Positions 1 through 64,000 of a stretch of DNA of 64,000 nt are shown here, in pieces. Under the pieces are notes generated by a model, which was given only the letters and a program-made list of their open reading frames with translations, did not search any database and was not told the DNA's origin. The translations under genes and the position numbers were made by a program. Source of the DNA: Antedon mediterranea (lineage: Eukaryota > Animalia > Echinodermata); assembly GCF_964355755.1 (NCBI RefSeq), contig NC_092672.1, forward strand, positions 2,046,001 to 2,110,000, in the 5' to 3' direction. Position 1 is the first letter of the stretch. Each line of letters begins with the position of its first letter.

Positions 1-240
1 GCTTTCTTTTATGCTTTCCCGAGATTCCCCCTTTCCATTCTTTTTTTGTCTTTGTACTATGATTATTTAGGTATGATGAATGGAAATAAAGAAAAAAGAT
101 AAATGTAATGTAGTAGGCCACCTGTAAATAATGAGGCACAACAGTTATCATTGTCTGGTGGGAGAAATTACGCCTACAACAATTGAAATATTAATGCTCA
201 GCCAAGACCATGATGACGTGAATTGGCAATTTCTCAAAAC

Positions 241-425
241 TAAAGCTTGGTTCCCACTAGAACGTAACGCAAGGACGTAAACGCAACGCAAGCGTTTTAA
301 CCAATGACAAGAGATGTTATAGACAGTTAGCAATCACAAGCGAATAAGCCATCGCTTGTGATTGGTCAATTCACTTGCGTTGCGTTACGTCCTTGTGTTG
401 CGTCGCTAGTGGGAACCACGCTTTA
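241..425. mobile_element. MITE family A (PIF/Harbinger-like TIRs)
   Basis: TIRs TAAAGCTTGGTTCCCACTAG ... CTAGTGGGAACCACGCTTTA around a GCAACGCAAG/CTTGCGTTGC-rich core. Partial copies at about 11030-11090, 17160-17273, 20444-20530, 26410-26555, 34208-34862, 36171-36272, 40708-40825, 49140-49200 and 49870-50010. Confidence 0.75.
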
Positions 426-517
426 ATGCGCGCTACGCGCATGGAGGAACCTGAGGAAGTTTGTGACTATTTGTGTTTTGCTTAATATAATATTAAAAGT
501 TAACATTGTTTTTGCAG

Positions 518-739
518 CGTAAAGGTGACATCTTATCGAACCTGATGGAGCTTGAGAGGAGACAAGTGATCACGTCGAAGCGAGGCAGTTTCAGCGATAT
601 GGTGAAACACGCAGCATTCGCCATGGATGTTAACAAAACGTACACAGCAGGAATACGAAGATTGTCGTTAGGTGCTAGTAGAGGACATTATAAAAGCGGC
701 GAGAGGAAACCATCGTTATCTAAACTTCATAAACAATAG
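518..739 (+). CDS. Possible terminal exon of a gene starting upstream of the window (product unknown)
   Basis: Acceptor TTTTTGCAG ending at 517, then an open frame RKGDILSNLMELERRQ...KLHKQ-stop. GC is higher than in the flanks, and there is an AATAAA cluster near 1752. No family recognised. Confidence 0.3.
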   Translation, partial: RKGDILSNLMELERRQVITSKRGSFSDMVKHAAFAMDVNKTYTAGIRRLSLGASRGHYKSGERKPSLSKLHKQ

Positions 740-1331
740 GCCTATTACTAACTAAACCTGCGTTTACACTGAGCACGGATTTGGTCCGGTGGCATAGTCG
801 GGACTATGTTATAGTTTTCGATGACACACGTATGTTTTGTACGGAATCCGGAATGAGTTCGTGTGGACTTAAACACTATAATACTACTTCACGGATTTCT
901 CCAGTCTCTAGCTCCAGATCGGATTTCGAACCTAAATGGGCTTCAGACGTGGAGTATGAACACATTCAACGAGTATCTCGCCGACAACTGATACAGTATA
1001 ACGATAGGCCTAATTGATATTTTATTAATTTCAACCAAAGTGTTAAAAGAAAGGAAGGTTATATTCATTATATTTTCACTTAATCTAATTATTTAATGCT
1101 ATTAATATTTGTTTAAAATGTGTTTCTGTAGAATGATTGGATCGGTATTTAGATGGTGAACTAAATTGTCGTCTCATCGCAGAATGTGTTATCGGGGGTG
1201 TTCAAAAGTGAGGAGTAACGCTGAATGTAGCATAACTAGCGACCGTGGTAGTATAAAGCAATGTGTATTTTGTTTGTTTGATACCAGTTTAATATATATA
1301 CGGTATTGTAAATTGTAAAAATGATCTGCTT

Positions 1332-1535
1332 AAGGCCAATTCAGACAGCGTTGTGCGACGTGTCGTCTCATCGGGAGAAGATTAAACATGTTTAAAGTTC
1401 TCTCGACGACGAGCTAAAAACTCCGCCCGATGCTATCCCACGACGACTCGTCTCGTCGGGATTCAACTCAGACAGCACCGACGAGTCGAGACATTTCGTC
1501 GGGCCTCGTCGTACGACGCTGTCTGAGTTAGCCTT
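1332..1535. mobile_element. MITE family B (Harbinger-like TIRs)
   Basis: TIRs AAGGCCAATTCAGACAGCGT ... ACGCTGTCTGAGTTAGCCTT. A second, similar copy lies at about 34874-35064. Confidence 0.75.
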
Positions 1536-1881
1536 TACACTACATTTTACAGCTTAGACGGTAATTGACAAATCAGGCGAGTAATAGTTACAAATAATGA
1601 ATGAAAAAACCAAAAATGATAACTCGCCTAAGGTTTTTATTAAGTTATTAGAGGGCCTACACTCCACGTTATTCCCAACGTATGAACGAACACCTTGGGC
1701 CGGCTCCGATGTTCTGATAATGTTGCATTTTGAGTAGGCCTATTTATACCGAATAAATAAATAAATAAATAAAGAAATAAAATAAATAAATGTACGACGT
1801 CGTTAGCTACGACAGCTAATGATTTACATCTAAACGCCCTTAAGATTACTAAATATTGCTTAATATTGGTAGGTCTACAAA

Positions 1882-4800
1882 TTATGTATACTCGATTAAG
1901 TATCTAAAGGCAGCCATTACACCGGCGTACGTCTCTTCACCTGTTGGAATAATCTCTTCTTCGGGTAGTACGAACCCGTATTTGCCTTTATCTGGTAACT
2001 CGATGACGTAACTAAATCGAGTACCAATAGAATATGCATAGTCTTCACTAGCCCCAGAAGCAGCATCTACGGTGGAAATAATTCATTGTTTTAAAAGATT
2101 ATAGTCAGAGGGGCAGTGTGTATATATAGCATTCCAGTGGACAGAGGGCCATGCCAGTGCTAATCGAAAAAAGGACTGCAGTGTATTATCAAGGCAATCT
2201 CTAACAACAGGAAAATGAGCTCAACTTGCCAAGATACGAACTTGTAACAGTCCTTTGATCTTATGTCTGGCTGCGACAAATACCAACAGTACTGTACTAT
2301 GTAAATGTTCTCTGTGGCGCGCGGTTCGTTGATCTTGTCGCAGCCACAGATAAACCCTTTGATCTCCGGAGCTCAGTATCCTGTTGTTAAATTGCCTTGT
2401 TTAATTAACTGTTAATAAAAATAAAACACCGTGAACACAGTTCCATAATTGTTCAATAATCGCAGTATACTTACATAACAATTCCACGGTGTTGCCACAC
2501 TCGTATTCCCGTCCACTCACCGCTTCAATTGCTGTTATTGTGGCGTCACCCAATTTCTTCTGTTAGAAACAAAGTTCGCCTTAGTTAGTTCATATCTAAC
2601 ACATAGACGTACTCAAAATATTAAACAATTTAATATTCATGCAGAGATTATTTTTTTCTAACGATAAGTGTTAATACTTACCACTTCCTCTTCGTTCGAT
2701 ATTGGAGCAAGATCACTTGCATATCCCCATGGATACAGCATCAACTGAGAGTAGCTATGGAAGTCAATGAACATCTCTAAGTTCTCCAATTTTTTAAGGA
2801 AATTCACAACTGATTCAATTTCAGGTTCTGATGTTGCGCTTGAGCCGCGGTACGTGTCAGAACACGGTTCTTCTGAAGCTCCTTCACCTGTGTGAAAGCA
2901 AAAGATACAAGACTTTAAGCTATGTCTACACTATCAAACTAGTTTGATGTGCCAAAATATGGTAATGATATGCCCAAATATGGCAGTGATATGACATTAT
3001 GTCCATATATATAAAGTTTGATAGTGTTGACAGAGTTTTATATATTGTTTAATGGTTTGCATGGCGAAATCAAATGTTTATATAAAGTTTTCAGTACACC
3101 AGGTATCTGTTTAGTTTCTCGACGTTTCGATCAATATACTTTGATCGCCCTTCTCACTCCTGAGGACGATCAAGGTATGTTGATCGAAACGTCGAGAAAC
3201 TAAACAGTTCTTCTCAGAACTAGACATGGTGTGTACCGGGCATTTTTTTGTCAAACTATTTGATAGTGTAGACAGAGCTTTAGATTTGCTTAGTATTTAT
3301 AGGCCTACCTCCCCATTCAAACGGCCAATTCCTGTTCGGATCAGTACCAACACATTCTGAGCCCTCGTTTGGAGATCTTGTCTTTCTCCACAAACGGTCC
3401 TACAAAAAACAAATGTATTGATTGATAATTTAACACATTAACAAGTACTTGTTTTCATCACATAGGCATAGTATAATGAAGTTTCTATTTATTACATTAT
3501 GATATGTGACTAAAGTTCTGTCCACACTATCAATTCAATTCAATTCAAATAAACATTTATTTCTTTCATTCATATTTGAGTAAAAAACATTATAATTTCT
3601 GATATTTTATAAATAAATAATTTTTTTTTTTAGAGATATAATACAGTAAATCATAATGTATAAAAAGATGATTCAGTTATATACAAAATGAAAGAGTCAA
3701 AAAAACTCAAGAAAGTATCGATCAATTGGAAACAAAAATCCAATTGAAACTTGTATATTGGGAAGCCATGTAAGAAGATTATATACTTATATATATAAAT
3801 GTAAACATATAACTACACATACACATAAAGATCAACAGACACACACACACACCAACAGTAAAGGAAGCAATTTAGAAAAAGTTTCTAAAGTTAAAAAAAT
3901 ATTACAAAATAGAGAAAAAAATTAGTTATAATTTGAAATAAGATATTCTTTAAGTTTAAAAGAGAACTATCAAACTTTATGTGACAACAAAATGTGATGT
4001 TCCCATATATGGACATGATTATGTCATATCACTACCATATCTGTGCATATCATTCCATTTGGCCACATTACATTTTTTTGTCAAACTAGTTTGATAGTGT
4101 AGGCCTAGACAGAGCTTTTAAATATTAACAAGGCCAACAGCCATTAAGTCGCGTGCTACAATGCATAGTGATACCGGACCGACAGACAGACCGACAGACA
4201 GACCGACAGACCGACCGACATAGTGAACTATACTGACCGAAATTACTGAACATGTTTAAAAATGTTGAAATGTTTAAAAACATTTATATTTTTTTAATTT
4301 ACACGTGCGTAGCCTGTCACTTTTGACGTGCTCGTATAACGTAATTTCGAGTTGAAAAGTAAGTCAAGAAAACATAAATCGAGCAAAAAGAGTGCGCAAC
4401 AACATTTAACGCGCAGTGCGCATGCGCACTCATGGCAATTTTGTAAACGCTTAAAATTGCCTGAAACGTACTCTTATTTCATCGAAAATAAATTTTGAAA
4501 ATTTTAAGCGCGCGTACGCATGCGTTACATGCGCTACGCACGTAATTGTATTGCCATATGATGATTTATGCCCTGAAATTTATGAGTACCAAATTTTATT
4601 TAATTGTGATTCATGGTTGTGAAGATATGATTAGAAACGTGATTTCGTTAAATCGTGCGTAGACCGCGTAATTTTTTATTGCGCACCGTGAAAACATAAC
4701 CACATTGATTCCTGGCCATAAGGAATATACTGTGAAAAATTAACCTAGCTAGATTAAACTGATATCAAGATAAGGTCAGAAAGCGATAAAACGCATAGTG

Positions 4801-7800
4801 ATACCGGACCGACAGACCGACAGACAGACAGACAGACCGACCAACCGACCGACATAGTGAACTATAGAGTCGCTTCCACGCGACTAAAAATGTGCAAGGT
4901 TATGATAGCTCATAATTAAACATATTCATAGGTCTAACGGAGTTTGCTATGCTTAGTATTTGTACATTATTTAGTAAGAAAAAAGGAAAGAAAGTCGCTA
5001 CGACTACAATGTATAAAAACATAACAATAGGCTTCAAATGAATATAAGTTACTTAGCAATAAAACAATAAAACAATGTTTACGCCATCAAGCAAGAATAT
5101 GCAAATGCTTACGTTATCCCACGTCCACCTGTATCCATCTGGATTAGTCACAAACAGTATGTAAATATCGTATTTTGTTAAAAAGTTTACTTCATCTTCT
5201 GAACCACTTGTGTATTTCTCCAAAAACTAAAAAAAAAAAGTTTATTTAATAATATGAAGACTTGTACGTAGATCACACATTTCTCCTAAAGCTCTGTCTA
5301 CACAATCAAACTTTATGTGACAAATAGGCCTAAATGTGACGTCATATCACTACCATATTTTAACACATTTTTTAAAACTAGTTTGATAGTGTAGATCACA
5401 GAGCTTTTATAAGCTCTACACTACCAATCTTTATGCGACAAAAAATGTGATGTACTCGTATATGGACACGAGGACGTCATAATATCACTACCATATTTTG
5501 GCACATCATCACACTTTTTTTTGTCAAACTAGTTTGATACTGATAGTGTAGACAGGGCTTGAGATATGGTCTTGAATTGAAAAAACCAAACTACTTACCT
5601 TATTCGTAATGTACATAACAGTGGCCGGTGAAATCCATTCTCTAGCATGAATACCGCCCTCAAACCAAATTTTTTTTTTATCTGAAGCGCCACCTGTAGA
5701 TATCTGTAACAAGATTTTTGTTTTTTTAAACTACTGTACTGTGTATGACCTTCTATGCTACTGTATGACCTTTATGATAATTGAGTTGTTTTTGTTTGTA
5801 CAGTATGTGTAGTATCATGGAGTAATTTACTCCATGGTAGTATTATCATTATTCTCCTTTCATAATGATTTGGTCTGACGATTTTAAAGATAAAGCTGTT
5901 TCTTTTGAACTTTTTTTCTCAATATTTCTTTATAATGTACGCAATAATAATAGTAATTTTGTTTTGTGCGTCACGGACGCAGATTCCGTGATACAGATTA
6001 GAAATAAACAGTAGCATACCATCATGCTCCGTTAGGCTCGAATGATTGTCTTTCTCTGGGCTGAGAGAATATTCTATAGCCATGCCACGTTTTGGCAATT
6101 GACGACCTTGTTGTGTAGTACTAGTAGGCATGAAAAATAACTTTTAAATCGGACTCAGTAGACGACAAAAGGATACGGTATAATTCCTGTTTCGTTCTAT
6201 TCATAAAGGGTTTGATTCGCGACGACGTTGTAGATATAATTCCGTCTCCTTTGCTCGATGCAAAGAAAGCTTAACTCATTCAAGTGGTCAGGGGGTTGAG
6301 GTAGCCTAAGCGAGTAGCCCAGCTCGGTTAATTCCTGCACGCTCAATTTCATTGGTGGTGATGGTCATTGTTAATGTTATACGTCTCACACTGGAACACT
6401 TTGAACACATCCTTGTATATTTCTCAAGTCGTGGCGCAACAACGGCTATGAGCGCTCACTGGCTAATCCCAGGGGCCCCAGTGCATGGAAAGCATCAATG
6501 CAACTAACCAGTGTTGGAGGACCTCTTATGAGTGCTAAACATGGGCCTTTGCCACCTGCTTTACGCCATTGTTCTCAAGATGTATCGAATAAAAAAACCA
6601 ATATCCATTATTGTTACCTTTAGAACTTTCATTGGTTGTTTTTCGTAAGACGTTCCAATTTCCAGTTCAGAAAGAATGTTTCCATAAGTTGATAATAAAC
6701 TATCTTGGAATAATTTTATCTAATAACAGATAATATAAAAATATCACTTTCACTTTGATGAGTATTACGTAGTTTCCACCGATTCTGAAACGAATCTTAA
6801 AGGCTGGCTTGGGGTTATTATAAAAATAATTATTATTATAATAGTTCTTATAAAATATAAACCTTTGCAATAACATTCATAATAACCCCACTTTTTCAAC
6901 ATTGGTGAAGTAGATCAACTAATCTATGCTTAGATTAATTAATATTAGTAAAAAGATAATTATTTTTGCACCATTTTTCATACAAAAAAAATCGAAACGC
7001 CAAAAAGCGGTGCCACAGGGAGATAGGCCTACCTCAGGTCGTCCCTGGTGCCAGGGCGTTAGGCCTACCTCAGGTCCTGTTGCCAGGGAGGTAGGCCTAA
7101 ATCAGATCCTCCCTGGTGCCAGGGAGTTAGGCCTACCTCAGGTCCTGGTGCCAGGGAGATAGGCCTACCTCAGGTCCTCCCTTGTGCTATAGGCATTATA
7201 ACGACGTTAACATTAATTAAATATTAATTATGTTTTTTTTCGTGAAAAAATATTTATTTACTACCGACGTTGCCCCTGTCTCTAGATTCCTGTGTGCACA
7301 AAGGTAGAATGTGAATGTATTAGTAGACATATACACACAATGCATGCCGGGAACCAGTACAAATGTAAAAGTACATACAAGCATAAACTTAAACTTCACC
7401 TAAATTATCTAATTATTAACTTGTTTTAATCTAAATTAAATTTGTGTGTGTATTTTGTGTTCTTTTTAATGGAAAACTGATTTAATCTTTTTTGGCTCAT
7501 CCAGCACAGCATTGCCTTTCCGAGATTGTCTTTTAAATATGTTTTTAACTGCAGTGACTTATTTAGCAGAATCGATATAAAAATGTAAAAACGGTTTGAG
7601 GTGATATGCAGTAGAAAAAATATAGATAAAGAATACCCTTAGCTGTCATAGAATAATAATAATACGATAATCTTTAGATAATAGGAAACTATCTCCATGC
7701 AAGGACAAACGATAACAAAAAGATAAATCCGTTTAAAGGGTATGGGTTATAACAAAGTAGGCCTACCGGCAGATTTCATTACAATCTATTATCCTGGTTA

Positions 7801-10505
7801 AAAGCATTTTAGTGCACAGCACTTTTGAAGTACCGTATGCATTAATTATGTTGTCTATCATATTATTATCAGTGGCCTTATTAGATTACCTCATCAATTG
7901 TGTGGTAAAACATAAAGAAATCCTCGTTTGATCCTCTTGCAGCAACTTTAGAACTATGAGATACTCTTTGCGTCTGAATAACTTCATTGACGTCATCGAT
8001 TAACACGTGATACGGTACACCAATCATATCCAATGTAAGGGCGACGTATTCTTTAGCCGTCGGTGGTACCATGATGTCTACAGTCTTTCGCACGGCTCTA
8101 GCTGATGTCCAAAAGTCTAACTAAAATAACATAATATAAACAAATAACAGATTATCAAGTAAACCTCTATGAAAGATCTAACTATTTAAAGTTATACATT
8201 TGTATACGAATTATTGCAATAAAGAAAGATGATTGATTATTGATTATTGATTAGTAGTAGAGCATTATGCTGTTTGACATTGACAAGTATTTATAGGCCC
8301 AAGTTGTGTTTCGCTTTTGCCTATTCATTTAGACCTGAATTCGAAGGAAGAAATGAAAATCGAACAACTGAAGTAAAAGCATATTTTTGTTTTCTACTGA
8401 AGTGACTAACTTTTTTTCTTTTTTATCTTTTATTCATTCAATGTTTCATACCTACTCTGCTTCAAGAAAGAGATAAACAAACACATGGGTTTATAATGGG
8501 CAACAAAGCCCCCTTAACCCTTTCACACTCTATCGAAAGAAGATGGACTGTGGCGATTCAAGGTAAATTCAAGGTAAACAATAAATACATAATCTTCATA
8601 CATTTTCTACATTAGTCCCTTGCTTAAGATGTTTACTATCTGCTCAATATTTACTTAAAGATGTATTGTCCTCCAAAAACATGAAAAATGAAGATTAATT
8701 AAATCAGATTTTAAATAGGCTATTTTGTAGTTTTAATAAAGTATAATAAATCACTTCCGCAGAAAAAAAAAGTAATGTTTTCCCTTATAAAATGACAAAA
8801 TAAATGGTTAAATTCAACCAAAAATCCATTGGCTGGCAGTCAATTTGACTTTTTTTGGCTTTAATTTACTGGGTTTTTTTTCAGTTAAAACATGTTCTTC
8901 AATCTATTTTTGGTCGAACTGGATAACTATTATATGACATTGAAGGGTATATTCAACAAAACAATTTAAATAATTATTTTTTCAGGGGGACAATACATCT
9001 TTAATTTATTTGTTTTGTCTACTAAACTTTTTTTTTAAACATCTGTTTACATTATTTTCTATAGTTTCTGAAGATAGAAAAAAAAATGTTTTCACTTGTA
9101 AACTGACAAAATAAAAGGTTAAATTCAACCAAAAATCCATATGCTGGCAGCCAATTTGACCATTAGCTTTAAATTACATTTATTTCAGGTAAATACAATT
9201 TTTTTAGACCCAATTTTTTGTCAAAGTGGATAACTATTACGTTACATTAAAATGGAATATTCAACAAAATTTGTTTTAAGAATTATTTTTTCAGGGGGGC
9301 AATACATCTTTAAAGAATCGCTATCCAATCGAGTTTGACCTATACCATGAAATCCACAGTGGTCTAATGGTTAGGACCTCTACATATCAAGCAGAAGGTT
9401 CGAATCTTGATTCTTTTTCTCAAAGATTTCCTCATCTTATCGTTTCAAATGAATTAATTCAATTTTAGTATATCACCGGGCGGCGGTTTAGAAATAATGC
9501 TCTTTGCCTGTTGTGTTTATATATATTGTAATACATTGTCATTGTCATTTTTTCAGTTTTTTGCCTTTAGATTTATATATTGTAAGACATTATATACATA
9601 CACATATGCATAAAATTGACATTAAAACCAAAGAACGATAAAACAATATATACATAATATAATACATTACACGGGCATAAAAACCTAAAAAAACTGTCAA
9701 GTGGAAAGTGGAAATGTATATACTGTACACAAAATTTAAAAATATACATTATAACATACGTACACCTTAGTGTATAACTTTATTACAAATACAAAATGGC
9801 CAAGTTATAAGCCAAAATAAGTCTGAAATGGCGGCCATTTTGTTTTTCACATTTTAAGGGTGAAGATCAGATTTGAATTCAGCACCCCAAAATTACCCTA
9901 AAACACATGTTTTTCGCTTTTAACACGAAATGCCTCCAGCATCTTATTAAAGTGGAAATATGACTATCTGGACTAGTCTACTATTCAAAATTTGATTTTA
10001 TTATTCTTCATTTTTCATTAAAAAATTTACAATATTTTTCTGACTCGATATTGATTTGACACAAGGGGTAATAAACATTTAGGTACTAAATAAATTATGT
10101 TTTGATGTCGGACTTACTTGATGGCATGATTTTTCATTATATTCTAGAGCGTGTAGTTGTATTACATGTCTTTGCGTCAACGGCTTAGCTCTGATGACCT
10201 GGTAACTAGAAATGAAGAAGACAAATGAAACTTATTAATAATATGGCCTGCATAATTCGACACAGCTAGTACACAGACGACGGTACATAATGCTCAAATA
10301 TCCGTTTCATTTAAATATAACCATCAAAAGTTATCAGAGAAAAGATTCTTTTCGTTTTTCTAAATAATAAATACATATTTTCTGTACACACATCATAATA
10401 CGCATTATATAAATTTGCCTTATATACTTACTTGTTGTACATGCGGCGAGTTTGAGTGATAGAGAAAAAACAGCAGAATATCATTACCCAAGTGTACGTC
10501 GCCAT
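1882..10505 (-). CDS. M14A zinc carboxypeptidase (carboxypeptidase B-like preproenzyme), 426 aa, 10 exons
   Basis: Exons on the minus strand: 10505-10432, 10205-10118, 8120-7890, 6719-6618, 5703-5599, 5226-5113, 3399-3309, 2887-2682, 2559-2475, 2066-1882. All junctions are GT-AG and in phase. Signal-like N-terminus [15 protein letters not shown], pro-domain LDFW...VDIMVPP, and motifs [47 protein letters not shown]. Confidence 0.93.
2191..2398. mobile_element. MITE family C
   Basis: TIRs AAGGCAATCTCTAACAACAGGA ... TCCTGTTGTTAAATTGCCTT. Related copies at about 11460-11647 and 19505-19575. Confidence 0.7.
2916..3282. mobile_element. MITE family D (Harbinger-like), interrupted by a Penelope-like fragment
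   Basis: TIR AAAGCTCTGTCTACACTATCAAACT with an internal GTGATATGCCCAAATATGGTA motif. Other copies at about 3511-4118, 5288-5407, 5411-5560, 22200-22357, 35340-35458, 49805-49863, 51681-51827, 61174-61300 and 62426-62652. Confidence 0.8.
3107..3207. mobile_element. Penelope-like inverted terminus containing a hammerhead-like core
   Basis: 41-bp inverted arms (3107-3147 and 3167-3207, 2 mismatches). The right part reads CTGAGGA-CGATCAAggtatgTTGATCG-AAACGTCG. Related ends at about 15625-15745 and 17968-18065. Confidence 0.55.
3534..3965 (-). mobile_element. 5'-truncated LINE 3' end inserted in the TIR of a family-D MITE
   Basis: (TTGAA)n tail at about 3531-3548. The ORF2-like end [12 protein letters not shown]-stop is on the minus strand. 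ACTATCAA occurs on both sides as a candidate TSD. Confidence 0.55.
4127..4890. mobile_element. HINE/DINE-1-like (Helentron-associated) non-autonomous element
   Basis: Duplicated block GCATAGTGATACCGGACCGACAGAC...CATAGTGAACTATA (4163-4231 and 4793-4866), (GACA/GACC)n microsatellite, and terminal hairpin AGTCGC-TTCCAC-GCGACT followed by an A-run. Confidence 0.6.
7010..7185. repeat. Minisatellite, about 29-35-bp unit (CCAGGGAGATAGGCCTACCTCAGGTCCT...), about 5 copies
   Basis: Directly visible tandem units. They account for the 3' part of ORF 6926-7162. Confidence 0.85.
8655..9313. mobile_element. Kolobok-like non-autonomous DNA transposon with a duplicated right half
   Basis: TTAA-AGATGTATTGTCC ... 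GGACAATACATCT-TTAA (8655-9004), then a second right half ending GGCAATACATCTTTAA at 9313. Degenerate relatives at about 39720-39980, 41520-41780, 45200-45380, 47040-47370 and 53000-53300. Confidence 0.6.
9350..9415 (+). repeat. Degenerate tRNA-derived (SINE head) sequence
   Basis: Box-A-like GTGGTCTAATGG and box-B-like GGTTCGAATC. No complete cloverleaf. Confidence 0.4.
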
Positions 10506-12589
10506 TATTAATTTACAATTATAGTAAAAAAGTATTTAGGCCTACGTTAATCTTCCATGCCCGCACCATCGTATTCACGATTTATGAAAATATACGGGTA
10601 GTGTTTGCATACAAATTGGCCATTTGACAATTAATTAAACAAGCATACATAAACGTAACTTGTATACAATCTATTAATGAAAATTAATCACTTGTAAAGG
10701 CATTTAAAAAGAAAACATAACCCACACCTTCTACCATAATGTATGCTATCTGTCCTATAGCTAATACGAGGTTCTTTAATTTAAAGATACTAACATCACT
10801 AGTTATCCGGTTATCAGTGCTGCATCTCCACATTCGTCAATATTTTACCGGTATTTAGGCAAATTTCGTCATACAGCATTACATGTACGTCACATGTGTT
10901 GCCTGTATCGGTTATTTAAGAGTTAGTTGGTCTATGTTTGAAGCTGTATTCGGGAATTTTCCAATACTGGAGAAATAGTACAGCATAGAGAATTGGATGT
11001 GCTAGTTTTGCGATGGATTATTCGAACACTGGCTTGTCATTGGTCAACTCGCTTGCGTTGCGCGTACGACGTCCTTTCGTTGCGTCTTATTAAGGATTGT
11101 ACGGTACTTATTTATCAGGGAGTTTCTAACCCATTTGTATTATAATTGTTTAAAATACATTATTATTATTATTATTCAATAGATCCCTGGGATCATCCCA
11201 TGTTATCAATGACCTCGATGTTGTTGTACCTGTATTAAGGGACAGGATTCTATATACAACACAATGCTTTAAGAGGGTACTGTAACCTAACAAAAGGATA
11301 CATGGCCGTACACACCCACAACCCCCCCCCCCCCAATTTCAAAAGGTCCACATTTTATAGGGTCTTAAAATAAAATAAAAAAGTACACAATATTATGAAA
11401 ATGGTCCAAAAGATATTAATCCGCACCCACCCAAATCAAATCTTGCGTACGGCCCTGGGATGCCGAGCTCGCCGCCTTGCTAAGATCTCGTAACAGTCCT
11501 TTGAACTTATGTCTGGCTACGAAAAATACCATGTACTGTATGTACACATTCCGAGGCGCAGAGATGAGGAAGCCAATTGGCCAATCGAATAGTTTAGGTA
11601 AACCCTTTGATCTCCGGAGCTCAGTATCCTGTTGTTATCTTGCCTTGCGTTAATGTTGTTTGAAATATTTTCCTTATTTGGAAATCGTGTTCATTCATAC
11701 TATAATACACAAGGACTACTTGTTTCTATATTTTCCCAATAGATAATGTGTCTCCTCCATAACCCCCAAATGCGTTGAAAAAAATATGGTAGACCTATCT
11801 ATCATCAAGGCGACTGACTACACAAAAGTTTGAAATTTCACTGGCTCTCTATAATATTATCAGGTACTGTACTTGCTATTTTCCGTTGATGCATTTTAGA
11901 TCAACAGCCAAATGTGTGCCAAGCGGCGCCCCGTACATGATAAATCAAAAATATTCTGCGCAAAATAATAGAGCGCCATAATTATTATTATTCACCGAAT
12001 TTATAAAGAGCCCTATGTGATATTGCACCCCATGAATGATAATCAATTAAGAAACTTCATTTCTTGATTTAGCGTAAAAGTAACGGGAGTACACGTAAAT
12101 GTGTGTTAACGTTATCCACACCATTTGCGCAGTAAAGGTTTTCTGAACATGCGTGAATTGAATAACATAACGCTATAAATAATATCGATAGTACGTCAGC
12201 ATTGTTCTAAATATTTATGAATTTGATTACAAATCGATTTCTATCGACCATATTACTGCAGATGGTGTCGCATCCATTGTCCGAATATGACACCATCCGC
12301 TCAACTCTTTTATTTTAACATCCTGTCTTTACTTTTCTCATTAGTTGACGTGATTGTGATGACCACCATTACAATATGGGATAACCACACTGTCCTCTAC
12401 ATCTTGACTTGCTTATTATCTTTCGTAAAGGTGAGTAAGTAGATACTGCTAGTGGTAACATACAGAGCTTAGTTGTGCGTTAAAATGACGCGGGGTTCAT
12501 CAACATTGTATTGTTTAAAAATGCAATTTTATTTACATTATGAATCGTTTCCTCCCTTTTCTTCTATGTTTCTTGTACCGTGTTGTGGT

Positions 12590-12940
12590 GTTTTCAGTCC
12601 CGTGCGATCCTGTTTCCCGTTCCATGTTCTCCTGTTTCTGGTCCCATGCTGTCCTGTTTCCGGACCCATGCGGTCCTGTTTTCGGTCCAGTGTGGTCCTG
12701 TTTTCGGTCCCATGTTGTCCTGTTTCCGGTCCCATGTCGTGCTGTTTCCAGTCCCATGCTGTCCTGTTGCCGGTCACGTGTCGTCCTGTTTCCGGTCCTG
12801 TTTTCGATCCCATATTAACCTGTTTTCGATCCCATATTGACCTGTTTCCGGTCCCATATGTTGTGCTAATTCGGTCCCATATTGTTCTGTTTCCGGTCCC
12901 ATATTGTCCTGTTTTCAGTCCATGTTGTCCTGTTTTCGAC
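12590..12940. repeat. Minisatellite, about 22-bp unit (CCTGTTTTCGGTCCCATGTTGT)
   Basis: Visible degenerate tandem units. They explain the overlapping ORFs at 12473-12967. Confidence 0.9.
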
Positions 12941-13330
12941 AATTTAGCGAAAGTATTAAATAAATAACATTATTATTGCTAAACTTGCCGAGTTCACATC
13001 CTAAAGACTTGACGAAAAACGAGCTCTGTTTTTGTTTTGCTCTTCCCACACTGTTACAGTTACTCAAATTATATTGTTCTTTTTACAATAAATAAATAAA
13101 TATATAAATTTGACTTTGACTTTAAAAAAGGACCTTAACTTGGCTCGGCTTGTTAACTACGACCGTAAACTATTCAAATTACTTGCGTTGCGCTTACGCC
13201 TCTGCCTTACGTCGTCGGTCCATTCAAATAAAGTTGTAGAAAAACCGATAAAAAATCGAAATAATATCGTTTCTTACACTGTTCATAGTACACTGGAAGC
13301 AGCAGTACGAGTGACACGTGATAACGCGTG

Positions 13331-16300
13331 ATGACGTTATCAATTCTTCTCTTCACCATCATCACTTTCTTGGCCTGTAGCATAGCAACACATCGGCGTT
13401 ATGACGGGTAAGTATAGTACAATAGATTCACTAGCTATGCAATTTTCATATTCATTTCATCGTCTTAAAACATTGTAGTTAATAATAATAATGACAGACA
13501 TGGATGGAAAAATCAAATCTGTAACTTATCAAATCTGCAACTTATCAAATCTGCAACTTCTCAAATATGTAACTTATCAAATCTGCAACTTATCAAATCT
13601 ATAACAAATCAAATCTGTAACTTATCAAATTTGTAACTTATCAAATCTGTAACTTATCAAATCTGCAACTTATCAAATCTGTAACTTATCAAATCTATAA
13701 CAAATCAAATCTATAACAAATCAAATCTGTAACTTATCAAATTTGTAACTTATCAAATCTGTAACTTATCAAATCTGCAACTTATCAAATCTGTAACTTA
13801 TCAAATCTGCAACTTATCAAATCTGCAACTCATCAAATCTGCAACTCATCAAATCTGCAACTCATCAAATCTGCAACTCATCAAATCTGCAACTCATCAA
13901 ATCTGCAACTTATCAAATCTGCAACTTATCAAATCTGCAACTTATCAAATCTATAACAAATCAAATCTGTAACTTATCAAATTTGTAACTTATCAAATCT
14001 GTAACTTATCAAATCTGCAACTTATCAAATCTGCAACTTATCAAATCTGTAACTTATCAAATCTGCAACTTATCAAATCTGCAACTCATCAAAACTGCAA
14101 CTCATCAAATCTGCAACTCATCAAATCTGCAACTCATCAAATCTGCAACTTATCAAATCTGCAACTTATCAAATCTGCAACTTATCAAATCTGCAACTTA
14201 TCAAATCTGCAACTTATCAAATCTGCAACTTATCAAATCTGCAACTTATCAAATCTGCAACTTATCAAATCTGCAACTTATCAAATCTGCAACTTATCAA
14301 ATCTGCAACTTATCAAATCTGCAACTCATCAAATCTGCAACTTATCAAATCTGCAACATATCAAATCTGCAACTTATCAAATCTGCAACTTATCAAATCT
14401 GCAACTTATCAAATCTGCAACTTATCAAATCTGCAACTTATCAAATCTGCAACTTATCAAATCTGCAACTTATCAAATCTGCAACTTCGGTTTATTGACA
14501 ATTCAATTTTTCTTCCAGTAATATTAAATCACATTGACCCTAGTTGTATAATGGTCAAGAGAAATTCCCCTTAAGTTCGCCCCTTAATTTACCCCTTGCC
14601 CAGAGCATTTTTCATTTTGTGTACATGTTGTATTATTATCTGTTATTAAAATAACCATAAGCCAAAATCACATAACAAAATAAAAGTATATACCAAGTCG
14701 AACTCATATTGTACTTTTATGATTTAAATAAGACAGAATATTCTGGGTTTTTTTTCAAATGATTTTGAAAGAAAAAAAGAAACGCTTCTACTAATAATTT
14801 TCTTTTGTAGATACAAACTTGTTCGCACGATTCCAGATATGGACGATGATTTGGATTCACTTAGAATACTCAAAGATATGTATGAAGGAGAGGAGGTAAA
14901 AAAAGGATTTTGTATTAATAGACATCTAAATATACATTTAATTATTTTTGTCTTTTATGTGGAAACAATTCCTAGGGGTTGAATCAATCCTTAATAAGAG
15001 GGGAGGGATGTTCCCTTAATAGAGATATCCCCTGAATGTGTCTCAAAGAATGGTTACCGATCGATGATACAATATATTAAGACATACAAACATTATAAAA
15101 TTGTTTGTTCCAGGTTGATTTCTGGAATGGCATCAAACGTCTAGGCATGCCAGTTGATATAGCAGTCTCACCGCAAATGGAAGCGACACTCATAGCACTT
15201 CTAGAAGACTTTGGTTTACGAAGTACCATAGTTATTACTGACATCCAAGCACTTATTGATGACCAAATGCGTCCTTCACTATCAACCAGAGTTAAACGAG
15301 ATGCAGACAGTACAAACGAATTTGATTACAACGTCTATCATCCTCTTGGTGAGGTAAAGTAGAGTCGTTTTGTTTATTTATTCACTATCAGTATATCAAT
15401 ACAATAGCTTGTCTCACTTTGCTTTTCATACTCTTTATTAGCAACAATGCTCTATCTTCTATATAGCTAGTTTCCATTCATCATTGTTCACGATGAACAA
15501 TTCTTCTTTTATAGTTAGTTTCAATCTCGCCCACTGTCAACACTGATATACATATTATAGCTTTCACACCAGTCATACCAAATTACCATATAATCCCATT
15601 TTCCTGGACTTTCTGCATTTTCTCCTCCTGGGGACGATCGAAATATATTGATCGAAACGTGGAGAAACTCAACATTTTGTTTCAGAACTATTTATACGTT
15701 TTTATTGCAAATTTTATATCAACAATACCAGATAATACAACATGTTTCATGTAAAGAAAAAATACACCGATCGCTGTGACTCAAATGAGCAGACACGCCT
15801 TCTGTATTAAATATAATATAGGTCTACTTTTGACTCAGATGAGCAGCCACACTTTCTGTATTAAATATAATATGGTCTACTTTTGACTCAGATGAGCAGA
15901 CACACCTTCTGTATTAAATATAATATAGGTCTACTTTTGACTCAGATGGCGGCAGACACACCTTCTGTATTAAATATAATATAGGTCTACTTTTGACTCA
16001 GATGAGCAGACACACTTTCTGTATTAAATATAATATAGGTCTACTTTTGACTCAGATGAGCAGACACACCTTCTGTATTAAATATAATATAGGTCTACTT
16101 TTGACTCAGATGAGCAGTCACACTTTCTGTATTAAATATAATATAGGTCTACCTTTGACTCATATGAGCAGACACACCTTCTGTATTAGATATAATATAG
16201 GTCTACTTTTGACTCAGATGAGCAGTCACACTTTCTGTATTAAATATAATCATTAAACAATATAAGTATACAAAGGCCTACTTTCGTACCTGCAGATCTA

Positions 16301-19300
16301 ATCCATCCTATGCCAGGCTTATTTAAGTTTCGTTATTTCGCTGTTTGGGTTGGGCACAAATTATTTGAATTGCCGACTCATGCATATATATAACGTTAAA
16401 GCAGACTGTAGTATTATTATTTAGGGTAGGTCGCTGTTGAGACGTGAAATGTTAAAAAAGTCACATTTGTGCAAACAACCACATTTGTCCAAACATGTTG
16501 CCTTCAAATGTGCAAACAATCATATTTGTGAAAACATGGCACCGTCAAATGGGCAAACATGGCACCGTCAAATGGGCAAACATGGCACCCTCAAATGGGC
16601 AAACATGGCACCCTCAAATGGGCAAATCTGTAATAAATCTTAAGTGTAAAAACGATCTGTTTGACGTTAAATTAGTCTGGGTTTCAGACGGAGTTTTGTC
16701 TTAACATTAGTAAAATGATAAATATTTTTGCACATATGGCGTTTCATACGTCTACTTGAGCTTGGTTTCAGACAAAAATCGAAATTTAAAAAAATAAATA
16801 AAAAAAGACAATGAATACAGACTTGGGGCAAGTCTAATGTCAGATGTACAAATGAAATTCTACAAATGTGAAAATCAGTTTCATTAACAGCAGGAAAATA
16901 ATATAGATGAAGTAGGCATGCTATGCATATTGGTATAATCATTAGGCGAATGTAAAATGAGCAAATATTTCGTTGCGCAATTTGAATCTGATTTTTGTTA
17001 AAGAAAATGATTTTCACAGACTTTTTGTGCATTTCACGGCACAACAGTCCCCCGAATATTGACAATGAGTAAACTAACAAAACAAAAACACTAAACCAAC
17101 AGAGTGCAACCATTCCTATAACAACAGCTTTACAATAATTACTAATAGATTTTATCACAAGCGATGGTTTATTCGCTTGTGATTGCTAACTGTCTATAAC
17201 TTCGCTTGTCGTTGGTTAAAACGCTTGCGTTGCGTTTACGTCCTTGCGTTACGTTCTAGTGGGAACCAAGCTTTGCGGTGCGCTTACATACTTGCGTTGC
17301 GTCCATGAGCACAAAGCTTAATTGTGTGAGATACATTATTGACATTTTGTGTATAAGGAATATTCTCGGAAAAATGAAAAATGATTTCCCGAATGGTTTA
17401 TAAACAATGAATACTCGCCTGGCTTGCCAAATGTGTGTAATAATTATAATCATTTGTTTAATATGTGTTAACAATTGTTACTTACTATTTATCAGATTAA
17501 TAATTGGGTGAATGATATTGCTGCGGAATATCCAAACATCGCAACAAAAATTAAGATTGGCGCTTCTTATAAAAAGAGGAATATTTTAGCTTTGAAGGTA
17601 AGTGATACAATGTTCCCGCTTTTTTGTATCTAGTAATTTCCAGTAATGAAATGAATAATAATAATGATATCCTGATCCTGGATTTATATAGCGCCTAATG
17701 TTGTGAAATCTCTAAGCACATTATTACCCCGCGGTCATTTTTTTGCATCAAACACGTATGGAAACATACTTCCATAATGCAGCTATAGTTATCAGCGCGA
17801 AGTTGTGTCTTGATTTAACCGGGTACGGTACCCATTTATACACCTGGGTGGAGAGGAGAAACGAAGTAAAGTATCTTGCCTAAGGATACAAGCAATGCGG
17901 CATGGTGAGATTCGAACAGCGATCAGTAGTCGAACGTCCAACACACTATGCCACACACCCTTAAAAAGAAACGTGGAGAAACTCAACAGTTCTTTTCAGA
18001 TCTATATACATGTATACGTAAACTTTATATCAACAATAATACCAGATAATACAACGTGTTTCATGAAGAAAAAAAAATATACCGATCGCTGTGACTCAAA
18101 TGAATAAAAAATTATTACACAATATACATATACATAATATAGGTCGTCTACTTTTGTACCTGCAGATCTAATCCATCTTATGCCAAGGTTATTTAAGTTT
18201 TGTTATTTCGCTTTAAAAAAGCCACGGAAATAAGTTAACGATAACTAACGAATTAAACCAACGAAACTTATGTGTTGTTTTTTTCTCATACATAGTTTCT
18301 ATACCAACAAATGACTGTTTGACAATGTCTTATAACGTATTATTATCATTTTCTCACTATAGGCCTACTATTATATGTATTTTTACTCTGTGGATGTAAA
18401 TTCCATATTATTATTAAAGATGAAAAGAAATAATAGTTATGATAATAAAATGCAATAAATGTACTTTTGTACTGGTAATTTATAATTAATTTCTATTCAC
18501 ACCTTTTTTACGTTAAGCTTGTTTAAAAATAGTTAATATTTTTTAACGTGAAACTTAGCATGCAATAATTATAGACAGAAATGGCGAACAAACATTGAAA
18601 CGGGTAAAAAAACATAACAAACCGCTTGGGGGCGCTTATTTCTCCATGTTTAATATACACAGCGCCTTCTAAATGTGTACCGCCTGTATGTTTAGTTGCA
18701 AAGTTAATATCTTAAAAAATAAATTCTTAAAATGTTCGTTCAACTTTGACTCAATTTACTATGGTAGATTGAATCGAGAGTCGTTAAGAAAAAAATGGAA
18801 AATTGGTGTATACGTTTGTCTTATCCACCAGCCTCCTCACCTAATATTATTGTCAATAATTACTAATTCGTGACTATTCAATTATTGCAGGGTGGAGCTC
18901 ATATTAACACAAAATAGTGAAATATATTCTTGTCTGCTGATGATTTCTGCCTGTAGTGTGCAATTTGAATTGAACACGAAACGTTTGATTGTGAACAAAA
19001 TGAATAACGCAAGCATTGTGATTTTATCATCAGCTTATCATAACAAAACATTCAATGATAAAAGGAAAGGGTATAAAAGCAATATTGAATATAATGTTTC
19101 ACGGTGGTCTGCTCTCGGCGTAATTTGCAATGGTAATATAATACTTGCTATGGCAGAAAATCAAATATATTTACAACTTATTTTTAAAATCCTGACAAAG
19201 AGATATACATATTCTAATCTCGAGTTAAATGTTCTAAATTCATTTCAACGTTTCAATATGGCGGCGGCGTGTACACTTGAAGAGGCAGCATTCAGGAGAG

Positions 19301-21744
19301 ATAGGATGAATATGAACATCCGGCACTTTCATTAAAATACATCGATTAAGAAATAATAAATATGAACGTTAACGTGTATTTCTAGGGATTATTCAAAGTC
19401 GTTATTCAAAAGGGAGGCGTTTATTCAAAGTGAGGCATTTATTCGAATAACCACGGTATTATATTCTCCGCGGCGCGGCGCGGTGTCTGTTAAGGGATGT
19501 AGTACTGATCATGTCGCAGCCACAGATAAACCCTTTGATTTCCCGGAGCTCAGCACCCTGTTGTTAGATTGCTTGCCTACATCTCGGGGTATATTTAACT
19601 TATATATAACTCACATCGCATACAAAATCATATAGCGAGATCGACTTCTCAGTGAGTGCAAAGCTGAATTCGCCTTCCGCACACGCACGTCACGTAGTGA
19701 TGAATATGTTGTTTCTTCCAGATTGGGCGTGCCTCTCCGACTGGCGATAGCAAACCCGTGGCGTGGTTCCAGGCTGGGATCCATGCACGAGAGTGGATAT
19801 CCCCGGCATCTATCATTTTCGTCACCCATAAAGTTAGTTTCTTCAAATAATTGTCATTATGAACATAAATTGTCATTTATGTTCAAGGGTAATGTACCGT
19901 AATGTATGTAAATTGAAGCATATTTGCTTTTTGAAAAGATAAATCGAAACTGGTACTTGTTGAAGAACCATCTTTCCATACATTCCTGGTAGCCATTGAC
20001 ATAAAGTTAACATTTGGATTAATGTTACTTTTAAGTGTACACAATACTTTTTTGTTTTTTGTTGAATCATCTTCAACACAGGAAAATTCATATAAAAATG
20101 TTTAAATAATCAGTAAAAAATCATCTATAACGAACATGGAAAAGTTATAAGTACCAATTTCACGATTAATTTCCAGTTGCTTTCAGGCTATGGATCGGAT
20201 AATGAAATCACTGCATTATTAGACGGATTGGATATATATATTATTCCTGTTTTAAACGTAGACGGATATGCTTACACTTGGACTAATGTAAGTGGAACAA
20301 GGACCCTACAGAACTCCCAGACAATGGTAGATTAACTTAGACCACCAAAAGGATAAATAAAATTGGAATAAACATTCAATTATATTTAGACACTGAAAAG
20401 AGGACATTTTGGAGTAAAGTTGTAGTTTATGGTTTTAATGTTTGGTTCCCAGGGCGTAACGTAAGCGTAACGTAATAAGTGATTTGACTCATCACAAGCG
20501 TTGAATTATTCAAACAGTCGCCTGTCATCAACACTTTGAACGCGTTTAACACTTTGAGCGCGTTCGACACTTTGAGCGCGTTCAACACTTTGAGCGCGTT
20601 CAACACTTTAAGCGCGTTCAACACGTTGAACACTTTGAATTCGTTAAACTCAACAGACGAATTGCAATAGAGGCGCTATATTAATTGTACATTACTTATT
20701 AGAATTCAATTGCACTATTGTCTTCATAGGATCGTCTTTGGCGTAAAACACGCTCAGAAAACAGTGATTCAATGTGCGTTGGCGTCGACGCTAATCGTAA
20801 CTATGATTTACATTGGGGTGGTAAGTTGCCATTTATACTCCTTTATTCCGTCATAAGCATGTACGTTATACACTGTCTGTGAACACGTTAAAGTGTCTTT
20901 CTCGGTTCAATTCTACAGATGCCGACGGAGCGGATGTAAACCCATGTAACGAAACGTACAGAGGCACTGAGGCTACATCAGAGGAAGAAATCAAGGCTGT
21001 CACCAGATATATGCAAGGTGTCGTAGATTCTGGTGATACTATACGACTTTTTATCGACTTCCATTCGTATGGCCAGGTATGGATGGCCCCATGGGGGTAC
21101 ACAGAGGATCCATCAGATGACTTCGAAGATCAGAACAACCTTCAGGCCGACGCCGTCGAAGCACTAACGGCTGTTCATGGAACAAACTACACATATGGAC
21201 AGATTTCCCAAACCATGTGTACGTAATTATTATATTATGGATTATTAGGATAATGATATATTTAACGGTGTATATTTTCATTGTTACTATCACATACATA
21301 TGCAATGAATTAACATTAAGGTTACTCATTATTATGCACGACGCCCTAAGTCCCAGTTGGCGCCTGACGTGGAGTAATTCTACGCATGTGCGTAGTAGTC
21401 GACTCCTATCAGACGGCATGTCATGGTCGAAAACCGACTCGAAACGCCCTAAATTTCTCGCGCATGCGCGTAGCAGACACGTCGTCTCCACATATGCTGG
21501 CCAAAAGCAAGCTTCATCTACTGTATCTATTGTTATAATTTGGTGTAAATTGGTGTTATTTTCAGACAAGGCATCCGGATGCAGTGTGGACTGGGCTTAT
21601 GGCGCACTTGGCGTCTTATACTCATACACGATAGAACTGCCAGATACAGGGGATTTTGGATTCACTCTGCCCCCTGAACGAATTGAATCAACGGTTACTG
21701 AATTATTTGAAGGTCTTAAGGTGGCCTTAAATCATATATTATAA
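13331..21744 (+). CDS. M14A zinc carboxypeptidase (carboxypeptidase A-like preproenzyme), 431 aa, 9 exons
   Basis: Exons 13331-13407, 14811-14895, 15114-15353, 17496-17597, 19722-19832, 20177-20287, 20730-20820, 20919-21218, 21566-21744, all GT-AG and in phase. Signal peptide [19 protein letters not shown], pro-domain VDFW...PVDIAVSP, and motifs [47 protein letters not shown]. Confidence 0.93.
13513..14487. repeat. Minisatellite, 16-bp unit (TCAAATCTGCAACTTA), about 60 copies
   Basis: Nearly perfect tandem array in intron 1 of the plus-strand carboxypeptidase. Confidence 0.97.
15777..16250. repeat. Minisatellite, 54-bp unit, about 9 copies
   Basis: Unit TTTTGACTCAGATGAGCAGACACACTTTCTGTATTAAATATAATATAGGTCTAC. 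Confidence 0.95.
16531..16626. repeat. Minisatellite, 23-bp unit, 4 copies
   Basis: AAACATGGCACCGTCAAATGGGC repeated. Confidence 0.9.
17655..17960 (-). mobile_element. tRNA-derived SINE with a CORE-like domain and an L2-type tail
   Basis: Minus strand: head GGGTGTGTGGCATAGTG...GTTCGAATCTC, core CCTTAGGCAAGATACTTTAC...CCACCCAGGTGTATAAATGGG, and 3' GGCGCTATATAAATC, which matches the LINE tail at about 59275-59290. Confidence 0.65.
19390..19458. mobile_element. Probable terminus of a Tc1/pogo-like MITE
   Basis: Repeated (G)GCGTTTATTC(A/G)A subterminal motifs ending in ACGGTA. Confidence 0.35.
20530..20640. repeat. Minisatellite, 18-bp unit (AACACTTTGAGCGCGTTC), about 5 copies
   Basis: Visible tandem units directly following a family-A MITE fragment. 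Confidence 0.85.
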
Positions 21745-24667
21745 TTAATATGGTTTCTCGACTATTATTATATTAGAAAATGTTTATAAGTTAGGCATAA
21801 ATTATATATTTCTAATACAGTATGATTAAGAGAGAGAAGAAGAAAAGAAAAAAAAGTTAGGCCTAACTCGTTAAAAATAAATATAATGGAGGATATCGAT
21901 TATTCTTTATTGGAATGATTAAAAACGACAAAACAACGTATAGTACAATGTACACTTTACTACCTGTACTTACAAAATACGACGTTAACATCAACACCAT
22001 GAGAGCGTTCAGTACAATGACGTAGACGGAGCGCAGGCGATTTGACCAATCACAAGCGACAGTTCGAAGTATCCATCGCTCGATGACTGGTTAAATAACT
22101 TACGTTGCGATTCCGTCCTGACTCTGTACCTGACTCAATATACAATTGACAATATGAAAAATCTGTAACGGAATAAATCACGATGGAAAAATAAAATTAT
22201 CTACACTATCAACTTTATGTGACAACAAAATGTGATGTCCCCATATGGACATGATTATGTCATATCATCACTACCATAGTTGGGCATACCACTACCGTAT
22301 TTGGACACATCACACTTTTTATTTTGTCAAACTAGTTTGATAGTGTAGACAGAGCTCCAAATTTGTTAAAATTGTTCTGTTATAAAAACCAGTCAGACTT
22401 GAATATCAGAGTTCAAGCTGACCGGATTACCACTAATCCCCAGAATAAAATGGTGAATATCCGGCGGATAATTTGGACAGCGCGAACAAAAATCTAAGTT
22501 GAATAAAAACACCAAAAAACGTAAAACTATTATCATGGAGGTATTCACGGCACCTTATGCATAAGACTGGAAAATGTTTTGAACTATATAATATTTATAA
22601 TATCTCCTTACAACATTTTATGTACAAAGGAATTTATTGAAATGTGTGACGTGAAATTATATGGCAACAATTTATTCAAATTGGAAACATTTTAAAACAG
22701 CTGTTTTTTATAGTGAATATTTCAAACGATAATTTGTAGAATACGAATGCCATTTCCAGTAAATGGCCGGCATCTCATCTGTGTGTGGCGGAATTATTAT
22801 AAAAGGTGGCGAGGATAGAGAGACGGGACACGCCACACCCATAAGTAGCAGGCGGGCTATCAAGTGATAACGAGCTATTGGCACGGTGACGATGTATATG
22901 TTTCCTGTAGTAACGGAAGAGGCTAACAAAATCTGACTATCTTCCAAATTAAATGATTCATACATCAACCTTCCCCTATAATAAAAATGTTTAAAAAATC
23001 AGATCCGCATGTCGTTGCAGCAGGGAGTTACAAAGTTATACCTCCCTGATTGCAGAAATCAGTTGACTGCTTTTTTACTGTGCGAATCACGTCTTATTTA
23101 CACGGTTACCGTACTAATAGTCACTTCAACGTAAAACTCAAATTATCTTTTCTACAATACAAGCTCTGCTACGAATCGGTACAAAAGAGAACGTAACACA
23201 GGTATTTCAAAGTTTTAATATAGTCTATTGTCCTTTAGTATAGGCTTCGGAAGTGAGCAACTTCATCAAGTTTATCGGCTAGGCTAGCGTTTCTTTACTA
23301 CTAACATCATAGCTTGAGATCTCACAGCAAACAAGGAAGGTCAATTAATACGACTCTCTCCTCTTCTTCTTGGGTTGCATGCGTACGTACGTACCTCTAG
23401 CTAGCCGGTTGATAGTAAATGTGTAGTAGGAGGCCTGGATCGAAAGGATGTGTCAAAGATTGTGTTTATATACATTGATGAAATAATAATTATAGGCATA
23501 TTATTATATAGTATTTTATTTGTTCACACGGTTTATACACAGATGAACACGCTGTAATTTTTGCCGTGTTCCGGGGAAAATTTTATTTTAAATGTAGTAA
23601 ACTTTTGTTAAGGCTGAGCAAATAAACTGTATTTTTTTTAGTCGAGCGAGTGACATGTCATAGATAGACCCTAATATAGGCCTAGTTTTGTTTGTAAATT
23701 GTATTTTTGATGGGGCCTTACACTGGCGATATTATTTCCTGTTTTTTTAGGCTATTTAATTATTTAATAAATAAATAAATTACAGACTAGGCCTAGGCCT
23801 AGCCTTCTTCTAACTATATATTATTATAAAACAAGTTGTGTGTAGAATTTTCCCCACAGGCCCTTTTTTGTATACAATGTATACAATAATAGGCCTACTC
23901 ATCATTCATATAATGATTGAGTTTATGAGGTTAAGAATTTTAACCAACAAAAGGTCGGATGAATATTATTAGATTATCTAGCTAGGCCTAGAGGGCCTAG
24001 ATTATTAATATTACGATTAGATTTAAATACGGAGGTTAATTATTGATTTCTTGCATTGAAATTTGAAGAAAAAGAAATTGTTTAAACTATGAATGCTAAT
24101 TTTGCTAGCATTATTAGCGTTAATGTTTAAGCCATCGGTTTTAAAATTATAACAAAAAGCATAATTATCTACTGTAGGCCTACAGTAGACTTGTACTCCT
24201 TTGTCGCAGCATGGATTATGGAACCGCAGAGACACTACACTATACAGACCGAGCACTTTTTAGTTGAACGAGAGGTCAAATAATACCCTAAGGACACATC
24301 CAATACGTACGTCACACAGGATGGACCTATACATTTATAGATTGATTATCACAGCTTGATTATCAACCACCTCGTCAACTACTACCAAGTATTGTTTTTT
24401 AGAGCGGAATCATGACTATTTTCACGTACTCGTAGTCGTAGCTAGACCTACAGCATATGCCTATTATATTATATTATCTTTTTTTTAAAATATACTGTAT
24501 GTCGTGCCGGCAACAAGAAAACATACTGGTAGTGTGATTCGTGTAGATAGACGACAAGGAGCCTATACAAAATAACGAAACTTGGCGAATGAGTTACGAC
24601 AACAAATTACATGATTGGCGTAGACCGTCAACCATGCCATATATTTTACATAATAATACTAATAATT

Positions 24668-25565
24668 ATAACTAAAGAGTACTCCGAGGGTACACACCTC
24701 TGCCTACTGTATAATTCCCTTACATGAAATGTCCCCGGAAAATATATCTATTTTTTAACATTTTTGTGTGTAAATAGGCTAACTGCACACTACAAAGTTG
24801 TGGATGAGAGTGTGGTGTAATGGTTATGTATCCAGCCTCTCACAGTTGAGGTCGCTGGTTCAAGTCCCACTGAGTTTTTTTTTTGTGTTTTTTTTTCTTT
24901 TTTTTGTGGACCTTGATCTTTAACCCTGACCCTTCAAAATGTAAACACAATTATATAATGAGTCATTGATCATTGTGGCGAGTGAGTGGCCGAGCGGTTA
25001 AGACAGTGGAACCGTAATTACGTAGCCATAACATCGGCAAGGGTTCGAGGCTCACTCGCTCCATGGTTCTGGTGGTAGAACGAGTCTTCTCGGATAAGGA
25101 CTATAAACCGTAGGTCCAGTGTACACATAGCTCATGCGCATTTTAAAGAACCTAGTACATCTTTCGAGACGTGTAGGGGGTTACCCCTGTGTACTAGTCC
25201 ACACAAACACAGCCACTGTCACACACAGCCACTGTGCAAATTGGGACTGGACCGTTTTAGAGGTGTTTACCACCTGTTGGTCCAGATCCTTCACTAACTG
25301 AGTTAGTGAGAAGTCGAATAAATAAATAAATAAAATAAGTTTGTTGAGAATCGGATAAAAACTGTGGTCCTCTAGGCAGTAAAATAGTTTTTTGTTAGTT
25401 GTGACCTTGACCTATGACCTTTTCCCCTCCCAATCGAACTCGTCCAAGCTTTTGGGGCATAGATCATTGTGGCCAAATTTGGTGAAAATCGGATGGCCTC
25501 CAGGCTGTTCAGACACACACACAAACATACAGGAGTGAAAACATAACCTCCTTGGCGGAGGTAAT
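24668..25565. mobile_element. HINE-like element with a nested SINE
   Basis: GACCTTGA(C/T)CT motifs on both sides of the SINE, a (CA)n tract, and terminal hairpin ACCTCC-TTGGC-GGAGGT at 25546-25562. The 5' subterminal ACCTCTGCC lies near 24697. Confidence 0.5.
24977..25336 (+). mobile_element. tRNA-derived SINE with a Deu-like central domain
   Basis: Box A GTGGCCGAGCGG, box B GGTTCGAGGCTC, central GTCTTCTCGGATAAGGACTATAAACCGTAGGTCC...TTAAAGAACC, and an (AAAT)n tail. Confidence 0.7.
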
Positions 25566-27177
25566 AATAGGCCTATACGTGATAAACCTAGTTGTTATTT
25601 TTTATGACGTACCACCAGTACAGTATGCATTGAATTTTATCATCAATATCGAGCATAGCATAGCAATTAAATAAGAATTTACAATAAGCCGAGAGTAGAT
25701 AATTCAATTCTGTCAAGGTCCACACACGATATCAATTTTGATTCTTTCTATCCCGGGTTCGATACCAATGACCTACTGCTTGAAAACCAATAGAGGCATC
25801 CGGAGATGCATGACTGATTTTGTTTAAATAACATATAAATAAAACTCCAAATAAGTAAGAGAGATGGAAGTCATGATTCGATGTTTCAATCTATGTGATC
25901 AATATCAACAGGAATTAAAATATGACGTCATAGGCAGACGATATGTACAACTATACAAAAGGTATTATGTAGGCCTACCAAATGAGGAATATCGAACCAT
26001 GGTCTATTAATTATGATCCGACTTTTCCATTTTTTAGGCCTAGAGTTTATTTTGATGTATGTCTTATGGGCTATTATAGGATTTCCGAGTGTCCATTTAA
26101 TGGAAGTACATACCGTAACGGTACCTCATTCTAAGTATACCAGAGGTCATTATTTTTAAAACAATAAGGTTTTTACTACTTTAAATCTGATTTGATCCCT
26201 TCATTCATGTAAGTAAGAAATCCGATTATACAATCCGAGATTTCGGATTATAAATGAAAATCCAATTAAAAGAAAGTTGAAAATCCCGTTTTATTTTACC
26301 GTTACCTTCAGTGCTTCTTATAAAAGTGATAACAAAAAGCGTTTTGTTTTACTGCACGACACGACCAATTCAATCGACAGGTAAATAAAATAAAGCCACA
26401 CAATAATTGGCTTGGTTCCCACCCACACAACGCAACGACATGACGTAGTGGGCCGGCAGGCAGAGCGCGCAACGAATTCACACAGCAGCAGACAGTTCGG
26501 ATAATCCATCGCTTATGATTGGTCAAATTACTTACGGTGCGCTTGCGTTGCGTCTAATAACCCATCCGTTATAGTCTATCGATTAATCAATACAGCGCCA
26601 GTGGTATAATACAGTTAAATCACAAAATTCACAGTAACTGGCCATCCCATATGTACTGAGAACAACAGCATGTATTCACGTCGGACACGCCATTGCTAAC
26701 GGATTTAAAAAAAAAACTCGTTCTTTTAGACAAAATATATAAAATATTAAAAAAAAAAACCCCTGAACAAACGACCATTCATTAGGCTTACGTTATCTAT
26801 TAAAATGAGAATGACTTTGGTAAAAAGCTTGACCCACGTATAATCTGTATCTATTCTAGGCGGAAAATCGCGTAGTAGCTTGACCCACGTATAATATGTA
26901 TCTGTTCTAGGCGGAAAACCGTACCGCTGTTACCGCTCGTCTGTAGTGTACTGTAGTTTGTCTATGACAAAGTCAAAACGAGGCTCCTCCCATGTTAAAT
27001 TCAGCTTAATGATTGGCTCTCACTTTATATGGCATTTCCCGTGTGTATCACAAATCTGTAATAGCCACATATCATCATAATTAGTGACCGTATGCTAGAC
27101 GTGTAACAACAGTTCTTTCTCTGTTACATATTACTTTGAAGATTTAACAGAAAGAAGTAAAACTAAAATCTAACAAA

Positions 27178-30100
27178 ATGTCAACCACCAAAGATAATAC
27201 ATGGGAAGACACGATGTGGGATTCATATAACTTTCTGATGAAATGCCCGGATGTGGATCGTCTTCGTAAAATTCTAGTACGACATGAGTTATTCCAAAAA
27301 TCATTAACTGTTCCAGGTAAGTGCAATTTATGTTAATCTATGTTAATATATGTTATGTGCACGCACGCGCTCCCAATTTGACCCGTCACAATATCACGTC
27401 GTTGTTCCCATAGAGATATTTTCACTATACTCTAGTCTATGTTTGGTCGTCCTCATAGTACTGTACATATAACATCTTATAAAATATCTGAAACTTTGTG
27501 TTTTAAAATATGAATATAAACATTTATAAAAACTGTACATAAAGAAAAACAACACCAAACAGATTGTCTAGAGACAATGAATTCCTATAATCATATCGTT
27601 GCAACGAAAGGTGGTTTTAATATATACTTACAAAATGATAAATTGTCCTACTACAGTACTACTACTACTAGTAGATAAATCCTTGTCGGGCGAAAAAATC
27701 GTTAATGCAGTCGTTAAAAAGATTACGGCAAGACAACGATTTCTTTACCGACAAGCTTCTTTTTTAAATGAAAATGCAAGAAAAATTTTAAGCTATGCAC
27801 TTATTCAATGTAACTTCGATTATGCATATTCATCGTGGTATTCTGCCACTACAAAGAAATGTAAAAATAAGTTACAAGTCATGCAAAACAATATGGTTAG
27901 ATATAGTTTAAGTAAAGGACCAAGAACCCATATTGGACAGAAAGAGTTGAATAAACTAGGATTATTAAATGTCGAAGACAGAGTAACTCAAATTAAGTTA
28001 AATACAGTACATAAGATTTTAAATAATTTCGCTCCCTCGTATTTAAATGAATATTTTGATAAGGTGTGTGACCAACATAGCCATGGTACACGACAAAGTG
28101 AATTCAACTTCATTCCGCCAAAAGCATCTAAAGCTATCGATGGAACTTTTTATGCTACAGCCATTAATGACTGGAATAAATTACCAAACGACATAAAAAA
28201 CACCATGAGTGTTGGGATATTTAGAAAACTGGTTAAAGAATACTTAACGAACAAAAGAGAAAACCGGTAAATAAGGATAAAATAATTTAAAATCACAATA
28301 CAATACTACAGGACCCCAACGGAAATAAACATAGGTAATTGGTTTTTTTGGGCTATCCTGGTCGAAATCAACTTAACTGTTTTATTCTCATGTTCATAAC
28401 TTTATTCTGCTGCTCTCTTTTTAACTGAACGCTTTTTAATATTCTTTTGTCTTTTTATAACTTGTTTTTTTTATGACTTTTTTAAACTATGGTACTGAAC
28501 GATATTCTGTTTTAATGCTGTATTTTATGCCATTTTTAACTATTTTTAAGCCATTTTTTAACCTTCATTTTAGACTTTTGCATTGTTTTTTGATTGTTTA
28601 TAACATTTTTTCCTTATTTTTAATTGTGTCAAGTTTTAACTTTTTGTATTGTATGTAACATTGTTATGTAATCATGTATTGTATGTTGATTTTGACCGAA
28701 TAAATGAATGAATGAATAGTAGTACTAGACCTCTTAATACAATGTAGTAATTACAGTGATGTATAGCTTAATTCATGGAGGTATACACTTAATTTTATAG
28801 CTCCATGATTTAATCACAGTACGAATCCCTGCCCACCAGGAAGGAAGTTGAATTACAATACAACTCCCTTCGCTAGCCTTAGGTTTTCAGATATCAGAAA
28901 GGGGCGTGTCCAAGACGACGCGTTAAATAAATGCCATTTCTTCTAACCTTTGATTGGGAATGTTTATAAAAGATCAAACCATTTGGAATTATATTTCCTT
29001 AGTTGTTTAGACAACTCATCTTGAATATCATACGATTTAATGTGTACTAATAATAGACTCGGGGTCGAAAAAAACTTGTTTTGTTGTAGACTGTCTTTCT
29101 TGTCTGGCAAACTATTATTACCTCCACGTTTACAACTATACACTTTTGGTCAGCATTTCCGATAATCAGCATCCTTCCGTGCATCCATGCTGGTAAATTT
29201 TTTTAGATTTTATGTAGGCCTAACTATGATTTTTTCTGGCTGTTTCACTTTATCGTTTTGATTTAGCTTTTCGCTTTTTTTTGTATCTCTATTGAGATCC
29301 ATCCACTGATTTTCAGTAATTTGCCTTTGGATTTATGATTCAAAATATTTTTTTTTTATTTCATAAGCATCCAACAGCGTGTGACTCGCCAATTACAGGA
29401 TGGATAGACTATTTTATAATTTATCGTGCTTTTATAAAGTAAGTCTCATTTGAGGCTTATGTGTTCAACAGAGTCGTGAGTTATACAACTCTGGCACTAA
29501 TATTTAGGATTGAACCCTGGACCCTAGGATTGGAAGGCAAGCACATTACAGCAAGCCACAGCTCCATTAATTCATTTTATATTTTATTCAAATTATAAAA
29601 TCTCAGAATGAAAAGCCAACAACCGAACTAGGAACTTTCTACCTGATATGCACAGGGAGTTGGATTATTTTACGACTCCCTGGTCCTAACCATTTTAATA
29701 GACCACTGGGGCGTTCATGTTCAAATTCGATTTGAGCGACACCCTCGGCGTGTCGTACGCATATATAGGTGATTGACAGACAATATGAAAGTTATGTTAC
29801 TAAATAATATAATTGTGATAACTGCTACAGTACAAGGTTGACAATTACAATCGATTTTAATCAAACAGCCGTTTGACTGTTAAATGAACAATATAGCAGG
29901 GATGATTTTCATTCATCATTTATGAACGAACCATTGTGAATAATATTAACAACAATAATAATAATAATAATAAATACTGTAGTATAATTTTTTTAATTCG
30001 CAATCATTCATAAAAGGTCAATCATTCATAAAAGGTCAAGACTCTTTGTGTAAATATAGATTAGTATTCGTGCGAGTTGTATTGTTCTGTAGCGTATTAT

Positions 30101-33100
30101 TGTATATTTTACAATTATTATTACTATTTTTTCAAATTACTTCGATTTATTATTTATTTAATTCAAATTATATTCCTTGATCGCACTCACTCACCTCAAA
30201 AGAAAAGGCCCGCAAAAAGGTTTCAACATAATCGCTTTCCTTATAATGAATTGAACTGGTTAATGCCAGAATCTTATGAAATATGAAATGCAGAATGAAT
30301 TTTTACCTAAAGTAAAAGTAAAATAAAATGAATTGTTAGTTTCACGTCCCGTCACGATTTTATTAGTTTACTATTTTATTGTATTTTACTAATACGTCAA
30401 AATCGTGATCCCTTTCTTCTCATTTTGCTCATGGCAGAGGTTGCAACTCTTTGGTTAATTGAAAATACAATATAGATCCCGGATGTGAAACGAAATTCCG
30501 TATCCGGTACTCTGATTTATCAGGGAGTAGTCCTGGATTAATGCAATAAATGCAAATTTAAATTAATTACTATCTACTTTGCCACTCTTTGATAAAGGTA
30601 CCTGTATATATGTTGCATTTGTTATGTTATAATCTTATTTTCTGTTATATTTATATTTACCCTAGTTTTTGTTTGATGATAAAAGTCTGACATGATTTTC
30701 CGAAAAAACTATAATACATCTGAAAGAGTGAAATTAGAGTGTAAATTCACTCTTTCCTGGTTCAACAACAACAACAACAACACATTAATTTATAATCTTT
30801 ATGGAAAACACGATATGTTCTTCCAAGTTAGCTCAGTGTTGTCTTTTAAATTGTTTTTTTTTTCAACTTTTCGGCGTCGTTTTCATTTCTGTTTTGTTTA
30901 TTTTTTTTCGCATTCCGAATATTCCGAAATTGGTGGTTGTTGTTTTTTGTTTGTTATTTGGATGCGCTTTTATAAAAAAAAGAATGGCGCTTTCGTAAAT
31001 GTGAAATTACCACTACAACTTGTTGTTATTAGTATTATTAGGCCTAATCAAAGCAAAACGAGATGATGAAAAATGGCAAAACGCTTTCTACTTTCAGGAG
31101 GTTTATGTGGTTAAAGTTATAAGCTGGAAATTTATCAAACTTTACTTACTTTCACCTTACTTTAAAACAAATTATAGGAGTGTCCAGTGTATTAGGTACC
31201 CCTTTTAGTGGCTCCAATGGACCATATAACATTGTATTTGATGACTCCTATATAAACAGGATAACTTAATGACTAGTGCTGATTTTGCAATTTTTGTCTA
31301 AAAACTAAATAGGGCCAGTGGAGTGGAAGCTTTGTACTGTATTTGAAAACAATATTTTTAGTCTAAGTAATAATGAAAACTTAATGACGTCTTTGGCTAC
31401 TTGTTATTGATTGTTTGACGGTCAGCGCGTAAGCCCACTTCAGCGCGTAAGCCCGGGTCACAGCTAACAAAGTACAACATTATTTGCATTTCATTGAACA
31501 AGAATTAATTAAGAACAAAGGTATAACAAATATTATTTTTTTATTCACAACAGGCGATATTGTGGAATGTGGTGTATTTAAGGGTACCGGATTAATGCAA
31601 TTCCTGAAGATGCGACAAATGCATATGCCAGGCTCTATGAAGAAGGTTTGTTACTTCGTCATTCAAACACATACAATCATCATATCATAGTATAAAGTTT
31701 CTTGTCCCCTTATCAGCAGATAAGTTTCCGTTTGATATTTTAATTTTAAAAAATGGTTTTCATGTAGGCCTACATTTTGTATATTCGCAATCAATCTGAA
31801 TTCGATTCGCGCGAATGTCTTATCGCTAATGGAAAACAAGCTGTTTTATATAAAGTAAAATTAATAATAAAACTAGGTGTAATAACTAAAAGTTACCACA
31901 TAACAACAATACACCAAAAACCTTGAATATAATTCCCCATGCATAAACTATTTGGAGCACACAAAAGAGAAAATAACTATTTGCCGATGAAGACACACAC
32001 CCACAATCCTAATTCCACTTGACAATCAGTCGACGGTTCGTGGTTGGTTGCGGTTGAGTAAAGACGCACAAATCCTAATTCCACTTGACAATCAGTCGAC
32101 GGTTCGTGGTTGGTTGCGGTTGAGTAAAGACTCACAAATCCGAATTACGACTTTGCTTTTGTTTTAAATTCTTGTTCCCATTAGCAGCACAAGGACGTAA
32201 GGCAAAGATTTAACCAATCACGGTCGAGGGATTATAAAGAGTGTTTGCATTGATCCAAGCTAAAGGCCGTGATGTTGTGAAGCCAATTCGTTCTTTTGCT
32301 GATCTTGAAAACATTTAACTCTTATTTTACACATACATGGAACTGTTTAGATCCATTTGATTTTTTCAAGAACATATTTTGTTTGCATAAACTCTTAATT
32401 TTTGAAATTATTATTAATTTATTTACCTTACATTTAAAGTGTTTCCTCAACTTGTTTATTCATAATTTCTTTTTCTGAATTTCCTAATTCATTATTGAAA
32501 TATTGTTCTCGTTTATACTTTTTCAACATTAATAAGACATTTTTTATATATATATATATATTTTTTTTTTATTTTTTTTTTCAAGAAAAAAAAATGTGTA
32601 GGCACTTTTTATCTCTATGGAGACTGATCTCTGGTATTCCACTTGGTACTTTTATTTTTCTCATTAACCTGTCCCCAGTTTATCTGGTTTTGTTTTTGTG
32701 TTGGATTTTTACTTGTTTATATGTCATTTTCTTCCCAAATGAACCCCTGTACCGAAACATTTCCTAACCAAGATCGATTAAATAATTTAATTTTCAACCC
32801 ATACGCAGACTATGATAAACATGTTCATGACTTTGACCCTGATACCAATTTCCTCTCTTCCTCTATCCAGCTCAATTGTAAGTACTATCAACCTGACCAA
32901 CTAACCAACTTAATTGGAGAGCTCAGTAACGTGAAACACTTTTCTTCCTTGCATATTAATTCTAGAAGTTTACTTCATAACATTGATTCTTTCAAATTAT
33001 TTTTAACCAATGTAAATTATGATTTCGATATAATTGCAGTCTCGGAAACCTGGTTGAAAGATGATAATCCATTAACCAATATCTCCAGTTATTCTTTCAT

Positions 33101-36100
33101 TTCAAAAAACAGACTTGGGCGGGCTGGTGGAGGTGTAGGGCTGTATGTTCGAAATAACAATGTGTTCAAAGAGAGAACTGATCTTTTCCTAGACCCCTCC
33201 CTATGCGACTCCCTTTTTATTGAACTTGAACTTGAATCCAATCAAAACATTATTGTTGGTGTAATCTATAGGGCACCATCTCTTGATACGAATGCTTTTA
33301 TTGACGCTTTTGATCTCCTGTTAAATAATCTAGCAAAAACCAACAAAAAAATTTACTTATTAGGTGATTTTAACATTGACCTACTTAAACATCAGTCCGA
33401 TAATCAATCCAACAATTTTGTTAACTCTGTCTTTAGTAATTTCCTTTTACCCTTAATCAATAGACCAACTCGTATTACCCGAACGTCAGCAACATTAATT
33501 GACAACATATTATCTAATCAAATTGAATCATCAAGTCTATCTGGACTTTTCTATAGTGACATTAGTGATCATTTGCCCATTTTTAACATTACACCCTTAT
33601 CAAATATACCAAACCGTCCCAAAAACTATGTAAGCCCTAATCATACCTACAGAAAATTTAACGAAACAAATATTTCAAACATAAACAACGATTTGTCTAA
33701 CATGAATTGGACTGGTGTTTATGGTACGGATGATCCTAATTTATTTATTTATTTTTTTTATTTATTACGGTATATATAAAATTACAAAAACAATAGCACA
33801 TAGCTAATAAAGTTTGTATTACAATAAAAAATATTGAAATGAAATCTATAAAAACTACAATAATAAATTTGGAATATACAATTACAAAATTTCACAATAT
33901 TGCTTTACTTTCATTTGAAACTGAATTCAAACGACTGTATGATAAACATTTTCCAATTCAAGAGCAGTCTGCAGGGAAAAAAAAAATAAAGACCTGGATG
34001 ACGGATGAACTCTTAAATTCAATAAAGCATAAACAAAAACTGTATTCCAAATCCCTCCGCTATCCGAATGACAAAAACATAAATGAATATAAGCAATTCC
34101 GTAAGGAATGTTGCCCCTCTTATTTTAATAATTTTTACTGTTAATTTTTATTTTCTATGAAAGACAAGAGAAATAAATGTTACTTTGATTGATTGATTGA
34201 TTGATAAAGCTGTCTCTTGTCTTTGGTCAAATTGCTTGCGTTGCGTCTACGTCATTGCGTTGCGTCTACGTTGCGTTTTTCCGGAATACATCACATTTAT
34301 ATCATATGTATCGTAGATCAATACATAAAATCTCACATGATACAGACCAAATATTCATTGTAGCATGTGGCGATACTAGCACTAAGAATCGAGTACGTAT
34401 TTTGGAGTAACCTGTCGTAAAAACCTTTCGTATTTTACGACAGACTTAATTACAAAATACGAAAGCTAATTTTAGAAAATCGACAATAGACGGTTGTTAC
34501 AAAATACGTTTATTGCACAAAATACGACAGTTTGAATAATCAATCGCTCACTCGCGTTGCGTCTACTGCCGCCTTGCGTTGCGTCTACGACTGCCTTGCG
34601 TTGCGTCTACGACTGCCTTGCGTTGCGTCTGCGACTGCCTTGCGTTGCGTCTACGACTGCCTTGCGTTGCGTCTATGACTGCCTTGCGTTGCGTCTACGA
34701 CTGCCTTGGGTGGCGTCTACGGCTGCCTTGCGTTGCGTCTACGACTGCCTTGCGTTGCGTCTACGACTGCCTTGGGTGGCGTCTACGGCTGCCTTGCGTT
34801 GCGTCTACGACTGCCTTGCGTGGCGTCTACGGCTGCCTTGCGTTGCCTATCGGGAACCAAGCAAGTACAGGCTAGGTCAACTCAGACAGCGTCGTACTGT
34901 ACCACGAATCGTCTCATCGGGAGAAAATTAGACATGTTTCTCGCGACGAGCTAACGCCCGGCGCTATCTCAAGACGACTCGTCTCGTCGGGATTCAACGC
35001 AGCAGACAGCACCGACGAGTCAAGACGTTTCGTCGGGCCTCGTCGTACGATGCTGTTTTTGACCATAAATCAACTATAGTTTAACTATACTCCATTCATA
35101 TTTCCACAGGTAATTGGATTTGATTTATTTACTTCACAACCTAAATTAGAAGGAAACGATGATGTACAAATGAGCAAACTATTTACGAGTAGCAACTTCA
35201 AAGGGATACAACCCGAAGATTTACAAAATCAAGCCAAGATGATTTGCGGCGACAACTCGCTGTTTGAACTTGTAGCTGGTGACGTATGTACGTCTTGTTC
35301 ACAGGTATAGTACCATCGTCTGGCAATTCATTCGTCACGCTCTGTCTACACTATCAAACTAGTTTGACAAAAAACAATGATGAAATCATGTCACTACCAT
35401 ATTTGGGCATAAACACACTTTTTTTGTCAAATTAATTTGATAGTGTAGACAGAGCTTTACACAAAGTTCCTGTGTCATTCAGGCTTAGCTATTTAGCCGG
35501 GTACGTTGGTTTCATAGGGTAAAGAGTTAACTTTGGTGGGTCAGAACCGACTTACCCTGGTAAATAAATAAGCCTGAATATGCCTAAAGGGCAATTTAAG
35601 GCCAATTTACGGTAACGGTAAGCACAAAAAAAAACGCGTAGCTTACCCTATCCCACGTATAACCTGTATCTATCTTGAGCGGAAACCACCCGTCTGCTTC
35701 GCGTAGTGTGTGAATGGTCATAATGATAGATTCTGTATTTTGTATTACCGTTTCTTTACTACCGTTCTTTGTAAATTGGCCTTAAACATAATAATTACCG
35801 GTACGACACATTCAGGGCATAATACGGAGGTCTCCATGCCGTGCGTAAGGAGCGTATGTTTAATATAAAATTACGTTAATTTATGTTGTAAATTATAAAT
35901 AAATTAAATTTTTTTTTCACAGTATGTAGAAAACAATCCGGGATTTAGAATATCATTCCTACACATGGATTTGGACGTGGGACCGCCAACACTAGAAGCA
36001 TTAAAAGCATTGTGGCCACGAATTGTAAGGGGCGGAATTGTCGTATTCGATGAATATGCTATTTCAAGGTAGGTTGTTGAGGCTGATTTTATGGGGCGCC

Positions 36101-39100
36101 GTTTGGGACCAATTTATTATTTAAACATCCGATCGGCACCCCGTATATTTCTCTGCTGTATTTCCACATTAAAGCTTGGTTGCCACTAGGACGCAACGCA
36201 AGGACGTAGACACAACGCAAGCGAGTTGACTAACTAATGACAAGCGTGTGTTGCGTCTCTAGTGGGAACCACGCGCATAATGGGGCGCCGTTTGGGACGC
36301 TGTTAATTGTTGAAATAGTAGAAAGTCATAAGTACTTGGGATTAATAATTGATAATAAACTAAATTGGGAGAGCAACACTAAAGAACTCCGTACCAAGGC
36401 TAATAAGAGAATGTACTTTATATACAAAATGAAACGGTTTAATGTTAGTTCTCATCTCATTCATATGTTTTATTCCTCTGTTGTTCAATCAATCATTTCT
36501 TATTGTATTATTGTTTGGTTTTCTCATATCAATGTAAATAGTAAAAGTCAAATTCAGAGATTAGTAAACAAGGCCAGCAGAGTTATCGGTGTAGAAGTGA
36601 AATCTTTAGATGAAATGTTTAATACATTCATACTTAAGAAATTTGACACAATTATGCAAGACCCATCACACCCATTACATTCAGACATCATTATAAGTCG
36701 ATCAGGAAGGGTTAGACTGACACAGGAAAAAATATCCACAAACCGTTTCAGATTTTCACCAATGTACATAGCATGCAATTTATTTAACAAAAACTTTTCA
36801 AGATAGTCACTTGTATCATTTGTATTTATTTATATTGTTATCACATCGTATTATTTATTCTACTCAGGTACAAAACATATCTCGAAATTGTTAACAATTT
36901 TGACAATAAAGTTATCTTGTATCTTGTATCTTGTTGTATGTCAACATCCGGACGGCGCCCCGTATGTTTAACTAATTAATTCGATATTTCTCTGCCGTAT
37001 TTCCTGTGTCAAGTATCAGCATATTCCATGTGATGACGTAGGCTATAGCGGAAATTGTCTGATATAATAATAATAATTTTTTTGGAAAACGCGTTTTGAA
37101 CAGCGGCACACATAATAATGGTGCATCCTTAAAACAATTAAACATACAATATAAAAAATATGAGTATAAAAATAAAGATAGACTAGATTAAAACAGATAA
37201 TACTCAGATAAAACGGAAGTTCGATAAAACCAAATTAAAAATAAACTGTAATACTAAAACCAATTAAATGCAACCCACATAAGCTTGGACACTAAATTAG
37301 CATATCAATTAGTATATGAACAAAGGAATATACAGTACTTAGAATCTATGTTAAGATATACACATTCTTGATACACAGTGTCTACCAGCAAAAATAATAA
37401 GGAACAATAGGAACCCAAATTAGGGACATCAATAAACAGGAAAGCATAGATTAAATTATTTCAGCTGTGGTGAATTATTTGATGACTGTAAACAGAATTA
37501 AGATAACTAAACCAACTTACATACAATAAAAAATTTAAAAAAATCATTCGATAATGTTATACTTTATACGTTGTCTAAAGGCCCATGCTTTCTTAAGATA
37601 TGATTTGCAGAATTTATCAAGAATGTCATGGGCTTTGTTTACCATATTAATCGACATTGTTGGAATGAGAACAGAACAATCACCACCAAGTATAATCATT
37701 AAGATAACCTCTGAATTATTTAACTGGAGTGAATTCCATAGATCTGAAAGACCAGAATCATTAAGGTTTTGTTCCAAGCATTCAAATTCTGAAATTCGCA
37801 CTTCTTGTAGTACTTTACAATTTAACATAAAATGATATAAATCTTCAGGTTCATCCTTACATAACATACAATTACCAGTATTATTCATATCCCATTTACT
37901 TAATCTACTTTCAAGTTGAAGAGTATTTGACCTTGCCTTAAATTTCAATTGAGCACCATGAAAATCAGTTTTAACAGTAAGATAATTTTCTAACTCAGGC
38001 ATTTTTTTAAATTTAACATAAAGTGATAATGATGGTTTGGTACAGCTTTTATTAAACCAATCCAATTCATACATTTGACGATTAACACACTTAAAAGATT
38101 TAAACCATGCTGAATCTATAGGTATGTTATTTGAAAATACATGATTAAATCCAGTATTATTCAGAATACTTTTAATTGAGTTTAACCATCGCCATTTTAT
38201 ATTAACATTATTGTCATGCAAGGTAAATAATGCATGCAACAGCAGCTTTGGCCAACGATGGGCTTCTAAGTTGATAAGCCTGTCAAAATATTTAATTTTT
38301 ATTTCATTATGGGTATTTTCAATGCAGTAAGCAAATACTTAACTCTATACTACATACCGGTCCCCTACTTTGGAACTCTCTTAATCCGTCAATAACTAAT
38401 AGCAAAACAAATAATACTCTAAAAATAAACTACAAATCTTATCTAATATCAAAATATAAAGTAAATTAATTATTTTGATCATATTAATAACTTATAATTA
38501 AATTTAATTAGGCAAATCATATAAATACAGTTTGTCCTTCCTGTCGTCCTTGTCGTGTTTGTATCGTCGTACATGTCCGTCTCTGTCTGTCAGTAGCGTA
38601 CCATCACTTTGCTTATTATTATTATTTTTAACTTTTTTATTCTTTCTGGTGGATCCAGGCTTAAAGCCCCTTGGGGTTTAAATGGTATTCTCCAGGCATA
38701 ATGCAACTATTATTTACTTAATTTCCAACCACTTGTATCTTTTATATTTTGTATATGTTTGCATTATGTGAATAAATTTGAACTTGAACTTGAACTTGAA
38801 CTTGAACTATCCCATCCTAAGTCACCCAACAGAGCCAATGATGGCGTGTTCCAGTGTCAATTCGGTCTGAAACTAACTTTGATAGCTACTTTAAGCGTAA
38901 ACTAAAACGTTTCTTTTCCAACAAGTTTATGGATTAAATTTCGCTGTACAAAGCTTTTGATAATATAGCGTTATATCAAATTTGCAATGTAATGTATACG
39001 GTTTGCCAATACCACACACTATCCACAATGTTATTGTAATTAAATGTACAATATAGCTATTAAATAATGAAATGATTAAGAACCAAGCAATTACCATCAG

Positions 39101-40400
39101 AAACTAATTATTTATTTATAAAATAATTTTATTGATTTTTAAGTACTGTAGACCTACTGCTATTGAAACACCGCGTATAATATATGTATAATGTATGTAT
39201 CAATAATTATTAGTTCTTGCCATCATTAGATAATATTTCATTTTACCCATTATTATGGCTAAAAACTTGTTTTTAAATAAAAAATAAACATATCATTAAT
39301 TTGTAAAAGACAAAATATTCTTTTAATTTTTCGAAGAGTTTTAATTTTATTTCTTAGGGCAACATTCTTCATTTAATTTCATTTAGTAATTAAATTGAAT
39401 TTTTTTTTATCTTTTGTGGTTTTTTAATTAAATTGAAATTTAAACAAAATAAATTGTTTCGGCATGCATGTAGACGTTACTGTCAATTACTGGAACATTT
39501 GATTATTTAGAATTAAATGATTTCGAACATGTTTCTAATGGTAGCTAGTGGCAGGAAACTCTTTGTACATCTAAGGATATATTAATTCGGTTATAATATT
39601 ATCACAATTTCCTATCTCTGTTTGAGTAATTCGTTCGTTCGTTTTCAGTGCTCATTTTGTATAACAGACAAAGGGACGTTTTTGGCGGAAGAAGAATGTT
39701 TAATTGTTGTTGTTGTTGTTGAATATGCCATTTTAATGTCACACAATAGATATAATTTGACTAAAAATTGGATCGAAAAAATATATATATACTGTAAATG
39801 TAATTTAAAGAAAAACATATTAAAATGTATTGATTTTTGGTTGAATTTAACTGTTTTTTGGGTTTTGCTGTTTTTTTTCCATACAAGTGTTTAACTTTAT
39901 TAAAACTTAAAAACTGCCTATTCAAAGTCTGGAAGAAGAAGATTCTTTGTTTTATATTTTTGAGGTAACCATAAAACATTTGTTACTACTATTATTGAGA
40001 TAATAAATACAAATTATATTTTAATTTGTCGCACGCATATTACACTCGAGGTAACAGCCGCATTCTGGGTCTAAACATTAGCTGGTCCTCGCGTGCCGCA
40101 CACATAATTACACTCAAGTCCTCGCGTGTCGCACGCATATTACACTATGATGTAACAGCCGCATTCTGGGTCTAAACATTAGCTTCTCGCGTGTCGCACG
40201 CATATAACATTCGAGGTAATATCAATGAGTTTTATACTGTAGGAGGCCTAAATAAAATAATTTGTAACTAATTCAATATTTTTTATTGCAGATGGTCTGA
40301 AAGTCAAGCAGTAGATGAATTTCTAAAAGATATGCCTGATCAAGTATTACAGACTATTCCATGGGCAAAGTCTCCAACCGCTTACTTGATTAAGAAATAA
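27178..40400 (+). CDS. TylF/MycF/NovP-family (macrocin O-methyltransferase-like) SAM-dependent O-methyltransferase, 226 aa, 5 exons
   Basis: Exons 27178-27316, 31554-31645, 35110-35304, 35923-36068, 40292-40400 (681 nt, GT-AG, phases 1/0/0/2). Protein: MSTTKDNTWEDTMWDSYNFLMKCPDVDRLRKILVRHELFQKSLTVPGDIVECGVFKGTGLMQFLKMRQMHMPGSMKKVIGFDLFTSQPKLEGNDDVQMSKLFTSSNFKGIQPEDLQNQAKMICGDNSLFELVAGDVCTSCSQYVENNPGFRISFLHMDLDVGPPTLEALKALWPRIVRGGIVVFDEYAISRWSESQAVDEFLKDMPDQVLQTIPWAKSPTAYLIKK. Family motifs: VPGDIVECGVFKG, GFD, LHMDLD, GGIVVFDEY, AVDEF. Confidence 0.9.
27672..28717 (+). mobile_element. 5'-truncated CR1/L2-group LINE (ORF2 C-terminus, 3' UTR, (TGAA)n tail)
   Basis: Post-RT motifs LIQCNFDYAYSSWY, KLQVMQN, APSYL, TFYATAINDWNKLP. 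AATAAATGAATGAATGAA tail. Confidence 0.85.
29500..29566 (-). repeat. Degenerate tRNA-derived SINE head
   Basis: Minus strand GAGCTGTGGCTTG...CCAGGGTTCAATCC, with box A/B-like motifs. Confidence 0.4.
32643..34105 (+). mobile_element. LINE ORF2 apurinic-like endonuclease domain (CR1/L2 group), 3'-truncated and interrupted near 33740-33900
   Basis: APE motifs LHINSRSL, IAVSETWL, GGGVGLYV, VGVIYRAP, LLGDFNIDL, RPTRIT...LIDNI, SDHLPIF. The frame continues with KTWMTDELLNSIKHKQKLY. Confidence 0.9.
34553..34848. repeat. Minisatellite, 22-bp unit (TTGCGTCTACGACTGCCTTGCG), about 13 copies, inside a family-A MITE
   Basis: Tandem units followed by the MITE end GGGAACCAAGC. Confidence 0.92.
35597..35784. 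mobile_element. MITE (Harbinger-like TIRs)
   Basis: TAAGGCCAATTTAC ... GTAAATTGGCCTTA. The internal motif is shared with 26827-26950. Confidence 0.6.
36305..36933 (+). mobile_element. 5'-truncated LINE (RT C-terminus, L2/Rex-like) with a (TATCTTG)n tail
   Basis: EIVESHKYLGLIIDNKLNW, FYSSVVQSIISYCIIVWF, DPSHPLH, TNRFRFS. AATAAA followed by a tandem tail. Confidence 0.85.
37080..38310 (-). mobile_element. 5'-truncated LINE with a C-terminal CCHC zinc knuckle (RTEX-like)
   Basis: ORF 38239-37544 with KFKARSNTLQLESR and CMLCKDEPEDLYHFMLNC, followed by an AT-rich 3' UTR. The 3' boundary is approximate. Confidence 0.75.
38650..38808 (+). mobile_element. LINE/SINE 3' tail
   Basis: Hairpin AAAGCCCC-TT-GGGGTTT, then AATAAA and (GAACTT)n. 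Confidence 0.45.
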
Positions 40401-41013
40401 ACAAATATACATCGAAAGTCAAAGCAAATTGTTAAATTTTTAACTTTTTAACTAATTGTATTACTTTTAAATATGAGCAAATAACGTGTTTGTATAAATA
40501 AACATGAACTTAACCCCCGAAATCGCGACCCCTTTCATTTAAACAAGGTTGGTAAACAGAGAGGCTGAAATTTGGAACGTTGGGGAATGGGATTCGTTCT
40601 TTCCCCTCCGCATCGCAAGGAAATACACAATTTAACGTAAGCCAAGGATCATACTAGCTGTAAGGTCAAATCACGGACCTATAAATGTATAGGTCCATGG
40701 TCAAATCAAGCTTGGTTCTTACATGGACGTAACGCAAGTGATTTGACCAATCATAAGCGATGGATAATCCAAACTGCTTGCGATTGGCCAACTTGCGTTG
40801 GGTCTCTAGTGGGAACCACGCTAGCTTTATACCTGTGTTGCGCGTACGACGTCCTTGCGTCGTGTCATACTCCACACAACGAGTGTGAGAACATTGGTAT
40901 TGTATTATTTTATTTTTTATTTTATTCAGTCAAAACCAACAGCGATAAATACCGCCACTAACAGGTTTGAAACATAAAACAATACATCAAAAACGGTTAA
41001 CAATAAAATACAG

Positions 41014-41055
<42 letters not shown>

Positions 41056-41305
41056 CATAGATCGGCATGCCATAAACCATTTCAATTTAAAATTTATATT
41101 AGTGCAACAATGTACTATTCACACACAAGCATTCTGTGTTTGTAGAATAAACGATACCTGAGCAATAATTAGATTGGTGGTGGGAAGGTGGTTGTATAAA
41201 TGTGAGAAAATCAATACCGATTAAAATATTTATAATTATTTTGAAATTAATATTCGTATGCAAATCAGTGGTGTAGATGGGTTGATGTCCGTTAAAGATA
41301 TATCA

Positions 41306-41459
41306 GACCATGATATGATATATAAAGACCATGATATGATATATAAAGACCATGATATGATATATAAAGACCATGATATGATATATAAAGACCATGATAT
41401 GATATATAAAGACCATGATATGATATATAAAGACCATGATATGATATATAAAGACCATG
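41306..41459. repeat. Minisatellite, 21-bp unit (GACCATGATATGATATATAAA), 7 copies
   Basis: Perfect tandem units. They explain ORFs 41236-41554. Confidence 0.95.
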
Positions 41460-42971
41460 GAGGTATAGTATATAATACCTCTATGACAAAGACCATGAGC
41501 AAAATTGGTTTAATTTTGTTGTTGAAAATGTTATTTATGGTCACACGACAATAGATTCACTTTGACTAAAAATTGGATGGAAACGACAAATATTTACGTG
41601 TAAAAAACTGTACTTTAACGCTTAGTAAAATGTATTGATTTTGGGATGAGTTTAACTGTTTATTTTGTCTGTTTATATCTGAAAACATAATTTGTTTTTT
41701 TATGTGTTACGTTACGTTAACGTTATTAAAACTACAAGAAAGACCAATATAAAGTGTGAGTTTGCTTAATGTTCATGGTATTCGGGAGACAATACACATC
41801 TTTATTTAATCATATAACAAAATACATTGCAGCATAACACGCTCTGAATTGTAGTATTGTACTATTATAGACAAATTACACAAACTAGATGGCACGCTCG
41901 CTTTTTTGGGACACTAAACAAAAACGGAAGTGTCCCCCTAATTGGGGTATTCAGAAATAGAGACAACAAAACCAATACTGGATTCCATAAAGGACAATTA
42001 ATTTATGTGGATTAAAGAAATTAGGGAGAAATGGAAATGTATGTACGGGAATTGGGCGACACGTGGTGGTGGTGATGGAACCGCAGTAATAAAGTTGATT
42101 GTATTTATATATTATAAGAACCAAACTAAATAAATAGACCTAGACATTCTGCGAAATGAAAATCGGAAATGCAAGCTCCTATAAAGTGTAAAATTAAACT
42201 GTAGTCTACCTAAATATTTAGGGCAAATCATCGGTTGTGGTGTTGAAATTCCTGTAAACATTAATTGTGTGAACCAAACTGGGTCGAATTTCTGTCATGA
42301 GTACTGATTTGTTGGCCTGTGATTTATGACGCCTAAGGGATCTATCTAGACTTATTTTTTAGAATAATGTACGTACCTGTCAGATACAATTGTCTTGTGT
42401 CGTATAATAAATAAGTACTGTAATAGTTACTGAAGTTACTATTACAATCTCGTCAATGAAAACACGAAAATGTATATGCACTTACTTATGAAAACGTATA
42501 CAGTATTATACTCAGTTATTGAAACAGTAGGTTTAAAAAAGTTTCGTTTGTCTGTAAAATGATGTAATCAAGCTGTTTACATGAGTCTTAATTTATAAGC
42601 ACATCAATAATAAAATAGTTTATCTATCCTGTAATTGGCGAGATTATGGTCGCTGTTGAATGAAATAAAGCCAATCGGTATCATATTTGTACAGAAACGT
42701 TTTCGCGGCCGAAGGGTGTAACCTAAATTCGTTGTATTATCGTCAAGAACTAACTGTAACTAAACTTACATAGAAAGTAGGGTATCATAAATTTGGCCTT
42801 AGCACTCGGGGGAGTGGCTAAGATGAAGTCCGTGGGACTACTAAATATAAATTGTAATGAACCTCGAGGGACATAAATAGGAATATTTCATGTTTCATTA
42901 TCAATGTATAATAAATGGAAACTGTTTACCGATTCAAATAATAGAAATTGGTTTTTAACATTTTCCGAACC

Positions 42972-44103
42972 TATTGCAAGTTTATTCTCAAAGGGCCCAT
43001 ATATTTACCTACCGTATGTGTTAAACCAAGGGCTCATAAATTTACCTACAGTACTTGTGTTAAACCAAACTCTGGCAGACTGAGAGATTGGGATGTTCCA
43101 TTCATCGCAAATCAATACATTTGTATAATCGTATATTAAATCTATCAAAATAGTATTTTTTAAAGAAAATCGGCCTGTCTTCAACATTATGATGGTGTAC
43201 TCTAGCAATCTATCAAAATAGTATTTTTTAAAGAAAATCGGCCTGTCTTCAACATTATGATGGTGTACTCTAGCTGTTCAACCGGTTTTCAGCTATTAAA
43301 AACAATTATCGTAGGAGGAGATAGGAAAATGCGAAGCCTCCTCGCTATGTAACATTAGGGTTGAGGGATGGGAAAGCGGATAGGTACAAAGAGGAACAAT
43401 TTTTAAATATATTCTTTATCCACTGAGTAACGAAATATTTTGTTCATGTTTTATAGGCCTATAAATAATATACCTCTAAATACAGTAGGCCTAAAACATT
43501 TGCGATTTAATACTTTGTTAAAACTGTCACTGTCATAATCGATTGAAATATTAAAGTACATGTATCGATACACCACTATGACGTTTATATTTTTGGTAAT
43601 TATTAATTAATACAAACGTTGAGAAGGAACTGTCAGTATAAAGTTTATTTGTATATCTAACAGTAGAGCCTATCCACAGTCTCAGTAATAACGTTTATTT
43701 GTATATATTTTTATATTACATCTAACAGTACGAACATTCACAGTAAGAAATGTTCGATTCAAATGAAAAATAGTTAATAGGTATTTACAGTATTGTCAAA
43801 GTATTGCAAGTTTATTCTCAAAGGGCCCATATATTTACCTACCGTATGTGTTCAAGGGCTCATAAATTTACCTACAGTACTTGTGTTAAACCAAACTCTG
43901 GCAGACTGAGAGATTGGGATGTTCCATTCATCGCAAATCAATACATTTGTATAATCGTATATTAAATCTATCAAAATAGTATTTTTTAAAGAAAATCGGC
44001 CTGTCTTCAACATTATGATGGTGTACTCTAGCTGTTCAACCGGTTTTCAGCTATTAAAAACAATTATCGTAGGAGGAGATAGAAAAATGCGAAGCCTCCT
44101 CGC
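42972..44103. repeat. Direct duplication of about 300 bp (42972-43345 and 43803-44103)
   Basis: Near-identical blocks starting TATTGCAAGTTTATTCTCAAAGGGCCC. The first has an internal tandem copy of about 68 bp. Confidence 0.9.
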
Positions 44104-46031
44104 ATTTTTTTGGCGGGTATTTTTCAAGATGGACATCCATTAGACAGTGTATACCACGATCGGAAAACACCCCTATTTGGGGCAAATCGTTTAACCTAAA
44201 TTCGTTTTAATCGTCAATAACTAATTATTTAACTCAATTTAATTAGCAAACAGGGTTACATCAGGCGGTTAAAATCAGTACCGAAAGTACGAACCAACTT
44301 TACATACCATCGAGTGAAAATTCTAGAAGTAAGGCGCGATTTACCGAATTTTGCCCTTACGTAAATTTATATATAGATGAAAACAAAAGACAGACACAAT
44401 AAAGAACAATACAAAGAGAGAAATAGCAAACGCTACCATACTATTGTACTATTATAGACAAATTAAACAAATGAAAACAAAAGACAGACACAATAAAAAA
44501 CAATACAAAGAGAGAAATAGCACTGACGCTACCATACAATCATAAGCAGTTTCTTTCTCAAAGATGTAATCATAGTGCGACCAATAACATTTCATATAGG
44601 CTAGGCCTACCAGCAGCATAAATGTGAAATAATTCTAAAATCTAAAAGGATACGGTTGAAATGTTAATAGACTAAGCATGGAGGAAATTTTCTAAGTATT
44701 ATTACCTAATACATAAACGGTTTCTGAATAGAAATGGTATGTTGAATAAAAAATAGAAAAATGTACGTATTGTTTCGTTTTAAATAACATCTTTTCATGC
44801 GTGGCGTCAGACATCACATCTCCTGGGGAGAAAATATACATGGTTTTGTATTATGACAATAGTTAGCCGAATCATGAACTCATGATCAAACTACTATAAA
44901 AGTTTACTTTAGCCAATGTTATTGTAAAATAAACGATTACCAATGCGTTCAGGTAATAAAATCAATACGCACACATCATTATTCACTAAATTTCCCAAGG
45001 CGCTTGTAGAAAAACTAATCTGTAAACGTAAAAACAACAAATCTAGACAAAACCCACCAAACTGCATTCAGTTTACCAGCAATTTAATGTGCATAGACCG
45101 GCTGCTACATAACTCGCAGTTTTTCTCAGTTATGTGAGCATGTAACTAGATAATTAACAAGAAATATTTCTTACAAAAAACGCTGCTCGCTTATTGAAAA
45201 ATATTTTTTATTTCAAATTTGTTTTTGAATGTGTCATTTTATTGTCACATAATAGTTATTTTACCTGAAAAATGTAATTTAAAGCAACAAATACTTAAAT
45301 TGTCTGTCAGAAAATGGTTTTTCGGTTTCTTTTCTCTTTTTATATGTGAATAATATTGTTTTTTGTTACAGAAGTGAATACTCAATTTCTGTCACTTTAG
45401 TTAATTTTATTGCTAAGGTCAAGTCTGGGGGTCACTTCATCACCCTAGATATTTCAAGTGTGAAGTATCCTATTACATACACAAACTTTAATGAACTGTT
45501 TTGATAATAATTCAATGTATATCTGACAGTGAATTACAGTCAAAAGTCAGTATTATAGTCAAATAGGACTCATAAATATCAGAAATGCTTTGGGATTTGT
45601 AATTTTAGCATGACATGTCCTAATAGACGCTTTTCCCAGACGTTTTTTTGGGTCTAGCAGCTGAAATCTATACATTATAGTGGAGTTTCCATTTTCGCAT
45701 AACTGTCGTCCTTAGATACTATAACTGCTGCTTGCTTTAGCTTCTGATTGAATAGTCCTAATGGGAAGTAGCGGGCTAGAGATGTCAAAAAGCATCTAAC
45801 AGCTGATAAGTCTTTATAGTACACAAAATGTTGAAAAGTTGATTTGCTAGCACGAATGTAAATTGGTCACTCTTATTCCAAAGACGAGGTTTATGGTTCT
45901 GCTGCTGCAACAGAAAAACAAATTCACCAGGAGCGTGCTGATCCGGGTTCCACAAGAGAACACCAGCTTAAGCCTTCGTGGGCATGTACCACCACATAAG
46001 CAGCAGCTCACCAAGGACATTGGAAGTGATC

Positions 46032-46135
46032 AGCAGTGGACGAGTTTCTAAAAGATATGCCAGATCAAGTTCACAGACTATTCCACGGACAAATTAAATA
46101 TGAGCAAATAACGTGTTCGTGTAAACGACACGAAT
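46032..46135 (+). pseudogene. Decayed copy of the TylF-like gene last exon and 3' UTR
   Basis: GCAGTGGACGAGTTTCTAAAAGATATGCCAGATCAAGT encodes AVDEFLKDMPDQV, as at 40308-40346. It is followed by a 1-bp deletion and a larger deletion that joins to the UTR motif AAATATGAGCAAATAACGTGTT. Confidence 0.8.
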
Positions 46136-46503
46136 TTCGAACCACAGTCCCATGAGAAACTTCTTGTTACTTTATCTTGAGATTATTTAGAGGGTTGGGT
46201 TTAGTTAGATTTGGGAAGTAGTTCGACTACTTTTCACAAGATGTTCCCAACTTATGTACGAAAACAAAATCGCGTCCAAAAGATCTACTGTGTAGAGTTT
46301 AGTAAGTGTGGTGGGATCGATTCAGATTTGAAACCATGGTCTACCACTCTACCAGTCCATAATATCTACAAGATTGGTCGGATACGCTACTCAATCTAGA
46401 AACATTAAAGGGCATTTGTTTCAAGTTGTACAGCATTAAAAGAAACAGATACTGAAAACAAATTACTGATAAAAAACATGATTGTATACAATATTGCTCC
46501 TCT

Positions 46504-46935
46504 ATTTATTTTCTGCGGAAGCCCTTAGTGCACAATTTCTTAAGAACAGAGCATTATACAGTAAGTATGGTTATGAAGCCATTATATAAATATTGCATTA
46601 AGAAATTACCATTTATTATTTTCTGCGGAAGCCCTTAGGGCACAATTTCTTAAGAACAGAGCATTATACAGTAAGTATGGTTATGAAGCCATTATATAAA
46701 TATTGCATTAAGAAATTACCATTTATTATTTTCTGCGGAAGCCCTTAGGGCACAATTTCTTAAGAACAGAGCATTATACAGTAAGTTTGGTTATGAAGCC
46801 ATTATATAAATATTGCATTATGAAATTAACATTTATTATTTTCTTCGGAAGCCCTTAGAGCACAATTTCTTAAGAACAGAGCATTATACGGTAAGTATGG
46901 TATGAAGTCATTATATACATATTGCATTAAGAAAT
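46504..46935. repeat. Tandem repeat, 110-bp unit, about 4 copies (copy 1)
   Basis: Units start in register at 46511, 46621, 46731 and 46841. Confidence 0.92.
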
Positions 46936-47439
46936 ATTAATTTATTGAAAGCAAGCTAAACACAGTTTGACTTTTCGCACCAATTGAAATATTGCAGCTA
47001 AAATGTATTATTAAATTACTTAATTTGGTGCAGTAACATTTAAAGATATATTGTCCCCTTAAAAAAAAAAAATTCAAATTTGTTTTTTTAATATACCATT
47101 TTAATGTCACGTAATAGTTATTCACTTTGACCAAAAACTAGAACGGAAAAAAACAAACAATTATTTATCTGAATAAAATGTAATTTAAAGCAAAAAATAC
47201 TTAAACGTTCTGCCAGACAATGGTTTTGGGTTAAAATTAAATGTTTCTTTTGACTTTTTATAAGTGAAAAAATTATAAAATTTTTTTTACAGAAGTGAAT
47301 AACTTTATTAAAACTGCAAATGGCCTATATAAAGTTTGATTTTATTAATGTTCATTTTTCATGTTCTTAAACTAAAAAAAAAACATGTACTTAACAGAAA
47401 TATCGTTTAACAAAATATTTATTATATAAGGAATTGGAT

Positions 47440-47641
47440 TTAGTCCGTTTTGTTTTCTGTAAGTGGATATATCTGAGTGGCTGTGACTCCAACACTGCTT
47501 CTTCTGGAGCTCATACTGTTTAGAACCTTCCATCGTCTCGTCACTGGATTGTACCGTTCGACACCGTTTAGGCTACTGCTGCCGTTGTTGCCACCAATCA
47601 CGTACAAATGACCTTTTAACGCCACAGTGTCGTGTGTGCTT
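47440..47641 (-). pseudogene. KLHL17: Duplicated, intact KLHL17 terminal exon (pseudo-exon or alternative last exon)
   Basis: 202 nt with the acceptor TTATTTTAG kept and the frame open to the stop. It differs from 53349-53550 at 6 positions (3 synonymous, 3 non-synonymous). Confidence 0.75.
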
Positions 47642-48813
47642 CTAAAATAATATCAACATTTATACATAATAAATAATTACAAAGGATCAACATTATTCCC
47701 ACTCTTTAATAACACTGAACTCATGTAATGTATATCAACTCGATTAAACCTTTTTTTTTTCAATTCTAGTTAACATTTATTTCTTTCAAAACAAAACAAC
47801 AATAAAAAAGAACATTTCTTTTCATTTACAAATATTTTATGAAATTATAACAGACTAGAAAAGAAAGAAGTGTCTTTAAAAAAAAATGGTAATATATTTT
47901 TTTGAGTTTTGAAAGTGGCAAGGTCCCAAAAAGTAAAATCAAAAGGAAAAACCAATAGAAACTTGTGTTGGATAAGAAGAGATAATAATACTCTTTCATA
48001 CATATGAAAACATGAAGCAGCGGTGGAAGCTTTATGATTATGATGCTCGTTTTGTCAGTGAGGTCAGAGGTCATTTATTTTAATCACCTATTACCTGTAT
48101 AAGCTATGCTATGCTGAACATTGTAACAATTATGGACCAAAGATTATGTTTTCTCTTTTGTGAGTACTGTTCACTTATTATTATTACCATTTCCATTATA
48201 AACATCAATATACATATCATGTACACCACCAAAATTACGAGCAAGAATCAATATCATAAGGCATTTAATGAAAATGCAGACTGTTATGCGACATAAAATC
48301 TATTCTCATATCAGAACTATAATCAGCATATACATTTCATATCGCATAATATTATTATTTAAATTTACATTACTTTTTTTTGTATGTATACTATAACATA
48401 TGGTATGGTATCGGTAAATGTTTCTGTTTTGGAAGCAATTATAATAAATTAGTTTTAAATTCAGTAAATACAAATTAGGTTGATAATTGATTGATAAGTA
48501 ATGTAATGAAAACCATGAATAAATACTACAGTCAACTCTCCCAATATCAGAATTTTGGAAAACCAGAAACTCTCCCAATACCAGACTCTCTGAAACTGGA
48601 AACTTTCCCATACCAGACTCTCTGGAAACTGAAAACTTTCCCAATACCAGACTCTCTGAAAACTGGAAACTCTCCCAATACCAGACTTTTCTTGAAGACC
48701 AAAAGGTACCAAATCCTTTTTTACCATTGAAAACACATTCTGAATACCAGACTTTCTAGAAAACCAGACATATTTGGCCAGCCCAAAGGTGTCCGGTATT
48801 CAAAGAGTACCAA

Positions 48814-48850
48814 CCTTCTTGTTGTCATTGGCGTCACAGGCTCCCACATG
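48814..48850 (-). pseudogene. Truncated copy of the 3' end of the KLHL17 penultimate exon at the duplication breakpoint
   Basis: Encodes MWEPVTPMTTR(R), matching 54748-54782, then switches abruptly to TylF 3' UTR sequence. Confidence 0.8.
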
Positions 48851-50355
48851 TCTTGTTTTTAACTTTTTAACTAATTGTATTACTTTTAAATATGAGCAAA
48901 TAACGTGTTTGTAGGCCTATAAATAAACACGAACTTAAACCCCGAAATCGCGACCCCTTTCATTTAAACAAGGTAGGTGTACAGAGAGGCTGAAATTTGG
49001 AACGTTGGGGGAATGGGATTCGTTCTTCCCCCAGGCCTCCGCATCGCAAGGAAATACACAATTTAACGTAAGCCAAGGATCATACTAGCTGTAAGGTCAA
49101 ATCACGGACCTATAAATGTATAGGTCCATGGTCAAATCAAGCTTGGTTCTTACATGGTAACGCAAGTGATTTGACCAATCACAAGCGATGGATAATCCAA
49201 ATTGTCTAAGTTTTTATTCCCTGATGCATTCATGGTTTCTGAAATGGTATGTTGAATACAAAAATAGAAAAAATGTATTGTTTCGTTTTAAATAAACATC
49301 TTTTCATGCGTGGCGTTATTACACAACGTCTGGGGATCGGAGAAAATATGCATGATGGTTTTGTATTAATGACTATAGCAGAATCATTCATGAACTCATG
49401 AATTTCTGATCAAAACCTATTGTATAAAGTTCACTTTATTAGACAATGTAATTGTAGAATAAACGATTACCAATGCGTTCAGGTAATAAAATCTGTTACG
49501 CACACATCATATCCACTAAATTTCTCAAGGCGCTTGTAGAAAAACTAATCCGTCAACGTAAAAAACAAACCTAGACAAAACCGACACAACTGCATTCAGT
49601 TTACCAGCAATTTAATTTACATAGACCGGCTGCTACATAACTCACAGGTGTTCTCAGTTTATGTGAGCATGTAACCAGACAATTAAAAACCTAAGGTTAA
49701 ATTATGCCAAAAGCATCTAACAGCTGATATGTCTTTTTAGTGTACTCTTGAAAAATGTAAAGTTGATTTGCTAGCACGAATAATGTGCATTGGTTAACTT
49801 ATTCTGTCCATATATGGGCACATTTTGTAGTCACATAAATGTTTATAGTGTAAACAGAGCTTAAGAGAAACGACAGTTCGAAGAATCCATCACTAAAATT
49901 GCGTTGCGCTTACCTTCTTCTTTCGTCCTTGTGTTACGACCAATCAAAAGTGATGGATCATTCAAACTGTCGCTTGTCATTGGTCAACTCGCTTGCGTTG
50001 CGTCTACGTCATTGTTATAATTTTGCGTAAATGAAAAGCGCTAGTAATGTTTAAATGTCAGCTCATGCTCAATGATGTGTCTAGATTCCCAGGTTCTTCA
50101 TAAAGTACACATTAATTAATTTATTTATTCAACTTAAAAATAAATAAAAACTTACTATATAAGATAAGATAAATAATAATAATAAAAAAAAAACAGCTGT
50201 GAATATCGACTAGTTCCGTGATAATCAATGATTGTGGGAACTCATAACGATGAAGATGAAGAAATTTGTTTTACAATGGTAGCTTCTCTGACAGCTGTAT
50301 TACAGCAGTACAGCTGACTTGAAAAGGCCCTACAACAATAAAATCACTGCATGTT

Positions 50356-51399
50356 GGGGTGTCACGAAAGCTCAGACCACGAAAGCTCAGACCCCCTAAG
50401 ACCTAAGATCACGAAAGCTAAGACCCAACACCTAAGATTACAAATATTTATCTTTCGCACCTGCCTTGTATTTTAACTCCCAACATTTATTCTGAATACC
50501 ACACCTTAGAATTGGCACTTTCATGAAAAAGAATCACATAAAAAGTAACAAATACATTTTTAAATTGATGATTTTACAGACGTTTTTCTCGCACACAAAA
50601 TGACAGTAGGCCTACCCTATGGGCCATGTTCAATGTTTTTGTTTCTATGGAACGTCAAAAGAGCAAAAATTATATAGAGGGCTGAAAACTCTGTGGAGTC
50701 CATCTACAGTGTGGATGGAACAATGTAAAATTAAAATTGTAATGATAATAGTATAATCATGCAAGTACGAAACTGGCAAATAAATTTTAATTTAAAAATC
50801 ATGATAAGTTTTTTTGTTTCGTTTTCTTTCTGTTTTTATACTTGTACTATTATTGTTGCTCTTTTGGCGCTCCATAGAAACAAAAACATTAAGCATGGGG
50901 AGCTCGAGGAGTTACAATGTCATTACAGTATACAAAGAAACACATCTGTAAAATCATCAATTTAAAAGATTTATTTATTTGTTATTATTTCTCCTTCTGA
51001 AAGTACTTATAAGTCCTAATTTTAAAGTGTGGTGTTGAAATTTGGAGTCAAAATACAAGAAAGGCAGGTGCGTAAGAAAAACATCCTCTGAACCAACACA
51101 ATGGAGTAAATATATACCAACAAACAACCCGTCAAGTTTGTTTGTTGTAAAGAAAAAATATACATTTACTCAACGGGCGAAAATAATGTGAGTTTATCTA
51201 TGTTTTGCGGTAGTATTAAATTATATTTATGGTAATAAATGAAACCTACTGTGTTTAAAATTATGTATGGATAAACAAGTATTGTTTTTAAGCTGTAGTA
51301 TATCTTAGTATTTGTAATCTTAGGTGTTGGGTCTTAGCTTTCGTGATCTTAGGTCTTAGGGGGTCTGAGCTTTCGTGGTCTGAGCTTTCGTGACACCCC
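50356..51399. mobile_element. Foldback-type non-autonomous DNA transposon with 91-bp TIRs and a nested inner inverted repeat
   Basis: 50356-50446 is the reverse complement of 51309-51399 (GGGGTGTCACGAAAGCTCAGACC...). Inner imperfect arms at about 50456-50675 and 50848-51072. Confidence 0.85.
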
Positions 51400-52452
51400 T
51401 GCTTCCATGTTGGCACGCGACAATCAATACTAAAATATGTATAGTTATTTTATAGATATCATTATTCCAATTCAACGTTGAGTGGTTTGACCGACAAATT
51501 AATGATATGTAAAGAATACATAAATAATGATTCCGTCAAAATATGATTATATGATACGAGCACTGTGATTTCCATTATATTGGATAATAAAAGGATCTGT
51601 ATAATAGTATCTGTAAAATCAATAAGGTTATATTGCCTGATAATGCATATAACCTAACAAGTAATTAGGTATACACAATTAAAGCTCTGTCTACACATCA
51701 AACTCGTGTGATGTGCCCAAATATGGTAGTGATATGATTAATGGTAGTGATATGATATCATCATGTCCATATATGGGAACATCATATTTTTTTGTCACAT
51801 AAAGTTTTATAGTGTAGACAGAGCTTACATAGTATAAAACAATTAATAACGAGAGGCAAGCCATGATTCAACGTTTCGATCTTTATTTTGATCATCATCT
51901 GCAGGAACATATTTCTGATAATGACGTAGAATCATGGCTTGCCTCTTCTTATTTGGAGTTAATTTTATACTGTTACTTCAACATTATCAGTGTATCTATT
52001 GGCATACACAATTCGTTCGTGGGACAAAGTGTCCCCTATAATAGAGGTGTTTTAAAGGCGATATTTCTTTTCGTACATAAGTAAAGATAAGGACCCCTCA
52101 TGAAACGTCACAAAATAAACATGAATATTCATTAGTCATATCCAAAAGGTGTGACGTAAGAATTGATCTAACTACAATTCTAATGCAAACTCTTTCCGTC
52201 CTAAAGTTCTACTGTGTAGTGTTTGGTAAGAAGGATGGGGGACCGATCCAAAATAATGTATTCAAATTTGAAACCATGGTCAATCATGTACATATCAACA
52301 AGATTGGTGTGGTTTTATTAATAACCGTCGGATACGCTACTCAATCTAGAAACATTGAAGGGCATTTGTTTAAAGTTGTACAACATTAAAAAAGAAACAG
52401 ATACTGAAAACAAATTACTGATAAAAACATGATTGTATACAATATTGCTCCT

Positions 52453-52885
52453 CTATTTATTTTCTTCGGAAGCCTTTAGTGCACAATTTCTTAAGAACAG
52501 TGCATTATACAGTAAGTTTGGTTATGAAGCCATTATATAAATATTGCATTAAGAAATTACCATTTATCATTTTCTTCGGAAGCCCTTAGGGCACAATTTC
52601 TTAAGAACAGAGCATTATACAGTAAAGTATGGTTATGAAGCCATTATATACATATTGCATTAAGAAATTACCATTTATTATTTTCTTCGGAAGCCCTTAG
52701 GGCACAATTTCTTAAGAACAGAGCATTATACAGTAAAGTATGGTTATGAAGCCATTATATACATATTGCATTAAGAAATTACCATTTATTATTTTCTTCG
52801 GAAGCCCTTAGGGCACAATTTCTTAAGAACAGAGCATTATACAGTGAGTATGGTTATTAAGTCATTATATAAATATTGCATTAAC
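52453..52885. repeat. Tandem repeat, 110-111-bp unit, about 4 copies (copy 2), in the putative KLHL17 3' UTR
   Basis: Homologous to 46504-46935. Confidence 0.92.
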
Positions 52886-53348
52886 AAGAAATTACCATTT
52901 ATTGAAAGCAAGCTAAACACAGTTTGACTTTTCGCACCTATTGTATTGCAGCTAAAATTTATTAATATTAAATTACTTAATTTGGTGCAGTAACATTTAA
53001 ACAAATATTAAATTTTTGTTTTAATATGCCATTTTATTGTCACATAATAGTTTTTCACTTTGACCAAAAACTGGATCTAAAAAAAAAATTATTTGCCTGA
53101 AAAAAAATGTAGTTTAAAGCAAAAAAATACTGATAATAATAATGTTTTTTGGTTAAAATTAAACGTTTCTTTTGTCTTTTTATAAGTGAAATAATTATTT
53201 ATTTATTTTTACAGAAGTGAATAACTTATTAAAACTGCAAATGGCCTATATAAAGTCTGATTTTATTAACCTTCATTTTCCATGTTTTTGGGGGAAAATA
53301 CATTTTTAAACTAGAAAAACATGTAACAGATTATATAAGGCATTGGAT

Positions 53349-56300
53349 TTAGTCCGTTTTGTTTTCTGTAAGTGGATATATCTGAGTGGCTGTGACTCCA
53401 ACACTGCTTCTTCTGGAGCTCATACTGGTAAGAACCTTCCATCGTCTCGTCACTGGATTGTAGCGTTCGACACCGTTTAGGCTACTGCTACCGTCGTTGC
53501 CACCAATCACGTACAAATGACCTTTTAACGCCACAGCGTCGTGTGTGCTTCTAAAATTATATTAAAATTTATACATAATTATTAATTACAAAGGAGAAAC
53601 ATTATTCCCACTCTGTAATAACACTGAACCCATGTAATATTGAATATCGAAACGTGGCAGGCTATAGGCGCTTGACCTTTGACAAGATCGCCTAAAATTT
53701 ATAATTTAAAACTACAATACTTAGTATTGTATATTAAGGAATAGCTGCTCCATAGTCTCTTTGCTTTTCTTCCTTATATCTTATTAACTAAAATGTTTAT
53801 ACTAACAAACATTGCTATTAATATGCCTAGTGTGTAAACATTATTGACATAATTTCATTAAACATCGACACAGTACAACTCTTCTTAACAAAATGTTTTC
53901 AATCTTCTATCAACTAAAAGTCGTAGTTAGTCATGTCTCGGGTCACATTCTATGGTCACCGTACAGATAGGCTACTACATCAGTACTTCTATGAATGTTG
54001 GTGACAAGAACGCTAGTTGGTCATACCCAGTACCGTTTTGACTTTACAAATCATTCGGGAAACCACCCCACGACGAGTAAACATGAAGCATCTGTGGAAG
54101 CATTATGATTATGATGCTGGCTTTGTCAGTGGAATGAGGTCATTTATTTTTATCACACAATCAATTTATGGAACGATATAAGCTATGCTAAGCTGAACAT
54201 TGTAATAATTATAGACCAAGGATTTTGTGTTATCTTTGTTTGTATCTTTCAATTTTATTATTCCCATTTCCATTATAAACATCAATATACACATCATGTA
54301 CACCACCAAAATTACAAGTGAGAATCAATATCATAAGTAAAGGCATTTAATGAAAATGCAGACCATCTTAAAATTACATGACATGTTTCGTGAAATCTAA
54401 TCTCATCGTCAGAACTATGGTATGGTATCGGTGAATGTTTCTATTTTGAAAGCAATTATAATGAATTAGTTTAAAATAAAAATTAGGTTGATAATTGTTT
54501 TGATAATTCCATGTTTATATCAACCATGTAATGAAAACCTGGAACAATACTACAGCCAATTCTCCTAATTCTAATTCTCTTTGAAAACCGGAAACTCTCC
54601 CAATATCAAACTTTTCTTGAAGACCAAAAGGTCCCAAATCCTTTGTTACCATTAAAAACACATTCCGAATACCAGACTTTCCAGAAAAACCAGACATATT
54701 TGGCCGGCCCAAAGGTGTCCAGTATTGAGAGAGTTGACTGTACTAACCTTCTTGTTGTCATCGGCGTTACAGGCTCCCACATATTAATATCTTGGTTAAA
54801 CCTCTCAGCACTATTTAAACATGATGCACCATCATTGCCTCCCACCACATACAGAACATCTTCAACAACTGCAACTCCCATGCTACTTCTTCTGTTGTTC
54901 ATGTTTTGAATTGCAACCCATGTGTTAGTCACTGGACAGTACTTCTCAACACTGGATAAATGTGTGGAACCATCATATCCACCAACCGCCCATAGAAAAC
55001 CATCTTAAGAAGAAGAACAGATGAGCTAGTTAGCCTTTTAAGTACATCCTAGTCTACAGTGGCAAACCTAGTTAGCCATTAAGTACATCCGAGTCTACAC
55101 TGCACTGGCTAACCTAGTTAGCCATTAAGTACATCCTAGTCTACACTGCACTGGCAAACCTAGTTAGCCATTAAGTACATCCTAGTCTACACTGCACTGG
55201 CAAACCTAGTTATCCATTAAGTACATCCTAGTCTACACTGCACTGGCAAACCTAGTTATCCATTAAGTACATCCTAGTCTACACTGCACTGTCAAACCTA
55301 GTTATCCATTAAGTACATCCTAGTCTACACTCCACTGGCAAACCTAGTTATCCATTAAGTACATCCTAGTCTACACTACACTGGCTAACCTAGTTATCCA
55401 TTAAGTACATCCTAGTCTACACTGCACTGGCAAACCTAGTTATCCATTAAGTACATCCTAGTCTACACTGCACTGGCTAACCTAGTTATCCATTAAGTAC
55501 ATCCTAGTCTACACTGCACTGGCAAACCTAGTTAGCCATTAAGTACATCCTAGTCTACACTCCACTGGCAAACCTAGTTATCCATTAAGTACATCCTAGT
55601 CTACACTGCACTGGCAAACCTAGTTAGCCATTAAATACAACCTAGTCTACACTGCACTGGCAAACCTAGTTAGCCATTAAGTACATCCTAGTCTACACTA
55701 CACTGGCTAACCTAGTTATCCATTAAGTACATCCTAGTCTACACTGCACTGGCAAACCTAGTTAGCCATTAAGTACATCCTAGTCTACACTGCACTGGCT
55801 AACCTAGTTATCCATTAAGTACATCCTAGTCTACACTGCACTGGCAAACCTAGTTAGCCATTAAATACAACCTAGTCTACACTGCACTGGCAAACCTAGT
55901 TATCCATTAAGTACATCCTAGTTTACACTGCACTGGCTAACCTAGTTATCCATTAAGTACATCCTAGTCTACACTGCACTGGCTAACCTAGTTAGCCATT
56001 AAGTATATCCTAGTAGTCTACACTGCACTGGCTAACCTAGTTATCCATTAAGTACATCATAGTCTACACTGCACTGGCAAACCTAGTTATCCATTAAGTA
56101 CATCCTAGTCTACACTGCACTGGCAAACCTAGTTATCCATTAAGTACATCATAGTCTACACTGCACTGGCAAACCTAGTTATCCATTAAGTACATCCTAG
56201 TCTACACTGCACTGGCAAACCTAGTTATCCATTAAGTACATCCTAGTCTACACTGCACTGTCAAACCTAGTTATCCATTAAGTACATCCTAGTCTACACT

Positions 56301-59300
56301 GCACTGGCAAACCTAGTTATCCATTAAGTACATCCTAGTCTACACTGCACTGGCAAACCTAGTTAGCCATTAAGTACATCCTAGTCTACACTGCACTGGC
56401 AAACCTAGTTATCCATTAAGTACATCATAGTCTACACTGCACTGGCAAACCTAGTTATCCATTAAGTACATCCTAGTCTACACTGCACTGGCAAACCTAG
56501 TTATCCATTAAGTACATCCTAGTCTACACTGCACTGTCAAACCTAGTTATCCATTAAGTACATCCTAGTCTACACTGCACTGGCAAACCTAGTTATCCAT
56601 TAAGTACATCCTAGTCTACACTGCACTGGCAAACCTAGTTATCCATTAAGTACAACCTAGTCTACACTGCACTGGCAAACCTAGTTATCCATTAAGTACA
56701 TCCTAGTCTACACTGCACTGGCTAACCTAGTTAGCCATTAAGTACATCCTAGTCTACACTGGCAAACCTAGTTATCCATTAAGTACATCATAGTCTACAC
56801 TGGCAAACCTAGTTATCCATTAGGTACATCATAGTCTACACTGGCAAAACTAGTTAGCCATTTAAGTACATTTTAGTCTACACTGCACTGAGCATTGAGC
56901 AAACACTGAGTTTGTCATGAAGTGATTTTTCAAAATTTGCTAGAGTAGACCAGTTGATAAACTTTGGCAAACTACACTAGCAAACTTTAGGGAGCATTTC
57001 TCAGTTTGCAAACAAAAATTGGTATTATTAATATACACATGATATCCTGAATCTTAAATTAAAACATTTATTTTTGAACTGACTGCAGTTTTACACGTTT
57101 TAAAATTTACTGCTTTAAACTGGTTGTTATGATAGTAACAATGTGCAGGTCTTTATGCTAGTATTACACAAAGGAACGTACTGTTGTTATATGCCTGCAT
57201 TATGATCACCATGCCTTTTAGCTTTTTGCTTATTTTATTTTGTATATCCATTGAGATCCAGCCACTGATAACCACAGCATTATCATTTAATCAGTAATTT
57301 GCCTTTGGATTTATATTATAAATTATAAAATAATAAACAGGCACAGAACAAATTCTAAATTGGTGATGTACTGAAAATTAATTAATTTAGAAATGATAAT
57401 GATGAGAAAGACAAAGTCGCTCCATTAACCATTATGAAAATAGCGATCACCACCAAAATATATTCTAAGGTTTTCCCCAATCGTACAAGCAACAAAATAA
57501 CACAACATTTTCATTCTGCACATGCTCAGAAACATATGTACACATGCAAATTTACTGTTATTTCAACATGATTATCCAAAATCTACAAAGTTTTTTGACC
57601 AAGTTGGATTTTCTCTTGCTAGATACAAGTACTGTTTCACCTTCTCTCTTATCTATAAATTAAAGTTTGCAATGCACAATGCATACAAATAGATAACTAG
57701 TGTAAAAATATCACACAAGCTGCTTTGGAGTTAAAAAGTGATTATTACAACAAAAACATTTGTCATATTGTAATGAAATGTAGTAGTAGAAACAGTTTTA
57801 ATAGTACACAGAGCAGAAACATAAGAAACAAACACATAATTAAAAGAAAGTCTACAATAATTTCTGAAATCAATGAATTAATGAATTTTTCAACACCACC
57901 TGTAGCTGGGAGGCAAGGTACACCTCCCTGAGTAAACTGAACGACTACAGCTGTTTTGTTTCACCATTTGCAAGCCTCTAAATAATGCATTGTTTGTCTA
58001 ATAAATTAACACAATGTTATAACATTACATTGACACCTGTTTAATTTCATGGTGATGCATAGACAGAGAATTCCAAAGCTTGGTAACATTTGCCACTAAT
58101 GTTATAACACACGAGAAAGCAGGCAGATCTTCAAAAGAACCAATCAGCTTGGGCTTAAACATTATGGAATCAAAGGTTCAACTACATACAAAGGTATTCA
58201 GAATAAAGAGGTGGGGAAAATGGGGATGAAGGGGTGGGGAAAATGGGGATAAAAGGGTGGGGAAAATGGCAATGAAAGGGCGGGGAAAATGGGGACGAAG
58301 GGGTGGGAAAATGGGAATGAAGGGGGGGGGGGCAAAATGGGAATGAAGGGGTGGGAAAAATGGGGTTGAAGGGTTGGGGAAAATGGGGATGAAAGGTTGT
58401 GAAAATGTGAAAAAAAACCTTCTCAAAGCACTTCTCACTGCGGAAAATGCCATTTCTTTTTTCTTCTTGAAATCCATTCCCTACCAAACCAAACATGATT
58501 CAAAACCGAATTACCCAAAATGCAATTGGTCCTGGCGGTTAATTCAAATGTTTGAAAAAAAAAGTTTGGAACTGAAGCTTGCGATTATTACAGACCAGTG
58601 CATATCAGCTAATTAATGTAAATAGCACACATATCAAGCAAACAATATCAAAGGGTTCATTTTACAATCACAAATATTAATGATTTTACTTCAGTCGACA
58701 GTACACAGAAATATAGTGCACGGACTGTGAAACATCCCACACCTCACTACAGTACTTTGATATTTGTTTCAACAAATATATACCCCAGGCATTAACTGAA
58801 CTACTTAACATGGGTGTGTGCACTGACAGGAATTGTGGAAAGAGTGGAATGGGTGAATCCGACAGAGGGACAAGAATTAACATAACAACAAATTAATTAA
58901 TACACTTATGTATACAGTAATATTTTGGTATCCTCAAACCAACTAAAGAACACTAGAGGTTATCTAGATGTGTTATAGAGGGCGAAATAACAGCAGTCAT
59001 TGTGTGATTTGTGCTTGATTTTCAAACTTTTTTTTAAGACAAAATAACTGTCCTTGTATTTATAAGCATTATATATTAAATTTTACATTTAGAAATGATC
59101 ATGGTGGAAGGGAGTTTAGGAAGACAGCGTGAAATTTTGTGGAATAAATTGCCAATCGACATAAAGACATCTGAAAACATCAACACTTTCAAAACACGAC
59201 TAAAAACCCATTTTTACACAGAGGCATTTCCTGCCTAACTTTGTCAAGCGCCTTTGAACATTATCATGGATACTGGCGCTATATAAATCTGATTGATTGA

Positions 59301-62300
59301 TTGATTGATTGAAAGGAAGAATGAGTAAGTACCAGGAGCAGGTTAATTGAGGGAGGATGGTTAAAGCAGAAAACCACAACTTACCTAAAACTGCAACTTT
59401 AACATATCTTCTTCGGGTTGCCATAGCAGCAACTGAGGTCCACGTATTTGTTAACGGATCATACCTTTCAGCACTGTTTAAACACGAAGCACCATCGTAA
59501 CCACCAATCGCGTACAGAAGACCGTTAAGGACAGCGACACCAAGACAGCTCCTACGGGTTCCCATTGATGAACATTCTGTCCACGTGTTAAGTTTTGGGT
59601 TATAACACTCCACAACAGACAGATCCCCAGAACCATCATACCTACAGTAGTAGTAATTAGCAGTTGTTGAAGAAATAACCTAGTTAGCCAAAATACACCG
59701 TACGATGATTTAGAAAACGCATTTCATACAAAATTATTGCATTCATTTAAATAAATTAAGTTTCTATTTGTTAGTGTCATCTGATAATGAACAGAACATT
59801 AGTTAAATATGTTTATCTTAAATATTGATAAAAGGAAAAAAAAATGGTTTGGTTAGCAGTCAACTCTCCCAAATCCAGACTTTTCTTGAGGTCAATAAGG
59901 TCCCAATTCAATTTTTCACATTTTCACATTCCGACCAGATTTTCTAGAACACCATACATACTACGCCATCTGTCCATGTGGTATTGAGAGAGGTGGCTGT
60001 ACAGTAGTAGCACAGTACAATAGCCATGGTCTATATTTATGATTCAATTAGAGACAGAAATACAATGCATTTGACCACTGTTAAATGTTTATTGATGAAC
60101 ACACGACTTTAAGGTTTATCCCACACTTACCCACCAACAGCATAAATACAACGATTAACAGCGGCCACTCCCAGTCTGGCTCTACGTACGTTCATCGGTG
60201 CGATACTGAACCATGAGTCATTACGGGGATCAAAACATTCACACTCGTTGTGAATAGCAAAGAGACTACCGCCCCCTATCATAAAGAAATAGTAAATAGT
60301 TAGTTTGCTTTGTCTCAAAATTCAGAATCCAAAAGATAAAAAATCAGACATTTTGTAAAATCTTTGGGAGTCTCATTTCAGGTCAATTAAGGTAAGAGTT
60401 CTAGTTATAAGTTTTACTTACATTTTCAATATTCATTTCATTTTTTCATTTCATTTCATTTATTTCGTCTCACATAAATATAACAAAAAAATAACAAACA
60501 ATAGAGAGAGACCGGATTCCCAAAAGCGAAATAAATCAAACTATCAAGTGGGTCTCCAGCAAAACAAAATCATCCAACAATAAAATACAAAATTACAACA
60601 CTAAAAACAATGTGAAGATTAAAAAGTACAAAATATCTATACAAAAGTTACCCAAGACATTATTTTTATTATTATTATTATTATTACTGTTATAATTATC
60701 ACAGATTCTATGGTCTATATTTCAACGTATTGTACATCTTAATAACAGCACATATTATGGACACAAAAGAAATGAAATGCTATTTATCAGGAAAAAATAT
60801 TTTTCGAGACAATGGTACTATGATTTATAATAGTTCATTATTATTTATCTAATAAGGCACTAATTGTATAATATTTACTCATCCCACCACACTGTCCAAA
60901 ATACTGACACATACCAACAGAAAACAGGACCGTAATCATCTTAGTGTTTTGCCGTTGTCGTGTGCGAACGGATTGTAACGAGGTACGTTGTTCGGGCAGT
61001 AAATGATACTTCATCGCCTCTATTAACAAGTCTTTACACTCTAAGCTTGACTGTACAGCGTCTTCTTTCTCTACGTTCATGACCAGGAACTCTCGCGATA
61101 GCAGAGGCAGCCGGACCTGTCGCAAGAGCTTTAAAAACATTAATATCATACATTTAGGTTGATTTAATCTGTTAAGCTCTGTCTACACTATTAAAAAAGT
61201 GTGATGTGCCCAAATATGGTAGTAATATGACATCATCATGTCCATATGGGCATATCACATTTTTTGTCACATAAAGTTTTATAGTGTAGACAGAGCTTTA
61301 ACAAGACAAATATAAAGATTCTCAAATAAATAAGCAGAGTATGACTTTTCATGTATAACTCTATAAATCTTCTTTCAACTAACAAAGTTGAAGAGAGGAT
61401 GCTAGTTGACCTAACCCATTTCGCAAGACAGCTTGTTTAGCAGACACATGTAAAACTGGGCTTTCAATTCGTGGAACCTCAAGTGTGTTATTTTGTCTGA
61501 CAACATACCTTTGCTATATACTGTTTTCTTTCTGTTTGGTTATAGTTAATCCACAGCATTGCAGCATTAAAAATGTCTTCTTCGTTTGAAATATTTACTT
61601 CCTCGTTCCCCATAAGTTCTTCAACCTAAAACAGAAATTTTTATTTTTAAAAATTTATTAAACTTTGTTTAATTAAGGTGAGAACATGACCTGACATACG
61701 AAAGCGGAAAGAGTTGTTTCTATTGGTTACTGGATGTCACATGATAAACAGAATGCATTGGCTTTGAGTAATTACCTCTGATAATGGCAAGTGAGTGTAT
61801 TCCTCAGAATTTACGACTTCATTGAATTTACGTAGAACAAAGTCGTGTGCATAGCGGTAGAGGTCGTGGCAAGCATGAGTATCGGCAAAGCGTCGTATAC
61901 CGAGACAATTAGAAGGTTCTAGCTGCGACAGCAGGTACTTGGAACAGGCATCGTGGACGCTGTGTAGTTGGAGGAGGTTAGCGGCTGGAAGAAGAGACTA
62001 GGATACAAAGAGAACAAAGGTGATCACTACATTTTAACTAGAAGAGTCATTACAAACAATGTGAAAAGGTGACATAATTCAATGTTGAAAAATCATACAT
62101 TATTAATAATATGAGTAAAAAAAAATATATGGTAAAAATAAATTGGGTAAGACTATTTTTTCAAGACAGGCTGCAAAACGAAATTGAGAATATAAATACA
62201 GTAGTGACTGAATCGTAGGACTACTTACCTGAACGTTCTTTTCACTGATAACAATCTCAGCAGTATATGCAAATTGAATCAATTTAGCAACAGCTTCTGA

Positions 62301-63079
62301 ATCTATGTCATGAAGTGTAACCTCTGACTTATGACATTCACTCATATTATCTGACAAGAGAATGGAAAGAATTGTAGACAATCAAATTCACTATGCTTTA
62401 AATTGATATTTAACAAATATTTTTAAAGCTCTGTATACACTATCAAACTAGTTTGACACAAGAAGTGTGATGTCCCCAAATATGGTAGTAATATGCCCAA
62501 ATATGGTAGTGATATGCCCAAATATGGTAGTAATATGCCCAAATATGGTAGTAATATGCCCAAATATGGTAGTGATATGACATCATCATGTCCATATATG
62601 GGCTCATCACATTTTTTTGTGACATCAAGTTTTATATTGTAGATAGAGTTTTAGAACTGTAATAACATACTAATATAATTTCATTTCAAAGTTAAATAAC
62701 AAAGTAGAAACACCTGGGATGCAAACTGTATTCAGGGGACACTTTCCTGTGAAATATGTTTTAACACTCAGAAAAAATCCCTAGGGCACTTTGTTTTGTT
62801 TGCAAGGTGTCCGCTAATAAGCTCTCTACAGTAATACTTTTTACAGAAATATGAGGTACACTCATGGAAAAAATTACACTTACTGGTAAACATTGCATGG
62901 AAGTATGGACTGCAAGAGGCTAGTACCAATTTGTGACCTCTGATCTCTTGACCTCCGACATTCAATGTGATGTCACATAGCAGATTGCTGTGTCGCATCT
63001 TATTCATGGCAATGAATGCATCGTTTGTGTGTTTTGCTGAATGGTGCAAGACACAGCCGTCTGCTACTTTTTTGGCCAT
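53349..63079 (-). CDS. KLHL17: Kelch-like protein 17 (actinfilin), BTB-BACK-6xKelch, 576 aa, 9 exons
   Basis: Exons on the minus strand: 63079-62884, 62350-62229, 61997-61776, 61625-61509, 61128-60915, 60275-60131, 59641-59385, 55003-54748, 53550-53349, all GT-AG and in phase. BTB HKLVLASCSPYFHAMFT, BACK VRLPLL. KLHL17-type Kelch strings GGGSLFAIH, MGTRRSCLGVA, GGYDGASCLNSAERYDPLT, RRSTHD, GGNDGSSSLN. Confidence 0.93.
55025..56890. repeat. Minisatellite, 46-bp unit, about 40 copies, in KLHL17 intron 7
   Basis: Unit AAACCTAGTTATCCATTAAGTACATCCTAGTCTACACTGCACTGGC with minor variants and no spacers. Confidence 0.97.
58209..58400 (+). repeat. G-rich minisatellite (about 22-bp unit GGGGAAAATGGGGATGAAGGGGT)
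   Basis: Repeated G3-G4 tracts. Confidence 0.85.
59100..59312 (+). mobile_element. L2-type LINE 3' end
   Basis: LWNKLPIDIKTSENINTFKTRLKTHFYTEAF-like ORF end, AAGCGCC...GGCGCT stem, and a (GATT)n tail. Confidence 0.75.
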
Positions 63080-63774
63080 GGTTTAACTCACAACAGTGAT
63101 TGCTCACAACAGTGACATAATAAGGTCTGACTGCTTTTTGAAATCTTGAATAAATCTATTTAAAAAATGATTTTACTTTAGAGGAGTATTGAATTGGGAT
63201 TGTGTATACAGATTATCTCTACCAGTGTAAACAGAGCCTAAGAAGCTGTCTCAAATGTGTAACTTTATATATCAGTGTAAACAGAGCCTAAGAAGCTGTC
63301 TCAAATGTGTAACTTTATAATATATCAGTGTAGACATAGCCTAAGATGTTGTCTCAAATTTCCTCACAGTAATTTTAATTGGATCATGGGTTTGGTTCAA
63401 TTACTACAAATTCATTTATAAATTAGCTTTCAGGTCACTGCTCGTCATGCACTGCTGTATGCAATAAAATATAAAGAAGCGTTAGTTAAAACTTATATGC
63501 TGATAAAAAGAGTTTTAATGAAGGCACGGACGCAGCCATTTTGGTTTTGGTCTTGGCTATTTTTTGTTTCTAGGCTGAGTGAGGCTAGAAGCTTTTCTCT
63601 ATTTTATTGTAACCATATTTAGAGGGTGATCCATCCAGCAGTTGCTGAACATTTACACAAAAAACAACAAAAACAGAAAAGTAAAAAAAAAAAAAAATTT
63701 TTTTAAATAAATAAAAATAAATTACATGAGAAAAAAAAATCTGAAAAAGAAAATTTGGAATATATCTATCTATT

Positions 63775-64000
63775 CTAGGCCTATACTTTTATTATATCTA
63801 TAGGCTAGCTAGGCCCTAACTAGACGACTACAGAGTAGGACTAGTAGCCTACTTACTAGCTCTAGCTAGGCCTACCGAATCTACCTAGCCTGACTGAGTG
63901 AGTAATGCCTAGTTAAGTTAAAAGGGTAGCCGGGTAGCCTAGAGGCTAGGCCTACTTAACTAGGCCTAGGCCTAGCTACTAGCTAGAGCCTAGGCCCTAC
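63775..64000. repeat. Low-complexity cluster of TAGGCCTA/CTAG palindromes upstream of the KLHL17 ATG
   Basis: Dense TAGGCCTA, CTAGCTAG and TAGCCTA motifs. Confidence 0.6.

Follow-up and report, generated by a model that had tools for sequence, protein, structure and literature searches.

The window analysed here, a stretch of 64,000 nt from the feather star Antedon mediterranea, contains on its forward strand a gene with five coding exons, at 27178..27316 (aa 1-46; N-terminal helices with the conserved D25, K31 and R35), 31554..31645 (aa 47-77; SAM-binding motif I, E51-x-G53), 35110..35304 (aa 78-142; a GFD motif and a lid region matching CalS11 loop L2), 35923..36068 (aa 143-191; D158/D160 and D185/E186) and 40292..40400 (aa 191-226 and the stop). 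All four introns run from GT to AG, with lengths of 4237, 3464, 618 and 4223 nt and phases 1, 0, 0 and 2. The spliced product of 226 aa plus stop is letter-for-letter the same as P0001, which is RefSeq XP_071945083.1, confirming an earlier note that had proposed in-phase splicing of five exons into an uninterrupted protein. Exon 4 alone scores above the cut-off of the Pfam TylF family, and its borders match those of the genomic gene call P0004. The 3' UTR extends to at least position 40700. No second copy of the gene, only fragments, was found within the window.

Assembled contigs bear on the splice-junction check that the earlier note had named. A single 1468-nt contig of run X5 joins across all four introns at the above lengths, and a 1038-nt contig of run X9, from a related organism (organism B) and another study, joins across introns 1-3 and stops within exon 4; both runs were taken as transcript-derived on the one ground that their contigs skip the introns. 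Run X1 resembles DNA and may be the sample from which the assembly was made; its contigs span the borders between exons and introns with no mismatches, and depth there is even (281-313). The contigs of run X6 (organism B) take in exons 1-4, those at exons 2-4 continuing into the introns. Six synonymous and two non-synonymous differences to organism B are listed in the coding sequence. The X5 and X9 contigs also carry ~390-460 nt of 5' sequence with no placement on 26900-27140. Because of this unplaced sequence, and because the first coding exon has a non-coding lead (27142..27177, forward strand) with an AG acceptor at 27140-27141 and an in-frame stop ahead of the ATG, the exon count of the gene exceeds five, with one or more further exons on the 5' side. 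Five is thus the number of coding exons but not of exons in the whole gene.

The four LINEs previously described in the introns are fragments, and Pfam backs three of them: an endonuclease fragment in intron 2 (32628..33779, forward; PF03372) and two fragments in intron 4 (36234..36806, forward, PF09004; 37544..38338, reverse, zf-RVT, PF13966). The remaining ORF, in intron 1 (27581..28270, forward), looks by eye like a LINE reverse-transcriptase tail; it has no Pfam match but lies in a region of multi-copy depth. The flanking genes, two M14 carboxypeptidases and one BTB-BACK-Kelch gene, are ordinary animal genes on both sides, as had been stated. As the family is of bacterial type, contamination or mis-assembly comes to mind. 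However, spliced contigs come from two organisms in two studies, the depth is even and single-copy with contigs running from exon into intron, animal genes adjoin, and the orthologues track the echinoderm tree. Contamination or mis-assembly is vanishingly improbable and is ruled out by the spliced and exon-intron contigs. The gene is integrated in the host genome and expressed. The evidence thus supports the earlier note in that this is a genuine host gene, spliced, belonging to the TylF Pfam family and retaining the catalytic acids.

The protein matches Pfam TylF (PF05711) with 42.3 bits against a gathering cut-off of 23 (E 7e-11), so the proposed HMM search bears out the family. The match covers positions 90-243 of the 264-position profile, the N-terminal part not being common to both. 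The NCBIfam and PHROGs profiles gave no match for P0001. The glutamate and glycine of motif I (E51, G53), the DxD motif (D158/D160) and the later acidic pair (D185/E186) are conserved at 98-100% in the 260 nearest rows. Neither a signal peptide, as had been observed, nor a membrane segment is present. In the predicted structure (pLDDT 80), the protein is modelled as a class I Rossmann methyltransferase of the NovP/MycF/CalS11 type, and CalS11, SpnH, MycF and NovP make up the first 18 rows listed by Foldseek.

TylF, MycF, NovP and SpnH, whose substrates are finished antibiotic glycosides, share with the feather-star protein PF05711, the fold (TM ~0.7), the DxD motif and the acidic pair, but identity is only 18-21% (E 1e-3 to 1e-4). 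The earlier assignment to the TylF/MycF/NovP group therefore stands for the Pfam family; the nearest characterised relative is instead CalS11 (E 1e-15 vs ~1e-3). Orthology to TylF, MycF or NovP was rejected, given the partial profile match, the low identity, and close relatives that lie in clusters with the sialic-acid synthase NeuB and a CMP-synthetase. CalS11 is a TDP-rhamnose 3'-O-methyltransferase (PDB 3TOS, 4GF5, 5HOQ; PMC4760980). It is the top solved match by both sequence and fold (E 2e-12, TM 0.72), it is likewise soluble, and its D189, D191, D216 and E217 align with D158, D160, D185 and E186. However, identity to CalS11 is 24-26%, the relatives of the feather-star protein are found in ulosonic-acid clusters rather than TDP-deoxyhexose clusters, and the feather-star gene has an animal host and introns. 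The best viral fold match is the C-terminal domain of CroV crov267 (UniProt E3T537; 40% identity, TM 0.84). In this viral fusion protein the domain is joined to a Kdo-8P synthase, and the gene lies in a ulosonic-acid cluster next to CMP-synthetase and phosphatase/isomerase genes. By prediction alone, it has been annotated as a dTDP-6-deoxy-L-hexose 3-O-methyltransferase (PMC9614988, section 3.1.2.4).

Gene context was counted within 6 kb of the best 80 of 387 GTDB relatives. A NeuB gene lies in this range in 46/80, within 700 nt in 21/80, and the NeuB-adjoining relatives span 12 named phyla; a CMP-synthetase gene is near 40/80. Among other TylF genes of the same genomes, used as a control, NeuB is near only 1 of 20, and that one is within the same cluster. 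The comparison of matched subfamily genes with this control (13/18 vs 1/20) gives a Fisher p of 2e-5, which ignores kinship. In the 34 relatives that lack a near NeuB, a full NeuB (E<1e-50) is encoded elsewhere in 23 genomes, leaving 11/80 genomes with none. Close relatives of eukaryote or virus type have sialylation-type neighbours: contig L162 carries TylF, NeuB, CMP-synthetase and a GT29 sialyltransferase; L163 carries NeuB, CMP-synthetase, TylF and a nucleotide-sugar transporter; and L166 carries a CMP-synthetase-NeuB fusion, TylF, a HAD phosphatase and a transporter. The only PDB matches of the L163 and L166 transporters are CMP-sialic acid transporters, and all three contigs fall in the 22-row tree group of the animals (90/91). 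The NeuB association of the subfamily and these neighbours are the new observations of this work. Overall, the majority of the microbial and probable giant-virus relatives lie among genes for making sialic acid.

Not all relatives follow this pattern. NeuB is found at 0/80 loci of a phage-rich clade, where a HAD/nucleotidyltransferase gene adjoins in 74/80 and CMP-synthetase occurs in 22/80 loci and in 7 of 21 whole records searched. On contig L167, no sugar genes were seen alongside the subfamily gene. When viral contigs were scanned with the single proteins P0001, P0022 and P0045, no close relative came up; the A2 scan mostly returned the same phage-clade contigs.

Among the several candidate substrates of the earlier note, the context of relatives points to sialic or ulosonic acids. 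We moderately favour the view that the protein is a putative cytosolic SAM-dependent enzyme that O-methylates sialic acid, either free or CMP-activated, a view drawn from relatives at ~50% identity, since the feather-star neighbours are unrelated genes. An enzyme of the TylF/CalS11 type would methylate the sugar in the cytosol, before Golgi entry, with D160 acting as the base and D158, D185 and E186 holding the metal. An SLC35A-type transporter could then carry the methylated CMP-sugar, and GT29 sialyltransferases would add it as a methylated, chain-ending cap to gangliosides and glycoproteins. The methyl group would go to O-8 or O-9, and we lean towards the terminal primary hydroxyl, which is O-9 in Neu/Kdn and O-8 in Kdo.

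Echinoderm glycans characteristically bear O-methylated sialic acids, 9-O-methyl sialic acids occur in gangliosides of Comanthus japonica (which we take to be a synonym of Anneissia japonica), and sialate O-methyltransferase activity has been on record from the 1990s onwards. The starfish sialate-8-O-methyltransferase is membrane-bound, and we know of no gene for it. It shares with the feather-star protein the phylum and the proposed reaction type. The two are probably different proteins, as no starfish homologue is named among the matches listed. The starfish SAM:sialate-8-O-methyltransferase goes back to Kelm et al. 1998, as cited in PMC6994554. 8-O-methyl sialic acid has been reported in starfish and sea cucumbers, and methylated Kdn in amphioxus (PMC6994554). 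Brittle-star NeuGc is frequently methylated (PMC7616688), in a brittle star different from the one bearing the homologue. Oscarella possesses a sialyltransferase (PMC5811610), and CMAH provides a precedent for modification of a CMP-sugar (PMC9630641). Sialic-acid O-methylation has been proposed to halt chain growth and change sialidase action (PMC3509529), and for a starfish ganglioside glycan the C8 methyl is required for nerve-growth activity (PMC4699235). Among the openly licensed PMC/bioRxiv papers and passages searched, none names a gene for sialic-acid O-methylation or a nonulosonic-acid O-methyltransferase gene.

The sialic-acid reading draws on the NeuB association, the full NeuB elsewhere in most genomes that lack a near one, the three cassettes, the CroV fusion, the nucleotide-sugar stage at which CalS11 works, the brittle-star, Oscarella and CMAH reports, and the mostly synonymous differences to organism B. 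Against it, an identity of ~50% leaves room for a change of substrate, starfish, sea cucumbers and amphioxus have methyl sugars while no homologue from them is named among the matches listed, and the phage-rich clade, the 11 genomes without full NeuB and L167 do not fit. Further, NeuB clusters also contain other methyltransferases, and relatives at ~30% identity lie in NDP-deoxyhexose clusters in 3/3 cases viewed. The last point, with distant relatives adjoining rfbC/rfbG, would suit an enzyme that, like CalS11, methylates a neutral NDP-sugar, be it a hexose or a deoxyhexose (GDP-fucose, UDP-xylose, UDP-glucose), so that methylated neutral sugars would end up in glycans or glycosides. CalS11 ranks first by sequence and by fold, and one Atlas cluster is automatically named dTDP-6-deoxy-L-hexose 3-O-methyltransferase. 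We nevertheless judge this unlikely, as identity to CalS11 is low and the closest relatives with context have sialylation cassettes. NDP-sugar epimerases do lie within 6 kb of 32/80 bacterial relatives, but with 7/20 in the control they are not enriched, unlike NeuB.

Alternatively, the enzyme may be linked to ulosonic acids in microbes, the animal copy having shifted to another cytosolic acceptor such as a small glycoside, an inositol/polyol or a pigment hydroxyl. Stand-alone copies in myxobacteria, two copies each in crinoids and the brittle star, and an animal range that differs from the occurrence of 8-O-methyl sialic acid speak for this. Yet the animal protein retains the basic and acidic residues found across the subfamily (K31, R35, K56, K65, D25, E194), and a full NeuB is still present in 11/12 stand-alone myxobacteria-type genomes, compared with 54/150 others sampled in the phylum. 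Such a shift thus also seems improbable.

Named animal homologues among the matches listed come from crinoids, one brittle star and two homoscleromorph sponges, Atlas taxa being left out of this range; none is named there from starfish, urchins or chordates, and the best 120 of 1330 and best 120 of 7704 matches name none from starfish, sea cucumbers or amphioxus. The family, bacterial-derived and travelling with ulosonic-acid pathway genes, would have been present in echinoderms before the crinoid-brittle star split. A single direct transfer from a bacterium to echinoderms, with sponge copies separate or from symbionts, is conceivable but doubtful. In FastTree, animal rows nest in groups with bacterial and viral rows, and both FastTree and a quick tree set sponge copies apart from echinoderm copies. 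An AU test tolerates echinoderms forced with six bacterial rows (p-AU 0.096, no rejection), and the Corticium-cluster genomic gene call P0174 reads through the echinoderm intron 4 site. However, the careful tree of 54 rows, from which P0041 (intron read-through, branch 3.4), the CroV row and near-duplicates were removed, unites echinoderms and both sponges with eukaryote/virus-type contigs in a group that contains no GTDB bacteria (90/91, unstarred), and a branch at 71/81 has all the animals on the same side. The data would suit equally well a gene that came in by way of a giant virus or an alga, or an ancient gene retained here and lost widely elsewhere. The old bacterial acquisition proposed earlier is neither borne out nor contradicted: the animal rows nest among microbial and viral rows, but there are also copies in homoscleromorph sponges and on contigs of eukaryote or giant-virus type, the three trees conflict on animals as a single group, and the AU test decides for neither side. 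Among the openly licensed PMC/bioRxiv papers searched, no title concerns horizontal transfer of an animal TylF, and no title or abstract opening on crinoid or Antedon gene transfer or methyltransferases deals with this gene.

More tentatively, and with slightly less than even confidence, the whole subfamily may represent an unrecognised sialylation step, carried out by a soluble enzyme that O-methylates (CMP-)sialic, Kdn and Kdo-type acids. Its gene would move among bacteria, giant viruses and algae in one cassette together with those for the synthase, the phosphatase, the CMP-synthetase, the transporter and the sialyltransferase, and would have been acquired by feather stars, brittle stars and homoscleromorph sponges. 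If the sialic-acid reading is true, this would be the first gene for animal sialic-acid O-methylation, at the nucleotide-sugar stage. As the candidate is small and soluble, one expression experiment could test the question, and the enzyme could serve as a tool for producing methylated sialosides. On the same reading, many bacteria, and CroV too, should bear methylated ulosonic acids, and a widespread automatic annotation would be reinterpreted.

The methyltransferase gene in the window is real. Its five coding exons on the plus strand (27178-27316, 31554-31645, 35110-35304, 35923-36068 and 40292-40400) are joined by GT-AG splicing, with intron phases 1, 0, 0 and 2, into an open 226-aa frame, and the product, P0001, is RefSeq XP_071945083.1, whose gene name is automatic only. 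A single 1468-nt contig of sequencing run X5 omits 4237, 3464, 618 and 4223 nt, each GT..AG, and in run X9 (organism B, separate study) a 1038-nt contig omits introns 1-3; both runs were classed as transcript-like solely from these intron-skipping contigs. The five coding exons of the earlier note are thereby borne out, and the junctions it proposed to look for in transcripts are joined at all four introns in X5 and at the first three in X9. In the DNA-like run X1, possibly the assembly's own sample, exon-intron borders are spanned at a depth of 281-313 with 0 mismatches, while X6 (organism B) contains exons 1-4, with intron flanks for exons 2-4. Six of the eight listed coding differences between the window gene and X9 are synonymous (141 S, 537 N sites). 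At their 5' ends the transcript-like contigs carry some 390-460 nt that belong upstream of 26900, so there is at least one further exon; the interval from the carboxypeptidase gene to 26900 is the probable site of one or more non-coding exons.

The spliced protein matches Pfam TylF as predicted (42.3 bits, profile positions 90-243 of 264). The proposed kinship with TylF, MycF and NovP holds at the level of the Pfam family, but CalS11 is closer: it is the best solved-structure match by sequence (E 1e-15), profile and fold search, whereas SpnH, MycF and NovP are weaker (E 2e-4 to 1e-3). D158, D160, D185 and E186 of P0001 align with CalS11 D189, D191, D216 and E217; D160 is thus the counterpart of D191, the putative base (PMC4760980). 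These four residues, like K31, R35, K56 and K65, are conserved in 98-100% of the 260 nearest rows. P0001 contains no hydrophobic segment (top 19-residue Kyte-Doolittle value 1.04) and an in-frame stop precedes its ATG, so that a cytosolic location, as first suggested from the lack of a signal peptide, is likely.

The host is a feather star, and the nearest named protein belongs to the crinoid Anneissia japonica (82%). Named animal matches among the best 120 of 1330 and the best 120 of 7704 come from Anneissia, Amphiura filiformis and Corticium candelabrum, with two genes each among the matches listed, and from Oscarella pearsei, with one transcriptome record; within the same matches no starfish, urchin, sea cucumber, hemichordate, chordate or protostome is named, which does not prove absence. 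Both Anneissia genes sit on a scaffold of identical length. In isoforms X1 and X2 of the paralogue LOC117107184 (P0042/P0176), but not in X3, the N terminus is extended by a stretch enriched in S, T, R and L that by eye resembles a mitochondrial presequence. P0004, encoded on a 711-nt contig, reads through into intron sequence; over its 49 matching residues it shows no difference from the brittle-star-like P0006, and this match starts and stops at the borders of exon 4 of the window gene. P0005/P0041 terminate at the intron-4 site. Introns 3 and 4 appear to predate the crinoid-brittle star split.

The gene context of the relatives is the main new evidence and points to a specific, cheaply testable function. 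Of the best 80 of 387 GTDB loci, 46 have the sialic-acid synthase NeuB no more than 6 kb away (21 of them no more than 700 nt away), 40 have a CMP-synthetase in the same range, and 52 have at least one of the two. The loci with NeuB nearby come from 12 named phyla and occupy 17 of 34 phylum/order bins. Other TylF genes in the same genomes have NeuB nearby in 1/20, itself in a shared cluster, compared with 13/18 for matched subfamily genes (Fisher p 2e-5, kinship not corrected). A full NeuB (E<1e-50) is encoded elsewhere in 23 of the 34 genomes whose loci have none near; these include 11/12 stand-alone myxobacteria-type genomes, most of which are related to one another, vs 54/150 others of that phylum. 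NeuB is near in 24/80 metagenome loci, many on short contigs. Separately, P0195 is a histidine-phosphatase fused to a methyltransferase of this subfamily, and P0265 (1656 aa) holds six near-identical repeats of a more distant one.

Metagenome contigs grouping with the animals carry eukaryote-type sialylation cassettes: L161 has NeuB and an intronless Rpb1 without heptad tail; L162 and L163 both have NeuB and a CMP-synthetase, accompanied by a GT29/GT7 fusion protein on L162 and by a nucleotide-sugar transporter on L163; L166 has a CMP-synthetase-NeuB fusion, HAD and transporter. The only PDB matches of the L163 and L166 transporters are CMP-sialic acid transporters. L161-L163, which are compact and intronless, are likely of giant-virus origin, and L166-L167 may be alga-derived. 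The methyltransferase genes at L166:356-4707 and L167:1310-6580 are near-identical in differing surroundings; in L167 the gene adjoins B3-domain ORFs like those of plants or algae, and no sugar gene is apparent there. The giant virus CroV has the domain as part of a Kdo-8P synthase fusion protein (E3T537, crov267) that adjoins CMP-synthetase and phosphatase/isomerase genes, a cluster with no validated activity according to PMC9614988 (section 3.1.2.4). The phage-rich clade has NeuB in 0/80 loci, a CMP-synthetase in 22/80 (7/21 whole records) and a HAD/nucleotidyltransferase adjoining the gene in 74/80. In the viral contigs L001-L080 the gene stands next to a HAD/nucleotidyltransferase fusion and a 144-aa ORF of no known kind; a subset adds an HpcH aldolase, CMP-synthetase and GT29-like protein (15/80), which suggests that a ulosonic acid is made there without NeuB.

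We lean, by a little, towards P0001 being a cytosolic SAM-dependent, probably metal-dependent, O-methyltransferase of sialic acid. Free or CMP-bound sialic acid would be methylated in the cytosol, imported into the Golgi and transferred as a capping sugar. Phosphatases beside the closest cassettes (L085, L089, L164 and L166 by Pfam; L162 and L163 by eye) and the Kdo fusion tilt us weakly to the terminal primary hydroxyl as the putative site. Crinoid gangliosides reportedly contain 9-O-methyl sialic acid, and the starfish sialate methyltransferase is said to be membrane-bound. Counted in favour are that NeuGc is often methylated in brittle stars but not in the N-glycans of one sea cucumber (PMC7616688), and that Oscarella possesses a sialyltransferase (PMC5811610). 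Counted against are the NeuB-free phage-rich clade and the lack of any listed homologue from starfish and sea cucumbers, which methylate O-8, or from amphioxus, which has methylated Kdn (PMC6994554, PMC8228791). Three plasmid relatives (30-33%) adjoining deoxyhexose genes also count against it and would fit methylation of an NDP-hexose instead; we consider this unlikely, since NDP-sugar epimerases are not enriched (32/80 relatives vs 7/20 control TylF genes). That P0001 has shifted to a small-molecule acceptor seems similarly doubtful. In the main texts of the open-access literature searched, we found no paper on an animal TylF-type gene or a cloned sialate O-methyltransferase, and only the CroV annotation linking TylF-type genes to ulosonic-acid clusters.

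Family membership is mostly microbial and viral. In a careful tree (54 rows, 222 columns, midpoint root; P0041, CroV and near-duplicates excluded), the echinoderms form a clade (99/92) in which crinoids and brittle stars stand apart, with the relatives P0043/P0044 as sister (94/83). A 22-row group (90/91, unstarred) unites echinoderms, both sponges, L162, L163, L166 and other rows, and contains no GTDB bacteria. Unlike this tree, FastTree (428 rows) and a quick tree (84 rows) place the sponge copies apart from the echinoderms. A branch with all animals on one side received 71/81, and a constraint that joins the echinoderms to six bacterial rows could not be rejected (p-AU 0.096). With these trees, more than one donor and either one or several entries into animals are plausible.

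The flanking genes are ordinary animal ones, as described earlier: two M14 zinc carboxypeptidase genes that point away from each other (1885-8120, minus; 15099-21744, plus), both with a propeptide exon, and a minus-strand BTB-BACK-Kelch gene. A 1.35-kb duplication (46377-47729 and 52327-53638, 89%) doubles a Kelch exon (47443-47652, 53352-53561) at the 3' end of the latter, and 48309-48755 resembles 54606-55004. Four intronic LINEs had been reported; Pfam supports three of the fragments and not the other. Very high-copy short elements in intron 3 (35339-35459, with opposite-strand joints at 35374-35409) and intron 1 (~29230-29400), with summed X1 contig depth >400,000, are likely MITEs. Tandem arrays lie at 13510-14487, 34550-34850 and 55026-56894 (the last with period ~46 nt), and parts of exon 5 and the 3' UTR recur downstream in decayed form (87-94% identical) at 46032-46125 and 48856-49131.
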